From Candidatus Parcubacteria bacterium (GTDB lineage: Bacteria; Patescibacteriota; Minisyncoccia; Phycocordibacterales; PALSA-1337): a stretch of DNA of 63,466 nt. Location: positions 1 through 63,466 of the forward strand of contig CAVYBN010000006.1 of NCBI GenBank assembly GCA_963766795.1, in the 5' to 3' direction. Shown here piece by piece: positions 1-63,466 of the stretch; the stretch's first letter is position 1, and every line of letters begins with the position of its first letter. The position numbers were made by a program, and so were the translations under genes. The notes beneath the pieces were generated by a model, which saw only the letters and a program-made list of their open reading frames with translations, did not search any database and was not told where the DNA came from.

Positions 1-568
1 AACGGCGCCTCGAATTCATTCGCGTTGACGGTAGAGGCCAGCCTGCCTGCTTCCAAAGCCGATACCAATCGCTCCAACAATCCCGATCTCGATGACTGCC
101 TCTTTCTTGCCAGCCTTGGCTTCTTTGCCAAGCGAATTCTTGCGCTTGGTCGCGGTTTGTAGATCGGCTAAAACCAATTCAAGGTTGATGACTTCGATAT
201 CTTTGACCGGATCGATCTTGCCGTGGACATGGATGACATTGTCGTCCTCGAAGATGCGCACAACTTCAGCTATGGCATCGGTCTCGCGGATGTGAGAGAG
301 GAATTGGTTGCCGAGGCCTTCGCCTTCGGATGCGCCCTTGACCAGGCCGGCGATGTCCGTGAACTCGACCGCGGCCGGAACGGTTTTGGCGGATTTTGAA
401 AAGTCCAAGAGCTTTTGAAGCCTGTCATCCGGCACGGCCACGACACCCACCGAAGGATCAATGGTGAAGAGGATAATTTTCGGCTGGTACGCTTTTCCGA
501 ATCAGCGCATTGAAAAGCGTAGATTTTCCGACGTTGGGTAATCCGACTATTCCTATTGATAATGACAT
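1..568 (-). CDS. ychF: Redox-regulated ATPase YchF, 5' part (runs off the window; two apparent frameshifts)
   Basis: ATG at 568 gives [22 protein letters not shown] (G1 motif). After an indel near 465 it continues [13 protein letters not shown]...[31 protein letters not shown]. Confidence 0.95.
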
Positions 569-704
569 TTGACTTATTGTATGGTAATTTCAACTAAATC
601 AAGCACCCAACAATGAAAGGAAGTACGTTCAATGAAAACAAATGTGAATTTGGAGACGGAAGTTACAAGCCTGCCAGGGAAAGAATGGTCACTAAGAGCC
701 CAGA

Positions 705-1100
705 GTGTTCTTCAAGACCGAACTGTGTTTAGTGTTCCTGAAGCATATGCTTAACGGCGGCGTACATTATGACGGATTCGGTTTTAGGGTCGATGGGGTT
801 GGTATGGGAACATACCAGGAAATCCGCCGACGCCTTATGAGTAATGGTTTTCCGGATTTGAGCCATGAGGTTTTTGGGCGGGGGTATGACGGAACCATCT
901 CCACGGAATTAGCATTGAAATACATGCTTAACAGATGGCCGGAGGCCACAAGGAAACAAAGGAGGGCCCTGCTTAAGAATTGGGCGAACATTGGAGCGAC
1001 GGCTGTTGAACTATTTGATAAGCACATTTCACAGAGCGGGAAACCGCTCTTTTTTGCAGATAAAGAACTCGCCTGTTCTATTGCAACGCACTACATTTGA
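705..1100 (+). CDS. Hypothetical protein (true start may be the ATG near 632 across a frameshift)
   Basis: 131-aa ORF in the intergenic gap; no recognisable motif. Confidence 0.45.
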   Translation: MFFKTELCLVFLKHMLNGGVHYDGFGFRVDGVGMGTYQEIRRRLMSNGFPDLSHEVFGRGYDGTISTELALKYMLNRWPEATRKQRRALLKNWANIGATAVELFDKHISQSGKPLFFADKELACSIATHYI

Positions 1101-1130
1101 GTGTAGTGGCACTACATCAAAGTGTAGTGG
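1089..1130. repeat. Two tandem 21-bp palindromic units CACTACA-N6-TGTAGTG-G
   Basis: cactacatttgagtgtagtgg followed directly by cactacatcaaagtgtagtgg. Confidence 0.85.
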
Positions 1131-1157
1131 CATAAAAAGCAATGCAGCTCCATAAAC

Positions 1158-2629
1158 TTATCCGACTTGTTTCGCCCCTTTCGGATATTTTATCAATGGT
1201 AATTTGCCCCGATTATCCAGGATTGATGTGACGAATCTCCATGACGCCATGATCTCGTCAGTCGAAGCAAACAGGGTCTGGTCGCCGACGAAAGCGTCGC
1301 TGATCAAACGCTCGTAATCGTTCGAGTCGCCGGAAAGCGGCAGAGAGTCGGCGTATTTGAATTTTAGCGGCTTAGGTTCGAGCTTGAACTCGGCGCCAGG
1401 AGTTTGACGAAGAATTTCAACCGAATTCCTTCATCCGGCTGAATTCGAAGCGTCAAAATGTTCTGCCCATTTGATTGAGTGCCTTCTTCTGTCCCTGCGT
1501 CAACTTTTGACTTTTGACCCTCGATCGCTGTCGAGGGCAAGCTTTTGACTTTTGAATTTCCTTTGAAATAAACATCGATCTCCGTCTTGGCCTCATTCAA
1601 AGCCTTGCCATTCTCGAGCCAGATCGGCACGCCTCTCCAACGCGCGGAGTCTATGAAGCACCGGATGCGGAAATAGGTCTCGGTCGAGGAATCGTTCTTG
1701 ACGCCGGCCTCGCCGGTATAGCCGACATATTGCCCCTTCACGACCTGCTCCGCGATCCGGCGCGGCTTGATCCTGGCGAGCTTGCGGAGAACCCGCGCGC
1801 GCTCATGCGCCACGGCCGGTCCGAGAAAGACGCCGGCCGGTCCATGGTCGCGATCGCGAGCATAGAGAGCATGTGATTCCGGCCAATCTCCCTTTAAGGC
1901 GCCCAGGGAATCGTAGAACGCACCGCGGCCTTCCATGCCGTAAGTTTCGTAGAGCTTGATGTGGATCTTGTATGAATTCGCGCCTCCAGATCGGCTCGAA
2001 TATCGAGTTGGCGAAACGGAATGCCATGATGTTTGCAAAGTCTCCTTGGCGATGCAATGGTCGATGCGGAAGATCTGCTCCTCCTTGAAGAGCTTGCCCA
2101 AGAGCTTGTCGAGGCGGCGGGCATGCTTCTGGTCGGAACCGAAGGGCTTTTCGATCAGGATGCGCGTCCAACCAGTATCGTCCGCGCACGGCACGGTCAG
2201 GCCGGAAACGGACAGTTGGTTCAGGATGCCTTCGTAGAGATGCGGCGGCACTGACAGATGGAAGAGCTTGTTCGAGCACTGGCCCCACTCCGCGTCTATG
2301 CCCTTCAGGCGCTCAGAAGCCGCGCGATGCCGCGGCATCGTCGAAGAAGCCCTGCTCGTATGACATGTGGTCGAGGAAATGCTTGATGTCCTCTTCCTTG
2401 AATCGGCCGGGCGGACGTTGATATGTCCGCGGATGAACTCGCGGAATTCCTTGCGATTGAAGGAGCGGCGCGAGAAGCCGATGACCGCGAAACGCAAAGG
2501 CAAGAGCTTCTTGGCGTAAAGACCGATCAAGGCCGGGATGAGCTTGCGTCCGGCCAAGTCGCCGGTCACGCCAAAGATCACGAATATGGTCGGATGAAGA
2601 GCGGCAGGCGATGATTGAGATACTGGCAT
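1158..2629 (-). CDS. zwf: Glucose-6-phosphate 1-dehydrogenase (several apparent frameshifts)
   Basis: IFGVTGDLAGRKLIP Rossmann motif, ILIEKPFG, RIDH, WRGVP; C-terminal YERLISDAFVGDQTLF...*, with the stop at 1158-1160 in another frame. Confidence 0.93.
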
Positions 2630-2929
2630 GGATGAAGTATAAGGTATAAAGGTATAAAAGTATAAATGTATACCCTGATACTTTTATATCTTGCGTTTAA
2701 AACTCTTCGCCCCATTTGACCCAAGCCGGATAGATGTTGCCAGCCACAAAGACGCATGGCAGGATGATGATCGCCGAGATGACCCACAACACGAAATGTA
2801 TGACCTTAGGCAAAACGCCGATCACGGCGGCAAACATATCGCCTATGGCTTTGAAGAATTCGCTCATCATAGATGTAAGAAAAACGCTAACACATTATAG
2901 TGCATTAACGCAAGAACGCCTCTTTCGTG

Positions 2930-3003
2930 TGCACCCTGCAAGATTCGAACTTGCGGCCTCGCCCGTGTGAAGGGCGCGCTCTAGCCAACTGAGCTAAGGG
3001 TGC
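2930..3003 (-). tRNA. tRNA-Val(CAC)
   Basis: Cloverleaf GCACCCT/AGGGTGC acceptor stem, anticodon arm CGCCC-TT CAC AC-GGGCG, T loop TTCGAAT. Confidence 0.95.
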
Positions 3004-3012
3004 ATCTGATTC

Positions 3013-3055
3013 TGGTCGGGCCGCCGGGAATCGAACCCGGACCGCATCCACCCCA
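3013..3055 (-). pseudogene. 3' half of tRNA-Pro (anticodon through CCA), probable att remnant
   Basis: Minus strand TGG GG TGGAT GCGGT CCGGG TTCGATT CCCGG CGGCCCG ACCA. No D arm or 5' acceptor strand upstream; an integrase is adjacent. Confidence 0.75.
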
Positions 3056-3252
3056 TGAACGCCGCGGAGATTTTTCCCGTGAATAATCTATATTTTTGAA
3101 GACGGAAATGTCTTTTTCCTCTCTAAAGTCATGTCGTTTTGACGCCCTGTTTAATGTCAGAAAATCACCCTGATTCAGGACTTCATTGAAGCCGACTGCA
3201 ATGATTAAATTAGGTTTATAATGTGAACTGTCCATGGTTGAGAGTATCAGAT

Positions 3253-4200
3253 TTAGACCAAGTTATCAAAGCTCAATTTGTTAACAGATTCAGCTAGATC
3301 TTCGACGGTAAGTGACCGCAAATATTGTTGAGTCATCCGGAGGTCGGTATGGCCGAGCAATTTCTGGATCTTATCCAGAGTCACGCCAGCAGCGGCGAGA
3401 TTGTGCGCGAACGTATGACGGAATCTATGCAGGTGGAATGAGAAACCGGACAACCCGACCAAGCGTTTAGTCCAATGTACGATCCCATCACGAGTCAGAC
3501 CAGAATCCTTATTCAAGGAAACGAAAAGAAATGGTGTCGTGTATTTACCCTTGCGTCTTTCGTCCATATAATCCCCAAGCATCGACTTCAAAATAAGATT
3601 CATCGGTATAAGCCGAGTTTGCTTTGATTTAGAAGTTTCGGCCCGTATTCGTACAGTATTTCTGTCGAATTCCAAGTCATCCGGTCTCAAACCGAGCAAT
3701 TCTCCTCTTCTAATACCGGTAAACAGAAGCGTATGCACGATTGCCAGATCTCTCTTAAGTTGCAAACGAGCCGGTGAGTTTGCGTATATAGCCGCTATGA
3801 TCTTATCGATTTCGTCTTTTCGTAACGATCTCGCGTCGTCATATTTTACTTTAGGGCGCTTATGTCTGATCTCCAATAGAGGATTTGCCGCTATCTCCTT
3901 GCGAATCAGCAGCCATTGGAAAAAAGTGTTCAGTTTCGACCAGTAGGTCCGGACCGTCGACTTCCTAACGCCGATTTCCTCGATTCTGGCTTTGCCTATA
4001 TATCTAATCCGTGTTTGCAATCTCTCAAAGAACTTTGTCATGGTAATTGTATTTATTGTCTCGACCGAGATGTCGGGAATCAGTAGTGTTAGTAATTTGA
4101 ACGCTTGCTCATATCCCCGGATCGTGTCTGGTCTGGAAAGCCTAGCGAATTTGCAGTCGCGCGTGAATTCCTCGAATTTTCCGTTTAGCTCATTGTTCAT
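3253..4200 (-). CDS. Tyrosine recombinase/integrase
   Basis: Catalytic set present: GIRRGELL (R), HRFRHT (HxxR), LGH, QQY. N-terminal SAM-like region (RPDTIRGY). Probable start MNNEL at 4200. Confidence 0.95.
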   Translation of the reverse strand: MNNELNGKFEEFTRDCKFARLSRPDTIRGYEQAFKLLTLLIPDISVETINTITMTKFFERLQTRIRYIGKARIEEIGVRKSTVRTYWSKLNTFFQWLLIRKEIAANPLLEIRHKRPKVKYDDARSLRKDEIDKIIAAIYANSPARLQLKRDLAIVHTLLFTGIRRGELLGLRPDDLEFDRNTVRIRAETSKSKQTRLIPMNLILKSMLGDYMDERRKGKYTTPFLFVSLNKDSGLTRDGIVHWTKRLVGLSGFSFHLHRFRHTFAHNLAAAGVTLDKIQKLLGHTDLRMTQQYLRSLTVEDLAESVNKLSFDNLV

Positions 4201-4316
4201 TAGTTTGTTATGGCCCTTTTCCCAACCTCGCAACTAGCACATAGCGGATCCTTTCCGGACCCTTGTTTTATATGGCTAATTTGGCGGCGGTTTTGGCACA
4301 AGGGGCATTGTGGCGT

Positions 4317-4646
4317 TTAGATGAGTTTATTTTCCAGATCATTGGCCGTGTAGGGAGTATCCATATTCTTGAACTTTCCCTTGGCCACCCATTTGTTAAT
4401 ATCTAGTTGTTTTCTTTGAAATTTCCTATACGGCGATTTTAAGCAGACTTTTTCTCCCGGATACCACAAAACTTCATTTTTATAACAAGGATTTGGATCA
4501 CCCTGGCAGATAGGTGTTTCACAACTCTGGTAGTGTTCGTTTTTCATACTATTAGCACGCATTATTGAATTGTTAAGGATGGTCTTCATGGAATTGCCCT
4601 GGCTTAATGCCGTAGCGATTCGATGAGATTGATTTTTCACAGACAA
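4317..4646 (-). CDS. Hypothetical protein (Cys-containing)
   Basis: 109-aa ORF with CETPIC and KVCLK; AT-rich island composition. Confidence 0.5.
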   Translation of the reverse strand: MSVKNQSHRIATALSQGNSMKTILNNSIMRANSMKNEHYQSCETPICQGDPNPCYKNEVLWYPGEKVCLKSPYRKFQRKQLDINKWVAKGKFKNMDTPYTANDLENKLI

Positions 4647-4882
4647 AGAAGCGCCAGTTTGTTATTACTGTCGCTGTTATAGCTTTTACCCTGTTGGTAC
4701 TAAGCTCTCCTGATTAGGGACGACTGCTTACCATGCAAGCAATCAAGTCCGCGATGATCTTTTGAGTTTTTCTATCCTAGATGAAATGGTATCTTTGAAG
4801 ATTCACCGATGAGATACCTAACGGGTCAGTTATATGCTTTTGCTGACTTATATTTACATTATAGCTCCTGCCAATGTAGAAG

Positions 4883-5422
4883 TCAATGAGGGTTAGTTTT
4901 TCTAGACCTTTTTTTCAAAGCCTCAATTTTGGCCAGTTTGTCTTCTTCGTTCAATCCAAAATAATTTTCCGTCATAGTGATCCAAATTCCAAGCCAATAT
5001 TTCATCCTTTCGTCTTTTTCGTTTTTCAATTTATTCTTCATTACATTAACGAAAGTCCTCCATGTGAAATTGAACCTTAGTCCGCATCTGCATTCTCGAG
5101 TGACACTGGTATCGGTAAATCGGCGCGTGAAGAGGGAATGTCCGGTTATTTTCCCTTTAAATCTCCTGTCGATAGCACAATCGCCGCAAACTGGGCAAAA
5201 TTTAGACATAAGGTTTAGGGCCATATTTATATGATACGGCATTTTAGACCGACTTCCTGGAGCAGGAGAATAGATTTCCATGAGAAATTGTTCCTTTGTT
5301 TGATTAGGGCGCACAAGTGGAGAAGCGAGATACAAATAATCTTGAATATACCTTCGAGACTTTCCAAGCGTTACAGTCATTTGATCAATTGGATCTTTTT
5401 CCCTTATTTTCTTCATAACCAC
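4883..5422 (-). CDS. Hypothetical protein with possible Zn-binding Cys pairs
   Basis: 179-aa ORF with CPVCGDC and CRC. Confidence 0.6.
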   Translation of the reverse strand: MVMKKIREKDPIDQMTVTLGKSRRYIQDYLYLASPLVRPNQTKEQFLMEIYSPAPGSRSKMPYHINMALNLMSKFCPVCGDCAIDRRFKGKITGHSLFTRRFTDTSVTRECRCGLRFNFTWRTFVNVMKNKLKNEKDERMKYWLGIWITMTENYFGLNEEDKLAKIEALKKRSRKTNPH

Positions 5423-5704
5423 TAATATTAGGGGAGTTAGTAATAGAAGTCAAATGGTGACTTTAATGTAAAATAGGACTAATTATGGAAAAAGGAATGG
5501 ATCTGTAGGTGAAGTCATGTCGTCTATCGAACTCCGGTAAGAAATATATATTGTGCGACATACAATGTACCTAGAGTGTTGAGAGCAAAGCCTAGCTAGT
5601 TTAGGCCTCCCTATCAACATAAAAGGTCGTTTATAAACAAAACTGAATTATCCGGTGAATTCCCTTTGGGGTTCATGGGGTAATTTTCTTATATAACCAA
5701 AAAT

Positions 5705-5896
5705 ATGCAAACAATAAAATTAGCGTTACTCGAATTCCACGAGGGTGAGTTTCAAGGAATTATGTACTCCAATATTCACGCTCGTTATAATGGCAAGATT
5801 TTAAAGTTCAAGCTAGATCGCAACAAGGTTGGTAATATCTTGAACCTAGTCGATCAGGACGTTGAAGCTGATATAGACATCGTCGCAGGCACTAAC
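5705..5896 (+). pseudogene. Small protein truncated by the IS4 insertion
   Basis: MQTIKLALLEF... reads into the IS terminal repeat at 5897. Confidence 0.5.
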
Positions 5897-7182
5897 CAGA
5901 GCTGTCCCATTAAACTCTAAGGAGGTGCATTTGGATGACTTCTGGCTCGAGCAACTTCGATACCGATGAAGATGTTAACGACAAGAGATCAATGAGTGGT
6001 CGTCGCGTAAACAAGGTCTCTCGCACCATGCGGGTAAGTTCCAGGAGTGATCGCGGGAATCTGGTCTGAAACTTGATGTAGGCAAGCAGGAGGTAGTAGA
6101 TCATGGCCACCCAGATCTGTGAAAGCACCGCGTTCTTTGAAGTCCCCAGAAATGATTTGATATGCAGATTCTGTTTGATCCATTTGAAGAAGTTCTCGAT
6201 ACGCCAGCGTTCTTTGTAGACAAGAGCGACCTCGTCACCGGAAAGTTTAAAATTGTTGGTCAGATATTCGTAAACATCTCCAGTATCGGAGAGATACCGG
6301 ACACGTCGTAATTCTTTGCCGTATTCTGACGCATGAAGTCGCCCAACCCAAATGCGCTCATCAGCCAATACGCGTCCCAAGGGTTCGCTGTGCACACCAC
6401 GTACCTTGATCAACTGATTTCCTCTGGGACGCGTAACGAAGAAAAGATCAAGCAGGTCAATCTCCTCCCACCAGCTGCAGTCAACGTAACCACGGTCAAA
6501 AACCACGATACTGCCTCGTGGTAGAGAGATTAAGAGATTTCTAGCACCAATGATGTCCGCTACCTTTCCATCGGTCACAGTGAGTACTTCTGGCATAGTG
6601 GTGCGGTTGTTGATGACCGTATGTATCTTGATTGCTCCTTTTTCATGCGAGTAGTGAGCCCAGTCAAAGAGCGAGAGGCAGAGGGTGATGGTAGTCGCAT
6701 CAAGCGCGTACAAGGGATTGTCGAATGTAAATGTCCTTTCCGGCGTGATGTCTCGACATTGCGCAAGCAGAGCGTAAAACAAATGCTCGAATATTCTGTA
6801 GTCGCGCGTATTGTTCGCTCTCGCCACCGTTGAGCGGGCGACAGATTGAACGCCGAGATGGTGCCAGACTTCCGGATTGGTGCGAAGTCCGGTCTCGATG
6901 TCGCGCAGACTTTCTTTGCCTGTTGCTTGCGCGTACAGTAGCAATACCAATTGATTCCAGACGGTCATTTTCTTCACATATCTGTCTGCGTTATGCTGTC
7001 CCACAAAACGCCTGAATTCATATTTTGGCAGAAATGCTAAAAGTTGCCCGAAAATCGTGCTAGAGTAATACATACGAAAAGCCCCGTGAGGGAAATTAAG
7101 CTCATACTAAGTCCGACAGACATAGTATGGCTTACCTCATCGGGTTTTTCTAGTTTCGGTCTATTTTAGTGGGACAGGTGTG
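5897..7182 (-). mobile_element. IS4-family insertion sequence (copy 1)
   Basis: 18-bp imperfect terminal inverted repeats CAGAGCTGTCCCATTAAA (5897-5914) and, on the reverse strand, CACACCTGTCCCACTAAA (7165-7182). No target-site duplication seen. Confidence 0.85.
5910..7073 (-). CDS. IS4-family DDE transposase (DUF4372-like N-terminus)
   Basis: YALDATTI, VVFDRGY, Y-x3-RW-x-IE-x-FF-x-WIKQ signature. Confidence 0.95.
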   Translation of the reverse strand: MYYSSTIFGQLLAFLPKYEFRRFVGQHNADRYVKKMTVWNQLVLLLYAQATGKESLRDIETGLRTNPEVWHHLGVQSVARSTVARANNTRDYRIFEHLFYALLAQCRDITPERTFTFDNPLYALDATTITLCLSLFDWAHYSHEKGAIKIHTVINNRTTMPEVLTVTDGKVADIIGARNLLISLPRGSIVVFDRGYVDCSWWEEIDLLDLFFVTRPRGNQLIKVRGVHSEPLGRVLADERIWVGRLHASEYGKELRRVRYLSDTGDVYEYLTNNFKLSGDEVALVYKERWRIENFFKWIKQNLHIKSFLGTSKNAVLSQIWVAMIYYLLLAYIKFQTRFPRSLLELTRMVRETLFTRRPLIDLLSLTSSSVSKLLEPEVIQMHLLRV

Positions 7183-7644
7183 GATATACCCCCTGTTCCT
7201 GTGGAAAGTCAAAATGGAGGGGTAAATGAGTCCTTCGTCGTTGCCACTCCTCAGGATCTCCGACCAGAGAGCAAGACGGCAGAACCACCAAAAGAGCCTC
7301 AAATTGAAGCGGTTTCAGCAACTCCCGTACAATCTGTGTCTGCGCCAGCGCCACAAACATCGGCTACTACACAGACTCAATCGCTGGCGCAACAAGATCA
7401 AACCGGATTCATCAAGAGTCTGCTCATTAAAGCTCAAGCCAAAATTCAATTCAACAAGCAGAAAAAGCTAGATAAGATCATTCTGTTTGCTCAGAAGAAG
7501 AAAATTGTTGCTAATGAGGATATTCAAATGCTTCTGCATGTCTCGAGTGCTACAGCAACCAGATATCTGGTGAAGTTAGTTCAGCAAGGTCGCCTTGCTC
7601 GCGCGGGGAACCCGCGCGACGCCAAATACCAATTCTTGCGCTGA
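7183..7644 (+). pseudogene. 5'-truncated gene with Pro/Gln-rich linker and C-terminal winged helix
   Basis: Begins at the IS edge; C-terminus NEDIQMLLHVSSATATRYLVKLVQQGRL is a typical wHTH. Confidence 0.65.
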
Positions 7645-7653
7645 AATATGTTT

Positions 7654-7680
7654 GTGGCTCAATTCCATCATTTGAGCCAT
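7654..7680 (+). repeat. 27-bp palindromic site, copy a
   Basis: GTGGCTCAA-TTCCATCAT-TTGAGCCAT. Confidence 0.8.
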
Positions 7681-7712
7681 AGGAGTTTCTGATTACCACC
7701 GAAATCTGTCGA

Positions 7713-7883
7713 GAAGCGGTCGACTTCCGCTTCTTCCATCAACCGTTTTTCGCGCCAAGCACATATCTGTATGGCGGACGCGCCCCTCGGTTGCGACCGG
7801 CAACGGAGGGAAGCGCAGGAGCCATTCGGATATGTGCAAAGGCGCGCCCATTATCATCTGTAGAAGCGGAAGTGGGCCGCTTC
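7713..7883. repeat. GAAGCGG long-hairpin element, copy 1
   Basis: GAAGCGGTCGACTTCCGCTTC ... GAAGCGGAAGTGGGCCGCTTC; related copies at 11293 and 62401. Confidence 0.85.
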
Positions 7884-7910
7884 GAACCGCGCGATTGTGA
7901 TAAAATAGTT

Positions 7911-7937
7911 GTGGCTCAATTGGTGGAATTGAGCCAC
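7911..7937 (-). repeat. 27-bp palindromic site, copy b
   Basis: GTGGCTCAA-TTGGTGGAA-TTGAGCCAC; the spacer is inverted relative to copy a. Confidence 0.85.
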
Positions 7938-8695
7938 AACCGCCGCCCCAAAAAACCAGAAGGAGGACGGCACGGCATTCCTCCCCTCAAACCCCTCCTG
8001 CCGTGCCGTCCGACACAACTTTTTTGAGATTGCCGATCAGCAGATCGTGCCGGCGGAGGCAAGAAAAAAGAAAAATAGCGTCGCCAAGCGACTCCGCATT
8101 TCATTCAAGAAAAAATCACACTTGCGGATTTTCGGCGAAAAATGTTCGAACTTCAAGTAAAAACCTCCGCAAAAATCGCAAAAAACGCAGAGTCGCCCGA
8201 AAAAGGCGAAATGCAATCACCGAGTTGAGGGCGGGGCGGAATTCCTCCCCAGACCCAGTATGAGAGAATCCAGAGCGGACAGCTTTTGTACTAGAATGCA
8301 CAGGCGGAAGCCGGCATAGCGTTCCCGCACCCTGTCACCGCCATTCGGCGGACACGACTAAGGGGGGATTGCACCGGCTTCCCCCTGTGCACGGCAATGA
8401 ACCGATAGCGGTTGGTCACCCTCCGGGGACATGACTCACGCATACTGGGTGTGGGGGAAGGCCTCCGTCCGCCCTCGCTATTTGTTTTTTGCCGACACCG
8501 CCTTCGCCTATTTTTTCGGGCGGGCGCGGGGGCAAAATATGATAGAATCGGAATGTTTCGATAGCCCTAACTGTGGATAACCAAGGGATCATCGATATCA
8601 CCATGATTTCCCCTTGATTTCTAGCGGCTAATTTGATATATTTTATTTACCAAAATGGTTAATCAAAATTGCAATACTTAACACCTCATGCTATC

Positions 8696-9037
8696 ATGAA
8701 AATATCCTTCGATAATCCAAAGCATGAAGCATTGGTCAATGACTTCGACGCTCTCTGCCGGCGGTATAACGAGAAGAGCGACGACTGCGCCACGGAGATT
8801 CTGGACACCATCAACGCATTACATGTTGCCGATTCATTATTCGATCTACCACGCATATACCATCCCCATCCGCTTAGCGGAGAGTACAAGGGATGCTTTG
8901 CAGCTAACGCAACCAAGACGCATAGAGTCATCTTCAAACCAGACCATGCAGGCGATCCGGAATTCAGGGTAGACAATCCCAAAAGCATAAAAACAATTAT
9001 TATACTGGAAATATTCAAAAATTATCATCAGAAATAA
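8696..9037 (+). CDS. higB: HigB-like toxin (plasmid-maintenance killer family)
   Basis: MKISF start, HPHPLSGEYKGCFA...HRVIF, directly upstream of a HigA-type gene. Confidence 0.75.
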   Translation: MKISFDNPKHEALVNDFDALCRRYNEKSDDCATEILDTINALHVADSLFDLPRIYHPHPLSGEYKGCFAANATKTHRVIFKPDHAGDPEFRVDNPKSIKTIIILEIFKNYHQK

Positions 9038-9044
9038 TAAAAAT

Positions 9045-10109
9045 ATGAGTTATAACCCAAACAAAGCAATACATCCGGGACATGCGCTTGCCAAAGCGTT
9101 GGATGGTGAGGGTATGACTCAAAAGAGTTTGAGCGAGAGGACCGGCCTTACGGAAAAACATATCAGCCAAATGATAAACGGCGAAGCTTCGATCACGGTC
9201 GAGACCGCTCTACTTTTAGAGAATGTCCTTGGTGGAACCGCTTCTTTCTGGATTAACCTCGAGAAACATTATCAGGAGACAAATGCTCGCTTGGAACGGC
9301 GTTCTTCGGTTGTAAATGAGCTTGGTCTTGTTTCTAAATTTCCATATAAAGAATTGGCAAAAAGAGGTTATGTCGAACAAACCGGCAACCGCGAAAAGAA
9401 AGTTGAAAATCTGTGGAAATTCTTCGGCGTGAATTCGTTGGCTTTTGTCCAAGATACGGATCCCATAGCCTACAGAAAGAAAAGCGGATTGAATGTCAAA
9501 AGCGAACATATAGCCTCGTGGCTTCGATGCGGAGAATTGGAAGCCAAAAAGATTACCTTACCGGAATATTCAGAGACGAAACTAAAGGAGCTCTTGCCGA
9601 CACTAAAGACGCTATCAACGAAAAACGCAAAAGAATATTCGAAGGCGGTAACAGAAATGTTGCACGGAGCTGGCGTCGGACTTACATATACTCCGCATTT
9701 TCCGGGAACTGGCGTCAGCGCGGCCGTGAGATGGGTTGGGAACAATCCTCTTATTCAGCTTAGCATTTACTATCCGTGGGCCGATATCTTCTGGTTCAAT
9801 CTATATCATGAAATTGGCCACCTCGTATTGCATGGCAAGAAAGATAGGTTCATAGAATTTGACGACAAAGCACTGTCTAATGTTCAGGATAAAGAGAAGG
9901 AAGCAGATGAGTTTGCTAAAGAGGGTTTGATACCGTCAAAAGCCTATGCTGAACTTATCGCCAATCCTTTGACCAAGCAAGGGGTTATTGATTTTGCGAA
10001 AAACCAAGGTATCGATACCGGCATCGTGGCCGGTAGGCTATGCCATGATAGGAGGGTAAATTGGAAAAGTGTATCTAGCTTGAGACCAAGGCTTAAATTT
10101 ACTTCGTAG
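9045..10109 (+). CDS. higA: HigA-family antitoxin: XRE HTH fused to ImmA/IrrE-type metallopeptidase
   Basis: AIHPG...MTQKSLSERTG HigA N-terminus; HEIGH zinc motif and EKEADEFA. Confidence 0.9.
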   Translation: MSYNPNKAIHPGHALAKALDGEGMTQKSLSERTGLTEKHISQMINGEASITVETALLLENVLGGTASFWINLEKHYQETNARLERRSSVVNELGLVSKFPYKELAKRGYVEQTGNREKKVENLWKFFGVNSLAFVQDTDPIAYRKKSGLNVKSEHIASWLRCGELEAKKITLPEYSETKLKELLPTLKTLSTKNAKEYSKAVTEMLHGAGVGLTYTPHFPGTGVSAAVRWVGNNPLIQLSIYYPWADIFWFNLYHEIGHLVLHGKKDRFIEFDDKALSNVQDKEKEADEFAKEGLIPSKAYAELIANPLTKQGVIDFAKNQGIDTGIVAGRLCHDRRVNWKSVSSLRPRLKFTS

Positions 10110-10159
10110 AAATTACATTGTGGTATAATATTGTCATTAATAACAAATAACATATTTAT

Positions 10160-10819
10160 ATGGATGCTGTACTATTTATCGTCGGAATTTTCTTTCTTTG
10201 GAAAGGTTCTATGAAATTTTCGAGAAAGACTGAGCCTTGGCCGAAATCAAAAAAGACGGGGCGTATTATTGGTGCGGTTCTTTTGATACCACTTGTAGCT
10301 GAATTAATATTTTTTCAATCTATTGCCGGTGTGCAGATGACAGACCATATTGTAACTCTTCCATCAGGATCCGCATACTCAAATCAACAATATAGTTTTA
10401 ATATTATTCCACCATCGGGTTGGATGGTAGATAAGAGCCCCACGAATGGAGCTGTAGTTGAATTTGTTGATAGATTGAAAGCCGTCCAAGCGATTATGGC
10501 TGTTACTACGATTAACCAACCTCAAGTCACGACTTCTTTCTTTGACACGTATGTTGCTAATGGTGTGCAACAAGCAAAAAATACGCCAGGGATTACGTTT
10601 ATAGGCAGTAATAAAATCGTGTCGGGCAGTATGTCATATTATTTAATTGAGTACAAGCAGAAAATACCCGGTGGTAGTGGCCTTTCCCACGTTCTACAAC
10701 TAAGTATGCTAGGTAAAAGTGGGACAATATTTGTAATCTCAGGCGAGAGCGATGATGCGGTCTGGACAAATTTTGAGAGTGTGATTAAAGCCTCACTGCA
10801 AAGCTTTTCTCTAAATTAA
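10160..10819 (+). CDS. Membrane-anchored PsbP-like/DUF1795-like protein
   Basis: Two N-terminal hydrophobic helices, then YSFNIIPPSGW and a C-terminal SLQSF motif. Confidence 0.6.
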   Translation: MDAVLFIVGIFFLWKGSMKFSRKTEPWPKSKKTGRIIGAVLLIPLVAELIFFQSIAGVQMTDHIVTLPSGSAYSNQQYSFNIIPPSGWMVDKSPTNGAVVEFVDRLKAVQAIMAVTTINQPQVTTSFFDTYVANGVQQAKNTPGITFIGSNKIVSGSMSYYLIEYKQKIPGGSGLSHVLQLSMLGKSGTIFVISGESDDAVWTNFESVIKASLQSFSLN

Positions 10820-10826
10820 ATCCCTC

Positions 10827-11258
10827 ATGTTCACAGATCAAGATAATGGTTTTACTATCATGCCACCGCAAGGATGGACAACTGATAAAAACAAAAGATT
10901 TGGTCTGGTTATATTTAAGGATTCAAGGTGGAGACTAAATTCATCCATAAACATTGAGTCAGAATCCACTAGTCTGAAGCTTGATGAGTATGTCGCCTAT
11001 GAGTTAGATAAGGAACAAAAAATTCCTGGTCTCTCGGTAATCAGCAAGGCGAAAATAGTTTCCGGTGGTATAGATTGTTATCTGATAAGAATGGAAGTCA
11101 AAATGCCGTACGGCGTACTTCATCAATTACAGCTCATAACTGTTACAAATGACGGGAAGTCTTTCCTTGTAACAGGTATGAGTAAAGATAAGGTCTGGGC
11201 TACAAATAAGAAATTGATCAACGATTCACTTATGACCTTTTCCATTTTTAAATCGTAA
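10827..11258 (+). CDS. PsbP-like protein, paralog of the upstream gene's soluble domain
   Basis: FTIMPPQGW..DK aligns with FNIIPPSGW..DK; both contain KIVSG..YLI and H.LQL. Confidence 0.6.
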   Translation: MFTDQDNGFTIMPPQGWTTDKNKRFGLVIFKDSRWRLNSSINIESESTSLKLDEYVAYELDKEQKIPGLSVISKAKIVSGGIDCYLIRMEVKMPYGVLHQLQLITVTNDGKSFLVTGMSKDKVWATNKKLINDSLMTFSIFKS

Positions 11259-11292
11259 ATGGTTTTTTCATCCCATTTATAAACTCAATCGA

Positions 11293-11431
11293 GAAGCGGT
11301 CGACTTCCGCTTCTCTCATCAACTGTTGTTCGCGTCCGGCGGAATGTCGGTGCGGCGAAATGCAATGAAGCCGCACGGACTGACGCAAGGACGCGCCACA
11401 TTCATCCGCTGAAGCGGAAGTGGGCCGCTTC
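11293..11431. repeat. GAAGCGG long-hairpin element, copy 2
   Basis: Same 21-nt arms as copy 1 around a different, shorter interior. Confidence 0.85.
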
Positions 11432-11462
11432 GAACAACTGCGATTCCCATGCTAGAATACAC

Positions 11463-11489
11463 GTGGCTCAATTGGTGGGAATGAGCCAC
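11463..11489 (-). repeat. 27-bp palindromic site, copy c
   Basis: GTGGCTCAA-TTGGTGGGA-ATGAGCCAC. Confidence 0.8.
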
Positions 11490-11743
11490 AAGCAATCTCT
11501 GACTTAGTTCACCTTTTCATCCTAATCCCCGCGCCCGCCGCAAAAAAACGGCAGGGCAGGCCGGCAAAAAACAAATAGCTAGGGCGGACGGAGTCCTTCC
11601 CCCACACCCCCAGGCCTCCGTCCGCCCTCTCCTCATTGTTCCGGATTTTCGGCGAAAAAGGTTCGAACTTTGTTCATGTACTGCCGCCAAGGTTTATTAA
11701 GCAAATAAAAGATTCCGCAGGCACTCTTAAAAGATTAATCTTT

Positions 11744-12493
11744 ATGAAAAAAATCGTAGCAATCGGAGGTGGCGAAATCGGTAGTCCTGGGTATCCGGTA
11801 GAAACCACCACAATTGATAAAGAGATCATCCGGCTAACTGGCAAGAAAAGCCCAAGATTGCTTTTTATTCCAACAGCAAGCTCTGACTCCAGAGGATATT
11901 ATGAGACTGTCCATAAACATTTTGGAAAAAGATTGGGATGCAGAATAGATGTGCTATGGCTGATAAAAGAAAAGCCATCTCATAAAGGAATAGAGCAAAA
12001 AGTGATGACTTCTGACATCGTGTATGTTGGCGGCGGCAATACCCTGAAGATGCTCCGAATCTGGAAGTCCTACGGATTAGATTCAATATTAAAGAAAGCC
12101 TGGAAGAAGGGCATTATCCTCTCGGGTCTCAGCGCAGGATCGATTTGCTGGTTCCGTGCCGGGACCTCCGATTCTAGACGAGATAATGATCCTGATGCTG
12201 ATCTCATAAAAGTCAGCGGGCTTGGGTTTATTCCCGCCACACATTCTCCTCATTATGATGTCGAAAAAGATCGGCGTCCCGGATTGAAGAAAATAATGCA
12301 GAAGACTTCGGGTGTCGCTATCGCCATTGATAATTGCTGTGCTATCGAGTTCGAGGACGATACATATCGTGTCATTACCTCAAAACCGAATGCAAAGGCT
12401 TACAAGGTCTATTGGAAAGCCGGGAAGTACCATGAAGAGGAGATAGTAAAAAGAAAAGACTTTTCGTTGGTATCTGATTTGTTAATGAAGTAA
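11744..12493 (+). CDS. Peptidase E (S51 family, class I glutamine amidotransferase-like)
   Basis: IVAIGGGE, FIPTASSD, YVGGGNT, GLSAGS nucleophile elbow, PHY. Confidence 0.92.
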   Translation: MKKIVAIGGGEIGSPGYPVETTTIDKEIIRLTGKKSPRLLFIPTASSDSRGYYETVHKHFGKRLGCRIDVLWLIKEKPSHKGIEQKVMTSDIVYVGGGNTLKMLRIWKSYGLDSILKKAWKKGIILSGLSAGSICWFRAGTSDSRRDNDPDADLIKVSGLGFIPATHSPHYDVEKDRRPGLKKIMQKTSGVAIAIDNCCAIEFEDDTYRVITSKPNAKAYKVYWKAGKYHEEEIVKRKDFSLVSDLLMK

Positions 12494-12619
12494 GCGGTAA
12501 GTGTTTTGTTGCATGAAGGGCCCAGATAAAGTAGCATAAAGATGGAATCAAATCGGGATTTACTTATTCATGTCGAATGAGCTGGTTTGATTAGCGCTCC
12601 TCAAAAAAAGATTCACATT

Positions 12620-13171
12620 ATGACAACTACGTTAGGACAACCACGGCTGGCTCGAACGGGGACACCAGGACCTCTCAGCGAGGCGATCATCACCGCAGTG
12701 CCAGGCAAATTCTATGCCTACTCGCCTATCTTCACGGACGGCAAACCGCTCTATGCGCTCTTGGATTGCAAGGCAAATAAATCTCGCGAGCTCGCACAAG
12801 CAGCCAAGCTCAGCCGCGAAGTTCACTTGCATTTCGGATTCGGTGGTGCGACTCCCGCCCGAGTCTCTTCGATCAAAATGATCCAAGCTGCAGGTCTGTT
12901 GGCTCGTGCCGGCGCCGAGTTCGACGATGTCTGGGTTGCCCCTGCCCGCATCGCAATCGAGGATTTTTACATCCTCTGTGCGCGGCGAGATTCAGCGAAG
13001 CTTGTGAATATTTGCAAGGCCTCACGCCCGGAATGTGGGACATCCATGGGTGTGGCACCGGGGGTCATCGTCGCTGTGATGACGAGTGCCGGCAAATACG
13101 GATTGTTCCTGGTGAAGGAACTTACGCCGATGTCGGTCAGCATTGACGCTTGTCATGTCCTGTTGCCGTAA
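12620..13171 (+). CDS. Hypothetical protein
   Basis: 183-aa ORF with higher GC than its neighbours; no motif recognised. Confidence 0.55.
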   Translation: MTTTLGQPRLARTGTPGPLSEAIITAVPGKFYAYSPIFTDGKPLYALLDCKANKSRELAQAAKLSREVHLHFGFGGATPARVSSIKMIQAAGLLARAGAEFDDVWVAPARIAIEDFYILCARRDSAKLVNICKASRPECGTSMGVAPGVIVAVMTSAGKYGLFLVKELTPMSVSIDACHVLLP

Positions 13172-13277
13172 CCTCGCTCGAACCCTGATTCAAGACTTCG
13201 TAGCCGCCAAGAGACTTGTCTCCTGGCGGATTTTTATCCCCGCGATTTTCAAATGTCAAGTTATCAACCATTATGGC

Positions 13278-13306
13278 TTGACTTTTTTACATCAGTTTTA
13301 TATACT
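13278..13306 (+). promoter_or_regulatory. Sigma70-type promoter with overlapping GTCAAG...CTTGAC inverted repeat (possible operator)
   Basis: TTGACT-17 nt-TATACT, 8 nt before the ATG at 13315. Confidence 0.7.
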
Positions 13307-13314
13307 CGTTGGAT

Positions 13315-14019
13315 ATGACCAACAAGTATATACAAAAACTCAAAGAGTTTCGTTTAAAAAGAGGTCTTTCTCAAGAGCAAGTGGCACAGGCGATCGGCGT
13401 ATCTCGTCCTACCTATACCGCCATCGAGGCGGGGAAGAAACAGGATCTCGATCTCGGTGAAGCGCAGAAACTCGCCAATTTTTTTGGCATCAGTCTAGGC
13501 GAGCTTATTTCAGGAACGATTGAGAATGTCGAGAAATATAAGCAGATGATACTTTCATATCTGCGGATGAACATCTCTAGCTCTAGAGGCGGAAAAGTGA
13601 CGAAGACCAAACTTGCCAAGCTTCTGTATCTCGCTGATTTCGCGTGGTTCTATGATCATCTGGAAAGCATGAGCGGCATGCAATATAAGAAGTTCGCATA
13701 CGGTCCGGTACCGGACACCTTCTTCCGCGTTCTCGATGAACTGGAAGATTGTGGAAAGATCAATGTTGCCAGGACGAAAGAAGGCGAAAAAGACGTGTTC
13801 TTGATCAGCGAATCAGAAAGCAACAAGAATGAAAAGATCACGACCATTTCGGGGGAAGAACAGAAACTGATGGAGAAGATCGCGGAGAAATGGAAAGACA
13901 AGAACACTCAAGATATCGTGACTTTCACGCACAACCAATTGCCATACACCATATCTCGAGATAATGAGGTGATACCTTATGAGCTCATAATTCAAGAAAA
14001 CCCCGGAGATGTCTACTAG
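13315..14019 (+). CDS. XRE HTH fused to DUF4065 (Panacea/SocA-like) antitoxin domain
   Basis: LKEFRLKRGLSQEQVAQAIGVSRPTY HTH; KLAKLLYLADF, YGPVP and W...H-type Panacea motifs. Confidence 0.88.
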   Translation: MTNKYIQKLKEFRLKRGLSQEQVAQAIGVSRPTYTAIEAGKKQDLDLGEAQKLANFFGISLGELISGTIENVEKYKQMILSYLRMNISSSRGGKVTKTKLAKLLYLADFAWFYDHLESMSGMQYKKFAYGPVPDTFFRVLDELEDCGKINVARTKEGEKDVFLISESESNKNEKITTISGEEQKLMEKIAEKWKDKNTQDIVTFTHNQLPYTISRDNEVIPYELIIQENPGDVY

Positions 14020-14404
14020 CTATACCGTCATTGTTGAACGCTTTGCCGAGCGTCACTTCATAAAGAGTTTCTCAAAAAAGTACAAGGGCGCTTGGGATAT
14101 CACATGGACGGGCATTCTGGCGCAATTCAGAAGTTTCGACGAGCTATTCAAGTCATCTATCGCCGAGACGATCGTTCGCGATTCCGGTCTCAAAATATGC
14201 AAAGTCGAATTCCGTGTTCATGGTACATCTGTATCTCGTCATGGCTCAGGTAATAGATGCATCGTAGCGATCCATGAAAACACAAACACGATCTCTGTTC
14301 TTTTGGTATATGGCAAAACGGATCTGAGCGGCCACAATGAGACTCTGGAGTGGAAGAGGTTGATCGCGGAGAATTATCCGGAGTATAAGGAGCATTGTAA
14401 ATAA
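14009..14404 (+). CDS. Putative RelE/HigB-fold toxin paired with the Panacea antitoxin
   Basis: Overlaps the antitoxin stop; R-CIV...LLVYGKTD pattern of RelE-like RNases. Confidence 0.55.
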   Translation: MSTSYTVIVERFAERHFIKSFSKKYKGAWDITWTGILAQFRSFDELFKSSIAETIVRDSGLKICKVEFRVHGTSVSRHGSGNRCIVAIHENTNTISVLLVYGKTDLSGHNETLEWKRLIAENYPEYKEHCK

Positions 14405-14598
14405 CAAAACCATGTCTGAATATTACCTCACAAAGAGTTTAATGGGTGGGATCGTTAACGATTTAAAAAATGCAGATAAGGCATATGAGGATTGGAGCTC
14501 TGATAACTAAGATGTAGTGAGCTCAGAATCATTATCGACGACAAGGAAGATTGAAACGCTCCGGAGCCGGCAGGGATGTCGTTTACACGCCAAGCTAA

Positions 14599-14625
14599 TC
14601 GGGTCATTCCCACCATTTGACCCGA
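14599..14625 (+). repeat. 27-bp palindromic site, copy e (variant arms)
   Basis: TCGGGTCAT-TCCCACCAT-TTGACCCGA; spacer nearly identical to the reverse of copy c. Confidence 0.65.
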
Positions 14626-14795
14626 TTAAGTCTTCTCATTCCAAAACACTTTTTCGGCTCTGTAATCTTGCGCACCAACGGGTTCGGCTGATAAAATGCA
14701 TCCATTCCTGTCTCTCGGGTCCGCGACGACGAGAGGCCTGCCCAGGAACGGTCACCTAATCCTAAACGCCCAAGTGCTCCTTGGGCACATCATCC

Positions 14796-15353
14796 ATGTT
14801 CAACCGCTTGCGGCAGATCTGCCGCGTTTTTTGGCCTTTCGTTCTGCTCGTCGCGTTGATCGTGCTCGTCACGGCCATGGTCACGGTCCGGATCGCTATC
14901 GCCCGCTATGATTCACAGTTCAGAGTCGTCTATTCGTTGGATCGCAGGGACGTAGACGGCGAGATCATCCGTCTCGTCAACGGAGCCGACCGCTATGTCT
15001 ACTTCGCCGTCTATTATTTCTCCAAGACCGACATCGCCGACGCTCTGATCCGCGCCAAACAGCGCGGGTTGGAAGTGCGAGGCATCACCGACGCCGCTGC
15101 AAGCCAAGACGCCAACAAGGCCGTCTTGGCTTTGCTGGGGAAGGCCGGCATCGCCATCGAGACGCAGAAGCACCAAGACGGAATCATGCACATGAAGGCC
15201 GTCGTCACCGACAAAGCCTACGCTTCCGGCAGTTACAATTGGACGGATTCCGCTACGGAAGCCAACGACGAGGTCTTGGAAATAGGAACGGACAAATCCG
15301 TTCATGACCAATATCTGGCGATCATCAAGAGAGTATTGGAAGTTAATCGTTGA
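14796..15353 (+). CDS. Membrane-anchored phospholipase D/Nuc-like protein (single HKD)
   Basis: N-terminal TM helix; HMKAVVTD (HxKxxxxD) followed by SGSYNWT. Confidence 0.9.
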   Translation: MFNRLRQICRVFWPFVLLVALIVLVTAMVTVRIAIARYDSQFRVVYSLDRRDVDGEIIRLVNGADRYVYFAVYYFSKTDIADALIRAKQRGLEVRGITDAAASQDANKAVLALLGKAGIAIETQKHQDGIMHMKAVVTDKAYASGSYNWTDSATEANDEVLEIGTDKSVHDQYLAIIKRVLEVNR

Positions 15354-15358
15354 AAACC

Positions 15359-15886
15359 ATGAATACAAAAAACTTCATATTGAGATGCAAAGATCTTGCC
15401 GCTAAAAACAAAGATGGACTATTAAAATACAGAAGCTACGCGTTGATAGCGATTGGAATTGTGACGATTGCCATGCTTGCTCTCGGAGCTTACTGGTTCG
15501 CGCACGCAAACGGCGAATCGAAAGGCGTCGACGGATCGGCTGACGTCTCTCCGTCTTCTTCGAACCAATATCAAACGACTGCAAATGCCGCGGATCCCGG
15601 GGTCACGCCGGAATATGATTATTCGGAAGCGCCAAAACATATCGGCGAGCGCGCTACTGTCCGCGGCACGGTCGAGAAGATCTTCACCGCGAAGAGCGGA
15701 GTGACTTTCTTCGATTTTTGCCAAGGCTTCGATGCTTGCCCGTTCGGGGCGGTCGTCTTCGCTTCTGATCTGAAGTCGTTCGGAGATCTGAAGAGATACC
15801 AGCGGGCCGTCAAGCTCTACGGCGTCATCAAGTCGTATCAAGGCAAAGCCGAGATGGTCTTGAACGGTCCCGACCAGATCGAATGA
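15359..15886 (+). CDS. Membrane-anchored OB-fold nucleic-acid-binding protein
   Basis: TM helix, Ser/Thr linker, EAPKHIGERATVRGTV...GVIKSYQGKAEMVL OB-like pattern. Confidence 0.65.
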   Translation: MNTKNFILRCKDLAAKNKDGLLKYRSYALIAIGIVTIAMLALGAYWFAHANGESKGVDGSADVSPSSSNQYQTTANAADPGVTPEYDYSEAPKHIGERATVRGTVEKIFTAKSGVTFFDFCQGFDACPFGAVVFASDLKSFGDLKRYQRAVKLYGVIKSYQGKAEMVLNGPDQIE

Positions 15887-15905
15887 CTGCCGTTCGAGGC
15901 CGCTT

Positions 15906-15932
15906 GTGGCTTATTCCAACCGTTTGAGCCAC
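15906..15932 (+). repeat. 27-bp palindromic site, copy d (degenerate)
   Basis: GTGGCTTAT-TCCAACCGT-TTGAGCCAC, 19 nt after the OB-fold gene stop. Confidence 0.6.
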
Positions 15933-15961
15933 AGCCTTTGTCGTGCTACAATATCGCCATC

Positions 15962-16255
15962 ATGATGCATTCATACGGCAGCTATTCGTGGTGGGGTCCG
16001 GCGCCGGTCGGTAGCTTTGGAGTCTTCGGGGTCTTGGGCATATTGCTCTTGGCCGTATTCCTGATAGCGGTGATCGCCTTGAAGGGCTACGCTCTCTGGT
16101 ACGCGGCTAAGCGCGGCGAAAAGTGGTGGTTCATCGCCATTCTCGTCGTCAATACCGCCGGCATCCTCGAGATCGTCTACTTGGTATTTTTCGTGAAGAA
16201 GTGGCATAGGAGGTTGAAGGCGGAGGATCGAAACCGTGACCAATCTTCGCAGTAA
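15962..16255 (+). CDS. DUF5652-like small membrane protein
   Basis: KGYALWYAAKRGEKWWFIAILVVNTAGILEIVYL pattern. Confidence 0.8.
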   Translation: MMHSYGSYSWWGPAPVGSFGVFGVLGILLLAVFLIAVIALKGYALWYAAKRGEKWWFIAILVVNTAGILEIVYLVFFVKKWHRRLKAEDRNRDQSSQ

Positions 16256-17465
16256 ATTCATTCACGGCATTTACAAGGGTGTTTTGAAGCCTATCTTTTT
16301 CCGCATGGATCCCGAAGCCATTCACGAGCGCATGACGCGCGTTGGCGTGATGCTTGGCGCTTATTCATTGACACGCTCTCTAACGGCTGGATCATTCGAG
16401 TACGAGAATGAGGCGCTCCGTCAAAATGTACTTGGCATAGATTTCAGGAATCCCGTCGGCTTGGCCGCCGGCTTCGATAAGGACGCGCAATTGACTGACA
16501 TATTGCCGGCCGTCGGCTTCGGCTTCGCGGAGGTCGGTTCCATCACCGGCGAACCGTGCGCCGGCAATCCCAAGCCGCGCCTCTGGCGATTGCCAAAATC
16601 GAAAAGCTTGGTCGTCTATTATGGATTGAAGAATGAAGGTTGCGAGGCGATCTCGGCCAGACTTGAAAGGAAGATCCAGGACAACCTTGAAAAGAAGCTT
16701 CAAAACGATTCGCAAGACAGACTCAAAGATGGATTGCAAAACAAGCTCCAAGACGATCTTCAAAGAAAGGTTCAAAATGGATTCCAACCGAAATTGTCCT
16801 CGATCCCGATCGGCGTAAGCGTGGCGATGACCAATTGCCGCGCGAATCTTGAAATTAGCAATGCTGTCGATGATTTCGCCAAAGCCTTCAAAGTCATGGA
16901 GCCATACGGCGATTATGTAACGGTGAATATCAGCTGTCCCAACACCGAGAGCGGTCAGCCGTTCATTCAGCCCGATAATCTTGAAAAGCTTTTCGTCGTT
17001 CTCGACAAGATCCCGACTGTGAAGCCGATCTTCATCAAGCTTTCGCCTGACATGGATCGCGCGGAGCTCGACGCTGTCTTAGATGTCGCTCGCTCGCATC
17101 GCATTCAAGGCATCATCACCACCAACCTGACCAAGAAGAGGGATAATCCGAAGATCCTTGACGTGAATGTGCCGACGAAAGGCGGCATGAGCGGCAAAGT
17201 CGTCCAAGATCTGACCGACGACATGCTGGCGTACATTTACAAGAAAGAAGGGAAGCGGTTCATCCTCGTCGGCAATGGAGGCGTCTTCACGGCCGAGGAC
17301 GCGTATAAGAAAATCAGGCTTGGCGCGTCGCTCGTCCAATTGATCACCGGCATGATCTTCGAAGGCCCACAGGTCATCGGCGAGATCAATCAGGGTTTGG
17401 TCAGGTTGCTCAAAAGAGACGGATTTACGAGCATTCAACAAGCAATCGGGGCTGATAACTGCTAA
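16236..17465 (+). CDS. pyrD: Dihydroorotate dehydrogenase (quinone, class 2) with a repetitive internal insertion
   Basis: NPVGLAAGFDKD, NISCPNT, IKLSPD, GGMSG, SLVQLITGMIFEGP. Confidence 0.95.
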   Translation: MTNLRSKFIHGIYKGVLKPIFFRMDPEAIHERMTRVGVMLGAYSLTRSLTAGSFEYENEALRQNVLGIDFRNPVGLAAGFDKDAQLTDILPAVGFGFAEVGSITGEPCAGNPKPRLWRLPKSKSLVVYYGLKNEGCEAISARLERKIQDNLEKKLQNDSQDRLKDGLQNKLQDDLQRKVQNGFQPKLSSIPIGVSVAMTNCRANLEISNAVDDFAKAFKVMEPYGDYVTVNISCPNTESGQPFIQPDNLEKLFVVLDKIPTVKPIFIKLSPDMDRAELDAVLDVARSHRIQGIITTNLTKKRDNPKILDVNVPTKGGMSGKVVQDLTDDMLAYIYKKEGKRFILVGNGGVFTAEDAYKKIRLGASLVQLITGMIFEGPQVIGEINQGLVRLLKRDGFTSIQQAIGADNC

Positions 17466-17502
17466 GATTAGGATTGTGGGTAAGAGTTTAAGCATTAATT
17501 AT

Positions 17503-17632
17503 CAAAATTTCAAAATCCAAATAACAAATTCCAGATAAAATCCAAATTTCAATGATCAAAAAACGCCGTATCTTATTTTGAAATTTGAATTCTGAGATTT
17601 CTCTGTAATTTGAATTCTGAATTTTGAGATTT
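17503..17632 (-). repeat. Heptamer-arm element family A, copy 1
   Basis: Reverse complement aligns with 19311-19441 (CAGAGAAATCTCAGAATTCAAAT...TTTGATCATTG...TTATCTGGAATTTG). Confidence 0.9.
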
Positions 17633-17664
17633 AATTGAAAACTAGTCTAATCTTTCAATCTTAA

Positions 17665-18304
17665 ATGACTCACAATAGTTGGCAAATTCATCCTCGCTCG
17701 CCATCACGAATCCGAGTGGAACAAGCTCGGGAAATGGACCGGCGTGACCAATGTCGGCTTGAGCCCGTACGGCTTCGAGATGTCCAGGAAAATGGGCGGG
17801 CTTTTGAAAGGCATCCGCGTCGACCAGGCCTTCGCTTCAGATCAAGTCCGCTCGCTGGAAACGCTCCTGTGCATGGAAGACGACGACGGCATAGACGTGC
17901 CGATCATCCGGAATGCCGCCTTGAACGAACGCGATTACGGCGATTACACCGGCAAGGACAAGTGGCAAGTCGAGAAGGAAGTCGGCGAGAAAGCTTTCGA
18001 AGCCATCCGGCGCGGTTGGGATGTACCGGTGCCGAACGGCGAGACCTTGAAGATGGTCTATGAGCGAGCCGTCCCATTCTATTTGAAAACGATCGTGCCG
18101 TTGGTCTCGGCCGGCAAGGACATCTTGGTCGTGGCTCACGGCAATTCTCTGCGCGCTATCGTCAAATATATCGAGAGCATCTCCGCCGAAGCCATCGTCA
18201 AGCTGGAATTTCCGTTCGGAGGCATATTCATATATGATATCGATGCGGACGGGCATATGGTTCACAAAGAAGTGCGGCAGGTTGAGTCGAAGGTGAACGC
18301 GTAA
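17665..18304 (+). CDS. gpmA: 2,3-bisphosphoglycerate-dependent phosphoglycerate mutase (+1 frameshift near the start)
   Basis: Corrected frame gives [19 protein letters not shown]; LNERDYG; VAHGNSLRA. Confidence 0.92.
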
Positions 18305-18356
18305 AACAAATGCAAAGGTTAAAAGTCAAAAGTCAAAATTGCAAGTTAAAAGTTTT

Positions 18357-18439
18357 GTCATTCCCGCGAAAGCGGGAATCCAGGGTCTTGCAAATTTCGA
18401 CTGTAATAATACTCTGGACCCCCGCTTCCGCGGGGGTAC
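18357..18439. repeat. CGTC-type REP doublet, copy 1 (intergenic gpmA-pyk)
   Basis: GTCATTCCCGCGAAAGCGGGAATCCAG ... CTGGACCCCCGCTTCCGCGGGGGTAC, preceded by TCAAAAG heptamers. Confidence 0.85.
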
Positions 18440-18480
18440 AAGGTGAATTAATTACCAATCTTTCAATGATTAACAATCCT

Positions 18481-19290
18481 ATGACCCACTCAAAAGCCCA
18501 AATAGTCGCGACCCTCGGCTCTGTCTCGGACTCTCCCGAGAAGCTCAAAGCCATGATCGAGCACCAGCTCGACGTGGTCAGGCTGAATTTCTCATGGGCA
18601 GACCTTGAGACTAGGACCAGGCAGATCGCGCTCGTTCGGAAGCTGGAAAAAGAATGCGGGCGGCATATACCCATCATCGAAGATCTGCCGGGACCGCGCG
18701 TCCAGGAAGGCGCGGAGCATACCTACGACCGTAAGGCCGCTTCCGTCTCGGCTCTGACAGACCGCGACAGGGATTTCATCAAGTTCGGCGCCAGCCAAGG
18801 CGTGGAATATATCGCCGTTTCGTTCGTCGGCGGGCCCGAGGATATCCAGGCTTGCCGTGAAGCCATCCAAGCTTGTTCTGGCACCCAGCGCGTCATCGCC
18901 AAGATCGAGCGCAAGGTCGCGCTCGAGCGCATAGACGAGATCATCGCCGTCACCGACGCGGTCATGGTGGCTCGCGGCGATCTTGGCAATGAGATCCCGC
19001 TCGAAGCCATCCCGTTCGCGCAGGACATGATCATCAAGAAGTGCAAAGCCGCCGGAAAGCCGGTCATCACCGCCACGCAGATGATGCTCACCATGGTGGA
19101 CGATCCGATCCCGACGCGCGCAGAAGTCACCGATGTCGCCAACGCCATCCTCCAAGGCTCCGACGCGGTCATGCTCTCCGAAGAGACTGCCAAAGGCAAG
19201 TATCCGGTCGAAACGGTGGCCATGATGGAGCGCATCGTGCTCGAAGCCGAGAGGCATATGGGAGGGAAGCTGGTCATCAATCCGCTATGA
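18481..19290 (+). CDS. pyk: Pyruvate kinase, minimal form
   Basis: [67 protein letters not shown]; 269 aa from 18481. Confidence 0.95.
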
Positions 19291-19310
19291 TTGAGGATTG
19301 AAAGATTATA

Positions 19311-19441
19311 AAAATCTCAAATTTCAGAATTCAATTTCCAGAGAAATCTCAGAATTCAAATCTCAAAAATGATATCATAGCGCCATTTGATCATTGGAGT
19401 TTGGAACTTATCTGGAATTTGTGATTTGAAATTTGAATTTT
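19311..19441 (+). repeat. Heptamer-arm element family A, copy 2
   Basis: CAAAT-rich left arm, short spacer, TTTG-rich right arm. Confidence 0.9.
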
Positions 19442-19484
19442 ATTCACAAATATTAACTTTCAATGAAATCTTAGGAATAAAGAC

Positions 19485-20837
19485 ATGACAAACATTAAAT
19501 CCATAGTCGCTCGTGAGATCCTCGATTCTCGTGGAAATCCGACAGTCGAAGCTGACTGCACGCTTTTAAGCGGTGCCACTGGCCGCGCATCAGTCCCATC
19601 CGGAGCCTCGACCGGAGTCCACGAAGCCCTCGAATTACGAGACGGCGACAAGGCTCGCTATAACGGCCTCGGCGTGCTCAAGGCGGTTGGAAATGTCAAT
19701 GAAGAAATCAGTCAGTTCGTTCAAGGTAAGGATTTCAATCAGCAATCGCTTGACGAGGCTTTGATCAAGCTCGATGGAACTGAAAATAAGTCACGATTAG
19801 GAGCCAATGCCATCCTCGCCGTCTCACTGTCATTTGCTCGCGCTTGCGCTGCAGAACAAAAGCTCGAATTATATGAGTATCTCAATGGTTTGATTGGCAA
19901 CGACTATGTCATCCCCGCGAAAGCGGGGATCCAGGGTCAAACCGTTGAAGGTGATAATACACTGGATTCCGGCCTTCGCCGGAATGACAAGACAAATTCC
20001 CAATCTTTCAACCTGCCACAGCCCTATTTCAACGTCATTAACGGCGGCAAGCATGCCGATTCCGGCCTCGACATCCAGGAATTCCTCATAGTCCCGGTCG
20101 GCTTCGATTCGTTCAAGCGCAAAGTCGAAGCGGCTGACGAGATCATCGCGGCTTTGAAGAAGATCTTGGTCAGCAAGAACTATTCGATCGGCGTAGGCGA
20201 TGAGGGAGGCTTTGCGCCGAAATTGTCTTCAAATGAAGAAGCTTTCGAATTACTAGAGCAGGCCATAAAAGATGCCGGTTACAATTTCAATCAGGTCAAA
20301 TTAGCCATAGACGCCGCGGCCTCGAGCTTCTACGTCAAAAGCACGTACCGGCTGAAGATCTACGGAGAGGATAAGAATATGGGCAGCCGGGCCATGGTGG
20401 ATTGGTATAAGAGATTGGTCGGCGCGCATCCGATCGTCTCCATCGAGGACGGCCTGGCCGAAGACGATTGGGACGGGTTCACGCACATGAATGACATGCT
20501 CGGAGATAAAATACAGATCGTCGGCGACGACTTGACTGTGACGAACATCAAGAGGATCCAAACAGCCATTGAGAAGAAAGCAATTAATTCGGTTCTGATA
20601 AAACTTAATCAAATTGGCACCTTGACCGAAACGATCCAAGCGATTCAATTGGCTAAGAAGCAAGGTTGGACCGCGTTTGTCTCGCATCGTTCGGGTGAAA
20701 CGAATGACACCTTTATTGCTGACCTAGCCGTCGGCCTTTCCTGTGAATGCATCAAGTCCGGTTCGTTGGCGCGCGAGGAAAGAGTCTGCAAATACAACCG
20801 ATTGATGGAGATTGAAGAGCGGCTGAAAGCGCGCTAG
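19485..20837 (+). CDS. eno: Enolase with an in-frame REP insertion
   Basis: REILDSRGNPTVE, PSGASTG, GDEGGFAP, VSHRSGET; foreign segment VIPAKAGIQ...LDSGLRRND. Confidence 0.98.
   Translation: MTNIKSIVAREILDSRGNPTVEADCTLLSGATGRASVPSGASTGVHEALELRDGDKARYNGLGVLKAVGNVNEEISQFVQGKDFNQQSLDEALIKLDGTENKSRLGANAILAVSLSFARACAAEQKLELYEYLNGLIGNDYVIPAKAGIQGQTVEGDNTLDSGLRRNDKTNSQSFNLPQPYFNVINGGKHADSGLDIQEFLIVPVGFDSFKRKVEAADEIIAALKKILVSKNYSIGVGDEGGFAPKLSSNEEAFELLEQAIKDAGYNFNQVKLAIDAAASSFYVKSTYRLKIYGEDKNMGSRAMVDWYKRLVGAHPIVSIEDGLAEDDWDGFTHMNDMLGDKIQIVGDDLTVTNIKRIQTAIEKKAINSVLIKLNQIGTLTETIQAIQLAKKQGWTAFVSHRSGETNDTFIADLAVGLSCECIKSGSLAREERVCKYNRLMEIEERLKAR
19908..19988. repeat. CGTC-type REP doublet, copy 2 (inside eno, 81 bp)
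   Basis: GTCATCCCCGCGAAAGCGGGGATCCAG...CTGGATTCCGGCCTTCGCCGGAATGAC. Confidence 0.9.
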
Positions 20838-20849
20838 TATTAAGCGCGT

Positions 20850-22070
20850 ATGAAGACCGTCACTGACCAAAAAAAGATCGAGGAAGCTTTCGCTCGCGGG
20901 ACTGTGGTCGAAGCTTTTCCTTCCAAGGAAGAGCTGATCCATCGCATGATGTCTGGGCAGCCATTGAGGTTATATATTGGCCTCGATGCCACTTCGGGAG
21001 CCTTACATCTGGCGCATGCAAGGATCCTAATCTTTTTAGAAGAGCTTCGTCAGCTTGGTCATGAGGTTATAGTCCTATTTGGCGATTTTACGGCACAGAT
21101 CGGCGATCCTACGGATAAGAGCGTCGCACGGAAGCAGCTTACTCATGAGGATGTAAAGAAAAATGTGGCCGGATGGTTGAGTCAGATCAAGCCTTTGATA
21201 AACACGACCGATTCGAATAACCCTACTCAGATCAAATACAATTCCGAATGGCTTTCTAAGCTTACGTTCACTGATGTGGTCAAACTCGCTTCGAATTTCA
21301 CAGTTCAACAGATGCTCGAACGAGATATGTTCCAGAAGCGCCTAAAAGATAATACGCCAATACATCTTCACGAGTTTCTGTATCCATTGATGCAAGGTTA
21401 TGACAGCGTTGCAATGGATGTCGACGCGGAAGTCTGCGGCACTGACCAGATCTTCAATGCCTTGGCAGGAAGGATCCTTCAAAAGCGATTGAATAACAAG
21501 GATAAATTCGTCATCGCTCTGAATCTCATGGAAAATCCGAAAACTGGCGCATTGATGTCGAAAAGCAAAGGCACTGGCGTATTTCTCAATCAGTCGGCGG
21601 ATGAGCTCTTCGGTTCAATCATGGCTCAACCCGATGAAATGATCGAACCGTTTTTTGTAAACTGCACGCGCATTCCATTAACGGAAAAAGACGCTTTGAT
21701 GGCCAAGGGCCCGCGTGACGCCAAAGCAGCCGTTGCCTTCGACATTGTCAAGCGGTTCCACGGTGAAGATTCCGCCAAATCAGCCAAAGAATCATTCGAG
21801 AACACTTTCGCCAGGGGAGGCGTGCCGGATGATGTGCTTGAATTGAAATTGGCTGGCGATGAATCGCTCGTTGACGCTCTCATAAAAGCCGAAGTTGTTC
21901 CTTCAAAGACAGAATGGAGACGATTGATCGGCGAAGGAGCCGTTAAGGTTATGGGCGGAGCCGGCGAATCTTCTGATGGAATGAAGATCGATGATGTGAA
22001 TTTCAAGCCCGCGAATGGAACCATTCTCAAGATAGGGAAGAGGAGGTTCGTAAAGATCAAGATCTCATAA
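20850..22070 (+). CDS. tyrS: Tyrosine--tRNA ligase
   Basis: ALHLAH (HIGH-like), YPLMQGYD, GTDQIFN, LMSKSKG (KMSKS-like), C-terminal S4 domain IGKRRF. Confidence 0.95.
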   Translation: MKTVTDQKKIEEAFARGTVVEAFPSKEELIHRMMSGQPLRLYIGLDATSGALHLAHARILIFLEELRQLGHEVIVLFGDFTAQIGDPTDKSVARKQLTHEDVKKNVAGWLSQIKPLINTTDSNNPTQIKYNSEWLSKLTFTDVVKLASNFTVQQMLERDMFQKRLKDNTPIHLHEFLYPLMQGYDSVAMDVDAEVCGTDQIFNALAGRILQKRLNNKDKFVIALNLMENPKTGALMSKSKGTGVFLNQSADELFGSIMAQPDEMIEPFFVNCTRIPLTEKDALMAKGPRDAKAAVAFDIVKRFHGEDSAKSAKESFENTFARGGVPDDVLELKLAGDESLVDALIKAEVVPSKTEWRRLIGEGAVKVMGGAGESSDGMKIDDVNFKPANGTILKIGKRRFVKIKIS

Positions 22071-22124
22071 AAAAGTTTTTTATAGATGTGATTGCGGAGC
22101 GGAATATCCCTCTGGTCACTTTTG

Positions 22125-22151
22125 AAAAGTGTCGAAAGTTTCGACACTTTT
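22125..22151. terminator. 12-bp stem hairpin between convergent tyrS and comF
   Basis: AAAAGTGTCGAA-AGT-TTCGACACTTTT. Confidence 0.55.
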
Positions 22152-22420
22152 GCAAAGTGCTGCAGGGGAGATATCGCTTCCCGACGATAAAAAAGAGGGC
22201 CGACGGCGGCACCTCTTGTTGCGGGCATTTTCACCGGCGGCACCTCATTGTGTGTGATGAAAGTGCATATCGAGACAGGCCATGATTGACGCTATCACTA
22301 AGCTAACAATTAGAATTCCGAGTACGGTTTTCGGATTCTTCAAAGGTTCAAGAAAGCGCCATAGTTTAATTTTTTCATTCAGTTTCATTTTGTACCTCCA
22401 CAAGAATTATAGCACCAAAA

Positions 22421-23086
22421 TCAATGTGCCAATGACAGCCCATAGGTGTTCTTGAACCCGGATCTTCTTAGCGTACCAACCGCATCTCTCATAGTGCTGC
22501 CGGTCGTAATCACGTCGTCGATTACCACTACAAATAGGTCGGACCTATTTAGGTCGGACCTCGGATTCACGGCGAAAGTGTCTTGGATGCTCTTCAATCG
22601 TTCGCGCCGATCCTTCAAAGTTTGCCTTGAAGTGTGGCGCACGCGAATGAGCAGGTCGTGCGCAAAAAGAAAATGCTTATCTGAATCGAGTCTAGCAATC
22701 GCGTCGGCGATCAGTTCGCACTGATTGAAGCCGCGCTCGCGGCGGCGTGCCTTGGTGATCGGCATCGGAATAATTAGAATGCGCATGTCTTTTGGTATCA
22801 CTGATTCGAATGAACGCAAGATGCGAAATAGCGCGTGTGCGGCAAGCGAAGCGCCTTTCAAAGACTTCTTGTATTTTATGCTCCAGACCAGATGAAAGAC
22901 CCGCTCGTCCTTATAATGAAAGACGGAGCACGCCTCTGGAATAGGAGCATCAATGGCGCGCGGCAAGAGCTTGAATAAGCCGCTCTCATCCATAGCCAAA
23001 GCCTCTCGCTCCGCCGGATGGACGGGGAACAGGGCGTCGGCCACCGTATTAAAAAAAGCGCTGAAGGCGCGGGTCAGAGGCATACG
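22421..23086 (-). CDS. comF: ComF/ComFC-family phosphoribosyltransferase-like competence protein
   Basis: RERGFNQCELIA, VVIDDVITTGST. Confidence 0.88.
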   Translation of the reverse strand, partial: RMPLTRAFSAFFNTVADALFPVHPAEREALAMDESGLFKLLPRAIDAPIPEACSVFHYKDERVFHLVWSIKYKKSLKGASLAAHALFRILRSFESVIPKDMRILIIPMPITKARRRERGFNQCELIADAIARLDSDKHFLFAHDLLIRVRHTSRQTLKDRRERLKSIQDTFAVNPRSDLNRSDLFVVVIDDVITTGSTMRDAVGTLRRSGFKNTYGLSLAH

Positions 23087-23325
23087 CATTATTATAGCCA
23101 CAAGCGAGGATGCGTGGCAACTCGTTGACACGGCATCCGAGCGCAGCGGATATATGAGCGAAGCGAATATAACACCAAAAATTTCAAGGGGTAGCAGAGC
23201 CGGAGAAATATGTCCGTTCAGGACGGTGCCCCCGCGCCAATATTCCTGGTATTCGTTTTGTTGGCAATGTCCTTCACGGGCATATTTCTCCTGCTCTAGC
23301 GTTGCTGTTATGTTATACTTTCACC

Positions 23326-24420
23326 ATGGCATTTTTCTCATTCTTCAAGAAAGAGACCAGCGTCCTCGGCGTGGACATCGGCTCGTCGGCCATCAAGATC
23401 GTGCAGATCAAGAAGAAACGCGGCCGGGCCGTCTTGGAGACTTACGGCGAGCTGGCGCTGGGCCCTTACGGCGGCACCGAGATCGGCCGGGCGGTCAGCC
23501 TGCCAGCGGACAAGCTGGCCGAGGCGATCCGGGATCTCCTGCGCGAAGCCAAGACGACCACGGTCAATTGCGGCGCGGCACTGCCGCTGTCTTCCAGCCT
23601 GATCACCTTCGTTACCGTGCCTCCGGTGCCTGACAAGCAGATGGCCGACGTGGTCTCGCTCGAAGCCCGCAAATACATCCCCGTGCCGCTCTCCGAAGTC
23701 TTCCTGGATTTCTCCGTCATCCCGACTGAAGAAGGCTACGCCGAAGGCACCGAAGCTGGCAAGGCAGAGAAGCGAGGGCAAGAAGTCCTGGTCGTGGCCA
23801 TCCACAACGAATATCTCTCCGAATACCAGTCGGTCATGGGAGGCAGCGGTCTCCAGCCGGGCTTCTACGAGATCGAGATCTTCAGCTCCATCCGCGCCGT
23901 CGTGGAACAAGGGCTCTCCACGGTCATGATCATCGACATGGGCGCCCGCTCGACCAAGCTCTACATCGTCGAGCGCGGGCTCTTGCGCGCTTCGCATATC
24001 ATCAACAAAGGAGGGCAGGACATCACCTTGGCTCTGTCGAAGGCGCTGTCCATCGAAGTAGCCGACGCCGAGAGCTTGAAGCGTTCGCGCGGCCTCAAAG
24101 GCGGCCCGGAATACAAGGAACCGACTGAGATCATCACGGTCAACCTCGACTATGTCTTCTACGAGGCCAATACGGCCCTCTTGAATTATCAGAAGAAATA
24201 CGGCAAGAACATCGGCTCTATCATCATGACCGGCGGCGGAGCTTTGCTCAAGGGGCTCATAGATCTGGCCAAGATCGGATTCCAGACGCAGGTGGTATGC
24301 GCCGATCCGTTCGGCAAGCTCGAGACGCCGGCATTCCTCGCCGAGGAATTCGCCGCGGCCGGCCCGGAATTCGCGGTAGCCATCGGCGCGGCCTTGCGCA
24401 GGCTGTCGGAGACGGAATGA
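23326..24420 (+). CDS. pilM: Type IV pilus assembly protein PilM
   Basis: LGVDIGSSAIKIV, IDMGARST, IIMTGGGALLKG (actin-like ATPase fold). Confidence 0.95.
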   Translation: MAFFSFFKKETSVLGVDIGSSAIKIVQIKKKRGRAVLETYGELALGPYGGTEIGRAVSLPADKLAEAIRDLLREAKTTTVNCGAALPLSSSLITFVTVPPVPDKQMADVVSLEARKYIPVPLSEVFLDFSVIPTEEGYAEGTEAGKAEKRGQEVLVVAIHNEYLSEYQSVMGGSGLQPGFYEIEIFSSIRAVVEQGLSTVMIIDMGARSTKLYIVERGLLRASHIINKGGQDITLALSKALSIEVADAESLKRSRGLKGGPEYKEPTEIITVNLDYVFYEANTALLNYQKKYGKNIGSIIMTGGGALLKGLIDLAKIGFQTQVVCADPFGKLETPAFLAEEFAAAGPEFAVAIGAALRRLSETE

Positions 24421-24483
24421 CATCCAAATTTATAATTGCCGGTCTGCTTGTATTTCAGCCAAATCCATGCGATATTTAAGCCG

Positions 24484-24603
24484 ATGATAAGCATCGACGA
24501 TCAAGTCAAATACTGGACTGACAAAGAATATGCCGAAGAAAATTCCCAGAAAATAACTAAGATCTACAAAGAACTATGTCAAAAGATAAAACAAAAAAAA
24601 TAG
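24484..24603 (+). pseudogene. Internally deleted HEPN toxin remnant
   Basis: MISIDDQVKYW joined directly to TDKEYAEE...KIYKELCQK. Both ends match the ends of the HEPN gene at 32967, and it overlaps the MNT start in the same way. Confidence 0.65.
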
Positions 24604-24884
24604 TCGAGAGATACGTCGAGAAGCTGAAGGAAAGCAAGATACCGTTGTCCGGAGTGTATCTGTTCGGCTCATTTGCCAAAGGCGAAGCCCGTGAATGGAG
24701 TGACATCGACGTGGCCATCTTCTCCAAGAGAAAAGAGACCGACCAATTCATAATCGAAGCTGGCAGGATTCGGAGGGAAGTCGATCTGCGGATAGAACCG
24801 CATATCTTTTCCGAGGAAGATCTGAAGACGGTCTCGACGCCTTTCGTCGAAGAGATCTTGAGAACGGGAGTAAGGGTGGTTTGA
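24576..24884 (+). CDS. Minimal nucleotidyltransferase (MNT) antitoxin
   Basis: YLFGSFAKG...SDIDVAIFS...IEPH. Confidence 0.9.
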   Translation: MSKDKTKKIVERYVEKLKESKIPLSGVYLFGSFAKGEAREWSDIDVAIFSKRKETDQFIIEAGRIRREVDLRIEPHIFSEEDLKTVSTPFVEEILRTGVRVV

Positions 24885-25045
24885 GCGGCGCTATTCGGTC
24901 TTGTGCCGTTATTCCGTCTAGCGAGCGGCATCGTGGCTGCCGAAGGCAGACATGATGCGCGAGTGAAGACGGAACAACATGCGAAGCATGTTATGCACAG
25001 CCAATATAGCTGGCTTTTCTGGTATAATGCACGACAGCATCACCC

Positions 25046-25724
25046 ATGGAAACCAGATTCCAAACTTCATTCATACCCAGGAAGCCTGTCACGGCTTCAG
25101 GGCCGTCCTTGTCCCAATCCCATTCGCCGGCACATCACTCGTTCGGCGGTATATTCATGGACATCGCCGTGGTTCTGTTCGTCATCTCGCTTGCTCGCCG
25201 CCGGCGGGGCTTACCTCTGGAAGAGCTATCTCTATTCCGCCCAAGCTTCCTATCAGGCCGAGCTCCTCACCCGCGAGAAGCAGTTCAACCTCGACTTGAT
25301 CCAACAGCTCCAAAACCAGAGCGTCAAGATCAATCTCGCCAAACAGCTCCTGGCCAGGCACGTCGCCGCTTCGCAGGTCTTCGGCGTCATCGGAGCATTG
25401 ACCTCGGAGCACGTCAGGTTCTCCTCCTTCGATTTCACCGCGCCGGGGTCCGGATCTTCCAACGCCAAAGTCTCTCTTTCGGGATTCGGAGCCAGCCTGT
25501 CCACGGTGGCCTTCCAGTCTGACGTTCTCGGCTCGCTCAGCCAATACGGCTTGCAGAACATCGTCAAGAATCCGATCCTGTCCAATCCGGCCTTGAACGA
25601 GAACGGAACGGTCGCTTTCAGTCTTTCAGCCGAGATCAGTCCGTCGGTCCTGTCCTATGAGAAAGGGATATCGGGCTCCTCCGGAGGGTCTTCGACCGCG
25701 TCTTCCACGCCTTCAAATCCATGA
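25046..25724 (+). CDS. PilN-like protein (+1 frameshift near 25200)
   Basis: METRFQTSFIP start, one TM helix, coiled coil; position after pilM. Confidence 0.75.
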
Positions 25725-26365
25725 ATCGCAATCTCACAGCTTTCATCCTGATCGTGATCGCCGTCGGCATATATGTCACGGTCACCCAAGGGTTCATGGC
25801 CGAAGCCGGGCAGGTCAAGAGCGTCAATGACCAATATGTCTCGGCCATCGCGAACGCCGCCCGCCTGATCGCCACGCGCGACCAAGTGCTCAAGGATTAC
25901 AACGCCATCTCCGACAACGATCGCGCGCGCCTGGACAAGATGATACCCGGCACGGTCGACAATATCCGACTGATCATAGACTTGAACGGCATCGCCGCCA
26001 GTCATCACATGTCCTTGAAAGGCGTTTCCGCCTCGGCCTCTTCCGGGAATCCCGCGGCTGCTCCGGGCCATGCCGCTCCCGGAGGGAGCGCCCCCGGTTC
26101 GGCGATGACGGCTCCGAACGCTCCCATTGGCGGGGGGTTCGCGGGGAGCCAGCCTAGCCAGGCGATCTCCGCGCCAGTCCTCGACACGGTCGCGGTCTCG
26201 TTCAGCGTAAGCGCGAGCTATCAGGATTTCATCAACCTCTTGCAGGCCATGGAGGCGGATCTGCGCGTCATGGACCTGACCCATCTTTCGGTGACGGCCA
26301 ATGACACCGGGACTTACGATTGGAGCCTGCAATTCAACACGTATTGGATCCGTCAAACGACATGA
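25721..26365 (+). CDS. PilO-like protein
   Basis: N-terminal TM, RLDKMIP...DNIRLI, VSASYQDFINLLQAME...RVMD. Confidence 0.75.
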   Translation: MNRNLTAFILIVIAVGIYVTVTQGFMAEAGQVKSVNDQYVSAIANAARLIATRDQVLKDYNAISDNDRARLDKMIPGTVDNIRLIIDLNGIAASHHMSLKGVSASASSGNPAAAPGHAAPGGSAPGSAMTAPNAPIGGGFAGSQPSQAISAPVLDTVAVSFSVSASYQDFINLLQAMEADLRVMDLTHLSVTANDTGTYDWSLQFNTYWIRQTT

Positions 26366-26721
26366 AGAATCTCTTCCATTCAAAAGGCACTATCTCCGTC
26401 ATCGTCATCGTAGTGATCTTGGTGATAGCCTATTTCTATTACGAAGGCGGCTCGTCTACCGGGAGCGGCAGCTTGCTCCAGTCTCAATCGAGCGACCAGA
26501 GCATCGGAGCCGCCGAACTCAATCTTTTGAACCAGATCCAATCGCTGAATGTCGATTCCTCATTGTTCAAGGATCCCGGCTACCAGAGCCTGGTGGACTA
26601 TTCGGTGGCCATACCGTCCGAGCCCGTTGGCCGTCCGAATCCTTTCGCGCCGTATCCGGGCGAAGTCGTCGTTTCCGGCTCCGCCGGCGCCGCAGGGAAT
26701 CCCGGCACGACCGGCCATTAA
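26362..26721 (+). CDS. Small membrane-anchored pilus-locus protein (PilP-like position)
   Basis: TM helix and C-terminal GRPNPFAP motif. Confidence 0.7.
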   Translation: MKNLFHSKGTISVIVIVVILVIAYFYYEGGSSTGSGSLLQSQSSDQSIGAAELNLLNQIQSLNVDSSLFKDPGYQSLVDYSVAIPSEPVGRPNPFAPYPGEVVVSGSAGAAGNPGTTGH

Positions 26722-26724
26722 CAC

Positions 26725-28470
26725 ATGAGCGTACTCGACATCCTGCTCGAAAAGAAGCTGATCAGCAAGGATGACGTCCGCGAAGCGCGCAAGCGGATGT
26801 CTTCCGGCGCCACTCTGGAAGAAGCCCTGATCTCGGAAGGCGTCAAGCCAGACGACATAACTGCCGCCCGCGGCGAATTTCTGAATATCCCGGTCCGTGC
26901 CATCGCCGAGACTTCCGTGCCGTTCGAGGTCCTCGAATACGTCCCGCAGGAATCCGCCGAGCATTACCGTTTCGTGCCGATCGGCCTCAAAGAAGGCACG
27001 CTCGAGGTCGGCGTCGTCGATCCCGACAACATGGAGGCTCGCGACGCCTTGAATTTCCTGGCGGCCAAGAAGAACATCCCGTACAAGATGTATCTCATCA
27101 CCATCGACGACTTCCAGAAAGTCGTCGAGATGTACAAAGGCCTGACCGGCGAAGTCTCGCGCGCCCTGACCGAGCTCGAGTCCGAGCTCTCGGTTGAGAC
27201 CGAAGCCGTCAAGAAAGCACCGGGATCGCCGGCTCCGGGAGCGCCCGGCAAGGGCGACAAGAACGCTCCGGCCGAAGAGACGATCATCATCGAGGACGCG
27301 CCGGTGGTCAAGATCGTGGCGACCATCGTCCGCTACGCCGTCGAGGGAGAAGCTTCCGACGTCCACATCGAGCACATGCGCGACAAGGTCCGCGTGCGCT
27401 TCCGCGTGGACGGCGTGCTCACGACCAGCCTGGTCCTGCCGCCGCAGGTGCATTCGGCGGTGGTCAGCCGCATCAAAGTCCTTTCCAACATGCGCTTGGA
27501 CGAGAAGAGGAAGCCGCAAGACGGGCGCTTCTCGGCCAGGATCGACGGCCGGCGCATCGATTTCCGCGTCTCCACATTCCCGGCTTATTACGGCGAGAAA
27601 GTCGAAATGCGCATCCTCGACCAAGCCAAAGGCCTGCACGCTCTCGACGACATGGGAATGACGCCCGCCAATCTCTCTATGATCAAGCAAGCCATCGACC
27701 GTCCCTACGGCATGATCCTCATCACCGGTCCGACCGGTTCCGGCAAGTCGACGACGCTCTATTCTCTGCTGAACGAGGTCGACCGCGAGAGCTACAATGT
27801 TCTTTCGCTCGAAGACCCAGTTGAATATCAGATGGAAGGCGTCAGCCAGTCGCAGGTGCGGCCGGAGATCGGCTATGACTTCAGCTCCGGTTTGCGCACG
27901 ACGCTGCGCCAAGACCCGGACATCATCATGGTGGGTGAGATCCGAGACAAGGAGACCGCTCAACTGGCCGTCCAGGCGGCCTTGACCGGCCACCTGGTCT
28001 TTTCGACTTTGCACACCAACAACGCCGCCGGCATCATTCCGCGCTTGGTCGACATGGGCGTCGACCCGTATCTGATCGCGCCGACCCTCATCCTCGGCGT
28101 GGCCCAGCGCCTAGTCGGCCTCTTGCCGCCCAACGGGGGAGAGCTGGTGCCCGTCGAGGGCAGCATCAAGGCCATGATCGACCGACAGTTCAGCGACCTG
28201 CCGGCCGAATACAAGAAGAACATCCCCTGGAGCGACAAGGTGGCCAAGATCAAGGTCACCCCGGAATCGCCGCGCGGCACCCGCGGGCGCATGGCGGTCT
28301 TCGAGATGTTCACCATGGACAAGGACGTCGAGAGCATCATCCTCCACAATCCGACCGAGACCGAGATCGTCAAGTCCTTGCGCGCCAAAGGCATGCTGAC
28401 TTTGAAGGAGGACGCCATCATCAAGGCCTTCGAGCGCAAGATACCCATTGAAGAGGTGAATAAGCTATAG
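26725..28470 (+). CDS. pilB: Type IV pilus extension ATPase PilB/GspE
   Basis: ASDVHIE, PQDGRF, GPTGSGKSTTL (Walker A), LRQDPDIIMVGEIRD, GHLVFSTLHTN. Confidence 0.96.
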   Translation: MSVLDILLEKKLISKDDVREARKRMSSGATLEEALISEGVKPDDITAARGEFLNIPVRAIAETSVPFEVLEYVPQESAEHYRFVPIGLKEGTLEVGVVDPDNMEARDALNFLAAKKNIPYKMYLITIDDFQKVVEMYKGLTGEVSRALTELESELSVETEAVKKAPGSPAPGAPGKGDKNAPAEETIIIEDAPVVKIVATIVRYAVEGEASDVHIEHMRDKVRVRFRVDGVLTTSLVLPPQVHSAVVSRIKVLSNMRLDEKRKPQDGRFSARIDGRRIDFRVSTFPAYYGEKVEMRILDQAKGLHALDDMGMTPANLSMIKQAIDRPYGMILITGPTGSGKSTTLYSLLNEVDRESYNVLSLEDPVEYQMEGVSQSQVRPEIGYDFSSGLRTTLRQDPDIIMVGEIRDKETAQLAVQAALTGHLVFSTLHTNNAAGIIPRLVDMGVDPYLIAPTLILGVAQRLVGLLPPNGGELVPVEGSIKAMIDRQFSDLPAEYKKNIPWSDKVAKIKVTPESPRGTRGRMAVFEMFTMDKDVESIILHNPTETEIVKSLRAKGMLTLKEDAIIKAFERKIPIEEVNKL

Positions 28471-28557
28471 GGGACAGGGTGCAGGGTACAGTAAAAAATC
28501 AGAATTCAACATTTAATTTATACTTTCTACACCCTGTACCCTGTACCCTGTACCCTG
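28470..28557. repeat. GGGTACA heptamer-arm element family B, copy 1
   Basis: gggacagggtgcagggtacag ... ccctgtaccctgtaccctgtaccctg. Confidence 0.9.
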
Positions 28558-28570
28558 ATATACTATACCC

Positions 28571-28969
28571 ATGGCTGATCAACCTAATCAGAAGAAGATC
28601 CTCTTCGTCGACGACGACAAATTCCTGCTCGACATGTACGCCTTGAAGTTCTCCAAAGCCGGCTACGAGGTCAAGACCGCCGATTCGGCCGAAGCGGCCA
28701 TGGCTCTCCTCAAGGGCGGCTTCGCGCCGGATGCCATGCTCATAGACATCGTCATGCCAGGCACTGACGGCCTGGACTTGGTCTCCTCGGTGCGCTCCGC
28801 CCGCTTGGCGCCGGACGCCGCGATCATCATGCTCACCAACCAAAGCGCTTCCGACGACATCGCCCGGTCCAAGAAGCTTGGCATCGACGGCTTCGTCGTC
28901 AAGGCCACGACCATCCCCTCGGAAGTCCTGTCGGAGGTCGAGAAGATGATGGCGACGAAGAATAATTAA
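28571..28969 (+). CDS. Stand-alone response regulator (receiver domain)
   Basis: ILFVDDD, LIDIVMPGTDG, IIMLTN, FVVKA. Confidence 0.93.
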   Translation: MADQPNQKKILFVDDDKFLLDMYALKFSKAGYEVKTADSAEAAMALLKGGFAPDAMLIDIVMPGTDGLDLVSSVRSARLAPDAAIIMLTNQSASDDIARSKKLGIDGFVVKATTIPSEVLSEVEKMMATKNN

Positions 28970-29135
28970 ATTCCAAATTCCAAGCACCAATCTCCAAATG
29001 AAATGAAAATAACAAATTCCAAAAATCAAATTCCAGAAAAATCTCAGAATTCAAATTTCAAAGATAAGCTCAAAAACCTTTTGATCATTGGAATTTGGAG
29101 CTTATCTGGAAATTGTAATTTGGAATTTGTAATTT
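28968..29135 (+). repeat. Heptamer-arm element family A, copy 3 (left arm duplicated)
   Basis: Core CCAGAAAAATCTCAGAATTCAAATTTCAAA...TTTTGATCATTGGAATTTGGAGCTTATCTGGA. Confidence 0.9.
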
Positions 29136-29142
29136 AACTACA

Positions 29143-30202
29143 ATGGACTACCGCAAAGAAATCCAAGAGCTCGTCGACCTGATCATCAAGGAGAACGCTT
29201 CCGACCTGCATCTGTCGGCCGGGCGCACCCCGATCATCCGAGTATCCGGAGGGCTCATTCCTTTGGTCAAGAAGCCGGTCATCACGGATGCCGACATGAA
29301 GGGCTTCGTGGGCATCTTCCTCTCGGCCCCGGGCCGCGAGATCCTAGAGCGCGACAAGACCGCCGATTTCTCGTACAGCCTGGTCCAGACGCGATTCCGC
29401 GGCAACGTCTATTACCGCCAAGGGTCGTTATCCATAGCGCTACGCCTCATCCCGCGGGTCATCCGTACCCTGGCCGAGCTCAATTTGCCGCCGATCCTGG
29501 AGACCTTCACCCGCCGCAGGCAGGGATTCTTCCTGACGGTCGGACCGGTCGGGCAGGGCAAGACCACTACTCTGGCCACTTTGATCGAGATCATCAACCA
29601 GACCCGGGCCGAGCACATCCTGACCATCGAAGATCCCGATCGAATACCAATTCGAGTCGAAGCGCTCCATCATCGACCAGCGCGAGGTCCGCATAGACAC
29701 GCCGGATTTCAGCGACGCCCTGGTCTCGATGTTCCGCGAGGACATAGACGTCTGCATGGTCGGCGAGATGCGCGACGCCATGACCATATCCACGGCCGTG
29801 ACCGCCGCCGAGACCGGCCACTTGATCTTCTCGACCCTGCACACCAACGACGCTTCCCAGACCATCGACCGCATCATCGACTCGTTCCCGTCCGATCAGC
29901 AGGACCAGATCCGCGTCCAGCTGGCCGGATCGATGACCGGCATCTTCTCACAGCGCCTGATCCCGCGGATCTCCGGCGGCCTCATCCCGGCCTACGAGCT
30001 CCTGATCAACAACAACGCCGTCTCCAACCTGATCCGCGAGAAGCGCATACACGAGATCAACACGGTCATAGAGACCAGCTCGCAGGAAGGCATGATCGAC
30101 TTCAACCGCTCGCTGGCTGAACTGGTCAGAGCGGGGGAGATCACGGTGGAGAGCGCATATTTGAACTCGCATAATCCGAAAGTCCTCGAAAAAATGATTT
30201 GA
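29143..30202 (+). CDS. pilT: Type IV pilus retraction ATPase PilT (+1 frameshift near 29637)
   Basis: ASDLHLSAG, GPVGQGKTTTL, TIEDP|IE, VGEMRD, GHLIFSTLHTN, RIIDSFP. Confidence 0.95.
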
Positions 30203-30203
30203 A

Positions 30204-30276
30204 AGGGTACAGGGGTCAGGGAACAGGGTACAGTAAAACTCAAAACCACACCCTGTACCCTGTACCCTGTACCCTG
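30204..30276. repeat. GGGTACA heptamer-arm element family B, copy 2
   Basis: agggtacaggggtcagggaacagggtacag ... ccctgtaccctgtaccctgtaccctg. Confidence 0.9.
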
Positions 30277-30289
30277 ATATACTTAACCC

Positions 30290-31507
30290 ATGCTCTTCAA
30301 CTACGAAGCCCTCGACAATACCGGAGCCAAGAAGATCGGCTCGATCGACGCCGTCAACGTAGACATAGCCATCGCCTCGCTCCAGCGGCGCGGTCTGGTC
30401 ATCACCTCGGTCGTCGAAGCCGGCAAGCCGGCCTCATTCCTGTCGATCAACGTCTCTTTCTTCGACCGCGTCTCGAGCAAGGACGTGGTCATCCTCTCCC
30501 GCCAGCTCTCGACCCTGTTCGAAGCCCAAGTCTCGGCCATGCGCATCTTCCGCCTCTTGGCCTCCGAGACCGAGAAGCGCCCCCTGGCCGTGGTCTTGGA
30601 AGCCGTGGCTGACGATCTGCAATCCGGCGATTCCATCTCCGCGGCTCTGGAGAAGCATCCGAAAGTCTTTTCGGAATTCTATGCCTCCATGGTCAAGGCC
30701 GGCGAAGAATCCGGCAAGCTCAACGACACCTTCCAATATCTGGCCGATTATCTGGACCGCACTTACGAGCTCTCCTCCAAAGTCCGCGGCGCGCTCATAT
30801 ATCCTGCCTTCGTGATGGTCACTTTCATCACCGTGATGATACTCATGTTCACCATGATCATCCCCAAGATCACTCCCATTCTGGAGCAATCCGGCGCCAC
30901 TATTCCCGTCTATACGCAGGTCATCATCGGCATCAGCAATTTCCTGGTCCAATACGGCCTGGTACTCTTGGCGGCTCTGATCGTGGGCGCGTTCTTCCTG
31001 GTGCGCTTCATCCGCACTCCGGCCGGCCGCTTCGCCTACGACCGCGCCAAGCTGCACGTCCCGTACGTCTCGACGCTCTACCGCAAGCTCTATCTCTCGC
31101 GCCTGGCCGACAACATGAATACCATGCTCTCTTCCGGCATCCCGATGGTCCGGGCGCTCGAATTGACCTCGACCGTCATCAACAACGGCGTGTACAAGAG
31201 GATCCTCTCCGACGCCATCGAAGCGGTCAAAGGCGGCGTCTCCCTCTCCGACGCGCTTTCGGTCGACCCCAAGGCCATCCCCGGCATCTTGACGCAGATG
31301 ACCAAGGTCGGCGAAGAAGCCGGCGAAGTCGGCCCCATCCTGAAGACCCTCTCCAATTTCTACGCCCGCGAAGTCTCCACGGCCGTCGACGCCCTGGTCT
31401 CCCTGATCGAGCCGGCCATGATCGTCCTTCTGGGCGCCGGCGTAGGCATCCTCCTCGCGGCCGTGCTGGTGCCTATCTACTCGATCGCGCAATCGAGCGG
31501 GTCGTAA
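30290..31507 (+). CDS. pilC: Type IV pilus platform protein PilC/GspF
   Basis: RQLSTL, AGEESG, ALIYPAF, SGIP, GEEAG, LIEPAMI. Confidence 0.95.
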   Translation: MLFNYEALDNTGAKKIGSIDAVNVDIAIASLQRRGLVITSVVEAGKPASFLSINVSFFDRVSSKDVVILSRQLSTLFEAQVSAMRIFRLLASETEKRPLAVVLEAVADDLQSGDSISAALEKHPKVFSEFYASMVKAGEESGKLNDTFQYLADYLDRTYELSSKVRGALIYPAFVMVTFITVMILMFTMIIPKITPILEQSGATIPVYTQVIIGISNFLVQYGLVLLAALIVGAFFLVRFIRTPAGRFAYDRAKLHVPYVSTLYRKLYLSRLADNMNTMLSSGIPMVRALELTSTVINNGVYKRILSDAIEAVKGGVSLSDALSVDPKAIPGILTQMTKVGEEAGEVGPILKTLSNFYAREVSTAVDALVSLIEPAMIVLLGAGVGILLAAVLVPIYSIAQSSGS

Positions 31508-31635
31508 AAAGCTTGAGATAACATTATCCACAGGCCTATACCCCCGTTTTTAACGGGATGCTACAATTACCCCAAACCATTTAACGCAATGGTCGTGTCC
31601 CTTTAACAGGTGATTAACAGTAAATAACTTATAAA

Positions 31636-32160
31636 ATGAAAAAGCTCACTCGAGGTTTCACCCTCATCGAATTGCTCGTCGTCATCGCCATCATCGGCGT
31701 CTTGGCGTCCATCGTGCTCGTGTCTCTGAACGGCGCCAGAAAGAAGGGTGCAGATGCGCGCGTTATTTCCGATGTTCAGGAGATACGCACGGCTTTGGAG
31801 TCTGGTTATAACGGTAGTGGATATCCGGATGTTACTAATATTCAGACAAGTAGTTTCGTACTGACTCAAAGCTCTGGCTGTAATGCTGGTTATTGGAATA
31901 ATGGCGGTAGTCAGAATGTTGCCATTAGTGCACTGGTTAATGATGCATGTAGCCAAGAGGGCAATACTCCCAATGGTACCAATAGCGCTATAAGTATTAT
32001 TGTCAACAATAATACAGTTCCAATTTCCCAAACTGGTGGGTATCTTATCCAAGGGTATCAATCGTCTACTGGTACTTGGTTTTGTATAGACAATACTGGC
32101 AAGGCAGTTCAAAGTGATACAGTAAAGACAGCATCTGCTACGGCAGCACCAGGTTGTTAA
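31636..32160 (+). CDS. Type IV pilin 1 (probable major pilin)
   Basis: RG|[20 protein letters not shown]; C-terminal Cys pairs. Confidence 0.95.
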   Translation: MKKLTRGFTLIELLVVIAIIGVLASIVLVSLNGARKKGADARVISDVQEIRTALESGYNGSGYPDVTNIQTSSFVLTQSSGCNAGYWNNGGSQNVAISALVNDACSQEGNTPNGTNSAISIIVNNNTVPISQTGGYLIQGYQSSTGTWFCIDNTGKAVQSDTVKTASATAAPGC

Positions 32161-32182
32161 TCCCAGTAGATCTCACCCTTTC

Positions 32183-32210
32183 AACAAAACCCCTCGTGGG
32201 GTTTTGTTTT
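32183..32210 (+). terminator. Rho-independent terminator after pilin 1
   Basis: AACAAAACCCC-TCGT-GGGGTTTTGTTTT. Confidence 0.85.
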
Positions 32211-32370
32211 ACAAGGAAAAGACAAGCTTTAATCTCGGTATCTGTTCAATGTTATCCACATGTCCACATTGGCGTTTTCCGGCAAATGCTATAATTATGG
32301 CACGCCATTAACACTAATGGTACGAGTTCCTTTATAAGAGCTTATTAACAGTTTATTCATAAATCATAAA

Positions 32371-32887
32371 ATGAAAAAGTTCACTCGAGGTTTCACCCTC
32401 ATCGAATTGCTCGTCGTCATCGCCATCATCGGTATCTTGGCGTCCATCGTGCTCGTGTCATTGAACGGCGCTAGAAAGAAGGGATGCTGATGCCCGCATC
32501 ATCTCCGATGTCCAGGAGATTCGCACGGCTCTGGAGACCGGTTATAACGGTTCGGGATATTCTGATCTTGTCGCAATTGCCAACTGCAATGGCACGACGA
32601 ATGCCGTTAATGCGGTTTTGAACACTAACGCGGCTCTTAATGGATGTGTTGCTCCGGCGGGCCCTGACAATAACAATATCAGTACGCTTGCTAATGATGC
32701 CCTAAGCCAAGGCGGCTTTATCTATCTCGATGAGAATGCAGGGTCGCCAGTCAATGGTTATACTCTTCGTGGACAATTGTCTTCGAATAACAAAGGAGAT
32801 TTCTGCATTGACTCGACGGGTAAGACTGATGGGTCCGAACCTTTCGGGACTCCGAACACGAACGCCGCTGTTGTCGGTTGTCAGTAA
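32371..32887 (+). CDS. Type IV pilin 2, paralog of pilin 1 (+1 frameshift near 32487)
   Basis: The 5' ~160 nt are near-identical to pilin 1; divergent C-terminus ending FCIDSTG...GCQ. Confidence 0.9.
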
Positions 32888-32911
32888 TTCCTAGTAATTG
32901 TCTTGCTTCCC

Positions 32912-32940
32912 AACAAAACCCCTCGCGGGGTTTTGTTTTT
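32912..32940 (+). terminator. Rho-independent terminator after pilin 2
   Basis: AACAAAACCCC-TCGC-GGGGTTTTGTTTTT, one base different from the pilin 1 terminator. Confidence 0.85.
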
Positions 32941-32966
32941 GGGCGGAAAAGTGGTATAGTGGCGGC

Positions 32967-33360
32967 ATGAATATGAAAGGAGTAGTCGAATATTGGCTTA
33001 AAACGGCCGCGCATGATTATGAGACCATGGAGGTTTTGTACGATAACGGCAAGATATTCAGATTCATTGTTCTTTGGTCATATCATTCTAGAAAAGGTTT
33101 TGAAGGCGTTGGTCGTCAAAAAGATTGGAGAGCACGCGCCTTTTACGCATGACCTTGTTCAATTACAAGGATTGGCCGGTATTTCATTGTCCAAGGCGGA
33201 GACAGATATTTTAGACGAAGCGAACGATTTCAACATCAGAGCCAGATATCCAGAGCGTAAGCTCGAGTTCTATAAAAAATGCACCAAGGAATTCACCGAT
33301 AAATACATGCCCGCAATCAAGGATCTCTACCAAAAACTATGCAATACAGCGAAATCATAG
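32967..33360 (+). CDS. HEPN-domain protein (toxin partner; +1 frameshift near 33057)
   Basis: VEYWLKTAAHDY...LEKVLKAL...THDLVQL...RARYP. Confidence 0.85.
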
Positions 33361-33653
33361 CCGTAGTTAAGAAATATGCGGAATATCTTAAGAAATCCGG
33401 GATAATTCCGGACGCAGTTTATTTGTTCGGTTCCTACGCCAAAGGAGAACCTCGTAAAGACAGCGACATAGATGTGGCGGTAGTCTCTTCGTATCTGAAT
33501 GATAAATATGATGAAGGTCGTTTCAAACTTTGGAAACTTCGCAGGAATATCGATCTGCGCATCGAGCCGCACGGATTCACTCCGGAAGATTGGGCCGACG
33601 ATTCCAATCCCATGCCGTATGAGATAAAGAAGACCGGCTTGCAGATCGCCTAA
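33339..33653 (+). CDS. MNT antitoxin
   Basis: YLFGSYAKG...DSDIDVAVVS...IEPHG. Confidence 0.9.
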   Translation: MQYSEIIAVVKKYAEYLKKSGIIPDAVYLFGSYAKGEPRKDSDIDVAVVSSYLNDKYDEGRFKLWKLRRNIDLRIEPHGFTPEDWADDSNPMPYEIKKTGLQIA

Positions 33654-33693
33654 AGGTTTTGTTTTTATCCGGCTGGATGCTATAGTCTCATCC

Positions 33694-36075
33694 ATGTCTG
33701 AAGGCAAATCGCAAGCCAAAATAAGGATGCTGTCGGTCGTCATTCCCGTCTATAACGAGCGCCAGACCATAGAAGAAACGCTCAAGAAAGTGATTGGGGT
33801 TGGGCTTCCATCCGGTTGGAGCAAGGAAATAATCATTGTTGACGACGGCTCAACTGATGGCACCAAGGAAGTATTGCAATCGTGGACTTCAAAGGTCACG
33901 GTCATATTCAGTCCTCAAAATGGAGGCAAAGGCGCGGCGCTGAAGCTGGGATTCAAGGCCGCGAAAGGGGATTACGTCATCATCCAGGATGCTGACCTAG
34001 AATACGATCCGGCTGATTATTCGAAACTGCTCCAGCCGATCATCGAGGGGAAGTCGGAAGTTGTCTTCGGCTCGCGCGTTCTGAACAAGAATGCTGTGCC
34101 GTTCAGCCGCATCTATTTCTACGGCGGCCTCTTGATAACCAAGATATTCAATCTTCTCTTCGGGACCAAAATCACCGACGTCGCCACTTGCTATAAGGTG
34201 TTCCCAAGGCAGTATGCTTTGGAAGCAGCTAGCCTGCCAGCCAATGATTTCGTTTTTGATGTCATAGAATTGACGGACTTCCTGCTTCGGAAGACACGGA
34301 ACATAGTCGAAGTGCCGATAAGCTATGTTTCCAGGCATAAGACCGAAGGCAAGAAGCTCAATTGGCGCCACGGCTGGCGATGTTTCAGGCGCTCAGTGAT
34401 GATCTTCTTCGAGTCGCGCAAGAAGCTCCAGCTCTTCCTGACATTCGCTCTATTCTTCGCGGTATTCTTCGCCGTCTATTTCTCCGTCAGCACGGTATCT
34501 TCCAGCGACGATCACTTTTTCCATTTCCGTTTCGCCCAGCAGATGTTCTCGCACGGATTCCTCCAGTCATTTTGGGATTTCAAATCCATATATTTCTCCA
34601 AGATAGCCCAGGGCAACGCCTATTTCGTCTATTACAATTTCCTGTTCTATATCGTCATCCTGCCGTTCACGTTCCTCAATCCGCTATTCCTCGCCATCAA
34701 GCTCTATGCTGTCTTCGCGGTATCATTCGCTTTCACTTTGCTCTACTGGTGCCTCAAGAAGTTCGGCGTTAAATATCCCTTCATTTGGACCTTGCTCTTC
34801 GTGGCGATCACCAATACCGGCGCGATCTGGCGATTCTTCCTGTCGCGTCCGTATGCCCTAGCGCCGTCATTGCTCCTATTGTTATTAGTCTTCCTTTATA
34901 AGAAGAACCACTGGGGCGTCTTCATCGTCAGTATCGTCTATCTGTTCTGGCACAGCGCTACTTTCTTCATGCCGCTCGGCGTGGCGCTGGCTTATTACAT
35001 CTCTGAAAGATTCTACGGCTCGAAAGGCGATCATAAGAATCTTATCGCGGCTTTCGGCGGCACGGCTCTGGCCGTGGCTTCGACGTATCTGGTCTCTTCG
35101 GGATTCCTGCTGTATATGCGCGACATCATCTTCGGCACCTATTGGGATACCATTCTTGGCAAGAAGGTGAATATCGGAGAAGGCGGTGAACTGTATCCTC
35201 TGGATTTCTTCAATGTCATACAGACCAACGCTCTGGTATTCGGCGCGTTCGTCACGGCGATATCCGTGGATGTCTGGAGCTATGTCGCCTATAAATGGAA
35301 GCGCGCCACGGCCGACGAATATTTTGCCGGTTTGCTGCCGGAGCGCCGCCATCTGCAGACCAGCATGCTCGTCATGACAGCCTGCTTCTTCCTAGGAACT
35401 ATAGTCGCGAGCGCCCGTTTTGGAGATTATTTCACGTTCTTCGCGGCGGTATACGTCGCACTGTCATTCGATCATATCCGTTCTGCCATCAAGATCTCCG
35501 GAAGCCGGCTCGTCAAGCGCAGTGTGGCTTGCGGGCTAGCGATCGTCCTCGGCTATCTATTCTTGAGCAACATGCTGTTCCTCCAGGAAAGACTGGCCTA
35601 TGGCGCATCGACGAATGAATTCTATCAAGTTGGGGCATGGCTGAACCACAATACTAAACCCGGCAGCGTGGTATTCAACGCCAACTGGAGCTGGTTCGCG
35701 GAGCTCTATTACAACAGCCCGCAAGACAATTATGTCGGAGGTCTGGAGCCGAGATTCGCGTATACTTATGACGCGAAAGCCTATTGGGAATGGACGCATA
35801 TCTCCAACAATGGGTATGTCTGTGCCACTGAAAAATGTCCAGATATCCAGATAGTGGCGGAAAAAGCTTTCAGCCGAGGCGGAGATCCGCAAGCGTGGGC
35901 GACGACCACTGGGAATGCCATCGCGAATTCGCTGATCGACACTTTTCATTCCCATTATGTCGTGACCTCCAAGGATTATCTGGCCTTCAATTACATCATG
36001 GACCATAATACCCATTTCAAGCACGAGCTGTATGATCCCACCTACGGATTCTCGGTATACTCCGTCAAACCCTGA
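33694..36075 (+). CDS. GT2 (polyprenyl-phosphate glycosyltransferase-like) domain fused to a multi-TM GT-C-like domain
   Basis: LSVVIPVYNE, IVDDGSTDGT, QDADLEYDP; then SSDDHFFH, many TM helices, RPY, and a C-terminal extracytoplasmic region. Confidence 0.85.
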   Translation: MSEGKSQAKIRMLSVVIPVYNERQTIEETLKKVIGVGLPSGWSKEIIIVDDGSTDGTKEVLQSWTSKVTVIFSPQNGGKGAALKLGFKAAKGDYVIIQDADLEYDPADYSKLLQPIIEGKSEVVFGSRVLNKNAVPFSRIYFYGGLLITKIFNLLFGTKITDVATCYKVFPRQYALEAASLPANDFVFDVIELTDFLLRKTRNIVEVPISYVSRHKTEGKKLNWRHGWRCFRRSVMIFFESRKKLQLFLTFALFFAVFFAVYFSVSTVSSSDDHFFHFRFAQQMFSHGFLQSFWDFKSIYFSKIAQGNAYFVYYNFLFYIVILPFTFLNPLFLAIKLYAVFAVSFAFTLLYWCLKKFGVKYPFIWTLLFVAITNTGAIWRFFLSRPYALAPSLLLLLLVFLYKKNHWGVFIVSIVYLFWHSATFFMPLGVALAYYISERFYGSKGDHKNLIAAFGGTALAVASTYLVSSGFLLYMRDIIFGTYWDTILGKKVNIGEGGELYPLDFFNVIQTNALVFGAFVTAISVDVWSYVAYKWKRATADEYFAGLLPERRHLQTSMLVMTACFFLGTIVASARFGDYFTFFAAVYVALSFDHIRSAIKISGSRLVKRSVACGLAIVLGYLFLSNMLFLQERLAYGASTNEFYQVGAWLNHNTKPGSVVFNANWSWFAELYYNSPQDNYVGGLEPRFAYTYDAKAYWEWTHISNNGYVCATEKCPDIQIVAEKAFSRGGDPQAWATTTGNAIANSLIDTFHSHYVVTSKDYLAFNYIMDHNTHFKHELYDPTYGFSVYSVKP

Positions 36076-36792
36076 TGCCAAAACCCAAGGAATACAACCA
36101 GGAGACGCTTTCCGGGGATTTCGAATTCATGGCCTTGCGCGAGGCCGTGAATTACCAGCGCTGGCTGGTCAAGGAGCTGGGGGTATCGATCAGCGGCCGG
36201 ACGATCGAGATCGGCGCAGGCATCGGACAGATGACGACGGCTCTGCGGGCTCTGCCAAGGATCTCGCACTTGCAATCGGTAGAACCCGAAGCGGCCTTCT
36301 GTGAGCGATTCCGTCGAGCCTTGCCTGGGCATCCGCTTATACAGGGGACAATCAGAGACGTGGGGAGTGAAGACTGGCATTCCATAGTCAGCATAAACGT
36401 CCTCGAGCATATAGAAGACGACCAAGCCGAGCTCGCCGCCTATCAGAGGAAATTACGCGGCAATAAAGGTGTCTTGGCGCTCTTCGTACCGGCCCGGCCG
36501 GAATTGTATGCGCCGATAAGATCGCGATTTCGGGCATTACCGTCGCTACGGCAAGCACAGCCTGCGCTCGAAATTGCATAAGGCTGGGTTCAGCGTGGAG
36601 AAGATGCGCTATTTCGACTTCGTCGGCTATTTCGCCTGGCACTTGAATTTCTGCCTACTCAAACGCCGGAATTTCGATCCCCGCTCGGTCAGGCTGTTCG
36701 ACCGGCTGATCTTCCCCTTGGAAAACTTCATAGAAACCAACATCTGCCCGCCTCCTTTCGGCAAGAATCTGCTCGTCATAGCGCGGGCATAG
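36075..36792 (+). CDS. Class I SAM-dependent methyltransferase (+1 frameshift near 36520)
   Basis: IEIGAGIG, VSINVLEHIEDD, LFVPA, D..FGHYRRY in the corrected frame. Confidence 0.85.
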
Positions 36793-36833
36793 CCTGTTGA
36801 TAAGTCGCCCGGATTATCTGCTATAATCCAAGC

Positions 36834-37389
36834 ATGCGTATCCTCAGCCGCGGCTTCACCCTCATAGAATTGTTGGTGGTCATCGCCATCATCGGCGTTC
36901 TGGCGTCCATCGTGCTGGCGTCACTGAGCCGGCGCCAGGAACAGAGGCAAAGATACGCGCATCGTCTCGGATGTCCACGAATTAAGGACGCAGATGGAGA
37001 ATGATCGCACGCCCACTGATTATTCGGGCAGTTTCACTATAGTCACTGCTTCCGCGACCGTATGGTTTGGCAGTGGCACTTTGACGCAATACTCTGCCGT
37101 CGTTTCAGATGCCAAAACGAATTCATCGATCAACGGACCTATCGCCACGACCACTTATATCAGTCCGGGTGGCACGGTCATCAGCGGCACTGCGGCTGCT
37201 GGCGCGGCAAATGGTCCGGAGATTGTTGTCGTTGAAAATGGCGTCGCATCCGGCGGTCTTTGGACGACGAAACCTACGGCTTATTCGATTTGGGGCTATT
37301 TGAGCACTGGCAATTGGTACTGTCTTGATTCCGCGGGAAATTCGAAGAACGGCACTTCAGCGACGCCGACTACCATCACTTGCCTGTAA
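36834..37389 (+). CDS. Type IV pilin 3 (+1 frameshift near 36929)
   Basis: RG|[20 protein letters not shown]; WYCLDSAG...C. Confidence 0.88.
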
Positions 37390-37444
37390 AAGATCAAAAA
37401 AGACAGTTGCTGCCTTTTCCGTGTCAGCCGGCTAAAATAGCATC

Positions 37445-37999
37445 ATGAATCTTCAATCTTCAATCTTCAATATTCAATCGCGCAGTCGCGCCTTCACTCT
37501 GATTGAATTGATCGTCGTCATCGCCATCATCGCGATCTTGACCGCCTTGATTCTGCCGGCTCTGGCCGGCTCAAAAGGCAAGGCTCGCGACGCGCAGAGA
37601 GTTTCCGATATCAGCCAATTGCAGGGCGCTTTGGAATTGTATTTTGACAGGTGCGGAGATTATCCGGCTCCTGATAATAATAAGATAGACAGCACAGTTT
37701 TAACACAAACTGATAGCAATTGTCCGTCCGGCGTCACATTCCAGACTTATATATCCCAAGTGCCTACGCCGCCAGCCGGAGCAGGTCAATCTGCCTATGA
37801 TTATGCGGTTATGAGCACTTCCGGCGGTCTTGCAGTGAACTATGTTTTGCATGCTGCGCTTGAATCGCCTAATGCGGCCGGCGCAAAAAGCCTCAATGGA
37901 ATGCCGACTCCGCCAAACGGTTATAGTTGGTCAGGATCGGCCAGCTATACATGCAGCAATACCAGCGGTTCTGTCGATTATTGCGCGACTTCTAACTGA
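37445..37999 (+). CDS. Type IV pilin 4/pseudopilin
   Basis: RA|FTLIELIVVIAII, KARDAQRVSDI, LELY...YP; the leader is made of AATCTTC heptamers. Confidence 0.9.
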   Translation: MNLQSSIFNIQSRSRAFTLIELIVVIAIIAILTALILPALAGSKGKARDAQRVSDISQLQGALELYFDRCGDYPAPDNNKIDSTVLTQTDSNCPSGVTFQTYISQVPTPPAGAGQSAYDYAVMSTSGGLAVNYVLHAALESPNAAGAKSLNGMPTPPNGYSWSGSASYTCSNTSGSVDYCATSN

Positions 38000-38809
38000 T
38001 GTTTCCGGTCATTCCTCTAATCACTGTCCTAGCTTTCATCTTCGGCTGCGTCATCGGCAGCTTTTTGAACGTGGTGTCTCTGCGATTCAAAACCGGCAAG
38101 GGCTTGAATGGCCGCTCGATGTGCATGTCTTGCGGCAAGACTCTGACTTGGAAAGAATTGGTGCCGGTTTTCAGTTTCTTAGTCCAAAAAGGGAAGTGCC
38201 ATGGCTGTAAGAGCAAGATCTCATGGCAGTACCCGTTGGTCGAGCTGGCCACCGGAACATTGTTCGCGTTGATATTTTGGCAAACTTTGAAGTACGCGAC
38301 GATTTCACCGGCTGTCATTGCGATCACACTGATATACCTGATTTCAACCTGCCTTTTAATTGTAATCACCGTCTATGACATCAGACATAAGATCATCCCC
38401 GATTCGTTGGTCTACACATTCGACACGCTGGCTTTAATCAGCGTATTTGTCGGAGGACCAATCGATGATCCACGCGCCGCATCTCTGGACCTTGCTAGCC
38501 GGTCCGATACTGGCCTTGCCGTTCGCTTTGCTCTGGCTGGGCTCAAAAGGCGCTTGGATGGGCCTTGGCGACGCCAAACTGGTCTTAGGGCTGGGCTGGC
38601 TCCTCGGCTTGAATGCCGGTACCAATGCGGTCATTCTGGCCTTCTGGATCGGCGCGATCATAAGCTTGCTCTGGATGTTCGCGACTTATCGCCGATTCAA
38701 ATCCCGCTTGGAGATCCCATTCGGGCCGTATCTGATCCTTGGACTTTATCTAGTCTTGTTTTTCCATATCCAAGTCCTCGATTTCCGCATGCTGGCGAGC
38801 CTTTTTTGA
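37999..38809 (+). CDS. pilD: Prepilin peptidase (A24; +1 frameshift near 38460)
   Basis: GSFLNVV, RSMCMSC, CHGC, YPLVE, YDIRHKII, MGLGDAKL, IPFGPYL. Confidence 0.93.
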
Positions 38810-38862
38810 CGCATGTGGGCGGTCGCATATCAATGTCAGCCGTTTATTGATACAATAGGCGC

Positions 38863-39513
38863 ATGAGCCGCGGCTTCACTCTAATCGAGCTGGTCATTTC
38901 GATAGCCATCTTCGTCATCATGACGGCTTTGGTCGTCGCCAAATACGGCAATTTCAATCAAGGCGCGCTCCTGACTGACACCGCCTATGACATCGCATTG
39001 GTGCTCCACACCGCGCAGTCTTACGGTTTGAGCGTCAAGAATGCCGGCGCGCTTGGCAGGCGCCGCCAATTTCCAGACGGCTTACGGAGTGGATTTCATT
39101 CAGCTCTCCAAGCGCCAATTCGTGCGCATCGGGTGGAGTGTCGTCGAATCCCACGAATATAACTCTGTTCGCCGATACTGATCCTCCTACTACGCGACGA
39201 TTCCGATCAATGTATGCACCTCGAATGACACAGGCGTCACTTCCTACGCCATCACCCGCGGCGCGACCGTTTCTTGTTTCTACGCCGGGCCGCCGCCTTC
39301 CGGATCAGCAATCAGTCGTTTGCGCTTCCGTCAATGACAATGTCACTCAGCTCGACATCACTTTCCTGCGTCCCAATCCCGATGCCACGATCTGCGGCGG
39401 CGTCAGCGTCTAATTGCAACAATCCGTACGGCCAGATCACTTTGAAGGCGAGCGACGGCAGTCTGCGCACCATCGGCGTGTATCAGAACGGGCAGATCGT
39501 AGTCAATCAGTGA
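38863..39513 (+). CDS. Minor pilin (FimT/GspH-like; several apparent frameshifts)
   Basis: RG|FTLIELVISIAI; the C-terminal part in other frames has ITFLRP and GQIVVNQ. Confidence 0.75.
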
Positions 39514-39522
39514 TAATACAAC

Positions 39523-40312
39523 ATGAATCATTTAACAAAAATCAAGAAGCTAGAAGCCGGAAGTGAATCTGTCACCCCCGCGAAAGCGGTGGTCCAGAGT
39601 CAAACCTCTAGATCTGATTCAGATGGCAAAACACTGGATTCCCGCTTGCGCGGGAATGACACAGCCCTAAGCTCGATGTCTTCGCGTGGTTTTACCCTCG
39701 TCGAGATGATCGTCTCGCTGATGATATTCTCGATCGTGGCCGTGGTGGCTCTGGCCGCGCTGGTCAAGATCATCGACGCCAATAATAAGGCCCAGACCAT
39801 CCAAGCCGCCGTGACCAGCTTGTCATTCTCACTGGACTCCATGTCTCGCGAATTGCGCACGGGGTCGAACATCCATTGTATGTTTCATTCAGACGGAACG
39901 TTTGATTCGAGCAGATTTCTCCCGCAAATTCAAGCAATTGTCCGCTGGGTTCAAGTAGCGGACAGAATCTGATCTTCTTTCCAATCTGCGCGCGTCGAGC
40001 ACGGCGGCTTTCCGCATTGCCGGCTTTGGTACGCATATCTTTTCACTGGAACGAATCCAGTGCAACTCGAAAAAGCCGAACAGCCCTCAAATAGCGCTGA
40101 TTGCACCAGTGACTCATTCGGCCCGGCTTCATACACCTCCGTCGTGCCATCAGAATGTCACCCTGACCTCATACCAATTGGGAGTCAGCTATGATCAGAA
40201 CACACAACCGTATCCGTTGGTCTTCGTGGAGCTTTCGGGCACTGCCGGCAACAAAGAGCAGACCAAGACCTATTTCAGCGTCCAGACCGCCATGTCGCCG
40301 CGAACGCCATAG
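39523..40312 (+). CDS. Minor pilin (PilW-like) with a REP insertion in the leader; frameshifted
   Basis: RG|FTLVEMIVS, SMSRELRTG, C-terminal VQTAMSPR. Confidence 0.78.
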
Positions 40313-40321
40313 AATACCGCC

Positions 40322-40951
40322 ATGAATCATCAAACAGGGTACAGGGTACAGGGTACAGAAAAGAAGAAACATGTTTTTTTCCCTGCACCCTGCACCCTGC
40401 ACCCTGAACCCTTGCGTTCCCGCGGTTTTACCCTCGTCGAGACCCTAGTCGCCATCACCGTCCTCATGATCGCCATCGCCGGGCCGCTGGTCGTGGCCAG
40501 CAAAGGGCTATTCGGCGCTTTGGCTTCGAAAGACCAGATGATCGCCGCGTATCTGGCGCAGGAGAGCATGGAGACGATCAAGAACATCAGAGATAACGAC
40601 ATAGCTGCCAACGCGAGTTCCTGGGTGTTGGCCAATACTTCAGGCTCTCCGACGCATTTGACGGAATGCGGCAATATAGGAGGATTCTGTGACGCCAGCG
40701 CCGTGGACAGTCCGTCGTTTCAGGTCTGTCCATTTAACGGCGTCGCGCAACCCTGCCCGATATATCTGGTGAACGGATATTACAGTCACAACAGCGGCGG
40801 CACGCAGACTCTCTTCACGCGCTACTTCTACGTGTCGAATCTAAATGTCGACGGCAAAGAATTGCTAGTCACGGTGGTGGTCGATTGGCATGAAGGCACG
40901 ACGCCTTATGAGATATCGCTGTCGAGCGAGCTGACGGATTCGACGAGATAA
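40322..40951 (+). CDS. Minor pilin (PilV-like) with a heptamer element in the leader
   Basis: RG|FTLVETLVAI, YLAQESME; leader TGYRVQGTE...PCTLHPEP. Confidence 0.88.
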   Translation: MNHQTGYRVQGTEKKKHVFFPAPCTLHPEPLRSRGFTLVETLVAITVLMIAIAGPLVVASKGLFGALASKDQMIAAYLAQESMETIKNIRDNDIAANASSWVLANTSGSPTHLTECGNIGGFCDASAVDSPSFQVCPFNGVAQPCPIYLVNGYYSHNSGGTQTLFTRYFYVSNLNVDGKELLVTVVVDWHEGTTPYEISLSSELTDSTR

Positions 40952-40953
40952 AT

Positions 40954-41526
40954 ATGAACAATTTTCAATTTTCAATTTTCAATTTTCAATCCCGATCTCG
41001 CGGCTACACTCTGCTCTTCGCCGTGCTGGTGGCCGCTCTGGTCTTGGGCGTAGCAGTTTTCATTCTGGAGATCAGCACCAAGCAGTATGAGCTATCGGCC
41101 TCGGCCAGAGATTCCATGTATTCTTTCTACGCCGCCGATTCCGGCATAGAATGCGTGGCTCTGGATCAGCTGTACGCGACTTCCAGCTCGGCGATCAATT
41201 TCACTTGCGGCAATGACGCGGTGACTTGGACAGTTATCCCGATTTCCGATCCCAACGGTATTTATAAAGACGACGGCTATTACTATGAGCTGGATCTCAA
41301 TCTGCAGTTCTCCAGTCCGACTTGCGCGGTCATAGACATCGTGGCGTTCTATTCGCCGCAGCCTAACAGTTATGAGCATGATATTACGACATCCAGAGGA
41401 TACAACCACTGCGTGAATATCGGAACTTCAGGCGCGCCGAATTGGGTTCCCGACACCTCCAATCCCAATACCGTGGAGCGCGCCCTCCAGCTTTCTCATA
41501 CGACGGCGCCGCCCGGCAGCTATTGA
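40954..41526 (+). CDS. PilX-like minor pilin
   Basis: RG|YTLLFAVLV (no Glu5), AFYAADSGIEC-like motif; the leader is made of AATTTTC heptamers. Confidence 0.8.
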   Translation: MNNFQFSIFNFQSRSRGYTLLFAVLVAALVLGVAVFILEISTKQYELSASARDSMYSFYAADSGIECVALDQLYATSSSAINFTCGNDAVTWTVIPISDPNGIYKDDGYYYELDLNLQFSSPTCAVIDIVAFYSPQPNSYEHDITTSRGYNHCVNIGTSGAPNWVPDTSNPNTVERALQLSHTTAPPGSY

Positions 41527-41567
41527 CCAGAGCTTTTTCCGCGCGGCGATTGTGATATCCTTAACGC

Positions 41568-43835
41568 ATGAAAACCAGCGCGTCGCGGGAAACCATAGGC
41601 CGTTTGGACAAGCTCAAGGAAGCGATAGAGAAATATCGCTATGAATATCACGTGCTCGACAAGGCCAGTATCTCACCTGAAGCGCTGGATTCGTTGAAGC
41701 ACGAGCTCGTTGAGATCGAAGCGAAATATCCTGAATTGGTGACCCCGGATTCGCCGTCACAGCGCGTGGCGGGGAAGCCCTTGCCGGAATTCAAGAAGGT
41801 CCGCCACGAAGTACCGCAATGGTCGTTCAACGACGCTTTTTCGCCGGAGGAGATCCGTGAATTCGACGCGCGGGTGAAGCGGTTCCTCGTCCAAGCTGGC
41901 GTGAATGATCCGCCGACATATACTTGCGAGCATAAGATAGACGGATTGAAGATCGTGCTCTCCTATGAGAACGGCTTATTGAAACAAGCGGCCACGCGCG
42001 GCGATGGAACGATCGGCGAAGATGTCACGATGAATGTCCGGACGATCGAGTCGATACCATTAAAGCTCAAGGGGACAGGGTACAGGGGACAGGGTACAGG
42101 AAAGACTGCACCCTTCACCCTGAACCCTGTACCCTCTCTTTTGATCGTTGAAGGCGAAGTCTGGATGGCCAAGAGCACGCTGGCTATTTTGAATAAGGAA
42201 CAGGCCAAGAAGGGTCTGGAGCCCTTCGCAAATCCACGAAACCTAGCCGCTGGATCTATCCGTCAATTGGATCCGAAGATGACGGCGTCGCGGCATCTGG
42301 ATTCGTTCATCTATGATCTGGCGCAGATAATACAGGGTACAGGGTACAGGTTACAGGGTACAGAAAAGCACAAACACCCTGAACCCTGGACCCTGAACCC
42401 TGTACCCTTTCCTCCGACCCAGCATGAAGAGCTCGAATTCCTGCGGTCGCTTGGCTTCAAGGTAAACTCGCATTACCGGCATTGCCGTGATATCGAGGAA
42501 GTCATCGCTTACTGGAATGAGTGGCAGAAGAAGATGCCCCGCCAGGACTACTGGGCCGACGGGGTGGTCGTCAAAGTGGATTTGCGCAAGCACCAGGAAA
42601 AGCTCGGCTACACCGGCAAGGCGCCGCGCTGGGGCATCGCCTTCAAATTCCCGGGCCAGGAAGTCACGACCGTCCTTGAAGATATCACATTCCAGATCGG
42701 TCGCACCGGCGTGATAACGCCAGTAGCAAATCTAAAGCCGGTTTCAATAGGCGGTTCGACTGTTTCGCGTGCCACGCTCCACAACGAGGACGAGATCAAA
42801 CGCCTCGACTTGCGGCTCGGCGACACGGTCATCTTGAAGAAAGCCGGCGATGTCATTCCCGATATCATTTCAGTCGTCAAGGAATTGCGGCCGGACGACT
42901 CAAAGTCTTTCGTCTGGCCCTCGCATATCCCAGCCTGCGGCGGCGATAGCCGCATTGAAAGAGTCCCCGGCGAAGCGGCTTGGCGCTGCGTCTCCAAAGA
43001 TTCCTTCGCGCAGCTCAAACGACGCTTCTATTACTTCACTTCCAAGAAATGCTTTGACATAGACGGCCTTGGCCCAAAGATCATCGACCTCTTGTTTGAT
43101 CACCAATTGATCGCTTCATTCGACGATATCTTCACTCTAAAGAAAGGCGACCTTTCGAGCTTGCCGCGCTTCGGCGAGAAGTCGGTCGACAACTTATTGG
43201 CAGCGATCGAAAAGGCGCGCAATGTGACGCTTCCGCGATTCCTGGCGTCATTGTCGATCCCTCAAGTCGGCGAAGAGACGGCGTATGACGTGGCGAAACA
43301 CTTTCAACAGGGTACAGGGCACAGGGTACAGGGTACAGAGGGACTCAAAACACATAACTCAAAAGTCAAAACTGAATCACATTCTGTACCCTTCACCCTG
43401 AACCCTGTACCCTCTTCTGCCATTTCTGCAATCACAAAAGCTTCAAAAGATGAATTCGAATCTATCTACGGCGTCGGTCCTATTGTTGCGCAATCTTTGG
43501 CTGACTGGTTTGCTGATAAGGACAACCAAGCACTCGTTAAAAGGCTTTTGAAGCAGGTGACGATTGAAGCCGGCGATTCAGGAACGACTGGCGCGGCTGG
43601 CGGCAATCAAAAGCTTGCAGGGCAATCATTCGTCTTTACGGGAACATTGCCGACTCTCGAAAGGGAAGCCGCCCAACAAATGGTACGCGATCACGGCGGC
43701 GACGTTTCGGGTTCAGTTTCAAAAAAGACCTCATTCGTGGTGGCCGGCAGTGACGCCGGCTCGAAGCTCGATAAGGCGCGCAAACTCGGAGTCAAGATCG
43801 TCAATGAAGAGGAGTTTGTGAAGATTATCGGATAA
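41568..43835 (+). CDS. ligA: NAD-dependent DNA ligase with three in-frame repeat insertions
   Basis: EHKIDG (adenylated Lys), ATRGDG, ANPRN, DGVVVK, QIGRTG, C-terminal BRCT (FVFTG...GSKL.KA). Confidence 0.98.
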   Translation: MKTSASRETIGRLDKLKEAIEKYRYEYHVLDKASISPEALDSLKHELVEIEAKYPELVTPDSPSQRVAGKPLPEFKKVRHEVPQWSFNDAFSPEEIREFDARVKRFLVQAGVNDPPTYTCEHKIDGLKIVLSYENGLLKQAATRGDGTIGEDVTMNVRTIESIPLKLKGTGYRGQGTGKTAPFTLNPVPSLLIVEGEVWMAKSTLAILNKEQAKKGLEPFANPRNLAAGSIRQLDPKMTASRHLDSFIYDLAQIIQGTGYRLQGTEKHKHPEPWTLNPVPFPPTQHEELEFLRSLGFKVNSHYRHCRDIEEVIAYWNEWQKKMPRQDYWADGVVVKVDLRKHQEKLGYTGKAPRWGIAFKFPGQEVTTVLEDITFQIGRTGVITPVANLKPVSIGGSTVSRATLHNEDEIKRLDLRLGDTVILKKAGDVIPDIISVVKELRPDDSKSFVWPSHIPACGGDSRIERVPGEAAWRCVSKDSFAQLKRRFYYFTSKKCFDIDGLGPKIIDLLFDHQLIASFDDIFTLKKGDLSSLPRFGEKSVDNLLAAIEKARNVTLPRFLASLSIPQVGEETAYDVAKHFQQGTGHRVQGTEGLKTHNSKVKTESHSVPFTLNPVPSSAISAITKASKDEFESIYGVGPIVAQSLADWFADKDNQALVKRLLKQVTIEAGDSGTTGAAGGNQKLAGQSFVFTGTLPTLEREAAQQMVRDHGGDVSGSVSKKTSFVVAGSDAGSKLDKARKLGVKIVNEEEFVKIIG

Positions 43836-44061
43836 GTTACGGATAACGCAGCCGCCAGTTCGAGCGAATGGATATCCGGGTATGCCGGAAAATTCTAAGT
43901 CAAAACCGTAAAAGCATGGTGTAATAACGCTGATGGCATAAGGCTCGTTTGGAACTCAAAATATTGTACGACATAAAAAAGGCCCTTCAGTTTTTTCAAG
44001 GAAAGGAGGTACTGATATCCGCCGATTGAGACTTAGCGCCTTAACTGCTAGACTATTTCAC

Positions 44062-44355
44062 ATGATAACCGTCAAAGAACTCGAGCATTTGGCGGCCTTG
44101 TCGCGCATCAATCTCTCCGAGGCCGACAAAAGGTCGCTCATCAAGGAGTTCGATTCGATTTTAGGCTATGTGGATCAATTGAAGAAAGTCGACGTCCCGA
44201 TGGATGCCGAAGGACGCGTTGGGGCCGTTAAAAACGTCACAAGGCCGGATGTCGTCGAAAATACGTCCAAAGAAGACAGAGAACGATTATTGGCCGAAGC
44301 GCCCGATAGAGAAGGGGATTTTATAGCGGTGAAGAAGATCATCGCTCAAGATTAG
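44062..44355 (+). CDS. gatC: Asp-tRNA(Asn)/Glu-tRNA(Gln) amidotransferase subunit C
   Basis: HLAALSRI, ILGYVDQL, RPD, APD, position before gatA. Confidence 0.92.
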   Translation: MITVKELEHLAALSRINLSEADKRSLIKEFDSILGYVDQLKKVDVPMDAEGRVGAVKNVTRPDVVENTSKEDRERLLAEAPDREGDFIAVKKIIAQD

Positions 44356-44356
44356 A

Positions 44357-45923
44357 ATGAAAATCGATTTGAAGACACTAACGATCGTCAAAGCCCACGA
44401 GCACTTGAAGAAAGGCGATTTTACCGCGGTCGAGCTGACACAAGCTTATTTGGATGCGATCAAATCTAAGAATAAGGATATTCACGCTTATCTAGAGGTC
44501 TTTGATGATGCTCTTGACGCAGCCAGGAAAGCAGACAAAAAGATTCAAGATTCAATCCGCCATCCGCCAGCTGGCGGAGCGGACAAGAATGAAGAGTTTC
44601 CAATGCTTACAGGAATACCGATGGCGATCAAAGACAATATTTTGATCAAAGGCCATATCGCCAGCTCGGCTTCGAAGATCCTGGAAAATTACCGTGCGAC
44701 CTATTATGCGACCGCGGCCTTGAAGCTGGCCAAAGAAGGAGCAGTTTTTCTCGGCCGCACAAACATGGATGAGTTCGCCATGGGCGGCTCGACGGAGAAT
44801 TCGGCGTACGGGCCGACGCATAATCCGCATGACTTGAGCCGAGTTCCAGGCGGGACTTCCGGCGGCTCGGCGGCGGCTGTGGCAGCCGGCATGGCTCTGG
44901 CGGCACTAGGTTCCGACACGGGCGGCTCCATCCGCCAGCCAGCCGGCTTCTGCGGTGTGGTGGGCCTGAAGCCGACATACGGAGCAGTTTCGCGCTACGG
45001 CTTGATGGCGGCGGTCTCTTCATTTGATCAAATTGGCCCTATCGCTAAGACAGTCGGAGATGCGGAGATTGTTTTCAGTGTGATTAGAGGGAGAGATGCG
45101 AAAGATGGAACCACCATTCAAGATTCAAGATTCAAGATTCAGGATTCAAGATTCGGGGGCAGAGACAAAATCTGAAATCCGAAATCCAAGACTATCTTCA
45201 AAGAAGCCAGTGATCGGCATTCCAAGGTCGTTTCTTTCAATGGGCGGGATAGATCCGGCAGTCAAAGCGGCATTTGATGCTAGCGAGAAGAGATTCAAAT
45301 CTTTGGGGTACGAGATCAAGGACATCGATCTGCCGAATAATCAATACGCTCTGCCTGTCTATTACATATTGAACTTCGCGGAAGTCTCTTCCAATATGGC
45401 GCGCTATGACGGCATGCGCTACGGTCTGCATGTAGACGGAAAGGACGGCATCGAAGACTATTTCAAAACGCGCAGGGCTGGGCTTGGCAGGGAAGTCATT
45501 CGTCGCATCCTTCTTGGGACATACGTGCTTTCAGCCGGCTATTACGACGCATATTACAATCGTGCCAACGCCGTGCGCCGCATGATCACGGACGATTTCA
45601 ATAAAGCATTCGATCCGCTCCGCCAGTCGGCGGATGGCGGAGTCGATCTCATCGCGATGCCGACGACGCCGGGTCCGGCTTTCAAGATCGGCGAAAAAGC
45701 CAGCGACCCGATGGCCATGTACCTGGAGGACATATTCACTGTCACGGCTAATCTGACGGGATTGCCGGCGATCTCGATACCTTGCGGGGTGGTTGAACCG
45801 AGGTCGGACCTCGGAGCAACGGACAGAGGTCCGACCTCTTTGCCGATCGGTTTGCAATTGACGGCAAGACACGGCGATGAAGAGGCGCTATTCGAAGCAG
45901 GCAAAGAATTCCTCGGAGAATGA
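44357..45923 (+). CDS. gatA: Amidotransferase subunit A (frameshift in the heptamer tract near 45116-45160)
   Basis: AIKDNI, GRTNMDEFAMG, PGGTSGGSAAAV, GSDTGGSIRQPA, RRILLGTY, YLEDIFTV.ANL.GLPAIS. Confidence 0.96.
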
Positions 45924-45955
45924 TATAATGAACGGGTATCCTAACGGATGAACCC

Positions 45956-46633
45956 ATGGACGACGACAAGAAAAAGAAAAAAGAAGAGAATGTCTTCGAG
46001 GCGGTCGGAGGCTTGCTTGCGATAGGCTTCATCATCTTGGCTTGGCCTAACATCGTCGCGTATTTCAATGTGCTGATCTCGACCTATATTCCCGGAGCCA
46101 GCTCCGCCGGCGGCTATTGGGCCGCATTCCTGCATGGCGCAAAGGTTTTCACGGATTGGTTGGTGGTCATATCCATTCCAGTCTCGATATTCTTCATCTT
46201 CGGCATCATCTATTCCGTGGAACGTCTGAAAGTCCTGCGCGAGAAAGAGGCCGAGAAGCACGACCTCAAGGTCGAGCCGGCCTTCGAAGACGAGCCGGCC
46301 GGACAAGGCGACCATGACTTGTCCGTGCGCTGGAAGAAGGCTACTGACCTCCTGGCTTCGGAGAATCAGAACGACTGGAAGCAAGCCATCCTGGAAGCCG
46401 ATACCATGCTCGACGACATCCTGACCGGTCTCGGCTATCAAGGCGAATCGATCGGCGAGAAGCTCAAGCGCGTGGCGCCGGGCGATTTCAAGAGCCTTGA
46501 TGACGCTTGGGAAGCGCATAAGATCCGCAACCAGATCGCTCACGACGGCTCGGCTTTCCAATTGACCCATCACGAAGCCAATCAGACGATCGCGCGATAT
46601 CGCCGGGTCTTCGAGGAGTTCTACTACATATAA
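45956..46633 (+). CDS. Conserved hypothetical membrane protein
   Basis: Two TM helices, then WKQAILEAD.MLD, GE.LK, AWEAHKIRNQIAH. Confidence 0.8.
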   Translation: MDDDKKKKKEENVFEAVGGLLAIGFIILAWPNIVAYFNVLISTYIPGASSAGGYWAAFLHGAKVFTDWLVVISIPVSIFFIFGIIYSVERLKVLREKEAEKHDLKVEPAFEDEPAGQGDHDLSVRWKKATDLLASENQNDWKQAILEADTMLDDILTGLGYQGESIGEKLKRVAPGDFKSLDDAWEAHKIRNQIAHDGSAFQLTHHEANQTIARYRRVFEEFYYI

Positions 46634-46644
46634 TATTTTTCTTG

Positions 46645-46716
46645 TTGCGGGGGCCGGAATCGAACCAGCAATTTTCAGGTTATGAGCCTGACGGGTTACC
46701 GTTACCCTACCCCGCG
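46645..46716 (-). tRNA. Initiator tRNA-fMet(CAT)
   Basis: CGCGGGG...CCCCGCA-A with the C1:A72 mismatch; anticodon arm TCAGG-CT CAT AA-CCTGA. Confidence 0.92.
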
Positions 46717-46778
46717 GCGGAATTGCCATTATGCCATAATGTGGTATTGTTGTGCAAGCGTGACAGAAAATGTAAATA

Positions 46779-46866
46779 TTAAAAATCAAAGATTAAAATT
46801 ACAATGTAAAATGTTAAAAGCCCATGCGACGCACTTTTGACTTTTACCTTTTGATTTTTGATTTTT
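46779..46866. repeat. Heptamer-arm element (AAAAT/TTTTGA type) between divergent tRNAs
   Basis: taaaaatcaaagattaaaattacaatgtaaaatgttaaaag ... cttttgacttttaccttttgatttttgatttt. Confidence 0.7.
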
Positions 46867-46870
46867 CTTT

Positions 46871-46944
46871 GCCGGCGTAGCTCAGGTAGTTAGAGCGAGG
46901 GACTCATAAGCCCTAGGTCGCAGGTGCAAGTCCTGCCGCCGGCA
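46871..46944 (+). tRNA. tRNA with CAT anticodon (elongator Met or Ile2)
   Basis: GCCGGCG/CGCCGGC acceptor stem, CT CAT AA loop, T loop TGCAAGT. Confidence 0.9.
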
Positions 46945-46998
46945 CAGTCGGATTTAGAGGATTATCTTCACGTCCTTTTATGGTACGCCTTTTGAAAT

Positions 46999-47754
46999 AT
47001 GCCGATCCATAAGCAAATCAACAAAGAGTACTTCAAAGTTTGGACTCCGAACATGGCGTACATCCTCGGATTCTTTGCCGCAGACGGATACATGACTCTG
47101 AACAAAAGAGGCGCGCATTTTTGGAATATCGAGATTTCCGATAAGGAATTGCTCGAACAGATCAAGGGAACAATTGGTGCGAGACATAAGATTGGTGTAA
47201 GGAATAGAAATGGAAAGGATAAAACGATGTATCGCCTACAGGTTGGAAGCAAAGAGATGTTCAATGATTTATCGTCATTGGGATTCACCCAAGGTAAAAC
47301 TAAGAGTTTGGTAATTCCAGAAGTCCCAGCCGCCTATTTTAGAGATTTTGTCAGAGGATATTTTGATGGAGACGGACATGTCTGGACTGGGTATATACAT
47401 CTCAATCGTCCGAAAAAATACCTCTCCATTCAATCTGTGTTTACGTCATGTTCTGCGGGCTTTCTTTTGAAGCTCAAACGTCGTCTTAGGATCTTTGGAA
47501 TAAGAAAAGGATTCATTCTTAAAGGAAAAGGCAATTATTACAGACTGTGCTACAGCGTTCTCGATTCTTTGAAATTATACGATTTCATGTATAATCATCC
47601 TATTCTGGCTTCAGAGAGGGACTTGTTCTTGGTTAGAAAGAAAATCATCTTTGATCGGTATTTGACAATGCGGTCGTGGTGTAGCCTGGCAACACGTCTC
47701 CCTGTCACGGAGAAGATCGCGGGTTCAAATCCCGTCGACCGCGCAATAGATTGA
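46999..47754 (+). CDS. LAGLIDADG homing-endonuclease-like protein (reads through tRNA-Asp)
   Basis: AYILGFFAADGY and FVRGYFDGDG motifs. Confidence 0.88.
   Translation: MPIHKQINKEYFKVWTPNMAYILGFFAADGYMTLNKRGAHFWNIEISDKELLEQIKGTIGARHKIGVRNRNGKDKTMYRLQVGSKEMFNDLSSLGFTQGKTKSLVIPEVPAAYFRDFVRGYFDGDGHVWTGYIHLNRPKKYLSIQSVFTSCSAGFLLKLKRRLRIFGIRKGFILKGKGNYYRLCYSVLDSLKLYDFMYNHPILASERDLFLVRKKIIFDRYLTMRSWCSLATRLPVTEKIAGSNPVDRAID
47670..47743 (+). tRNA. tRNA-Asp(GTC)
   Basis: GCGGTCG/CGACCGC-G; TCTCC-CT GTC AC-GGAGA. Confidence 0.95.
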
Positions 47755-47806
47755 AAAGCTTCGGGTTTTCTAGTACCATGGCGCAATGGCGTCATTTTAG
47801 ATGTCC

Positions 47807-47879
47807 GCCGATGTAGCTCAGTTGGTAGAGCACGCCATTGGTAATGGCGAGGTCTCCGGTTCAATCCCGGACGTCGGCT
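47807..47879 (+). tRNA. tRNA-Thr(GGT)
   Basis: GCCGATG/CGTCGGC-T; CGCCA-TT GGT AA-TGGCG. Confidence 0.95.
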
Positions 47880-47913
47880 CACGAAGAGGGTTTTATCAGA
47901 TCCTGTTCGTTTT

Positions 47914-47989
47914 GCCACCTTAGCTCAGTTGGTAGAGCACAGCTTTCGTAAAGCTGGGGTCCTCGGTTCGATCCCGAGAGGTGGCTCCA
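47914..47989 (+). tRNA. tRNA-Thr(CGT), CCA encoded
   Basis: GCCACCT/AGGTGGC-T-CCA; CAGCT-TT CGT AA-AGCTG. Confidence 0.95.
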
Positions 47990-47990
47990 A

Positions 47991-48890
47991 ATGGACAAGG
48001 AAAAAATAAAGCAGAAGATCGCCGAGCTTGAAGCCGCCATGAGCGCGGCTGGTTTTTGGGCGGACAAGGGGAAGGCGCAGGCGGCCATCAGGGAATTGGG
48101 TGAATTGAAGTCGGAGCTCGAGGGCATCGGCAAATACGACAAGGGCGATGCCATCTTGAGCATTCTGTCAGGAGCCGGAGGCGATGATGCTGAAGACTTC
48201 TCGGCGATGCTCCTGAAGATGTACAGGAAATATTGCGACTCGAAAGGCTGGGGTTGGCAGGTCATTCACGAAAGCGGGAATGATCATGGAGGCTATAGGA
48301 ATATTACGATTGAGATAAGCGGGAAGTCCGGCGGCTCTTCATTGGGAGCCTATGGCACGCTGAAGAACGAGACAGGCGTGCATCGATTGGTCAGGATCTC
48401 GCCGTTCGATTCCAATAAGAAGCGCCACACCTCATTCTCGCTCGTCGAAGTCCTGCCGAAATTCGAAAAGACGAATTCCGCCGACCTAGTCATCCCCGAC
48501 AGCGACGTCGAAGTCTCGATCGCCAAATCCGGCGGACCCGGCGGCCAGAATGTGAATAAGCGCGAGACAGCCGTGCGCCTCCTCCACAAGCCGACCAACA
48601 TCTCGATACACGTGACCTCGGAGCGTTCGCAGGCCCAGAATCGCGAGAAGGCCATGGATATCCTGCGCGCCAAGCTCTGGAAACGCATGGAAGACGAGCG
48701 ACACGCCCGGGAGAAGGGGATGCAGGTCTCTTCTACTACTTCAATCGAGTGGGGCAATCAGATTCGCTCATACGTCTTGCATCCTTACAAAATGGTTAAG
48801 GATCACCGCACTGATCATGAGACTTCGCAGGTGGATAAGGTCTTGGAAGGGGAATTGGATGAGTTCATCGAGGCGGAGAAGTCCTTATAG
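47991..48890 (+). CDS. prfB: Peptide chain release factor 2, short form
   Basis: [23 protein letters not shown] (SPF), GGPGGQNVN (GGQ), [13 protein letters not shown]. Confidence 0.95.
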
Positions 48891-48891
48891 G

Positions 48892-49021
48892 AAAATTCCA
48901 AATTTCAAATCACAAATTCCAGAGAAATCTCAAAATTCAAATCTCAAATGGCACCGGCTCATGGTTTTGATCATTGGATTTTGGAGCTTTTCTGGAATTT
49001 GATTTTTGGGATTTGAGATTT
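48892..49021 (+). repeat. Heptamer-arm element family A, copy 4
   Basis: CAAATTCCAGAGAAATCTCAAAATTCAAATCTCAAA...TTTTGATCATTGGATTTTGGAGCTTTTCTGGAATTTG. Confidence 0.9.
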
Positions 49022-49075
49022 CTTTACTCCAATCAGGTTAATTAGGAATTAGGTCAATTATGCTATGATTATCTT

Positions 49076-49756
49076 ATGATCTATTACGACAAAGTCTCGA
49101 AGACCTATCCCGACAAGACCGTGGCTCTGGAAGGCGTCAGCTTCGGCGTGGAACCCAAGGAATTCGTGACGATCGTGGGGCCGTCGGGCGCGGGCAAGAC
49201 CACGCTAGTGAAGCTACTCATAGCCGAGGATTATCCGACCGGAGGCGCCGTCTACTTCGAATCCAGCGATATCCACCGCATGAAGAAGCGCGACATCGGC
49301 AAGCTTCGCCGCCGCATCGGCATGGTCTTTCAGGACTACCGCCTGATCCCCGGGAAGACCGTCTACGAGAACATCGCCTTCGCCATGGAAGCGGCCGGCC
49401 GCAAGGACGCCGAGATCGCGGCCGACGTGCCGCACGTCCTCGAATTGGTGGACCTCGGCCATAAGATCTGGAATTTTCCCGGTGAATTGTCGGGCGGAGA
49501 GCGCCAACGCGCGGCTATCGCGCGGGCAATCGTGACTCAGCCGGACGTGGTCATCGCCGACGAGCCGACCGGCAACCTCGACCCGGCCAACACCTACGAG
49601 ATCGTGCGCATCCTGAAGAAGATCAACGAGCTGGGCACGACTGTATTGCTGACCACGCACAATAAAGGCGTCGTCGATACCGTCGGAGGCAGGATTATCA
49701 CCATGGAAAAAGGGAAGGTGATCAAGGATGACAAGAATGGGAAGTATATATTGTAA
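49076..49756 (+). CDS. ftsE: Cell-division ABC ATPase FtsE
   Basis: GPSGAGKTT, VFQDYRL, LSGGERQRAAIARA, IADEPTGNLDP. Confidence 0.93.
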   Translation: MIYYDKVSKTYPDKTVALEGVSFGVEPKEFVTIVGPSGAGKTTLVKLLIAEDYPTGGAVYFESSDIHRMKKRDIGKLRRRIGMVFQDYRLIPGKTVYENIAFAMEAAGRKDAEIAADVPHVLELVDLGHKIWNFPGELSGGERQRAAIARAIVTQPDVVIADEPTGNLDPANTYEIVRILKKINELGTTVLLTTHNKGVVDTVGGRIITMEKGKVIKDDKNGKYIL

Positions 49757-49762
49757 AGTTGT

Positions 49763-49846
49763 GTCATTCCCGCGAAAGCGGGAATCCAGAGTTGAAGCAC
49801 TAACCTAAATGGTTAAACCCTGGATCCCCGCTTACGCGGGGATGAC
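49763..49846. repeat. CGTC-type REP doublet, copy 4 (intergenic ftsE-ftsX)
   Basis: GTCATTCCCGCGAAAGCGGGAATCCAG...CTGGATCCCCGCTTACGCGGGGATGAC. Confidence 0.9.
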
Positions 49847-49922
49847 AAGGCAATGATCTGTGATTTGGAGCTTGGAATTTTCAAAGGTGTATTAATCAGA
49901 CGAATCCTAGTATAATGACCGT

Positions 49923-50879
49923 ATGGTCTTCACCACTTTTAAGCGTATTACTCGCACCGGCTTCGTGAACTTCTGGAGGAACGGCTTTCTGTCGTTCGCG
50001 GCTATCGTGGTCATCACCCTGTCGCTCCTGGCCTTGGGCGGGCTCATCTTCGCCGGCGCTTTCGGGCGGGCTCTCATCTCAGACGTCAAGGATCAGGTGG
50101 ACATCAACGTATATTTCACTCTGACTGCCCAAGAATCAGACATCCTGGCTCTGCAAAAGAGCGTCAACGCCTTGCCGGAAGTCGCTTCGACGGCCTATGT
50201 CTCGCGCGATCAGGCCCTCACGGCCTTCCAGGCCAAATGGCAGAACAACACTCTGATCATGCAAGGATTGCAAGAGCTCGGCTCGAACCCATTCCCGGCC
50301 TCGCTCAACATCAAAGCCAAAGACCCTGGCGAATACGGCGGCATCGCCGATTACTTGAACAACAAGAGCCCAGTCGATGCTTCCGGCACGCCGATCATCG
50401 ACAAGATCAATTATCAGGAGAACAAGCTGATCATCGACCGCCTCGGCAAGATCATCCCGGCAGTCGAAGAGGCCGGCACGGTCGTCGCGATCATCTTGGG
50501 CCTAGTGGCCGTCGTCGTCGTCTTCAATACCATCCGGCTCATCACTTTCACCGCCAAGGACGAGATCGCCGTGATGAAGCTGGTCGGCGCCAACAATATC
50601 TTCGTGCGCGGACCATTGCTGGTCTCCGGCATCATGTATGGCATCGTCTCCGGGGTGATCGCGCTCGTCGTCATGGCAGCCGCGGCCTATTGGAGCGACA
50701 CGCTCATTTTGCGATTGGCGGGCGTGGACGTGGCGGCCAACTTCTCGCTGGCGGTCAACGTCTTCTCGAGCTATTTCAACCAGAATTTCGGAGAGCTCTT
50801 CGCGATCATCATGGGCAGCGGCATCGTCCTCGGTGGATTATCGAGCTACATCGCGGCTAGGAGGTATTTGAGGGTGTGA
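49923..50879 (+). CDS. ftsX: Cell-division permease FtsX
   Basis: NFWRNG, NPFPASL, NTIRL...EI.VMKLVGA...P; four TM helices. Confidence 0.93.
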   Translation: MVFTTFKRITRTGFVNFWRNGFLSFAAIVVITLSLLALGGLIFAGAFGRALISDVKDQVDINVYFTLTAQESDILALQKSVNALPEVASTAYVSRDQALTAFQAKWQNNTLIMQGLQELGSNPFPASLNIKAKDPGEYGGIADYLNNKSPVDASGTPIIDKINYQENKLIIDRLGKIIPAVEEAGTVVAIILGLVAVVVVFNTIRLITFTAKDEIAVMKLVGANNIFVRGPLLVSGIMYGIVSGVIALVVMAAAAYWSDTLILRLAGVDVAANFSLAVNVFSSYFNQNFGELFAIIMGSGIVLGGLSSYIAARRYLRV

Positions 50880-51026
50880 TGGTGGTAAGCGGTTAGCCGA
50901 ATTAGATGCCCCAAAACCTTCGTAGCACCGCCTTTTCTTGACCGCTTGACTTTTATAGACAAGTGTAGTACCATAATATGCGAAACTAAGGCTCAAAACA
51001 AACCTTAGTAAAAAGGAGATTTTAGA

Positions 51027-51224
51027 ATGAAAATCAGCTCTTTGTTAATAGCCGTAGCGATTGGTCTCGCAATGGCCTTGTTGTTTTCGTGGAAATGGAT
51101 GCCAAAGCGCCGGCGAATTCTCGGGACGGCTCTGCTTGTTTCAAGCCATCCCGCGAATTCAATCCTCTTCGAAAATCATACGCCGTATCAGGTCAATTCT
51201 AGTCATTTTGACAATGACAAATGA
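51027..51224 (+). CDS. Small membrane protein (hypothetical)
   Basis: AGGAG ribosome-binding site 7 nt upstream; hydrophobic N-terminus. Confidence 0.45.
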   Translation: MKISSLLIAVAIGLAMALLFSWKWMPKRRRILGTALLVSSHPANSILFENHTPYQVNSSHFDNDK

Positions 51225-51552
51225 CATTGGTTTGTTATGGCCGGGCGCATCTCATTGTCGTCTACGATTGTGCCAGTAATGGCGATGGAGAGATTTCGTT
51301 ACGGTTGACGGCGACGCGGATCAGGAAAGTCGGATGTCTGGTCAGTGAAACTAGGATCGGAAGCGCCACGCGCCGCATTCACACGGGCACAAACTGCCCG
51401 GCCCAAGCATCGATACTTCGCAGTTTCGATTTCAAATGACCGGCCAATACCGGTTTGCACAACAGAGAGGAAGTCCTCTCTGTTTTTTATTCCTTCACGC
51501 GATATCCCCACCTTTTCCAACCAGAACAATGATTTTAAGCTATTATTAGCGC

Positions 51553-54500
51553 ATGAAAAAGGTACATTCGGCATTAGCGGTTTCTGTATGCGGTATCATA
51601 TTTCTCCTCGTTTTTGTCTTCCAAATCATCCATCCGATTGTAGCCCACGCTCAAAGCTACGACGGCAGCGTGATAGGTTATATGTATCCAAGTGACGGCG
51701 CTTCTCCAACCGCTATCACCGATAGCCCCGGACTTCAGCTTATGAATCAGAGGGCCGTATACGCATGGATCACTTCTATCAAGCTCAACACAAGCGCGGC
51801 TGTCAATGTTGTAGATTGTACGATGGGAAATAATACTTATGTCTATAAAACCTTTACCGGTCCGGGAACTTTTTCCATGAATTATCCGGACCAACGCAAT
51901 GATTCATGCCTCGCCATCCAATTAGTGTTGCCAACCTCTGTCTCTGCTACTATCACTCTCGCCGCCACGACCGTAAACACGAGTTCCATTAAGCTTTCTT
52001 GGAATGACCCGTACACTGATACCACCAAATACTATGTTTGTTCTGACACGAATCCATTCTCCGGTCCTTGTGATACCAGCCCGGGTTCCGGTCTCATTGC
52101 CACTATCGTCTCGAATGCCACCAAGAGCCATGCGAATACTGCGACCTCGTACACCAATACCGGTCTGAATCCTAATACCCAATATTACTACGCGGTCGAA
52201 GCCGCCAATCATCCTGATATACAGTCAGACACTGTTTCAGCGACGACGAATCCAAATCCTGCGCCGGTCATCACTGCTGTTTCACCGACTACAGCTGTTT
52301 CTGGAAGCGGCGCGACTATCACCGTTATAGGCTCAAATTTTAACTCAGCCGATGCACTGGAGATCGCAGAAGGTTCGACTGTTTACTCAAGGCCTACCAT
52401 AACGGCTAACAGTGCTGGGACGACTCTGTCATTTGTTCTTCCAAGCGCTATGACAAGCGGCATATACAACCTCACGGTATTTAACGCAAATGGCATAGGA
52501 AGCAATTCAGTCAGTCTCACGATTACGGCTTTGCCGGTCAATAACCCTCCGAGCAATCTCACGGCGACCGTTATTTTGAATTCCACCCGACAAGGAGTGC
52601 AGCTGAATTGGACCGATAACGCGTCTCAAGCGGCAAATGTCTTCGTCATGCAGACAAATTCTCAAGAAGGAAAGCCTCCCAGCGCGATCGCCATGCTTCC
52701 TTCCGGATCCGCATCATATTTTGACGATTGGAATAGCGCCACTCTGTCAACGCCACAAGAAAATTACGAGGTCTCTGCGATGCTCAAAGACAACTCCTTT
52801 ACCGCCCCATCGAATCTCGTCTCGGTTTCCAACTGTCAGCTTATCGCCGGAAGCGCCACGGCGCCGTACAAGATCGTATTTATGAGAGGCACGAGCGTCA
52901 GCCAGACCAAGAATCAAATGAGCTCCATGGGCGGTTTCTTGGCGAACACACAGAGAGTCATCAGTCAAGGTTTTGACGGGATCCAGCCGTTTGAACACTA
53001 TTTTGACGAGTTTGCTTTCTATCTCGATGCGCAGGCAACTCCCGATACTGATAGCCACGGTAAACATCAATAACGTCACAAGCTCTCTGATGCAAAATTC
53101 AAGCTGTGTCGGCAACATAGATCCCATTGAATATATATTCTACGCCAACGATCCAAATGGCGTAAATAACCCAGGCGGTCCAGCATACGCATATGCGCCG
53201 AATGCTCCTACTCCGGGGTTTGTATACATAAACATCGCACCCATTTCTTTTTTTGGAGGCTCTACCGGCGGAACAATCAATTGGAATTATTTTAATTGGT
53301 CGCCTATCGTCGAGATGCATGAGACCGGACATGCGTTCGGAGGGCTGTTTGACGAATACATAGATGACAAATATGGGAGCCTATGGAATGCCTCTGCGAG
53401 GATGAATCATGCTTCACCGGCGAATTGCACCAGCAATCCTAAGCGCGATTACCGCAGTCCAGTCGATAACCTGATTTACGGATCAGTCAGTGATGTCGGG
53501 TGTCTCTACGTGTATTATCGGGGCGTTCTGAGTCTGGGTCTTCCAGGCATCAACTATTATCGTCCGAGCGTTACCGGCATCATGAACACCGCTGACGACG
53601 GCGAGGGAAATCTGAAAGCCCCATTCGAGTTCAATGTCATAGATTGCGGATACATCGTCGCCCGTATACAAGGAGTGCCATACGGTCAATTGACGCCAAA
53701 AAATGTCGGCCAATATTGGCCGCTGTGCAAAGCCATGGCCCAGCAGGGAACTGTTATTTCAGATGACATACCACCGGCGATTCCTGCGCCTATAATCAAC
53801 AATGGCATATCGTCTGGCGGCATGAACGAAGATGTCGGTTCTTCCAACGCTGAAGACGAATCGTTCATTGTATTAACCCCCGGCGATCCGACTGTCACCG
53901 GCATAGGCTTCACGCCGACGGGGAACAGCGTCCAATTCACGGATGTAACGGACAGCACGAAGACATACGAAGTCAACGACATCTCGTCTCCTAACGGCAA
54001 GACGCTTACATTCACAATGCCGACTGACGATCCGATACCCGCGGGGACATATCAGTTGCGGACCGGCGCGTTCAACAGCCCGTGGAGCAATTTCATTACG
54101 GTCACCGTGCTCGGTTCAGACTTGAGTTCTCTGTCGCCGTCGCTCGCGACTCCTAATGCTCCCGTTACCGTTACGGGGATCGATTTGCCGACCCAACCGA
54201 CCTCTAAGCCCGTGGTCATGGCTTTCTTTCAAAACGGCCGTCAGGTGACGACGGTTCCGGTAACACTCGTGAGTTCTTCGACTCTGCGTTTCAATCCGCC
54301 GCAGAATGTAGCCGCCGGCAATTTTACCGTCGCTCTGGCCTACAATCCGTCCGCCCAGCTCAACGGCCCGACTACCCAGATCAGCAACAGCTTGCCTTTT
54401 ACCGTAGCGGGAAATTCAGCGCCGACCGCATCTTCATGTCCCGCTGGCTATACTTGCACATATACTGCGACATCGACTAAGATCAGCAATGTCGTGCCAG

Positions 54501-55586
54501 CTCTCGTTTCCGGCAAGCTCCCGACTTCCGCCGTCCTTGCCCCTCCCGCCGTCACCGCCTCGAACGTCGCAGCTCCCCTCTCCTTCCACCCTGGCCTCTA
54601 TAAATCCGACTCACGCTCTGCCGGGCGTTACCTTGACCGTCTCCGGCTACAACTATCCCAACTCTGCTTCCCACAGCCTCTTCATCTACGACTCGTCGGG
54701 GATGTTCGTCGGCAAGGTCAGCAATACCGCGCAAGGCTCCGGGGGGATAGCCTTCACGGTGCCTTCAGTCAGCGCCGGCAATTACTCCGTCGCCGACATC
54801 GTCTCCGGCCAGTCCGCGCAAAGTAACCGCCTCCCATTCGCCGTCGACGCTCCGGCGAACCTGACCCCGACTATCACCCAAGGCCCGCTTGAGACCAACA
54901 CCACGCTGATGACACAGTCCAATGTGGCTATATACGGCTCCAACTTCACTCCGACAGGCAATGACGTCAAAGTGAACGGCGTCGACGTCGGCGCGAACGG
55001 CGCCAACGTGGGCAGCCTTCCATCCAGCCAATCAGGACAGATGATCACCTTCAGTCTCCCGTCTCTGCCAGCCGGCACGTATCCGATCATCGTCAGCAAC
55101 GCCAACGGCATCAGCAAGTCAGTGAATCTCGTCGTCGATCCGGCTCCGGCTCTCGCCATCACCCAGATTAATCCCTCTTCAGGCCCGCTCGGCACCACGG
55201 TGACCATCACAGGCAGCGGATTCACGACTGGCACCGGCAGCAACGGAAATGACGTCTATATCACGTCGTTGGACGGCAACTATAGCATCATCGTACGCGG
55301 CGTCCAATCAACAAACGGGACTACTCTCACGCTCACTTTACCAACCACATACTCAGAGACGCCGGGTGTTTACACTGTCAACATCCAGAACACCAACGGC
55401 CAAACCAACTACCAAAGCAGTAATAGCAGTACCGACTTCACGCTGACGGCGCCTACGACTTCCGATGCGGATACCGGCTCGAATAACGCCGCCGGTTGGT
55501 ATGCGGTTAGTTATCCGGCATTTAATGGAGCTGGCATGACCGCTAGCGTGTGGAACATGTTTCTGGATCTATTTAAGAACTGGTAA
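51553..55586 (+). CDS. Large secreted multidomain protein: FN3, IPT/TIG repeats and M64-like zinc metallopeptidase (two +1 frameshifts)
   Basis: Signal peptide ending AHA; SIKLSWN...YYYAVEA (FN3); repeated I..I.P.....G..VTI.GS.F (IPT/TIG); HETGHAFGGLFDEY. Confidence 0.8.
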
Positions 55587-55655
55587 TAACAAAGCTTATA
55601 TACCACTGTCGATATTTTTGGTTATTCACGTGTTTCATGTTAAAATAAAAGCGCT

Positions 55656-56052
55656 ATGCTAAACATGGACGCTCTAAAGCCGCAGATCAAAGAATTAGCC
55701 GAGAGATACGGCCTGTCTTTGGTTGTGCTCTTCGGATCGCAGGCGACCGGAGCGACGCATCCGAAAAGCGACGTAGACATCGCGGTTTTGAGCACGCAAA
55801 CCTTTGACCGCGACAAGCGCCATGACGGTTTTTGGGATATCTTCAAGAGAGACGACGTGGAGATGGTCAATATGGGCACGGCTTCTCCTACGATGATGTA
55901 CGTCTTGATCCGCGACGGAAAAGCTCTTGTATGAAAACGCGTCCGGAGCGTTCATGAAATGGAAATTTTACGCCATATGGGTATGGTTGGATACCGCTTG
56001 GTTGCGGAGATTACGCGATAAAAAAATGATCGAATGGGCCAAGACTGCATAA
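55656..56052 (+). CDS. MntA-like nucleotidyltransferase (+1 frameshift near 55925)
   Basis: VLFGSQATG...SDVDIAV; C-terminus continues in the next frame to TAA at 56052. Confidence 0.85.
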
Positions 56053-56069
56053 TCACATGATCAGAGAGA

Positions 56070-56542
56070 AATAATCAATAACCAAGTATTCCAATAACCA
56101 AACTCTGCTGACCGTGTTTGGTTATTGTATCTTGGTTATTGTGATTTGAGGATGATTGTAGAGAGGATCCTTTTGATTTCATCACCCTCTTGCATCAACT
56201 TCATCATTCTCTTCTTAAGGGTCGGATTTGCTTCAGCGACTAGCTCCAGCCAATGAAGGCACTCCTTGGATTCTCTACGAGATATTTTTAGGCGCAGGAT
56301 GAAATCCTTTTTACCGAGAGCATCATTCGCTTCTCGGTAATTCGCGCCTATTGATCCGGCTGATCCCGCGACCTGACCGGATAAACGCCCATTGACGGCA
56401 TTTTTTGGCAACGCATTGCACAAGCGAATCACCCTCTTGGCAAAATCTGTGGTCCGTTTTTCTAGGTTAAATTGCATATTTGTATGTTTGGTCATTGTGA
56501 TTTGTAATTTGTTTGGTCATTGTATCTTGGTTATTGGTTATT
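56070..56542 (-). mobile_element. Heptamer-arm element carrying a four-helix-bundle gene
   Basis: 26-bp direct repeats (56116-56141 and 56511-56536, one mismatch) flank the gene; an inverted arm lies at 56070-56103. Confidence 0.65.
56136..56477 (-). CDS. Four-helix-bundle protein (TIGR02436/23S rRNA IVS-protein family)
   Basis: NLEKRT, SAGSIGANYREA, KDFI..LKIS.RE..E..HWLEL. An alternative ATG at 56495 lies inside the repeat arm. Confidence 0.92.
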   Translation of the reverse strand: MQFNLEKRTTDFAKRVIRLCNALPKNAVNGRLSGQVAGSAGSIGANYREANDALGKKDFILRLKISRRESKECLHWLELVAEANPTLKKRMMKLMQEGDEIKRILSTIILKSQ

Positions 56543-56555
56543 ATATACTCATTCA

Positions 56556-58592
56556 ATGCCAAAGAAGATATCTCACAGACCTGTCCGGAATCAAAAAAAG
56601 GCCCCGAAACCCCGCCACAAATACATATTCGTGGTCGGCGGCGTGATGTCGGGGGTGGGAAAGGGCGTAGCTACCTCATCTATCGGCATGTTGCTGTCCG
56701 CCAAAGGCTACAAGGTCAACTTGGTCAAGGTGGATCCTTACCTGAATGTGGACGCCGGCACCATGAATCCGACCGAACATGGCGAAGTGTTCGTGCTGAA
56801 TTCAGGTCTGGAGACCGACCAGGATATGGGAAACTACGAGCGATTCATGGGCCACGACTTGGATCCGGACGACTACATGACATCAGGCATGGTCTATAAG
56901 TCGGTGATCGACCGCGAGCGCAATCTCGGCTACGGCGGCAAATGCGTCGAGACTCTGCCGCATGTGCGGAACGAGATCATCGACCGATTCAAGAAAGCCG
57001 CCGTGGCTGCCAAGTCAGACATCTCCGTCATCGAGATCGGCGGCACGGTCGGCGATTTCCAGAACGCGCTCTTCATCGAAGCGGCGCGCGTGATCAGGCT
57101 ATCAAATCCGGGCGACGTGACTTTCATCATGGTTTCGTACCTGCCGGTCCCGGGGACATTGGGCGAGATGAAGACCAAGCCGACCCAGCACGCGTTGTCG
57201 ACCTTGAATTCGTACGGCATCCAAGCGGATTTCATCATCGCGCGTTCGACGCACGAGGTAGATCTGAAGAGAAAAGAGAAGCTCTCGCTCATCTGCAATG
57301 TCAGGCCGGAGCGGGTGATCTCGGCTCCGGATATCTCGAGCATTTATGACGTGCCAGTGAATTTCGAGAAGGATCATCTGAGCGACTTGCTTCTTGAGGC
57401 CTTGAACTTACCGAAGGTTAAGACTTCCGATTCATTCAAGGCCTGGAAGAAGCTGGCCAATGGCATCAAGAATCACGGCCGGCATGAGGTGCATATCGGC
57501 GTGGTGGGGAAGTATTTCAATACGGGCGATTTCATCCTCTCTGATTCCTACATCTCGGTCTTGGAGGCGATCAAATTCTCGGCGTACGCGGTGGGTGTGA
57601 AGGCGGTGATTCACACGATCAATTCGAGAGACTTTGAGAGTGATGCGAAGTCAGCAGTTTCCTCAAGGTCTGCGGGACTCGCTTCGCGAAATGGCACGGC
57701 TCTCCAGTCGCTCGGCCGAAGCCGAATTGCTCCTGTCGATCCGGCCATTTCTGCTCGCTCAAACAGTCCTCGACCTATCGGAACCTCTGACTTCGCATCC
57801 CTCGAAGCCTTCGATGGTATCATCGTTCCTGGGGGCTTCGGATCGTCAGGAATAGAAGGCAAGCTGGCCGTCATTCGCTACGCGCGTGAGAATGGCATAC
57901 CGTATCTCGGATTATGCTACGGCATGCAACTGATGACCATCGAATACGCCCGCGACGTCCTCGGTCTCAAAGGCGCGAACACCTCGGAGATAGACCCGAA
58001 ATCGCCGCATCCGGTCATAGACATCATGCCGGACCAGAAGAAGAAGATGGCTGAAAGCGACTACGGCGGCACGATGCGACTGGGTCAGTATCCGGCCAAG
58101 CTCATGAAAGGCACGATCGCGCAGGAAGCCTACTCTCAATTCGCCGGCAAGAAGCTGCCCAAAGCCACTACAATGATCAAGGAGCGCCACCGCCATCGCT
58201 ATGAGGTCAACCCGAAGTACATCGAACGCCTTGAAAAAGCCGGACTGGTCTTCTCGGGGCGATCGCCTGACGGCACTCTCATGGAGATCGCCGAATTGCC
58301 GCGTGAAGGCACGGCTGGCGCGAAACATACTCACCCGTTCTTCCTAGGAACGCAATTCCACCCTGAATTCCTGGCGCGCCCGCTCATGCCGCATCCCTTA
58401 TTCACGGAGTTCATGAAAGCGGCGAAAAGCAGAAGCCGGGAGCTTGGAGCTAGGAGAGAGGAAGAAGAAAACAAAGAAGAGATTAGAGATAAGAGATTAG
58501 ATATTAGAGAAGAAAAAGGAACGGAAAACACAAGCGGAAATAATGCGCAGGAGATAGATACTGATCGGTTGGAATCAGAGGCGGCGGATTAG
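56556..58592 (+). CDS. pyrG: CTP synthase with an in-frame palindromic insertion and repeat-derived C-terminal tail
   Basis: GGVMSGVGKG, DPYLNVDAGTMNPTEHGEV, TKPTQH, PGGFG, GLCYGMQ, ERHRHRYE, QFHPE. Confidence 0.98.
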   Translation: MPKKISHRPVRNQKKAPKPRHKYIFVVGGVMSGVGKGVATSSIGMLLSAKGYKVNLVKVDPYLNVDAGTMNPTEHGEVFVLNSGLETDQDMGNYERFMGHDLDPDDYMTSGMVYKSVIDRERNLGYGGKCVETLPHVRNEIIDRFKKAAVAAKSDISVIEIGGTVGDFQNALFIEAARVIRLSNPGDVTFIMVSYLPVPGTLGEMKTKPTQHALSTLNSYGIQADFIIARSTHEVDLKRKEKLSLICNVRPERVISAPDISSIYDVPVNFEKDHLSDLLLEALNLPKVKTSDSFKAWKKLANGIKNHGRHEVHIGVVGKYFNTGDFILSDSYISVLEAIKFSAYAVGVKAVIHTINSRDFESDAKSAVSSRSAGLASRNGTALQSLGRSRIAPVDPAISARSNSPRPIGTSDFASLEAFDGIIVPGGFGSSGIEGKLAVIRYARENGIPYLGLCYGMQLMTIEYARDVLGLKGANTSEIDPKSPHPVIDIMPDQKKKMAESDYGGTMRLGQYPAKLMKGTIAQEAYSQFAGKKLPKATTMIKERHRHRYEVNPKYIERLEKAGLVFSGRSPDGTLMEIAELPREGTAGAKHTHPFFLGTQFHPEFLARPLMPHPLFTEFMKAAKSRSRELGARREEEENKEEIRDKRLDIREEKGTENTSGNNAQEIDTDRLESEAAD

Positions 58593-58609
58593 AAGGATTT
58601 TTAAGTGTA

Positions 58610-58637
58610 TTGACAAATAATATACATTGTCTATACT
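58610..58637 (+). promoter_or_regulatory. Sigma70 promoter of the dinJ-yafQ-like operon
   Basis: TTGACA-16 nt-TATACT; near-palindrome TTGTCTA-TAC-TAGGCAA across the -10 box. Confidence 0.75.
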
Positions 58638-58644
58638 AGGCAAT

Positions 58645-58920
58645 ATGAGCATGAACGCCACAGTCCAGTTGCGCATCGACGCGTCAACCAAGAGCAAGGC
58701 CCAGAAAGTCCTGAAGGAGCTGGGGCTCGATCTGTCGTCCGCGGTCAAGCTGTTCCTGACGCAGGTCGTATACAGCAGTTCCGTTCCCTTTAGTATCCGT
58801 ACCGAGAATGGTTTTACCCACGCACAGGAGCGCCGCATTATCAAGGAAACTGAATGGGCCAAGAAGCATGGCAAGAGGTTCACTAGCGCTAGAGCGATGA
58901 TCGATGATATGCTTTCGTGA
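58645..58920 (+). CDS. dinJ: RelB/DinJ-family antitoxin
   Basis: VQLRIDASTKSKAQKVLKELGLDLSSAVKLFLTQV...PF. Confidence 0.88.
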   Translation: MSMNATVQLRIDASTKSKAQKVLKELGLDLSSAVKLFLTQVVYSSSVPFSIRTENGFTHAQERRIIKETEWAKKHGKRFTSARAMIDDMLS

Positions 58921-58923
58921 TAG

Positions 58924-59205
58924 ATGTTCACGATTGTATATGCGCGCAAATTCCGTAAGAAGCTCCGAACCTTCGCACGGTCCGGCGTTTTTGATCTGGA
59001 GAGGTTCGAAATGACCGTTGATACATTACGCCAAGGAAAAAGCCTGGATGCCGTGTTCCGTGATCATCAACTCAAAGGGAAGATGGCTAAATACAGAGAA
59101 TACCATCTCTTTGGAGATCTTCTTGTAGTCTATGAAAAGGATGAATCTGTGAATGTCGTCACTTTTTCGGACATAGGTACTCACTCGAATTTGTTCGGCC
59201 GCTGA
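58924..59205 (+). CDS. yafQ: YafQ-family mRNA interferase
   Basis: RDHQLKG...REYHL.GDLLVVY...IGTHS.LF. Confidence 0.88.
   Translation: MFTIVYARKFRKKLRTFARSGVFDLERFEMTVDTLRQGKSLDAVFRDHQLKGKMAKYREYHLFGDLLVVYEKDESVNVVTFSDIGTHSNLFGR

Positions 59206-63466: not shown

Follow-up and report, generated by a model that had tools for sequence, protein, structure and literature searches.

A dispersed palindrome family associated with a winged helix-turn-helix gene in Parcubacteria

The short palindromes found in the window, i.e. the whole stretch of 63,466 nt of Candidatus Parcubacteria bacterium DNA that was analysed, belong to a genuine and seemingly undescribed family that is distinct from ordinary terminators. 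This family, named HP, is probably a selfish mobile palindrome that resembles REP sequences and the Rickettsia palindromic elements (RPE), with the protein of an associated winged helix-turn-helix (wHTH) gene as its likely, still putative binding partner. Selfish behaviour of the REP type is proposed because HP travels with the wHTH gene and sits in frame within essential genes. The HP core reads GGCTCA-WW-TCCACCA-WW-TGAGCC, with stems of 9-14 bp and a total element length of 27-41 nt. The repeats and mobile DNA in the tiny genomes of Parcubacteria and other CPR bacteria are little described. If the proposed pairing is correct, HP and the wHTH protein would represent a co-evolving pair that offers a new handle on gene gain and loss in reduced genomes, as well as a protein-hairpin recognition pair open to testing. 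HP would also mark hot spots of accessory genes, while being tolerated within DnaK, TsaD, TsaE and ValRS.

Five such sites had been proposed for the window by the first-pass annotation, and all five are genuine, well beyond what chance would yield, and were assigned the correct orientation. Four of them, at 7654(+), 7911(-), 11463(-) and 15906(+), were matched by a consensus search allowing up to three mismatches, which returned no match in any of 100 dinucleotide-preserving shuffles. The fifth (14596-14628, +) carries compensating arm changes: the arms TAATCGGGTCA/TGACCCGATTA surround TTCCCACCATT, and the same arms recur at C7 67410 and C12 28618. The stems exceed the proposed 9 bp in the copies at 7908-7940 and 14596-14628, where they measure 13 and 11 bp, respectively. 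The copy at 15906-15932 (+) is degenerate, with one arm mismatch and the loop variant TCCAACC, and lies 20 nt past a 178-aa ORF; the same loop variant is found 3' of wHTH genes in G017 (L019) and G045 (L357). HP also occurs outside the island in which the sites were noticed, with at least 16 copies distributed over 9 contigs of the Candidatus Taylorbacteria genome that contains the window.

HP is a near-perfect palindrome with an invariant centre of 7-11 nt and outer arms that vary with compensating changes. Double changes preserve the stem, as exemplified by pair 9-33 (UA in 53 copies, CG in 45). Of the alignment cells, 88.9% are paired, a share that drops to 20.6-40.1% once the partner is shifted by 1-3 columns. 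Hybrid arms are scarce (5 of 103 copies at the most variable pair). Symmetric arm changes suit a palindrome bound by a dimer no less than a hairpin, and the invariant asymmetric loop is not accounted for; both points count against the preferred explanation. The elements are dispersed, mostly extragenic and often arranged as inverted doublets, with 5-20 copies per genome, a number that is low for a REP family and counts against this explanation as well. HP is present in 8 of 25 genomes of the genus and in 9 of 301 genomes across the order, and its distribution among other Parcubacteria is patchy. The exact 23-mer occurs at 59 loci in species representatives, all of them Patescibacteria-type MAGs, and had no match in viral contigs. 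It replaced a loose 15-base pattern, which was dropped because it yielded only single chance matches in unrelated taxa of the genome and viral collections. An Rfam E-value scan of positions 7000-16500 identified no family for HP or for the long hairpin (LH) described below, and a literature search retrieved no description of the HP family. A Ter-like fork trap was rejected, since the positions and orientations of HP in the complete G017 genome follow no replichore pattern and do not cluster.

The wHTH protein consists of a disordered N-terminus, one long helix and the winged helix-turn-helix, and its fold is nearest to DNA-binding winged helices such as MarR and ArsR. A fold search gave generic winged-helix matches alone, none with E <=0.001, and no nuclease or transposase features were detected in the protein. 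The gene copy in the window (7180-7644, +) belongs to a subfamily ending in GRLARAGNPRDAKYQFLR, with a weak match to Pfam MarR and a domain HMM value of 1.8e-47. It is truncated at its 5' end, at about codon 55, by an insertion sequence on its left, and its alignment to the intact C1 copy begins at codon 55 (7190). This IS4-family element (5893-7186, -) carries a DDE_Tnp_1 + DUF4372 transposase at 5910-7073 and 22-nt terminal inverted repeats; its ends were rejected as a source of HP, as these repeats are unlike HP. A relic wHTH 3' end of another subfamily (..RRQGRLKRSGAGRDVVYTPS*) is located at 14521-14598 (+), with stop codons upstream and an HMM match at positions 59-74. Its own stop codon is overlapped by the HP copy at 14596-14628, and in G017 a frameshifted wHTH gene from this subfamily is accompanied by an HP with identical arms (L015).

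The association extends well beyond the window. Among 106 non-redundant HP copies, 40 lie 0-37 nt downstream of a wHTH stop codon, and within the genus the wHTH domain is encoded in all 8 HP-bearing genomes and in none of the 17 HP-free genomes. The wHTH subfamilies and the HP arm sequences co-diverge, and homologues at 40-55% identity keep a 3' hairpin with the loop T-N-CACCA and other arms. The gene is multi-copy, patchy in its occurrence and frequently pseudogenised. Downstream of the wHTH gene, the HP loop points either way at random (22 versus 18), and the two forms share identical arms.

The ancestral unit is the wHTH gene with HP directly 3' of its stop codon, often lengthened by LH and a second HP. 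Such an arrangement stands behind the IS-truncated gene, where the first copy (HP1, 7654-7680, +) starts 10 nt past the stop codon and displays the C-form loop on the plus strand, mutated to TCCATCA. It is followed by LH (7711-7885, +; length quoted as ~170 nt), with the arms GAGAAGCGGTCGACTTCCGCTTCT and GAAGCGGAAGTGGGCCGCTTCGA, and by HP2 (7908-7940, -). As HP2 is inverted relative to HP1, HP1-LH-HP2 forms a single palindrome of ~290 nt, and positions 7645-7945 fold into a single foldback (dG -159.8 kcal/mol, z -10.9). A second LH copy (11291-11433, +) is found immediately 3' of a PsbP-like gene, without a wHTH gene and without HP1. The HP copy that closes it in the HP2 position (11463-11489, -) is followed by a conserved GC hairpin and the motif GGATTTTCGGCGAAAAAGGTTCGAAC. 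In another comparison, of L024 with L013 and L014, directly repeated HP units differ in whether LH and a single HP lie between them. The sites had been read as boundaries of gene modules; instead, most HP copies are tied to the wHTH gene family and some lie in frame within essential genes. The seeming partition of the island would arise because composite wHTH-HP-LH-HP units and their relics accumulate in accessory DNA.

Starting from the wHTH-HP unit, HP has reached further intergenic spots and, in frame, essential genes. Six in-frame copies, two in DnaK and one each in TsaD, TsaE, ValRS and a SAM methyltransferase, all encode the peptide GSNGGNEP. The TsaE, TsaD and methyltransferase proteins are 11-21 residues longer than their G000 orthologues; for ValRS, the alignment near the peptide is ambiguous. 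The copy in G000 DnaK may be an old insert or a partly native G/S/N-rich tail. A strain-level comparison of DnaK was dropped; the nearest DnaK tail in the database is 72% identical. Native DnaK tails already hold SNGGN-like sequence, and this case is therefore weaker than the other in-frame copies.

By analogy with the RAYT gene flanked by REPs, the wHTH protein would be the cognate DNA-binder of HP, probably binding the palindrome or an extruded hairpin in dimeric form. Inversion of the loop in place may arise through hairpin template switching, so that any function of HP would have to work on DNA in either orientation. No catalytic protein for HP mobility was identified, which counts against the preferred explanation. 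The REP/REPIN-RAYT systems of proteobacteria offer a close parallel: HP likewise comprises short dispersed palindromes (27-41 nt) that are mostly extragenic, that form inverted doublets making a larger hairpin (here the 290-nt foldback) and that co-occur strictly with one gene flanked by the repeats. However, RAYT is a Y1 HUH transposase whereas the gene of HP encodes a non-catalytic winged-helix protein, REPs number hundreds per genome rather than 5-20, the invariant part is the flanking GTAG in REP and the loop in HP, and HP has in-frame copies within essential genes. A RAYT-type partner was rejected, as Y1 transposases lack specificity for HP genomes: within the genus, PF01797 (Y1 HUH) is enriched in the HP-positive genomes (7 of 8, against 6 of the 17 without HP), and these genes are not adjacent to HP apart from one ~1.8 kb away in G014. 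The in-frame copies resemble RPEs, palindromes that sit in frame in conserved protein genes and add a short hydrophilic peptide. RPEs, in turn, are 100-150 bp long, restricted to Rickettsia and without an associated gene, unlike the 27-41 bp HP with its tie to the wHTH gene. An extended version of the preferred explanation is a tentative and rather doubtful one: the wHTH gene and its hairpin would be a new self-propagating gene-site pair of CPR bacteria, a 'REPtron' without HUH transposase, in which the non-catalytic protein putatively recognises and co-evolves with the invariant T-N-CACCA loop and the dispersed hairpins provide sites at which accessory cassettes (e.g. toxin-antitoxin, Fic, restriction-modification) land or are exchanged.

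The sites had originally been interpreted as a cassette system served by the tyrosine recombinase at 3253-4233 (-). Part of this stands, as variable cargo abuts HP in some relatives and HP-cargo-HP arrangements recur. G017 and G001 are homologous in the rpsG-fusA spacer as far as HP, beyond which two distinct HigB-like toxin-antitoxin (TA) pairs are located; the G000 spacer holds HP and five other ORFs. Pairs of HP enclose cargo in the window (7911-11489 and 14596-15932), in G017 (HP-TA-HP, L006; L015) and in Komeilibacteria (HP-RhuM/Fic-HP, L307). The position of HP at the exact border of variable cargo in some genomes fits a recombination or landing-pad role and counts against the REP-like explanation. 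These arrangements, together with the presence or absence of LH plus HP between repeated units and a half-HP adjoining a small-ORF insert (L009), favour HPs being site-specific recombination sites that bound exchangeable cassettes, similar to dif modules or integrons, and that are served by a host Xer-type or other recombinase, with the wHTH protein perhaps as accessory factor. Cargo-flanking pairs are likewise more often direct than inverted, although this hand count of 7 versus 2 is not significant (p ~0.09). The role assigned to the 3253 integrase does not hold: it is a generic Xer-like tyrosine recombinase that is not co-distributed with HP, shares at most 31% identity with anything in the other HP-bearing genomes and itself lies in a G6PD-integrase segment that is triplicated. 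It falls under every NCBIfam cut-off, including TIGR02249 (integron integrase; 45.1 bits where 265 are required, with the match limited to the C-terminal 40 residues). No recombinase is consistently found near HPs, and generic Xer-like genes occur in HP-bearing and HP-free genomes alike. Also, the asymmetric centre flips freely relative to its flanks, which is hard to reconcile with a directional recombination core, and the copies within essential genes and the rarity of hybrid arms argue in the same direction. The pdif (XerC/D) modules of Acinetobacter plasmids and integron attC sites share with HP the two arms flanking a short centre, the bracketing of some accessory genes, including toxin-antitoxin pairs, and site-adjacent cargo that differs between genomes. 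They differ in that HP has no co-distributed recombinase, a centre that flips, arms that vary with compensation and sites in essential genes. Xer/dif sites have conserved recombinase-bound arms of ~11 bp and a centre of 6-8 bp, whereas in HP the 7-11 nt centre is invariant and the outer arms vary. The attC sites are 57-141 bp long, with R''/L''-L'/R' boxes and extrahelical bases; neither R/L boxes nor extrahelical bases were detected in HP, and just one copy has GTT/AAC at its outer ends, where the register is wrong. A recombination-site role is considered quite unlikely. A synteny comparison of the 2.6-16.2 kb island was discarded, because the relatives are too distant (amino-acid identity of ~57% for G6PD and ~66% for DHODH) and the genes unlinked.

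Two further explanations invoke immobile sites or RNA. HPs could be operator- or centromere-like duplex sites for wHTH dimers, in a small regulon or partition-like system whose extra copies arise via module duplication. The palindromic sequence, the co-divergence of protein and arms and the long helix preceding the wHTH fold, which could serve dimerisation, are consistent with this. So is the site beside the protein's own gene, reminiscent of parS/ParB or Ter/Tus, where the gene of a DNA-binding protein also carries its presumed site and more copies are dispersed, some within genes. Here, however, the gene has several copies, many of them pseudogenised, and a patchy distribution, and the sites have spread by insertion; in-frame copies that lengthen unrelated essential proteins by 11-21 residues relative to the orthologues require insertion and not point mutation. 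The sites also lie 3' of the gene and not at a promoter, the half-site centres appear to be ~17 bp apart and thus off-phase for one helix face, and a conserved asymmetric centre is unexpected for a symmetric dimer, all of which render duplex sites unlikely. Alternatively, HPs might function at the RNA level, either by terminating or stabilising transcripts as 3' stem-loops or by regulating the wHTH mRNA as a hairpin bound by protein. Winged helices can bind RNA hairpins, as does SelB on SECIS, and many HP copies with stable stems lie directly past stop codons. Both loop orientations nevertheless occur at the same homologous position, so that the RNA loop would be either one sequence or its complement, and HP copies are also found in coding regions and upstream of genes. 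The reported lack of U-tracts is mostly correct, although one copy, read on the minus strand from 7941 to 7907 and followed by ATTTTATCAC, scores as terminator-like. Intrinsic termination was rejected, as this was the only one of the five window copies to be flagged, on the opposite strand, and orientation is random; with no Rfam family matching either, a role in RNA is highly unlikely. Independently of their function, HP modules are a practical marker because they break assemblies: many homologues are located on contigs of ~1 kb, and two HP copies of G000 sit at contig ends.

Searching the window with the consensus GTGGCTCAWTYCCACCAWTTGAGCCAC at no more than three mismatches returned matches at 7654(+), 7911(-), 11463(-) and 15906(+), while none of 100 shuffled controls contained any match, and a structure-based scan recovered a fifth site at 14596-14628(+), with arms TAATCGGGTCA/TGACCCGATTA. 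On the strength of these consensus matches, null shuffles and the structural scan, the five sites of this short palindromic repeat family, here named HP, can be taken as real, in the orientations assigned by the first-pass annotation. That annotation described them as 9-9-9 palindromes; two copies have longer stems, of 13 bp at 7908-7940 and 11 bp at 14596-14628. The loop is mutated at 7654, and site 15906 combines one arm mismatch with the loop variant TCCAACC. The strand with loop TCCACCA is referred to as the C-form and its complement, TGGTGGA, as the G-form. Nor are the sites limited to the island: the genome (916 kb, 18 contigs) carries at least 16 HP copies on nine contigs, namely five on the window (C6), two each on C1, C9 and C16, and one each on C7, C8, C10, C12 and C15.

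In the window, the product of the gene at 7180-7644 combines an N-terminus rich in P/S/Q/E with a C-terminal winged helix (wHTH); an IS4-family element (5893-7186) truncates the gene near codon 55. Directly after this gene, HP1 (7654) and HP2 (7911) stand on either side of a 170-nt long hairpin, LH (7711-7885), and because the two HPs are inverted, 7645-7945 folds computationally as a single foldback (dG -159.8 kcal/mol, z -10.9). The full module, in the order wHTH gene, HP1, N5-TTTCTGA, LH, TGnTAGAAT, HP2, GC hairpin with C-rich loop and GGATTTTCGGCGAAAAAAGTTCGAAC, is repeated in relatives as well as on C1, C9, C16 and C10, and individual parts of it are also found alone. A second LH (11291-11433), located 3' of a PsbP-like gene, has neither wHTH gene nor HP1 and is closed by the HP at 11463; a relic 3' end of a wHTH gene (..RRQGRLKRSGAGRDVVYTPS-stop) has its stop codon overlapped by the HP at 14596, and the HP at 15906 follows a 178-aa ORF. 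Further LH copies lie at window 62399-62571, C1 28168-28343 and C16 24296-24455; the genome holds about nine, some without an adjoining HP, with invariant arms of 21-24 nt and a covarying interior, and LH found no match in Rfam. Additionally, a motif, GGATTTTCGGCGAAAAAAGTTCGAACTT, is conserved at window 8126-8153 and 11643-11670 and in about nine more places in the genome, some 80 nt 3' of a conserved CAAAAACAAATAG and a GC hairpin with C-rich loop. This pair, mostly positioned just 5' of the next gene, may serve as a promoter or leader.

Among 41 relatives, HP is present in 8 of 25 genus genomes and in one other family, and across the order in 9 of 301 genomes. The exact HP 23-mer was located at 59 loci in species-representative genomes, all of them Patescibacteria-type MAGs (some mislabelled), and at none in viral contigs. 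Within the genus, the wHTH domain is encoded by exactly the eight genomes that carry HP; in the order, where 38 of the 301 genomes have the wHTH family, it is found in six of the nine HP genomes, or seven if one borderline match is counted. The 106 non-redundant HP copies divide into 40 that lie 0-37 nt past the stop codon of a wHTH gene, 20 next to LH, 6 within conserved genes and 40 at other intergenic positions. Each wHTH protein subfamily has HP arms of its own: TGTGGC accompanies proteins ending ..GRLARVGNPRDAKYQF, GCGGC...GATCCGC those ending ..GRLNRTDxSHWVKY, AACGGC those ending ..EGKIxQxGKTGxSVFYTKI and ATTGGC those ending ..EGRLKxESRRGGAFYQL. Even homologues at merely 40-55% identity retain a hairpin 3' of the stop codon, with very different arms and the loop T-N-CACCA (TACACCA or TGCACCA). 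All homologues are annotated as hypothetical, many on contigs of about 1 kb, and the names they carry assign the organism to Candidatus Taylorbacteria. The predicted fold (pLDDT 83) comprises one long helix and a winged helix, and in fold comparison its nearest counterparts are winged helices that bind DNA, the MarR/ArsR type among them; a fold search with the model gave no match at E 0.001 or better. HP is probably a mobile palindrome resembling the REP and RPE (Rickettsia palindromic element) repeats, forming a co-evolving pair with the small winged-helix protein; we infer both the binding of HP by this protein and the means by which HP moves.

Across 103 distinct 41-mers, the 11-bp helix is 88.9% paired, and shifting the partner by 1-3 columns lowers this to 20.6-40.1%, although the search pattern itself fixed part of the stem. 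Free stem positions covary strongly (pair 9-33: UA 53, CG 45; pair 8-34: GC 58, AU 15, UA 15). Such symmetric arm changes would also suit a duplex palindrome bound by a dimer, with a specificity that co-evolves with the protein. That HPs are immobile duplex binding sites is considered unlikely. Of the copies just past a wHTH stop codon, 22 show the C-form loop and 18 the G-form, and because arms and flanks are identical, the 11-nt centre inverts in place; in-place inversion by intrastrand template switching is known behaviour of perfect palindromes. A loop that is conserved yet functional either way round is evidence against a directional RNA element and likewise against a directional recombination core. 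An RNA stem-loop is considered very doubtful. In the GCGG and TAATCGGG subfamilies (e.g. C9 82494-82530 and loci L015 and L003), some copies have an extra 5' arm and then a 12-nt spacer (GATGGCAGAACC) ahead of HP, an arrangement retained across subfamilies despite different arms; with this second 5' copy, the 3' arm has two alternative partners.

Recombination sites, as which the first-pass annotation had read the HPs, are an improbable explanation too, even though some copies border accessory cargo. Within the str operon, a core operon, the rpsG-fusA spacer is an accessory-gene hot spot; it varies in the genus and contains HP in three genomes. Between the relatives G017 and G001, homology extends through HP and ends there, with two different HigB-like pairs beyond, and G017 has a second HP past its pair; the spacer of the present genome (C8 75089-78351) holds five extra ORFs and an HP (C8 77291). 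Orphan HPs often have accessory functions as neighbours (type I restriction HsdR, EcoRI-type methylase, RhuM/Fic, Bro-N, NTase-binding protein), and core genes too; HP pairs flanking ORF cargo are direct in seven cases and inverted in two, which is not significant. These borders fit a landing-pad or exchange role and equally a selfish repeat accumulating in accessory DNA. In the relative G016, a small ORF with an in-frame TAA, which looks DUF6429-like, has a complete HP on one side and on the other a half HP (TGAGCCAC + gcatgtTTCTGA) at locus L009 (C4, ~1530-1860, reverse strand). The suggestion that the integrase at 3253 serves the sites was not borne out: this Xer-like protein scores under every curated cut-off (integron model, 45 bits against 265), and no orthologue above 31% identity was found in other HP genomes. 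Its G6PD-(84 aa)-integrase segment occurs three times in the genome (window 1364-4233, C18 604-3434, C5 2-2764), the C18 and C5 copies being decayed by stop codons or frameshifts. Y1 transposases, commoner in HP genomes (7/8 vs 6/17), were rejected as partners, being neither specific to these genomes nor adjacent to HP. What stands of the cassette interpretation is an apparently undescribed family that is no terminator and sometimes sits at cargo borders, not integrase-served sites partitioning the island.

In-frame HPs occur in the DnaK tail (in this genome and another MAG), TsaD, TsaE, ValRS and a SAM methyltransferase; all six present the G-form on the coding strand and read G-S-N-G-G-N-E-P. 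Relative to orthologues from this genome, extra residues number 11 in TsaE, 21 in the methyltransferase and 15 in TsaD, while the ValRS alignment near the HP peptide is ambiguous, with no clean gap. Related DnaK tails contain SNGGN-like sequence resembling a decayed HP, and the DnaK copy of this genome is a weaker case of insertion. Another abundant repeat, distinct from HP and about 28 nt long, TGTCATTCCCGCGAAAGCCGGAATCC, is found directly past dnaK (C15 14779-14807) and in dozens of other places in this genome and relatives, and seems to be in frame in GatB (C7 65934-67385) and a SAM methyltransferase (C1 39690-40788), where it reads ..VIPAKAGIQ...

What the first reader, a model, noticed from the sequence alone, without database searches (positions are those of the whole stretch)
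7713..7883. Conserved long hairpin with invariant 21-nt arms and a covarying interior (three copies: 7713, 11293, 62401)
Seen: each copy starts (G/A)AAGCGGTCGACTTCCGCTTC and ends GAAGCGGAAGTGGGCCGCTTCGAAC. The arms are 19/21 complementary with the same two mismatches kept in all copies. Interiors differ but stay paired, e.g. GCACATATC/GATATGTGC in copy 1 versus GCACACATC/GATGTGTG in copy 3. All three are in mobile regions, and copy 3 lies ~90 bp upstream of the serine recombinase. Inference: a structured ncRNA or a folded ssDNA site (attC-like in concept, not in sequence) tied to a CPR recombinase-island family.
Basis: partly seen in the sequence, partly recalled or inferred. Interest (0 to 1): 0.72.

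Follow-up and report, generated by a model that had tools for sequence, protein, structure and literature searches.

The report
Strand-specific hairpin of recombinase islands
The three repeats belong to an undescribed family of 140-195-base hairpins that fold on one DNA strand only and are built into recombinase-driven mobile islands of one family of ultra-small (CPR) bacteria. They most likely act like the "single-strand origins" that let mobile DNA rebuild its second strand.

Summary
Three copies lie in the window, at 7713-7887, 11293-11435 and 62401-62573, and the 0.9-Mb genome holds eight. All share identical 21-nt arms that pair with one T.G wobble and one G.G mismatch. A covariance model finds the element in 46 of 164 genomes of the same family, in none of 400 other genomes of the class, and in no Rfam family.

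Across 37 copies, 96% of cells pair and 38 of 49 pairs show changes on both sides. The arms are as conserved as non-synonymous codon positions of the neighbouring gene. The interior drifts like synonymous sites yet stays paired. The same strand folds better in 37 of 37 copies, and in 13 of 13 independent metagenome copies.

The hairpin is not a free-jumping repeat. It sits 65-105 nt upstream of a large serine recombinase gene, or about 65 nt after a small winged-helix gene at the far end of the island's cargo. A diverged sister class always lies upstream of, and co-oriented with, a rolling-circle (HUH) Rep gene.

My best reading (about 0.4) is a folded single-stranded-DNA signal, like a single-strand origin. 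A structured RNA remains possible (about 0.25). No expression data could be obtained.

The parts
7713..7887 (+). Long hairpin, copy 1 (context type B: follows the winged-helix ORF)
   Evidence: -104.3 kcal/mol, z -9.8; CM R1 191 bits
11293..11435 (+). Long hairpin, copy 2 (short-interior subfamily). It lies 30 nt after the stop of a PsbP-like cargo ORF. It is the only copy in the genome without a recombinase or winged-helix gene upstream.
62401..62573 (+). Long hairpin, copy 3 (context type A: 90 nt upstream of, and divergent from, the serine recombinase start)
7180..7644 (+). Winged-helix ORF (low-complexity N-terminus, C-terminal wHTH). It ends about 65 nt before type-B hairpins. There are four such gene-hairpin pairs in this genome.
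   Evidence: weak MarR/HTH_24/DeoR hits
7654..7680 (.). Small 9-9-9 palindromic hairpin upstream of copy 1. It is the inverted partner of 7911-7937.
   Evidence: (I23)
7911..7937 (.). Small 9-9-9 palindromic hairpin about 28 nt downstream of copy 1. On the minus strand it reads as a terminator-like site.
11463..11489 (.). Small 9-9-9 palindromic hairpin downstream of copy 2
   Evidence: (D13)
8142..8153 (.). ATGTTCGAACTT palindrome resembling a tRNA T-loop, the presumed attachment core, 259 nt after copy 1
   Evidence: (D20)
11659..11670 (.). AGGTTCGAACTT palindrome, the presumed attachment core, 228 nt after copy 2
   Evidence: (D20)
8447..8529 (.). Left arm of the 83-nt inverted repeat that brackets the cargo module ending in copy 2
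   Evidence: I3
11527..11609 (.). Right arm of that inverted repeat (it contains a GC-rich hairpin), about 95 nt after copy 2
   Evidence: (I3)
62063..62311 (-). N-terminal piece (Resolvase domain) of the large serine recombinase next to copy 3
59307..60656 (-). C-terminal piece (Recombinase plus Zn-ribbon domains) of the same recombinase. An IS110 element (60890-61969) separates it from the N-terminal piece. Its 3' end overlaps tRNA-Gln (59265-59336).
62312..62343 (-). Conserved recombinase promoter: TTGACTT ... TGGTAAAAT, 6 nt, then ATG (apparently leaderless). It shows that the hairpin is not in the recombinase 5' UTR.
   Evidence: conserved in 17 type-A loci
62610..62730 (+). Inverted duplicate of the recombinase gene's 3' end (121 nt, 93% match to 59418-59538). 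It starts about 40 nt after copy 3.
   Evidence: (I1)

Best explanation
The element is a cis-acting hairpin that works when its sense strand is single-stranded, most likely as DNA. It is a standard component of the integrative islands that large serine recombinases (LSRs) insert at tRNA genes in one family of Patescibacteria (Taylorbacteria/Nomurabacteria-like MAGs). It has three parts. The first is a sequence-constrained 21-bp basal helix, with core GTC(G/T)ACTTCCGC over GCGGAAGTGGGC and a kept G.G mismatch. The second is a large asymmetric internal loop. The third is an apical stem of variable length that is constrained only in structure.

I propose that it acts like a single-strand origin or ssDNA initiation signal (sso, M13 minus-origin or Frpo type). 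The folded strand would be recognised by a host enzyme (RNA polymerase or primase) that primes synthesis of the complementary strand. In the sister class the island carries its own rolling-circle (HUH) Rep, and there the hairpin would be the lagging-strand origin. In the window's class there is no Rep. There each module (the recombinase module and the cargo module) keeps one hairpin near its attachment site. The ssDNA would presumably come from uptake, from transfer, or from a Rep supplied in trans.

Shown: the fold, its strand specificity, its constraint pattern, its fixed positions and orientation, and the Rep association. Inferred: DNA rather than RNA, and priming as the activity.
For: - **Fold under selection.** In 37 copies, 96.2% of cells pair and 38 of 49 pairs change on both sides. 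None of 500 shuffles reaches this, and slid controls give about 38% paired. Even the basal helix covaries in diverged members, for example GAACGCG/CGCGTTC and GGGCATG/CATGCCC.
- **Constraint pattern.** Arms are 90.6% identical. Codon positions 1+2 of the adjacent recombinase gene are 91.4% identical and position 3 is 52.7%. The interior is 58% identical yet paired.
- **Strand specificity.** The sense strand folds better in 37/37 copies (mean 13.5 kcal/mol) and in 13/13 independent metagenome copies. G.U pairs number 82 against 22 A.C. The asymmetry persists with DNA parameters.
- **Not homogenised.** The G.G mismatch is kept in 31/37 copies, and the non-complementary internal loop is kept.
- **Fixed places.** 16 of 29 best loci from other genomes lie 65-105 nt upstream of the LSR start, and 9-10 of 29 lie about 65 nt after the wHTH stop. 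The complete genome OY969557.1 shows three islands with the layout tRNA | LSR<- hairpin-> | TTCGAA | cargo | wHTH-> hairpin-> | TTCGAA.
- **Rep association.** Class-2 hairpins lie upstream of, and co-oriented with, a REP_ORF2-G2P HUH Rep (E 2.6e-21; HFHALIW and YLTKYMAK motifs). This holds at 25 or more genome loci and at 17/17 metagenome loci. It holds even where the intervening gene is on the other strand. A separate candidate double-strand origin sits next to rep.
- **Little sign of sense transcription.** The recombinase has its own promoter abutting its ATG. No conserved promoter precedes the hairpin in type A, type B or class 2, where the upstream DNA is variable host sequence.
- **Literature.** An sso is defined by orientation specificity, and its function depends on structure more than on sequence (PMC4595007). 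ssDNA promoters and primers of the Frpo type are stem-loops that mimic dsDNA (PMC11541004).
Against: - The window's own class has no Rep. None is found in this 85%-complete genome, and 25 of 46 hairpin-bearing genomes lack the Rep. The source of ssDNA for class 1 is therefore hypothetical.
- No convincing -35/-10 pair could be read in the stem. There is only a -35-like T(C/T)GAC(T/C).
- There is no similarity to the conserved ssoA motifs I recall from the literature (RSB, CS-6). This comparison is from memory; one search found neither term in the paper read.
- No circular or free replicon was found.
- Relative to the recombinase gene, the hairpin has opposite orientations in the two classes.
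- G.T bias and covariation fit RNA equally well.
Confidence: 0.4

Rival explanations
1. It is a structured RNA. The sense strand is transcribed, either as the 3' end of the wHTH/cargo transcript or from its own promoter. The long helix would then act as an RNase III processing site, an mRNA-stabilising site or an insulating site. Alternatively it is a protein-binding small RNA of the island.
For: Covariation with a G.U excess and tandem G.A at the helix base is typical of RNA. In type B and at copy 2 the hairpin follows a co-oriented ORF by 30-65 nt. A perfect helix of 21 bp or more would be an RNase III substrate (general knowledge).
Against: In type A, nothing co-oriented lies upstream, and no conserved promoter is seen in the roughly 50 nt between the recombinase promoter and the hairpin. 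In class 2, the DNA upstream of the palindrome is variable host sequence, and the next gene has its own promoter or lies on the other strand. In type B, terminator-like small hairpins facing inwards bracket the element. The apical loops carry no recurrent RNA tetraloop motif. No Rfam family matches.
Confidence: 0.25
2. It is a folded-DNA recombination or termination site, attC-like or like a rolling-circle terminus. An enzyme would act on the folded strand at the helix base, so that the segment between two directly repeated hairpins (the cargo) can be released or exchanged as a cassette. The enzyme would be an HUH Rep supplied in trans or, unprecedentedly, the serine recombinase.
For: The architecture parallels attC: a conserved basal boxes-like helix with a fixed non-Watson-Crick position, an unpaired central region, a variable terminal structure, and folding on one strand. 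Two hairpins in direct orientation flank the cargo in every complete island. At copy 2, homology to C1:32753 begins exactly at the left helix base.
Against: Homology breakpoints between islands fall mainly at the TTCGAA cores 200-270 nt downstream, not at the hairpin. No integron-type integrase accompanies the hairpins; the only tyrosine recombinase near one lies 3.5 kb away. There is no GTTRRRY core. Serine recombinases are known to act only on dsDNA. All 37 hairpins are internally matched, so there are no chimeras. Rep is absent from most class-1 genomes.
Confidence: 0.12
3. It is a selfish palindromic repeat (MITE-like, Correia/ERIC-like) that has hitch-hiked in these islands and has no function for them.
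For: It is multi-copy (1-16 per genome), it has terminal inverted repeats, it is confined to one family and patchy within it (46/164 genomes), and it often lies next to contig breaks. LSR relatives at 61% identity or less lack it, so the recombinase does not need it.
Against: There is no variable target-site duplication; the TCGAR at both edges belongs to the element. The arms match the ends of no insertion sequence, since every arm copy in the genome lies in a hairpin. Positions relative to three different genes are fixed across genera. The arms are as conserved as non-synonymous sites. A dsDNA transposon would not show strand-specific pairing or a kept mismatch.
Confidence: 0.1
4. It is a double-stranded protein-binding region or cruciform. 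The two 7-7-7 palindromic arms would be operators for the neighbouring winged-helix protein or accessory sites for the recombinase. They would regulate the recombinase promoter and an outward promoter.
For: Each arm of the main subfamily is a dyad (GAAGCGG-N7-CCGCTTC). The left arm lies about 50 nt from the recombinase promoter. An extended -10-like TGCTAGAAT follows the right arm in type B.
Against: The intra-arm dyad is lost in diverged members, while the long-range helix is kept by compensatory change. Interior covariation and strand asymmetry have no explanation on duplex DNA.
Confidence: 0.08

Closest known systems
Single-strand origins (sso) of rolling-circle plasmids and ICEs (ssoA/ssoU; pBAA1 sso; sso1 of ICEBs1) and the minus-strand origin of filamentous phages
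   Same: Both are long imperfect hairpins of about 150-300 nt that are active on one strand and in one orientation only. Both depend on structure more than on sequence (PMC4595007). Both are non-coding, lie upstream of and co-oriented with an HUH Rep gene (class 2), and are carried by integrative elements.
   Different: There is no sequence similarity to known sso types. The window's class lacks any Rep. Two copies occur per island, next to serine-recombinase attachment sites. Priming activity is untested.
Frpo/ssi single-stranded DNA promoters of conjugative plasmid leading regions
   Same: Both are stem-loops that make ssDNA look double-stranded to a host polymerase (PMC11541004). In type A, the folding strand is the template strand of the adjacent recombinase gene, which is the geometry an ssDNA promoter would need.
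   Different: No clear -35/-10 pair lies in the stem. No conjugation machinery is present. In type B and class 2, no gene lies in the direction such a promoter would fire.
Integron attC sites
   Same: Both have a conserved basal helix with a fixed non-Watson-Crick position, an unpaired central region, a variable apical structure, single-strand folding, and a position at the 3' end of gene modules in direct orientation.
   Different: There is no IntI tyrosine recombinase and no GTTRRRY core. Only 2-3 copies occur per island. Module junctions lie at TTCGAA cores, not at the hairpin.
Lambda sib retroregulator
   Same: Both are hairpins placed just across the attachment site from the recombinase gene. 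Their linkage to that gene therefore differs between the integrated and excised states.
   Different: In the window's class, the better-folding strand is antisense to the recombinase transcript. Only class 2 has the sib-like polarity. No RNase III evidence exists.
Correia/ERIC/RPE-type palindromic repeats (MITE-like)
   Same: Both are multi-copy intergenic palindromes of about 100-200 bp with conserved inverted ends.
   Different: The hairpin has fixed positions inside one kind of island. It shows no target duplication, strand-specific pairing, and arms under strong sequence constraint.

Membership tests
Any Rfam RNA family | Match to a curated covariance model | tested here: not met
   At gathering thresholds only tRNAs were found in the window. 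A permissive scan of 7100-8700 gave only chance-level hits, with E 0.9-5 and far below gathering scores.
Single-strand origin (sso) | Extensive intrastrand secondary structure of the single strand | tested here: met
   With DNA parameters, copy 1 folds at -59.4 kcal/mol (z -8.9). The class-2 310-nt palindrome folds at -96.4 (z -11.4).
Single-strand origin (sso) | Orientation or strand specificity relative to leading-strand replication (same strand as rep) | tested here: inconclusive
   Met for class 2: co-oriented with the HUH Rep at 25 or more genome loci and at 17/17 metagenome loci. The three copies in the window belong to class 1, whose islands and genome have no Rep.
Single-strand origin (sso) | Function carried by structure rather than primary sequence | tested here: met
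   The interior is 58% identical but 95-99% paired, and 38/49 pairs carry compensatory changes. The definition is taken from PMC4595007.
Single-strand origin (sso) | Promotes second-strand synthesis and reduces ssDNA accumulation | not testable with these tools
   This needs plasmid or phage assays, or in-vitro priming.
Frpo/ssi ssDNA promoter | -35 and -10 elements presented in the stem | tested here: inconclusive
   A -35-like T(C/T)GAC(T/C) lies in the left arm (TTGACC or TTGACT in several class-2 copies). No consistent -10 was found at 16-19 nt on either arm (reading).
Integron attC | Adjacent IntI-type tyrosine recombinase and attI | tested here: not met
   Six PF00589 hits occur in the genome, and only one (C6:3253-4233) lies within 4 kb of a hairpin. 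The neighbours of the hairpins are serine recombinases.
Integron attC | R''/R' core GTTRRRY at the helix base | tested here: not met
   The helix base reads TCGAG-AAGCGG ... CCGCTT-CGAR.
Integron attC | Single-strand fold with fixed non-paired bases and a variable terminal structure | tested here: met
   The G.G mismatch is kept in 31/37 copies. Length varies from 138 to 195 nt through the apical domain.
MITE / Correia-like repeat | Target-site duplication and insertion polymorphism at varied sites | tested here: not met
   The flanks are the element's own TCGAR, with no correlated variable duplication. Positions relative to the LSR, wHTH and Rep genes are fixed.
MITE / Correia-like repeat | An autonomous partner element whose ends carry the same inverted repeats | tested here: not met
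   All 15 arm occurrences in the genome (seven left-right pairs and one lone right-arm-like copy at C16:10534) lie in the eight hairpins, and none lies at an IS end.
IS110 bridge RNA | Lies within the IS110 element beside its DEDD recombinase gene | tested here: not met
   The IS110 element occupies about 60660-62060 inside the recombinase gene. Copy 3 lies outside it, beyond the recombinase start.
Retron msr-msd | Adjacent reverse transcriptase | tested here: not met
   No RT appears among the Pfam hits of the neighbouring ORFs.

The most novel reading that the evidence does not exclude
The hairpins are folded-ssDNA processing sites of an integron-like cassette system that uses no tyrosine integrase. 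An HUH Rep (in cis in class 2, in trans for class 1), or the serine recombinase itself, would initiate and terminate at two directly repeated hairpins. This would release the cargo between them as a single-stranded circle. The retained hairpin would then prime conversion of that circle to dsDNA, which would be re-inserted at tRNA T-loop cores.
Probability: 0.1. Interest if true: 0.85.

Novelty: new variant of a known kind. Interest (0 to 1): 0.55.

Why it matters
CPR/Patescibacteria have tiny genomes, no known plasmids or conjugation systems, and poorly understood gene flow. This study gives a sequence-defined, strand-specific DNA hairpin that recurs in two classes of serine-recombinase islands. 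It also finds integrative rolling-circle replicons (HUH Rep plus serine recombinase docked at tRNA genes) in these organisms. Together these give a concrete handle on how their mobile DNA is replicated or established. If the hairpin is an sso-like signal, single-stranded intermediates would be a routine part of island life in CPR bacteria. It would also provide a portable, host-specific priming element for future genetic tools. If it proves to be RNA, it is a new and easily modelled RNA family tied to recombinase islands.

Tried and rejected
- **Rfam.** Gathering and permissive scans found no family.
- **IMG/VR.** Three 18-mer hits have no hairpin and are chance matches. The Rep search in viral contigs found nothing.
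- **Non-CPR hits.** Nine exact 20-mer hits in Proteobacteria, Chloroflexi and others carry no hairpin and are chance matches.
- **Free circular replicons.** None of 16 whole metagenome contigs has a terminal overlap. The exact-protein look-up returned only the source MAG.
- **Rep or dso-like motif in the window's genome.** Neither was found.
- **The hairpin as a universal partner of this recombinase family.** Rejected, because relatives at 61% identity or less have attachment arms directly upstream and no long hairpin.
- **Arms as dimer operators.** Rejected as the primary constraint, because the 7-7-7 dyad is not conserved while the long-range helix is.
- **TCGAR at both edges as a target duplication.** Rejected, because the left and right variants do not correlate across copies.
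- **Promoter scans around the three copies.** No sense-strand promoter was found.
- **Replication-direction bias in the complete genome.** Orientations are mixed (from coordinates).
- **Literature.** Five searches found no description of this element.

Full report
**1. Observation**

The left-arm 20-mer and the right-arm 25-mer each occur three times on the + strand without a mismatch. Chance expects 0.04 and 0.00 matches. Each copy folds into one long hairpin: -104.3, -78.7 and -103.9 kcal/mol, with z-scores of -9.8, -7.2 and -9.3.

The basal helix is 21 bp long, with one T.G wobble and one G.G mismatch. Above it come a large asymmetric internal loop, a 6-bp GC helix and a variable apical stem. 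Rfam has no matching family.

The whole genome is 916 kb in 18 contigs, and the window is contig C6. It holds eight copies.

**2. Is the fold selected?**

I built a covariance model from seven copies. It finds the element in 46 of 164 genomes of the same family, across 4 of 14 genera, at 1-16 matches per genome; the count includes reverse-strand matches of the same copies. It finds none in 400 other genomes of the class. Named records are Candidatus Taylorbacteria, Nomurabacteria, Minisyncoccia and "Patescibacteria group" MAGs. Exact 20-mer hits in non-CPR genomes carry no hairpin.

I aligned 37 sense copies, the eight of this genome and the best from each of 29 other genomes. The results are:
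- 96.2% of cells are paired.
- 38 of 49 pairs change on both sides.
- None of 500 shuffles reaches any measure.
- Sliding the partner columns drops pairing to about 38%.

The basal helix also covaries in diverged members, for example GAACGCG...CGCGTTC and GGGCATG...CATGCCC. In those members the intra-arm 7-7-7 palindrome of the main subfamily is lost. The long-range helix is therefore the selected feature, not two duplex dyads.

Among 12 loci next to orthologous recombinase genes, the identities are as follows:

| Region | Pairwise identity |
|---|---|
| Hairpin arms | 90.6% |
| Codon positions 1+2 of the adjacent gene | 91.4% |
| Codon position 3 of the adjacent gene | 52.7% |
| Internal loops | 56% |
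| Hairpin interior | 58% |

The base is thus constrained in sequence, and the interior only in structure.

**3. Strand**

The sense strand folds better than its complement in 37 of 37 copies, by a mean of 13.5 kcal/mol. G.U pairs outnumber A.C by 82 to 22, or 56 to 22 without the fixed wobble. The asymmetry holds with DNA energy parameters. It also holds in 13 of 13 independent metagenome copies.

The G.G mismatch is kept in 31 of 37 copies, and the internal loop stays non-complementary. A DNA-level process that merely homogenises palindrome arms would erase both features. The element therefore acts as a single strand of one polarity.

**4. Context**

The hairpin is not scattered. I distinguish three contexts.

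*Type A.*
- The hairpin lies 65-105 nt upstream of, and divergent from, the start of a large serine recombinase (LSR). This covers three of the eight copies in this genome, including copy 3, and 16 of 29 best loci elsewhere.
- About 22 of 26 LSR genes at 68% identity or more to the reference have the hairpin adjacent. Two more have it displaced by about 1.2 kb.
- The LSR has its own conserved promoter: TTGACTT ... TGGTAAAAT, then 6 nt, then ATG. It is apparently leaderless, so the hairpin is not its 5' UTR.
- Some 35-50 nt after the hairpin comes an inverted duplicate of the LSR's 3' coding end (I1).

*Type B.*
- The hairpin lies about 65 nt after the stop of a small ORF that has a low-complexity N-terminus and a C-terminal winged helix. 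This covers four copies here, including copy 1, and 9-10 of 29 loci elsewhere. One of those follows a truncated remnant of the ORF.
- Small 9-9-9 palindromic hairpins flank it in inverted orientation. A TTCGAA palindrome lies 200-270 nt downstream.

*Copy 2* is the single exception. It follows a PsbP-like cargo gene, and its homology to C1:32753 starts exactly at the helix base.

The complete chromosome OY969557.1 shows the whole plan three times:

tRNA | LSR<- hairpinA-> | TTCGAA | 4-10 kb cargo | wHTH-> hairpinB-> | TTCGAA | (tRNA)

The TTCGAA core resembles a tRNA T-loop. Compare AGATTCGAACTT inside tRNA-Val at 2941-2952. The LSR gene runs into the tRNA 3' end. All three LSR genes of this clade in the window's genome are broken, by an IS110 insertion, by frameshifts and by a deletion.

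LSR relatives at 61% identity or less have no long hairpin upstream. The hairpin is therefore an accessory part of particular island lineages, not a requirement of the enzyme.

**5. A sister class with a rolling-circle Rep**

Lower-scoring hairpins (80-130 bits) form a second class. They lie 0.4-3 kb upstream of, and co-oriented with, a gene that is followed by a second LSR clade (about 35% identical) and a tRNA gene.

That gene encodes an HUH replication initiator. It matches Pfam REP_ORF2-G2P at E 2.6e-21, with weaker RepSA and Helitron-like hits. The motifs GAVHFHAL(I/F/V)W and SSYL(T/A)KYMAKSF are invariant.

The pairing of hairpin and rep holds at 25 or more genome loci. It also holds at 17 of 17 metagenome loci that have enough upstream sequence, always on the rep strand. 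The orientation is kept even when the gene between hairpin and rep lies on the other strand.

In this class the palindrome extends to about 310 nt and abuts the left junction of the element. A separate conserved GC hairpin plus ATGACTTGCTAGAGACC sits just before rep. It is a candidate double-strand origin or rep promoter.

A long, strand-specific, structure-constrained hairpin upstream of and co-oriented with rep is the textbook layout of a single-strand origin. In PMC4595007 an sso is defined by orientation-specific promotion of second-strand synthesis. That paper also reports that structure can matter more than sequence.

**6. Mechanism and its limits**

I therefore read the family as a folded-ssDNA signal, most likely for complementary-strand initiation (confidence about 0.4). 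Only this activity fits all three contexts. Synthesis primed in the stem would run towards the 5' side of the sense strand in every case. In type A, that same polarity makes the sense strand the template of the recombinase gene, which is the geometry of an Frpo-type ssDNA promoter (PMC11541004).

The weak points are these:
- The window's class has no Rep. This genome has none, and 25 of 46 hairpin-bearing genomes lack it.
- I could not read a convincing -35/-10 pair in the stem.
- No free circles were found.

A structured RNA remains a serious rival (about 0.25). I mark it down for two reasons. No conserved promoter or co-oriented gene precedes type-A or class-2 hairpins. Inward-facing, terminator-like small hairpins bracket type-B copies.

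An attC-like or rolling-circle-terminus role (about 0.12) is attractive because two direct copies flank each cargo. However, module junctions map to the TTCGAA cores, and no suitable enzyme is adjacent in class 1.

A selfish MITE (about 0.1) and a duplex operator or cruciform (about 0.08) fit the strand asymmetry, the kept mismatch and the fixed positions poorly.

**7. Novelty**

No Rfam family and no paper found describe this element. Earlier notes from this scan describe the same island family. One of them describes a different strand-specific hairpin for which ssDNA was also preferred. I treated these notes as leads and re-derived the architecture here.

The new points in this report are:
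- the quantitative constraint pattern;
- the family-restricted distribution;
- the two fixed contexts;
- the homologous class beside an HUH Rep in integrative rolling-circle elements of CPR bacteria.

I class the finding as a new variant of a known kind (sso-like elements). A minority reading, an integron-like cassette system based on ssDNA, would be categorically new.

Noticed in passing
L121-L128 (e.g. L123:2015-5966); metagenome loci L146-L174: About 4-kb integrative elements of CPR bacteria that combine a rolling-circle HUH Rep (REP_ORF2-G2P) with a large serine recombinase docked at a tRNA gene. They also carry a 310-nt palindrome at the far end, and a conserved GC hairpin plus ATGACTTGCTAGAGACC just upstream of rep.
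   Followed up: partly
window 62312-62343 (minus strand) and 16 other loci: The recombinase promoter TTGACTT...TGGTAAAAT lies only 6 nt before the ATG, which implies a leaderless mRNA. The class-2 orfX shows the same layout (TGTTAAACT, 6 nt, ATG).
   Followed up: partly
G000 C9:82400-82800 and C16:10250-10760 (L015, L017): In two type-B copies, a direct repeat of about 55 nt (small 9-9-9 hairpin plus AAGGATTTCTGAATTTCTTTC) flanks the long hairpin on both sides. It looks as if the hairpin unit had been inserted with a long duplication.
   Followed up: no
window 7897-7906, 11448-11458; C9, C16 copies: An extended -10-like motif (TGATAAAAT, TGCTAGAAT, TGCTAATAT) sits between the long hairpin and the downstream 9-9-9 hairpin. 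On the other strand the same bases form the T-tail of a terminator-like site. It shares TGCTAGA with the class-2 motif upstream of rep.
   Followed up: partly
window 3253-4233 (minus), next to tRNA-Val 2929-3003: A tyrosine recombinase gene (PF00589) abuts tRNA-Val, 3.5 kb from copy 1. Similar 326-328-aa paralogues lie on contigs C5 and C18. This may be a second kind of tRNA-docking element.
   Followed up: no
G000 C6:59307-62311, C1:26531-28092, C16:24522-26079: All three recombinase genes of the hairpin-associated clade in this genome are inactivated, by an IS110 insertion, by frameshifts and by an internal deletion. The hairpin arms beside them remain intact.
   Followed up: partly
window 5910-7073 and 62749-63466: Two different IS4-like DDE transposase genes (38% identical) lie next to hairpin-bearing modules. 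The second one cuts the attachment arm after copy 3, before the expected TTCGAA core.
   Followed up: partly
window 17500-19450, 28460-30300, 39560-43430, 48890-49850: Several other unrelated families of intergenic palindromes were seen: AT-rich 70-nt units, TGTCATTCCCGCGAAAGCGGGAATCCAGGGT hairpins and ACAGGGT heptamer arrays.
   Followed up: no

Follow-up and report, generated by a model that had tools for sequence, protein, structure and literature searches.

We found that the repeats within four of the five prepilin leader-coding regions of one pilin gene cluster are members of two repeat families that occur throughout the genome. They are likely to be ordinary members of these dispersed, probably selfish, families, and to persist in the leaders because they are harmless there. 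The earlier note had proposed such a haven, and the genome-wide families, the tight spacing of the genes, the enrichment of repeats in leaders and the differing repeats of relatives all support it.

The window, that is, the whole stretch of 63,466 nucleotides that was analysed, comes from a tiny uncultured CPR bacterium that is Taylorbacteria-like. Intergenic gaps in its pilin cluster measure only 1–55 nt. A type IV prepilin has a hydrophilic leader whose last residue is Gly or Ala, followed by about 21 hydrophobic residues with Glu5. The PF07963 (N_methyl) profile scored above its cut-off in four pilins (B, C, D and E). Pilin F gave no Pfam match and its mature N-terminus, GYTLLF, lacks Glu5; its identity comes from synteny. 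The features of the cluster are listed below.

37445–37999, + strand: pilin B gene, an intact open reading frame of 184 aa, with PF07963 at residues 12–36
37445–37492, + strand: pilin B leader, MNLQSSIFNIQSRSRA, 16 aa
37448–37479, + strand: AATCTTC array, 4.6 units with 92% matches and one variant unit, AATATTC (TRF)
37999–38809, + strand: prepilin peptidase PilD, with A24_N_bact and Peptidase_A24 domains and a frameshift near 38457
38863–39513, + strand: pilin C, leader MSRG without a repeat, two frameshifts in the body
39523–39690, + strand: predicted pilin D leader-coding stretch, 56 codons from the syntenic ATG, with N_methyl at residues 53–77
39571–39660, + strand: REP-like inverted doublet in the pilin D leader, read as VTPAKAVVQ...LDSRLRGND
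40322–40426, + strand: predicted pilin E leader-coding stretch, 35 codons, MNHQT, then the hairpin, then LRSRG
40334–40412, + strand: GGGTACA-type heptamer hairpin, read as GYRVQGTEKKKHVFFPAPCTLHPEP (TRF and inverted repeats)
40954–41526, + strand: pilin F gene, intact, 190 aa, syntenic with the last minor pilin of relatives
40954–41004, + strand: pilin F leader, MNNFQFSIFNFQSRSRG, 17 aa
40959–40990, + strand: AATTTTC array (CAATTTT in TRF), 4.6 perfect units with 100% matches (TRF)

All four repeats reported in the earlier note were recovered at the positions it gave by TRF, inverted-repeat and fold analysis, and among the five leaders only that of pilin C indeed lacks a repeat. The REP-like doublet folded as one long hairpin (−50.8 kcal/mol, z = −2.6). 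The pilin E hairpin, whose arms are ACAGGGT x3.6 (40334–40358) and CCCTGCA x4.6 (40381–40412) in TRF, folded at −48.7 kcal/mol (z = −5.7), and the arrays of pilins B and F were predicted to be unstructured as RNA. The pilin E hairpin lies 12 nt past the start codon and, being stable, should hinder translation, which counts against regarding that leader as a tolerant place for it.

Two dispersed repeat families

A strict detector applied to the whole genome found 101 arrays of period 7, against 2 of period 5, 2 of period 6, 11 of period 8 and none of periods 9 and 10. TRF likewise returned 298 rows of period 7 genome-wide, compared with 31 of period 6 and 76 of period 8. Period-7 counts lie so far above those of other periods that the heptamer arrays are not a product of chance. 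The arrays are about 30 nt long (25–35 nt regardless of context) and are often paired as hairpins. The dominant units among the TRF rows were ACAGGGT (30 rows), AAAAGTC (25) and AAGATTC (15); the first is the GGGTACA-type unit of the pilin E leader, which forms at least 16 hairpin loci across the genome.

Twenty-four per cent of the strict arrays were intergenic, and the genes that carry them include ligA and gatA. Only one of the roughly 72 coding arrays was out of frame: the sole gatA is shifted by exactly one unit within an ATTCAAG x5.6 array, and losing one unit would restore the frame. The ligA gene (755 aa) is intact with three in-frame hairpins of the GGGTACA type (42070–43413), and the corresponding sites in the relative L021 hold other elements or none. 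When all genes were considered, 10% of arrays fell at gene 5′ ends against 8% expected, showing no general enrichment there. Heptamer arrays adjoined five of the six PF05635 (23S_rRNA_IVP) genes, with inverted arrays on both sides in three; the gene at C7:36460-36892 is flanked by a GGGTACA-type pair, the same type as in the pilin E leader.

The second family consists of REP-like palindromes; 83 loci were counted across the genome, as were 40 doublets. Forty-three of the 83 loci lie within long open reading frames, and doublets were found in topA-like, secA-like and other long frames. The copies displayed within open reading frames (four in the orientation of 39571–39660) are open in frame and read VIPAKAGIQ...LD(S/P)RFRG(N/G)D. 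In Rfam nothing exceeded the threshold, and the weaker matches, to miRNA models, were attributable to chance.

Start codons and leader lengths

N_methyl puts the cleavage site after residue 16 in pilin B, 56 in D, 35 in E and 4 in C. Pilins B (37445) and F (40954) have no alternative in-frame start, so that in these two the repeats unambiguously follow the ATG and precede the cleavage site, as the earlier note had claimed for all four; in pilins D and E this holds only with the upstream ATG. These upstream ATGs lie 10–12 nt past the preceding stop, where orthologues start; that of pilin D is 10 nt after the pilin C stop, as in orthologues, and the orthologue leaders MTHTRPQRG, MNTTHHTTRA and MHTRF... 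begin at the syntenic place of the pilin E start. The frame set by the upstream ATG is open for 56 codons in pilin D and 35 in pilin E, with 4+4 and 1+1 stops in the other frames. In pilin B, the array begins directly after the ATG, and alignment with the orthologues, present in 40 of 41 related genomes, starts no earlier than residue 12. Because the true starts, judging from synteny with relatives, lie upstream of the repeats, the repeats are most likely translated, within leaders of 16, 56, 35 and 17 residues in pilins B, D, E and F, respectively.

In all four repeat-bearing leaders the net charge is still positive and the −1 residue is Gly or Ala. Type IV pilin leaders are cytoplasmic, have 6–26 residues, depend critically only on the −1 residue and tolerate shortening (PMC4471445). 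The leaders of pilins B and F fall inside this range, and those of E (35) and D (56), counted from the syntenic ATGs, would be too long for it. Calls of pilin start codons and leader lengths are thus easily misled in genomes of this kind.

Translation of pilins D and E could instead begin at ATG 39676, giving MSSRG, and TTG 40412, giving MRSRG, which would leave the repeats as a 5′-untranslated stabiliser, attenuator or RNase III site. We consider this unlikely, though far from negligible. Such starts would yield canonical five-residue leaders like MSRG of pilin C and MKKG, MNRG and MNTRG of orthologues, and hairpins of about −49 and −51 kcal/mol immediately past the initiation codon disfavour initiation. 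Furthermore, a paralogue at C11:13838 has the same REP doublet upstream of its start, with an in-frame stop. However, the upstream ATGs are syntenic, and the resulting MNHQT and MNHLT resemble MNTTHHT, MTHT and MNIIPHT of orthologues; the pilin frame alone is stop-free across the 56 and 35 codons; and the same elements are read through in the ligA, topA-like and secA-like frames. Downstream starts also have no application to pilins B and F.

We prefer leaders as a tolerant haven, and propose the following course. The heptamer family would comprise single-armed or hairpin-paired arrays of about 30 nt, the gene-bearing versions carrying a four-helix-bundle gene of the 23S-rRNA-IVS type. However they are generated or moved, copies may arise anywhere and last only where they are harmless. 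The dispensable stretch of each pilin gene would be the cytoplasmic leader, cut off by prepilin peptidase; the leader would only have to begin with a start codon, carry a net positive charge and have Gly or Ala at −1. Copies that persist would be those in frame and free of stops, between the first 2–16 codons and the last 4–5 (…SRSRA, …SSRG, …RSRG, …SRSRG). The repeats would then be translated in unusually long or oddly composed leaders and discarded together with them, probably without effect.

That PilD removes the leader, as the earlier note took to be established, is true of the process in general (PMC4471445); here, however, the sole PilD gene of the assembly is split by a frameshift. In tblastn comparisons with orthologues, residues 6–146 matched in one frame and 147–262 in the next, and PF01478 matched in this genome PilD alone, in two pieces, with the break within the domain. 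Since pilins A, C and D are frameshifted in the assembly as well, relaxed selection may explain the tolerance otherwise.

Leader enrichment, turnover and alternative explanations

Of the 12 prepilin genes, 3 had a strict array within their first 60 nt, compared with 6 of 1,040 other genes (Fisher p = 9e-5). The effect is confined to prepilins, and the 12 genes behind it include several paralogues. In a leader target of about 0.36 kb, at least four elements were present where 0.06 were expected. Two more prepilins, at C7:42589 and C11:13838, have array-derived leaders; that of C11:13838 is a decayed copy of the pilin B array, homologous unit for unit and differing by substitutions.

The leaders have also turned over among relatives. 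None of these repeats was found in the orthologous leaders of six congeners, and the leaders of about 180 related prepilins were without arrays. In the closest relative, L021, the pilin E leader holds (AAATTCC)x4 in place of the GGGTACA hairpin, and in L036 it holds a decayed array. One GC palindrome occurs in two different prepilin leaders of L048, and the pilin D leader of G004 carries a hairpin-forming insert. If the proposed reading is correct, the cluster offers a natural example of how selfish or self-generated repeats survive, in a very compact genome, in segments that are removed after synthesis.

The pilin F array behaves differently: it is identical at 35 of 35 nt in L021 and L079, whereas the flanking coding DNA is about 80% identical. 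The chance of such a match at 80% identity is 0.8^35 = 4e-4, so that this array is more conserved than a neutral passenger should be. This raises the idea that the ~30-nt heptamer module is a nucleotide-conserved cis-element repeatedly put right after pilin starts, as a frame switch or a signal, which we regard as improbable. It might switch the frame at a low rate, with slippage preserving its purity, as the out-of-frame gatA array hints, or it might be a signal for translation or processing that is linked to the four-helix-bundle (IVP) gene cassettes, whose arms are the same. A separate reading, in which the arrays are selected as an A/U-rich aid to initiation or reinitiation in the lack of a clear Shine–Dalgarno sequence, or as sites for a repeat-binding protein, is highly doubtful. 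It is favoured by the 11 codons of the pilin F array without synonymous change, by the presence of (AATTTTC)x4 again in a prepilin leader of G115, a genome of another family, and by the arrays of pilins B and F being unstructured directly after the ATG. There is also a precedent in the TAACTGA heptamer sets of Beggiatoaceae, which have 2–6 copies, cluster near start codons and have a proposed translational role (PMC4679880). Arguing against a selected element are the array-free leaders of congeners and related prepilins, the unrelated elements in the pilin E leader of close relatives, the decayed sister copies (C11:13838 and L036) and the missing general preference of arrays for gene starts. 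Were the module nevertheless such a conserved cis-element, in either role, CPR bacteria would regulate their pilin expression through a part of the protein that is discarded.

It is also decidedly improbable that the whole pilus cluster is decaying in this lineage, with selection relaxed overall and nothing special about leaders. Frameshifts occur in the sole PilD, pilins A, C (two) and D (three), a second major-pilin cassette and both PilT-like genes, and frame breaks show no genome-wide excess (21.6 per 100 kb against 33.5 for the relatives' loci, in a crude count of junctions). On the other hand, the four repeats are all in frame, stop-free and in leaders, with none in mature parts, and pilins B, E and F are unbroken, as are three genes for PilB-like ATPases and two for PilC. 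L021, in which the C-terminal half of pilin D is intact, carries leader arrays too. Furthermore, the broken genes have one stop codon only and no further decay, suggesting that the frameshifts are either very recent or assembly errors.

The earlier note had further suggested that gain or loss of one heptamer would switch individual pilins on and off. The arithmetic is sound, as 7 cannot be divided by 3, and the first 17–35 codons of pilins B, E and F do contain 7-nt units. E. coli neuO is built in this way, with (AAGACTC)n that is ON only when the frame is right (PMC13001214). The out-of-frame gatA array indicates that changes in unit number, or assembly errors of that kind, occur here, and homogenisation by slippage would account for a pilin F array that is perfectly pure in two species (0.8^7 = 0.21, compared with 0.8^35 = 4e-4). 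We nonetheless found no sign that the repeats work as on/off switches in pilin leaders; phase variation is not supported, and reversible switching by slippage in the arrays of pilins B and F and the hairpin arms of pilin E is very improbable. The tracts have 3.6–4.6 units, too few for high slippage rates, against 13–38 in the proven heptamer switch of H. influenzae hmw (PMC2651432) and mostly about 20 in neuO, where the number ranges from 3 to 53 and varies between and within strains (PMC13001214). The invariance of unit number that the earlier note had named as telling against its proposal was found in part: in a small sample of consensus assemblies, the pilin F array has four units here, in two strain-level metagenome contigs of a relative (L021 and L079, the second of which stems from a different study) and in G115, a distant genome. 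In addition, the pilin E array is identical between L021 and L079, and the pilin B array and its C11:13838 paralogue match unit for unit and differ by substitution. Arrays of equal size stand in intergenic DNA and essential genes, the 101 strict arrays being spread over the genome rather than concentrated in surface genes, and nearly all coding arrays are in frame; their length seems to be set by the element and not by slippage. If the arrays did vary, they would be a first candidate contingency system for CPR host-attachment pili.

Comparison with known systems

The doublet at 39571–39660 resembles REP/REPIN sequences, which go with a RAYT transposase, in being an inverted pair of imperfect palindromes of about 30 nt with tens of copies. 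REPs are extragenic by definition, whereas half of the loci here are in frame inside open reading frames. The genome has one match to Y1_Tnp (PF01797), at C9:66636-66866; the nearest doublet, at 67775–67863, is about 0.9 kb away, and none flanks the gene immediately. The heptamer arrays recall ORF-bearing intervening sequences, with which they share the adjacency to PF05635 four-helix-bundle genes, but the leader copies carry no gene and lie outside rRNA.

Cyanobacterial STRR sequences are sets of heptamer direct repeats. TAACTGA repeats occur in Beggiatoaceae, Cyanobacteria and Bacteroidetes (PMC4679880). Both resemble the arrays described here in forming many short tandem heptamer sets (2–6 copies), often near starts and occasionally within open reading frames, at protein ends, with an obscure origin. 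They are mostly intergenic and have a single dominant unit, whereas several unit families are present here, half of the arrays are inside open reading frames, and many form inverted pairs, some enclosing a 23S_rRNA_IVP gene.

In Neisseria opa, CTCTT repeats lie in the region coding for the signal peptide. Both opa and neuO share with the pilin genes tandem non-triplet units near the 5′ end of a surface-related gene, in its coding or leader region, where unit number sets the frame. Unlike the variable neuO tract, the arrays here have about four units, constant in the available relatives, and occur in housekeeping genes and intergenic DNA as well.

Rickettsia palindromic elements (RPE; reviewed in PMC10969869) are, like the repeats here, a dispersed family of small palindromes with many in-frame copies in unrelated genes that are read as extra peptide where the protein tolerates it. 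The likeness is one of description: RPE are conserved elements of about 150 bp, and each arm of the heptamer family is a tandem array of 7-nt units some 30 nt long. Dispersed copies with hairpin potential were found here, except in pilins B and F, whose arrays are single-armed and not palindromic, and in-frame, stop-free copies stand in the leaders of pilins D and E, in ligA and at the REP-like loci within long frames. RPE-type sites are in surface loops, whereas the repeats described here lie in a cleaved class III signal leader of a free-living or epibiotic CPR host. The Rickettsia-type habit of translated repeats would thus extend to the class III signal leaders of CPR bacteria.

Repeats in the leaders of the pilus operon

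The window is the entire contig C6 of a 916 kb genome in 18 contigs, whose relatives, recovered via the genome's proteins, carry the labels Candidatus Taylorbacteria, Parcubacteria or Paceibacteria, which places the organism in the CPR/Patescibacteria. Its type IV pilus operon at 36.8-41.5 kb is conserved, and the gene order from pilin A to ligA is common to at least six congeners.

Genes from pilin A to ligA (coordinates in the window)
36834, pilin A
37445, pilin B; PF07963 (N_methyl) above cut-off; intact
37999, prepilin peptidase PilD; A24_N_bact and Peptidase_A24 domains
38863, pilin C; PF07963 above cut-off
39523, pilin D; PF07963 above cut-off
40322, pilin E; PF07963 above cut-off; intact
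40954, pilin F; intact
41568, ligA; 755 aa, intact

An earlier note had described repeats in the leaders of pilins B, D, E and F. Inspection of the sequence, Tandem Repeats Finder (TRF) and an inverted-repeat search recovered all four in place, confirming this observation in the window.

Repeats in the four leaders (coordinates in the window)
37448-37479, AATCTTC x4.6, leader of pilin B
39571-39660, REP-like inverted doublet, leader of pilin D; -50.8 kcal/mol
40334-40358 and 40381-40412, arms of a GGGTACA-type hairpin, leader of pilin E; -48.7 kcal/mol, z = -5.7
40959-40990, AATTTTC x4.6, perfect, leader of pilin F

The claim that these repeats lie between the ATG and the cleavage site depends on the start codons. 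Pilins B and F have no alternative in-frame start, and their repeats are within the leader, provided that the genes are expressed. In pilins D and E the claim holds only with the upstream ATGs, as downstream starts are possible at ATG 39676 (giving MSSRG) and TTG 40412 (giving MRSRG). We found that the upstream ATGs lie 10-12 nt past the stop of the previous gene, which is the start position in the orthologues, and that their first residues, MNHQT and MNHLT, are similar to the orthologous leaders MNTTHHTTRA, MTHTRPQRG and MNIIPHT…. Furthermore, from these ATGs the pilin frame alone is open, over 56 codons (D) and 35 codons (E), the other two frames containing 4+4 and 1+1 stops. Elements of both kinds are also clearly read through at other places in the genome, the hairpins in the intact ligA and the REP doublets in long ORFs. 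Because of this syntenic position, the orthologue-like first residues and the sole open frame, pilins D and E are probably translated from the upstream ATGs. The leaders would then measure 16 (B), 56 (D), 35 (E) and 17 (F) residues; known type IV pilin leaders have 6-26 (PMC4471445). In all four the insert left the final 4-5 residues undisturbed (…SRSRA, …SSRG, …RSRG and …SRSRG) and the net charge positive, both of which are known requirements of prepilin leaders (PMC4471445).

Prepilin leaders as a recurrent site of repeats

The idea that leaders are a haven for repeats was supported and generalised, by enrichment in this genome and by recurrence and turnover in relatives. Of the approximately 12 prepilin genes, 3 had a strict array within their first 60 nt, whereas among the other genes the figure was 6 of 1040 (Fisher p = 9e-5). 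When the REP doublet was counted too, the leader target of about 0.36 kb contained at least 4 elements, against 0.06 expected. Outside the operon, the leader of the C7:42589 prepilin, MNHLNSKKEIVNSEKSG, is derived from AAATAGT-type units, and that of the C11:13838 prepilin contains a decayed copy of the pilin B array, matching unit for unit, with a REP doublet just upstream. In a paralogue of the former, C7:35031 (- strand), an AAATAGC-type array precedes the gene, not in frame with it and broken by stop codons, and just a TTG or GTG start is left near the cleavage site; this may be a leader array fallen from the reading frame.

Among relatives, the closest found was L021, a metagenome contig with about 80-88% nucleotide identity in ligA. 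It was the best match in a scan of one metagenome that returned no contig of the same species, and exact-protein look-ups for strain variants gave no match. The pilin E leader of L021 has (AAATTCC)x4 in place of the hairpin, and that of L036 has a decayed array at the same position. The pilin D leader of another relative, G004, contains an insert able to form a hairpin. When 400 genomes of the class were scanned for the pattern, one further case emerged, (AATTTTC)x4 in a prepilin leader of a different family (G115; MIGSNKKNFQFSIFNFQKSEG, followed by FTLIE), and the reversed-pattern control gave no match. In the related MAG L048, two separate prepilin leaders (L048:2292 and L048:5006) share an identical GC-rich palindrome, translated as ...RRVDLRTQVYPA..., an independent instance of repeats in leaders with another repeat type. 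No arrays were found in the orthologous leaders of six congeners.

Turnover was also seen in ligA, which contains three GGGTACA hairpins and is intact; in L021 these sites have other elements or none. Two of the three (about 42035-42420 in window alignment coordinates) hold a different, longer palindrome with GCAGGAAGCAGG-type arms, and the third is nearly empty.

Unit number and the integrity of the pilus genes

The earlier note had also proposed that gain or loss of a 7-mer could switch pilins on and off. There is a precedent in E. coli neuO, whose reading frame depends on an (AAGACTC)n tract within the 5' coding region (PMC13001214), and the arithmetic is right, but this inference was not supported. 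The leader tracts have about 4 units compared to 13-53 in known heptamer switches, and arrays of the same size are abundant in intergenic DNA and essential genes. Moreover, the pilin F array counts four units here and likewise in L021, L079 (an independent assembly from another study, almost identical to L021) and G115, the pilin E array is identical in L021 and L079, and the pilin B array differs from its C11 paralogue by substitutions and not in unit number. The note had held that an invariant unit number in populations and among close relatives would refute switching, and in this small sample of consensus assemblies such invariance was partly found.

Two observations leave some room for switching or selection. 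First, the pilin F array is identical to that of L021 at 35 of 35 nt, with flanks about 80% identical. With units evolving independently, such a match would be expected with a probability of about 4e-4, compared to about 0.2 under homogenisation of the array. This points to homogenisation, to selection acting on the nucleotide sequence or to a repeated insertion from one source. Second, the sole copy of gatA (window 44357-45923), a single ORF of 480-500 aa in relatives, is divided here between two overlapping ORFs, with the break precisely inside an ATTCAAG x5.6 array (45116-45154) that stands in place of a variable linker after ...RGRDAKDGTT. One 7-nt unit fewer, or two more, would restore a single ORF, and the split reflects either a misassembly of the repeat or genuine heterogeneity of unit number in an essential gene.

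Several pilus genes are frameshifted. The sole Peptidase_A24 gene, PilD, is broken inside the domain, and frameshifts occur in pilin A, pilin C (two) and pilin D (three) (window 36834-40312), in a second major-pilin cassette at 32.4 kb (window 32371-32900) and in both PilT-like genes (window 29497-29971; C17:8543-9715, the latter with three frameshifts and one TAG). Three PilB-like ATPase genes and two PilC genes are intact, as are pilins B, E and F, ligA and a 793-aa GT fusion. Beyond the frameshifts, the broken genes have hardly decayed, which means that the frameshifts arose very recently or are errors. An assembly ridden with frameshifts genome-wide was rejected as their cause, since a crude, heuristic junction count showed no excess over relatives. 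The frameshifts are concentrated in pilus genes.

Repeat families of the genome and known systems

The excess of period-7 arrays is not due to chance: a strict detector found 101 in the genome against 2, 2, 11, 0 and 0 for periods 5, 6, 8, 9 and 10, and TRF returned 298 period-7 rows against 31 for period 6 and 76 for period 8. A small number of unit types is dominant, and hairpin pairing is frequent (34 adjacent inverted pairs). Whereas 11% were expected to be intergenic, 24% were, and 52% lay within ORFs. Array length was 25-35 nt regardless of context, equal in coding and intergenic DNA; with such equal lengths the arrays do not discriminate for or against a restriction of coding arrays to 1+3k units, which amplification in situ under frame selection would predict. 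A general bias of arrays to the 5' ends of genes was rejected (10% observed, 8% expected), as was ATGAAT as a special start carried by the element, AAT simply ranking second among second codons (26 of 469 genes).

Of the 83 loci in the REP family, 40 are doublets and 43 lie within ORFs. Doublets in long ORFs (topA-like twice, secA-like and others) keep the frame open every time. Examples in long housekeeping ORFs are C10:27819-27915, C10:28777-28869, C7:69942-70028 and C18:8384-8476; two of the 43 ORF-internal loci share one topA-like gene, and the doublets translate as VIPAKAGIQ...LD(S/P)RFRG(N/G)D or SFPRKRES...WIPA.AGMT. The single-copy Y1_Tnp gene (IS200/RAYT-like; C9:66636-66866) is not directly flanked by REP repeats, the closest doublet being about 0.9 kb downstream. 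An Rfam search (E <= 1) returned only sub-threshold chance matches to miRNA hairpin models and no known RNA family.

Heptamer arrays adjoin five of the six 23S_rRNA_IVP (PF05635) genes, three of which are bracketed by inverted arrays on both sides.

23S_rRNA_IVP four-helix-bundle loci with inverted arrays
C7:36460-36892, GGGTACA-type arms, as in the pilin E leader and ligA hairpins
C9:52750-53166, ATTCAAG-type arms, resembling the gatA array
C8:59319-59737
window 56160-56542

Given the GGGTACA-type arms of the C7 copy, the pilin E leader hairpin looks like a gene-less version of the IVP cassette.

The literature searched held nothing specific on heptamer repeats in CPR/Patescibacteria and no account of repeats such as these in CPR class III signal leaders. 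The arrays are alike in kind to the translated repeats of Rickettsia and to STRR- and TAACTGA-type heptamer arrays, but differ from both in their position, within cleavable leaders of the class III signal type in a CPR bacterium.

What the first reader, a model, noticed from the sequence alone, without database searches (positions are those of the whole stretch)
42070..43413. Three independent in-frame GGGTACA heptamer hairpins inside the essential DNA ligase gene
Seen: insertions at 42070-42135 (GTGYRGQGTGKTAPFTLNPVP), 42332-42408 (GTGYRLQGTEKHKHPEPWTLNPVP) and 43307-43413 (GTGHRVQGTE...SVPFTLNPVP). All belong to the family found intergenically at 28470 and 30204 and in a pilin leader at 40334. 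They add roughly 80 aa, consistent with the 755-aa length. Established: Rickettsia palindromic elements do the same kind of in-frame insertion. Inference: a repeat family that creates new peptide loops, with ligA as a hotspot.
Basis: partly seen in the sequence, partly recalled or inferred. Interest (0 to 1): 0.68.

Follow-up and report, generated by a model that had tools for sequence, protein, structure and literature searches.

The report
In-frame heptamer hairpin repeats in ligA
The only NAD-dependent DNA ligase gene of this tiny (CPR/Patescibacteria) bacterium carries three copies of a small hairpin-forming repeat built from 7-base units. All three are read through as extra surface loops, and related species hold different repeats in the same three loops, so selfish DNA keeps recycling a few tolerant spots in an essential enzyme.

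Summary
ligA (41568-43835, 755 aa) holds three in-frame, stop-free hairpins at 42070-42135, 42334-42408 and 43309-43413. Their arms are GGGTACA-type heptamer arrays.

Against 100 orthologues they add 19, 23 and 37 residues, 79 in all. They lie at the three loops that most often carry insertions in this clade. AlphaFold gives the inserts low confidence and leaves the flanking ligase secondary structure in place.

The family has about 22 copies in the 0.92-Mb genome and is almost confined to this species. Thirteen copies lie in frame in genes: IleRS, SecA, DnaE, ParB, two NifS, MnmA, LigA, a pilin leader and an MBL-fold hydrolase.

One "filled" copy, outside the window, has the same asymmetric arms around a PF05635 gene (23S-rRNA intervening-sequence protein, or IVP, similar to Avd).

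Copies cluster strongly: 7 neighbour gaps are under 2 kb against about 1 expected. In the closest ligA relatives the same loops hold other hairpin elements, often the same element at two sites of one gene. A sister lineage has two copies that are 98% identical.

Best reading: these are tolerated, translated selfish hairpin repeats that work like Rickettsia palindromic elements. They spread by local copying and turn over at already-occupied permissive loops.

The parts
41568..43835 (+). ligA, NAD-dependent DNA ligase, 755 aa; host gene and the only full-length ligA match in the assembly
   Evidence: ORF. Pfam domains. E. coli LigA 2OWO at E = 6.6e-156. The own-genome search found one full-length match.
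42070..42135 (+). Hairpin 1 (site 1): 4 GGGKACA units, a 12-nt loop and 4 TGNNCCC-type units. It encodes about GTGYRGQGTGKTAPFTLNPV. It sits between the equivalents of E. coli E162 and N163, 10 residues before the motif III glutamate.
   Evidence: The net gain is +19 aa over the 6-aa modal spacer. pLDDT is 52-61 with a dip below 50 at residues 179-181.
42334..42408 (+). Hairpin 2 (site 2): encodes about QGTGYRLQGTEKHKHPEPWTLNPVP, in the loop after the FxYD strand of the adenylation domain (E. coli about V229-L235)
   Evidence: The net gain is +23 aa. pLDDT is below 50 for residues 258-278. Sister lineages hold a different hairpin, element X, at this spot.
43309..43413 (+). Hairpin 3 (site 3): the long-loop subfamily, with GTCAAAA-type heptamers in the loop. 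It is exactly 105 nt (35 codons) and lies between two helix-hairpin-helix units (E. coli F532 to L535).
   Evidence: The gain is +37 aa over the 8-aa modal spacer. pLDDT is below 50 for residues 584-615. The loop is 72-79% identical to the copies in SecA, IleRS and NifS-2.
40336..40412 (+). Same family, in frame in the leader peptide of a type IV pilin-like protein (ORF 40322-40951), upstream of the G|FTLVE cleavage motif
28469..28556 (-). Same family, non-coding copy in the opposite orientation
30204..30275 (-). Same family, non-coding copy in the opposite orientation. It shares a flank (TGATATACT) with the copy at 28470.

Best explanation
The three segments are gene-less copies of a lineage-specific, hairpin-shaped selfish repeat whose arms are inverted arrays of 7-nt units.

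**Why they can be read through.** One arm is GGGTACA/GGGGACA. The other, read as its G-strand, is GGGTTCA/GGGTGCA. Because 7 is not a multiple of 3, an array of such units passes through all three frames. These particular units contain no stop codon on either strand. So any copy whose total length is a multiple of three, and whose loop is open, can be read through.

**Why they survive.** Copies persist only where the protein tolerates 20-40 floppy extra residues. In LigA that means three short surface loops. The ligase is therefore most likely made with the three extra loops and still works. This is inferred.

**How they spread.**
- Whole elements, arms plus loop, are copied to distant loci. 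This is shown by near-identical loops in six loci.
- They are copied even more often to nearby sites. This is shown by clustering and by same-element pairs inside one gene.
- Occupied loops are re-used. An older hairpin element at site 2 was replaced by the GGGTACA element in this lineage. This is inferred by parsimony on the ligA tree.

**Link to a gene cassette.** The family shares its asymmetric arms with one cassette that encloses a PF05635 four-helix-bundle gene (IVP, similar to Avd). The hairpins are to that cassette roughly what a MITE is to its parent element. Whether the PF05635 protein takes part in copying is unknown.
For: **Insertions, not ancestral sequence**
- The spacers are 25, 32 and 45 aa against modal 6, 8-9 and 8 aa in 100 orthologues.
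- Empty sites are seen in L055, L028, L007 and P0007.

**Frame kept**
- All 13 intragenic copies are stop-free and in frame. Their hosts are mostly housekeeping genes: IleRS, SecA, DnaE, ParB, two NifS, MnmA, LigA (three copies), plus an MBL-fold hydrolase and a pilin leader.
- Conserved LigA domains continue in the same frame after each insert.

**Loops are permissive**
- Insertions of at least 8 aa in 100 LigA cluster at only six internal positions. These three positions are the most used: 9, 16 and 20 cases.
- The AlphaFold inserts have low pLDDT, and the flanking strands and helices are kept.
- The model matches solved LigA structures.

**Copy and paste of whole elements**
- The long-loop subfamily has loops 70-90% identical in IleRS, ParB, SecA, LigA site 3, NifS-2 and C7:24873.
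- The arm asymmetry is conserved across copies.

**Lineage specificity**
- The arm pattern hits 111 times in this genome and 0 times in 55 of 60 congeners.

**Local copying**
- Seven neighbour gaps are under 2 kb against 0.98 expected; none of 20,000 permutations reached this.
- There are four copies in the nifS-nifU-fdx operon. Three, at its gene junctions, share a loop type.
- L027 has two 119-nt copies of another heptamer-armed hairpin at ligA sites 1 and 2 that are 98.3% identical.
- P0003 has the same composite element at sites 1 and 3.

**Turnover**
- Element X sits at site 2 in P0003, P0004 and P0005, which bracket the window on the tree.

**Cassette link**
- C7:36462-36900 has GGGTKCA...TGTACCC arms around a PF05635 gene.
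- Five of six PF05635 genes here have inverted heptamer arms. So do 17 of 20 in relatives, 14 of them with period 7 dominant.
- The closest PF05635 protein (67% identity against 52% or less for the rest) sits at a syntenic site in G017 with the most similar arms, GGGTATA/GGGTAGA.
Against: - No RNA or protein data.
- No target-site duplication and no conserved target beyond the A...T that completes the outer heptamers.
- No transposase is associated. The only Y1/RAYT gene is flanked by a different palindrome, and the reverse transcriptase genes are not next to GGGTACA arms.
- Nothing links the PF05635 protein to mobility except shared arms.
- No strain-level empty-site allele was found. The nearest relative has 88% core identity, so recent movement into ligA is not directly caught.
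- The replacement scenario rests on a tree whose inner nodes have only 68-79% support.
- No DNA was available for P0003 and P0006.
- The AlphaFold model is of moderate quality: mean pLDDT 71.7 from 17 sequences. The OB domain is also poorly modelled.
Confidence: 0.75

Rival explanations
1. The hairpins are made on the spot, by slippage of 7-nt units plus template switching that creates the inverted arm, rather than copied from elsewhere. The family resemblance would then reflect a shared mutational bias and not mobility.
For: - The genome has a general excess of period-7 arrays of many different units: 114 arrays against 13-19 for periods 5 and 6.
- Arbitrary heptamer arrays are common across bacteria.
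- There is no target-site duplication and no transposase.
- The two IleRS alleles differ at 13.6% of positions in the element but 2.2% in the downstream flank.
Against: - Six distant loci share loops of about 45 nt that are 70-90% identical.
- The arm asymmetry (GGGTACA against GGGTTCA/GGGTGCA) is the same in nearly all copies and in the PF05635 cassette.
- The exact unit is essentially confined to this genome among 60 congeners.
Confidence: 0.1
2. The inserts are kept because they are useful. Possibilities are RNA structures in ligA mRNA (pausing, stability, processing) or added peptide loops with a role in the ligase.
For: - 12 of 13 intragenic copies have the GGGTACA arm first on the sense strand.
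- In all 13, the sense RNA hairpin is weaker than the antisense one, by 2.5-12 kcal/mol.
- Five copies would stay open if flipped, yet all five have the same orientation.
- Occupancy of the three loops persists across the closest clade.
Against: - The content of each loop differs between close relatives, and many orthologues have no insert at all.
- The same element sits in unrelated proteins and in non-coding junctions.
- The inserts are predicted to be disordered.
- For 8 of 13 copies the orientation bias is explained by stop codons in the flipped loop.
- The three ligA copies may not be independent events.
Confidence: 0.07
3. The hairpins are not translated. They would be cut out of the mRNA and the ends rejoined, or bypassed by the ribosome, so the mature ligase has normal length.
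For: - The elements share their design with rRNA intervening sequences, which RNase III excises (PMC4990558).
- The stems are strong: -42 to -51 kcal/mol on the sense strand.
Against: - All 13 intragenic copies are multiples of three in net length and stop-free. Removal before translation would not require this.
- Non-coding copies do carry stops.
- RNase III excision of intervening sequences leaves the RNA in pieces, which would destroy an mRNA.
- No RNA-ligation or bypass signal is known for such elements, and Rfam gives only sub-threshold hairpin matches.
Confidence: 0.04
4. Assembly or binning artefact: the repeats were wrongly joined into ligA.
For: The assembly does contain a fold-back artefact at the end of contig C1 that mirrors one copy of the element. 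The IleRS gene is broken across two contigs at an element.
Against: - Three separate in-frame insertions fall exactly in the three variable loops.
- Flanking sequence is continuous and conserved.
- Independent assemblies of relatives show hairpin inserts at the same loops.
Confidence: 0.02

Closest known systems
Rickettsia palindromic elements (RPE; Ogata et al. 2000/2002, as summarised in PMC10969869)
   Same: - Both are small palindromic repeats dispersed in a reduced genome.
- Many copies are inserted in frame in unrelated housekeeping genes.
- They are read through as extra peptide segments compatible with the fold.
- No transposase is known for either.
   Different: - No sequence relation was tested or is expected.
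- The arms here are tandem 7-nt arrays, and the elements are shorter: 62-136 nt against about 100-150 nt.
- The family shares arms with a PF05635 gene cassette.
- Copies cluster locally, and the same loops are re-used by different families in sister species.
G-rich heptameric simple-sequence repeats of Xanthomonas and Nostoc (GGGAATC, GGGGAYT; Rehm et al. 2015, PMC4692102) and cyanobacterial STRR heptanucleotide repeats (Mazel et al. 1990, from my own knowledge)
   Same: - Both have a 7-nt unit beginning with a G-tract.
- Arrays are typically three or four units long.
- Many occur as convergent inverted pairs able to form stem-loops (70-75 such pairs per Xanthomonas genome).
- They stand out as an over-representation of period 7 among repeats.
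   Different: - The published repeats are reported as under-represented in coding regions and were discussed as G-quadruplex regulators.
- Here 13 of 22 hairpins are inside genes and in frame.
- Here whole hairpins including the loop are copied.
ORF-bearing intervening sequences of 23S rRNA (for example Coxiella burnetii helix-45 IVS with the S23p ORF, PMC4990558). The PF05635 family is related to the Avd protein of diversity-generating retroelements (PMC10053308).
   Same: The filled copy (C7:36462-36900) has the same design: terminal inverted repeats forming a long stem around a PF05635 gene.
   Different: - The filled copy lies between protein genes, not in 23S rRNA.
- The ligA copies carry no gene.
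- Excision by RNase III would be lethal in an mRNA and is not supported.
- Heptamer-built arms are not described for rRNA intervening sequences in the papers I read.
REP/REPIN elements with their RAYT (Y1 transposase) gene
   Same: Both are short hairpin repeats that multiply within a genome without target duplications. This genome does hold such a system, and its type of palindrome occupies ligA loops in relatives.
   Different: - The single Y1 gene here (C9:66441-67034) is flanked by GAGGTCGGACCTAC palindromes, not by GGGTACA arms.
- No Y1 gene lies near any GGGTACA copy.

Membership tests
Rickettsia palindromic elements (behavioural class: in-frame palindromic repeats) | Dispersed multi-copy palindromic repeat family within one genome | tested here: met
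   About 22 hairpin copies on 11 contigs
Rickettsia palindromic elements (behavioural class: in-frame palindromic repeats) | Many copies inserted in frame into unrelated protein genes without breaking them | tested here: met
   Thirteen intragenic copies, all stop-free and in frame. Empty sites are seen in orthologues.
Rickettsia palindromic elements (behavioural class: in-frame palindromic repeats) | Inserted segment is translated and lies on the protein surface | tested here: inconclusive
   The inserts are variable loops with low pLDDT, and the flanking structure is kept.
Rickettsia palindromic elements (behavioural class: in-frame palindromic repeats) | Sequence homology to the RPE-1 to RPE-10 consensus sequences | not tested
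   No RPE sequences were at hand. Heptamer arms are not a described RPE feature, so I do not claim family membership.
MITE (miniature inverted-repeat transposable element) | Terminal inverted repeats | tested here: met
   Arms of 2-6 heptamers, 81-88% complementary
MITE (miniature inverted-repeat transposable element) | Target-site duplication flanking the element | tested here: not met
   The flanks share only the A...T that completes the outer heptamers. Site 3 is a clean 105-nt addition with no duplication.
MITE (miniature inverted-repeat transposable element) | Parent element with the same ends that encodes a transposase | tested here: not met
   The only gene-bearing copy with these arms encodes a PF05635 four-helix-bundle protein, which is not a known transposase.
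REP/REPIN with RAYT | A Y1 (RAYT) gene flanked by copies of the repeat | tested here: not met
   The only PF01797 match is flanked by GAGGTCGGACCTAC palindromes. No GGGTACA arrays lie within 1.5 kb.
Heptameric G-rich SSRs (GGGNATC type, PMC4692102) | Tandem 7-nt units with a G-tract, about four units, often in convergent pairs | tested here: met
   The main units are GGGTACA (58 occurrences) and GGGGACA (13). Arrays have 2-6 units, and all 22 elements are inverted pairs.
Heptameric G-rich SSRs (GGGNATC type, PMC4692102) | Under-represented in coding regions | tested here: not met
   13 of 22 hairpins are inside ORFs.
23S rRNA intervening sequence with PF05635 ORF | Long terminal stem enclosing a PF05635 ORF | tested here: met
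   This holds for the filled copy C7:36462-36900 only. The ligA copies have no ORF.
23S rRNA intervening sequence with PF05635 ORF | Located in a 23S rRNA helix | tested here: not met
   The filled copy lies between protein genes, and the ligA copies lie in a coding sequence.
23S rRNA intervening sequence with PF05635 ORF | Excised from the transcript by RNase III | not testable with these tools
   No RNA data. No RNase III gene was found in this 85%-complete assembly, though 39 of 40 relatives have one.

The most novel reading that the evidence does not exclude
Heptamer-armed hairpins may be products of an undescribed copying process tied to PF05635 (Avd-like) cassettes.
- This process would preferentially write a hairpin into, or over, an existing hairpin nearby.
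- That would explain three things: why one gene carries the same element at several loops, why sister species carry different elements at identical positions, and why elements nest inside each other's loops.
- The excess of G-U pairs on the strand that matches the PF05635 gene's sense strand (74 against 32) hints at an RNA-level step.
- The genome does encode reverse transcriptases.
- If true, this would be a new class of mobile DNA. It would also give a function to the long-unexplained heptamer repeats of bacteria and to the PF05635 "intervening-sequence protein".
Probability: 0.15. Interest if true: 0.85.

Novelty: new variant of a known kind. Interest (0 to 1): 0.6.

Why it matters
- **Tolerance of essential enzymes.** Enzymes of the smallest bacterial genomes, such as ligase, the polymerase III alpha subunit, SecA and an aminoacyl-tRNA synthetase, tolerate repeated invasion by selfish hairpin DNA. 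Much of the protein-length variation between related CPR species at a few loops comes from this turnover.
- **Annotation and structure work.** Such segments should be treated as repeat-derived, not as lineage-specific functional domains.
- **Mobile DNA.** Three poorly understood things now appear as one family, which makes their mechanism testable:
  - bacterial heptamer repeats;
  - PF05635 "intervening-sequence" cassettes;
  - RPE-like in-frame insertions.
- **Literature.** I found no paper describing this in CPR/Patescibacteria within the searchable library.

Tried and rejected
1. **GGGTACA as a horizontally spread signature: rejected.** The exact 22-mer hits at least 119 loci in many phyla. 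None of 80 foreign loci had a PF05635 gene, and only 6 of 80 had a detectable inverted-array partner within 900 nt.
2. **A RAYT or reverse transcriptase next to the arms: not found**.
3. **Known RNA family: none.** Rfam gives only sub-threshold miRNA-precursor hairpin matches.
4. **Loss of RNase III explaining tolerance of hairpins in mRNA: not supported.**
   - The gene is missing from this assembly.
   - The assembly is only 85% complete.
   - Relatives that have RNase III also carry hairpins in ligA.
5. **Strain-level empty-site alleles: none found.** This was checked with an identity look-up, the metagenome contig scan and the 5.8-billion-protein search.
7. **DNA for P0003 and P0006: not held**.
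8. **Loops of physically close copies being more alike overall: not significant.** Mean identity was 0.48 against 0.43, p = 0.15. The three copies at the gene junctions of the C11 (nifS-nifU-fdx) operon do share a loop type.
9. **Target-site duplication: none**.
10. **A technical error corrected.** In my first pass I read only the first record of a multi-record file. This was fixed.
Full report
**1. What is there**

The window holds one long ORF at 41568-43835 (+), 755 aa. It has every domain of NAD-dependent DNA ligase: adenylation, OB fold, HhH and BRCT. It matches E. coli LigA (2OWO) at E = 6.6e-156.

In that alignment three stretches of the query face gaps in the E. coli protein. At the DNA level each stretch is an imperfect hairpin. 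The left arm is an array of GGGTACA/GGGGACA units. The right arm is an array of TGAACCC/TGCACCC/TGTACCC units.
- The hairpins lie at 42070-42135, 42334-42408 and 43309-43413.
- GGGTACAGG with up to one mismatch occurs 43 times in the window against 5.3 expected.

**2. They are insertions**

I collected 100 LigA orthologues: 20 from related genomes and 80 from metagenome contigs. I then measured the spacer between conserved anchors.

| Site | Modal spacer | Orthologues at the mode | This gene |
|---|---|---|---|
| 1 | 6 aa | 76 of 99 | 25 aa |
| 2 | 8-9 aa | 56 of 100 | 32 aa |
| 3 | 8 aa | 70 of 99 | 45 aa |

- The excess is 79 aa. This accounts for the 755-aa length against the usual 670-690 aa.
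- A codon-level alignment shows site 3 as a clean 105-nt (35-codon) addition.
- Sites 1 and 2 are net gains of 57 and 69-72 nt, with one or two flanking residues changed.
- No target-site duplication is visible.

**3. Where they sit in the protein**

In E. coli numbering:
- Site 1 lies between E162 and N163, ten residues before the motif III glutamate E173.
- Site 2 lies in the loop around V229-L235.
- Site 3 lies between F532 and L535, between two helix-hairpin-helix units (read from the alignment).

An AlphaFold2 model built on a 17-sequence alignment has a mean pLDDT of 71.7.
- It gives the inserts low confidence: 52-61 at site 1, below 50 for residues 258-278 and for 584-615.
- It keeps the strands and helices on either side.
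- The model's best matches are solved LigA structures.
- The model is only moderate, and its OB domain is also poorly predicted. It supports "floppy loops" but does not prove surface exposure.

Across the 100 orthologues, insertions of 8 aa or more fall at only six internal positions. These three are the most used, with 9, 16 and 20 cases.

**4. The family in the genome**

The window is contig C6 of a 916-kb, 18-contig assembly that is about 85% complete. Database names of related LigA proteins place it in Patescibacteria/Parcubacteria.

Period-7 tandem arrays are strikingly over-represented: 114 arrays, against 46, 13, 19 and 5 for periods 4, 5, 6 and 8. They involve about 40 different units at about 90 loci.

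The GGG..CA hairpin family has 23 complete copies in the assembly.
- One, at C1:56469, is the mirror image of C1:55709 in a fold-back artefact at a contig end.
- The C1 and C2 copies are two alleles of one IleRS site.
- So there are about 21-22 real copies.

Thirteen copies lie inside ORFs and all are in frame and stop-free. The hosts are IleRS (two alleles), a pilin leader, LigA (three copies), SecA, an MBL-fold hydrolase, ParB, two NifS paralogues (at the same loop), DnaE and MnmA.

The arms are open in every frame because seven is coprime with three and neither unit nor its complement contains a stop. That also explains why every copy gives a peptide of the type GTGYRVQGT...CTLNPEP, whatever its phase.

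**5. Copy-and-paste, not only local slippage**

- A long-loop subfamily has loops 70-90% identical on different contigs: IleRS, ParB, SecA, LigA site 3, NifS-2 and one non-coding copy.
- The two arms differ in a fixed way. One is GGGTACA (58 units) or GGGGACA (13). The other, read as its G-strand, is GGGTTCA (30), GGGTGCA (22) or GGGTACA (18).
- A shared asymmetry and shared loops argue for copying of whole elements.
- The arm pattern hits 111 times in this genome and not at all in 55 of 60 congeneric genomes.
- The cross-phylum occurrence of the exact (GGGTACA)x3 array is not meaningful. A composition-matched control array is just as common.

**6. Link to a gene cassette**

Earlier notes of this scan pointed to PF05635 genes enclosed by heptamer arms, so I tested this here.
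- The genome has six PF05635 genes. Five have inverted heptamer arms, each with its own unit.
- One, C7:36515-36823, is enclosed by GGGTTTA-GGGTACA-GGGTGCA-GGGTGCA on the left and (TGTACCC)x3 on the right. These are the same units with the same asymmetry as the hairpins.
- In relatives, 17 of 20 PF05635 genes have flanks that are inverted complements (z of 4 or more). In 14 of these, period 7 dominates.
- The closest PF05635 protein is in genome G017: 67% identity, against 52% or less for the other 24. It sits before an orthologous downstream gene and has the most similar arms, GGGTATA/GGGTAGA.

So the arms and the gene diverge together, and the cassette is older than the burst of gene-less copies. 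That the protein takes part in copying is only an inference. PF05635 is a four-helix-bundle family related to Avd of diversity-generating retroelements (PMC10053308). It is known from rRNA intervening sequences (PMC4990558), not as a recombinase.

**7. Clustering and turnover**

*Clustering.* Copies are strongly clustered.
- Seven neighbour gaps are under 2 kb against 0.98 expected; none of 20,000 permutations reached that.
- Besides ligA with the pilin leader, four copies lie in the nifS-nifU-fdx operon. One is inside nifS and three are at gene junctions. The three junction copies share a loop type.

*The closest ligA genes.* These came from the large protein search, were aligned and placed on a tree.

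| Gene | Core identity to the window | Site 1 | Site 2 | Site 3 |
|---|---|---|---|---|
| Window | - | GGGTACA hairpin | GGGTACA hairpin | GGGTACA hairpin |
| P0002 | 88% | occupied, other content | occupied, other content | occupied, other content |
| P0003 | 88% | composite element | element X | same composite element |
| P0004 (= L027) | 87% | element X | element X | empty |
| P0005 | 83% | empty | element X | short insert |
| P0006 | 81% | empty | occupied, other content | KGTGYRIQGIGKT |
| P0007 | 78% | empty | empty | empty |

- Site 1 is occupied in all four members of the inner clade, each with different content. It is empty in every gene outside that clade.
- Site 2 holds "element X" in P0003, P0004 and P0005, which bracket the window on the tree. 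The simplest history is that X was there first and was replaced by the GGGTACA hairpin in the window's lineage.
- At site 3, P0003 shares the right junction with the window (...TLHPK|SSAIS against ...TLNPVP|SSAIS). P0006 has KGTGYRIQGIGKT there.

*Same element at several sites of one gene.* This holds in three of the four closest genes.
- The window has GGGTACA at three sites.
- P0003 has a heptamer-armed hairpin with a nested "IPAKAGIQ" element at sites 1 and 3.
- L027 has X at sites 1 and 2. Its two copies are 119 nt long and 98.3% identical, and they also have heptamer arms, AGCAGGA.

*More distant relatives.* The same loops hold still other palindromes, including ones resembling the REP of this genome's RAYT gene.

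Together this says that the loops are permissive. Once occupied they stay occupied while the content turns over, and copying is preferentially local. The inner tree nodes have only 68-79% support, and I had no DNA for P0003 and P0006. The replacement history is therefore probable, not proven.

**8. Orientation**

- Twelve of 13 intragenic copies have the GGGTACA arm first on the sense strand.
- In all 13 the sense-strand RNA hairpin is weaker than the antisense one. The mismatches are A-A or A-C on the sense strand but G-U or U-U on the other. G-U pairs number 32 against 74.
- For eight copies the flipped element would introduce stop codons, which explains the bias.
- For five (the pilin leader, LigA three times, MnmA) it would not, yet all five have the same orientation.
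- This is weak evidence, since the ligA copies may not be independent. It hints at selection against strong stems, or against RNase III substrates, in mRNA.
- The orientation in host genes is opposite to that of the PF05635 gene in the filled cassette.

**9. How it most likely works**

*Shown:*
- The segments are insertions.
- The frame is kept.
- The loops are variable.
- The family is dispersed and clustered.
- The hairpins share their arms with a PF05635 cassette.
- Different elements occupy the same loops in relatives.
- A recent intragenic duplication exists in a sister lineage.

*Inferred:*
- The hairpins are translated and the ligase is active.
- An older element at site 2 was replaced.
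- Copying is local.

*Unknown:* the enzyme and the intermediate.

I put 0.75 on the statement that these are tolerated, translated, selfish hairpin repeats that spread and turn over at permissive loops. I put about 0.15 on the bolder idea of a dedicated, PF05635-linked hairpin-writing process.

**10. Comparison with what is known**

- **RPE.** In behaviour this is the RPE phenomenon (PMC10969869). I do not file it as an RPE, because homology was not tested and the architecture differs.
- **MITE.** It fails two MITE criteria: no target duplication and no transposase parent.
- **REP/RAYT.** It fails that criterion too.
- **Heptameric repeats.** In unit structure it resembles the G-rich heptameric repeats of Xanthomonas and Nostoc, including their convergent pairs (PMC4692102). 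Those are reported as depleted from coding regions.
- **rRNA intervening sequences.** The filled copy has that design but is not in rRNA.
- **Literature.** I found no paper on in-frame heptamer hairpins in CPR bacteria.

I rate it a new variant of a known kind.

**11. Limits**

- The genome is incomplete.
- No gene caller was available, so "intragenic" rests on long ORFs with recognisable products.

Noticed in passing
window 40954-41526 (also 37447-37474 and 40322-40951): Leader peptides of type IV pilin-like proteins are built from heptamer arrays. One example is MNNFQFSIFNFQS from (CAATTTT)x4, just before the RSRG|YTLL cleavage motif. The neighbouring pilin leader holds a whole GGGTACA hairpin. 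Leaders are cleaved off, so they look like another tolerant place for repeats.
   Followed up: partly
window 45116-45141 (3' end of the ORF at 44357-45175, gatA-like): An array of GATTCAA units gives ...TIQDSRFKIQDSRF... near the end of this open frame. The same unit forms the arms of the PF05635 cassette at C9:52806-53117. It also gives DSRFKKQE at ligA sites 1 and 3 of relative G011 (L002).
   Followed up: partly
window 56070-56542: A PF05635 gene (56160-56459, minus strand) is enclosed by inverted arrays of a different unit (AACCAA/ATAACCA type). It is another filled cassette, of another family.
   Followed up: partly
genome contig C9:66441-67034 (outside the window); related palindromes at window 22535-22562 and 45800-45838: A Y1/RAYT-like gene (HFH motif) is flanked on both sides by GAGGTCGGACCTAC/GTAGGTCGGACCTC palindromes, a classic REP-RAYT arrangement. 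About 50 half-site matches occur in the genome. Palindromes of this type occupy ligA loops in relatives L002, L003 and L005.
   Followed up: partly
genome contig C1:54558-57690 and C2:857-1759: The end of C1 is a fold-back (palindromic) assembly artefact that mirrors the IleRS region with its hairpin. C1 and C2 carry two alleles of that IleRS segment. They differ at 13.6% of positions inside the element but 2.2% in the 500 nt downstream, so the element may evolve faster than its host gene.
   Followed up: partly
genome contigs C11:37405 and C13:23552: Two paralogous NifS (cysteine desulfurase) genes carry GGGTACA hairpins at the same loop (...IREIA.VI...|insert|L.HTDASQAA...). One has a short loop and the other a long loop.
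   Followed up: no
whole assembly: No RNase III gene (PF14622, PF00636) was found in this 85%-complete assembly, while 39 of 40 relatives have one. This is probably a gap in the assembly. It is worth checking, because this genome also has the largest burst of long hairpins in mRNAs.
   Followed up: partly
genome contig C7:69334-72420 (SecA): SecA carries one GGGTACA hairpin near its N-terminus. It also has two copies of another repeat (..[25 protein letters not shown]..). In relative P0003 this same repeat is nested inside the ligA hairpins at sites 1 and 3.
   Followed up: no
genome contigs C7:7144-7839, C8:55627-56226 and C8:557-1042: There are two clear and one weak reverse-transcriptase domain genes. 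The one at C8:55627 lies about 3 kb from the PF05635 cassette at C8:59380-59691. I did not examine whether they form a diversity-generating retroelement.
   Followed up: no
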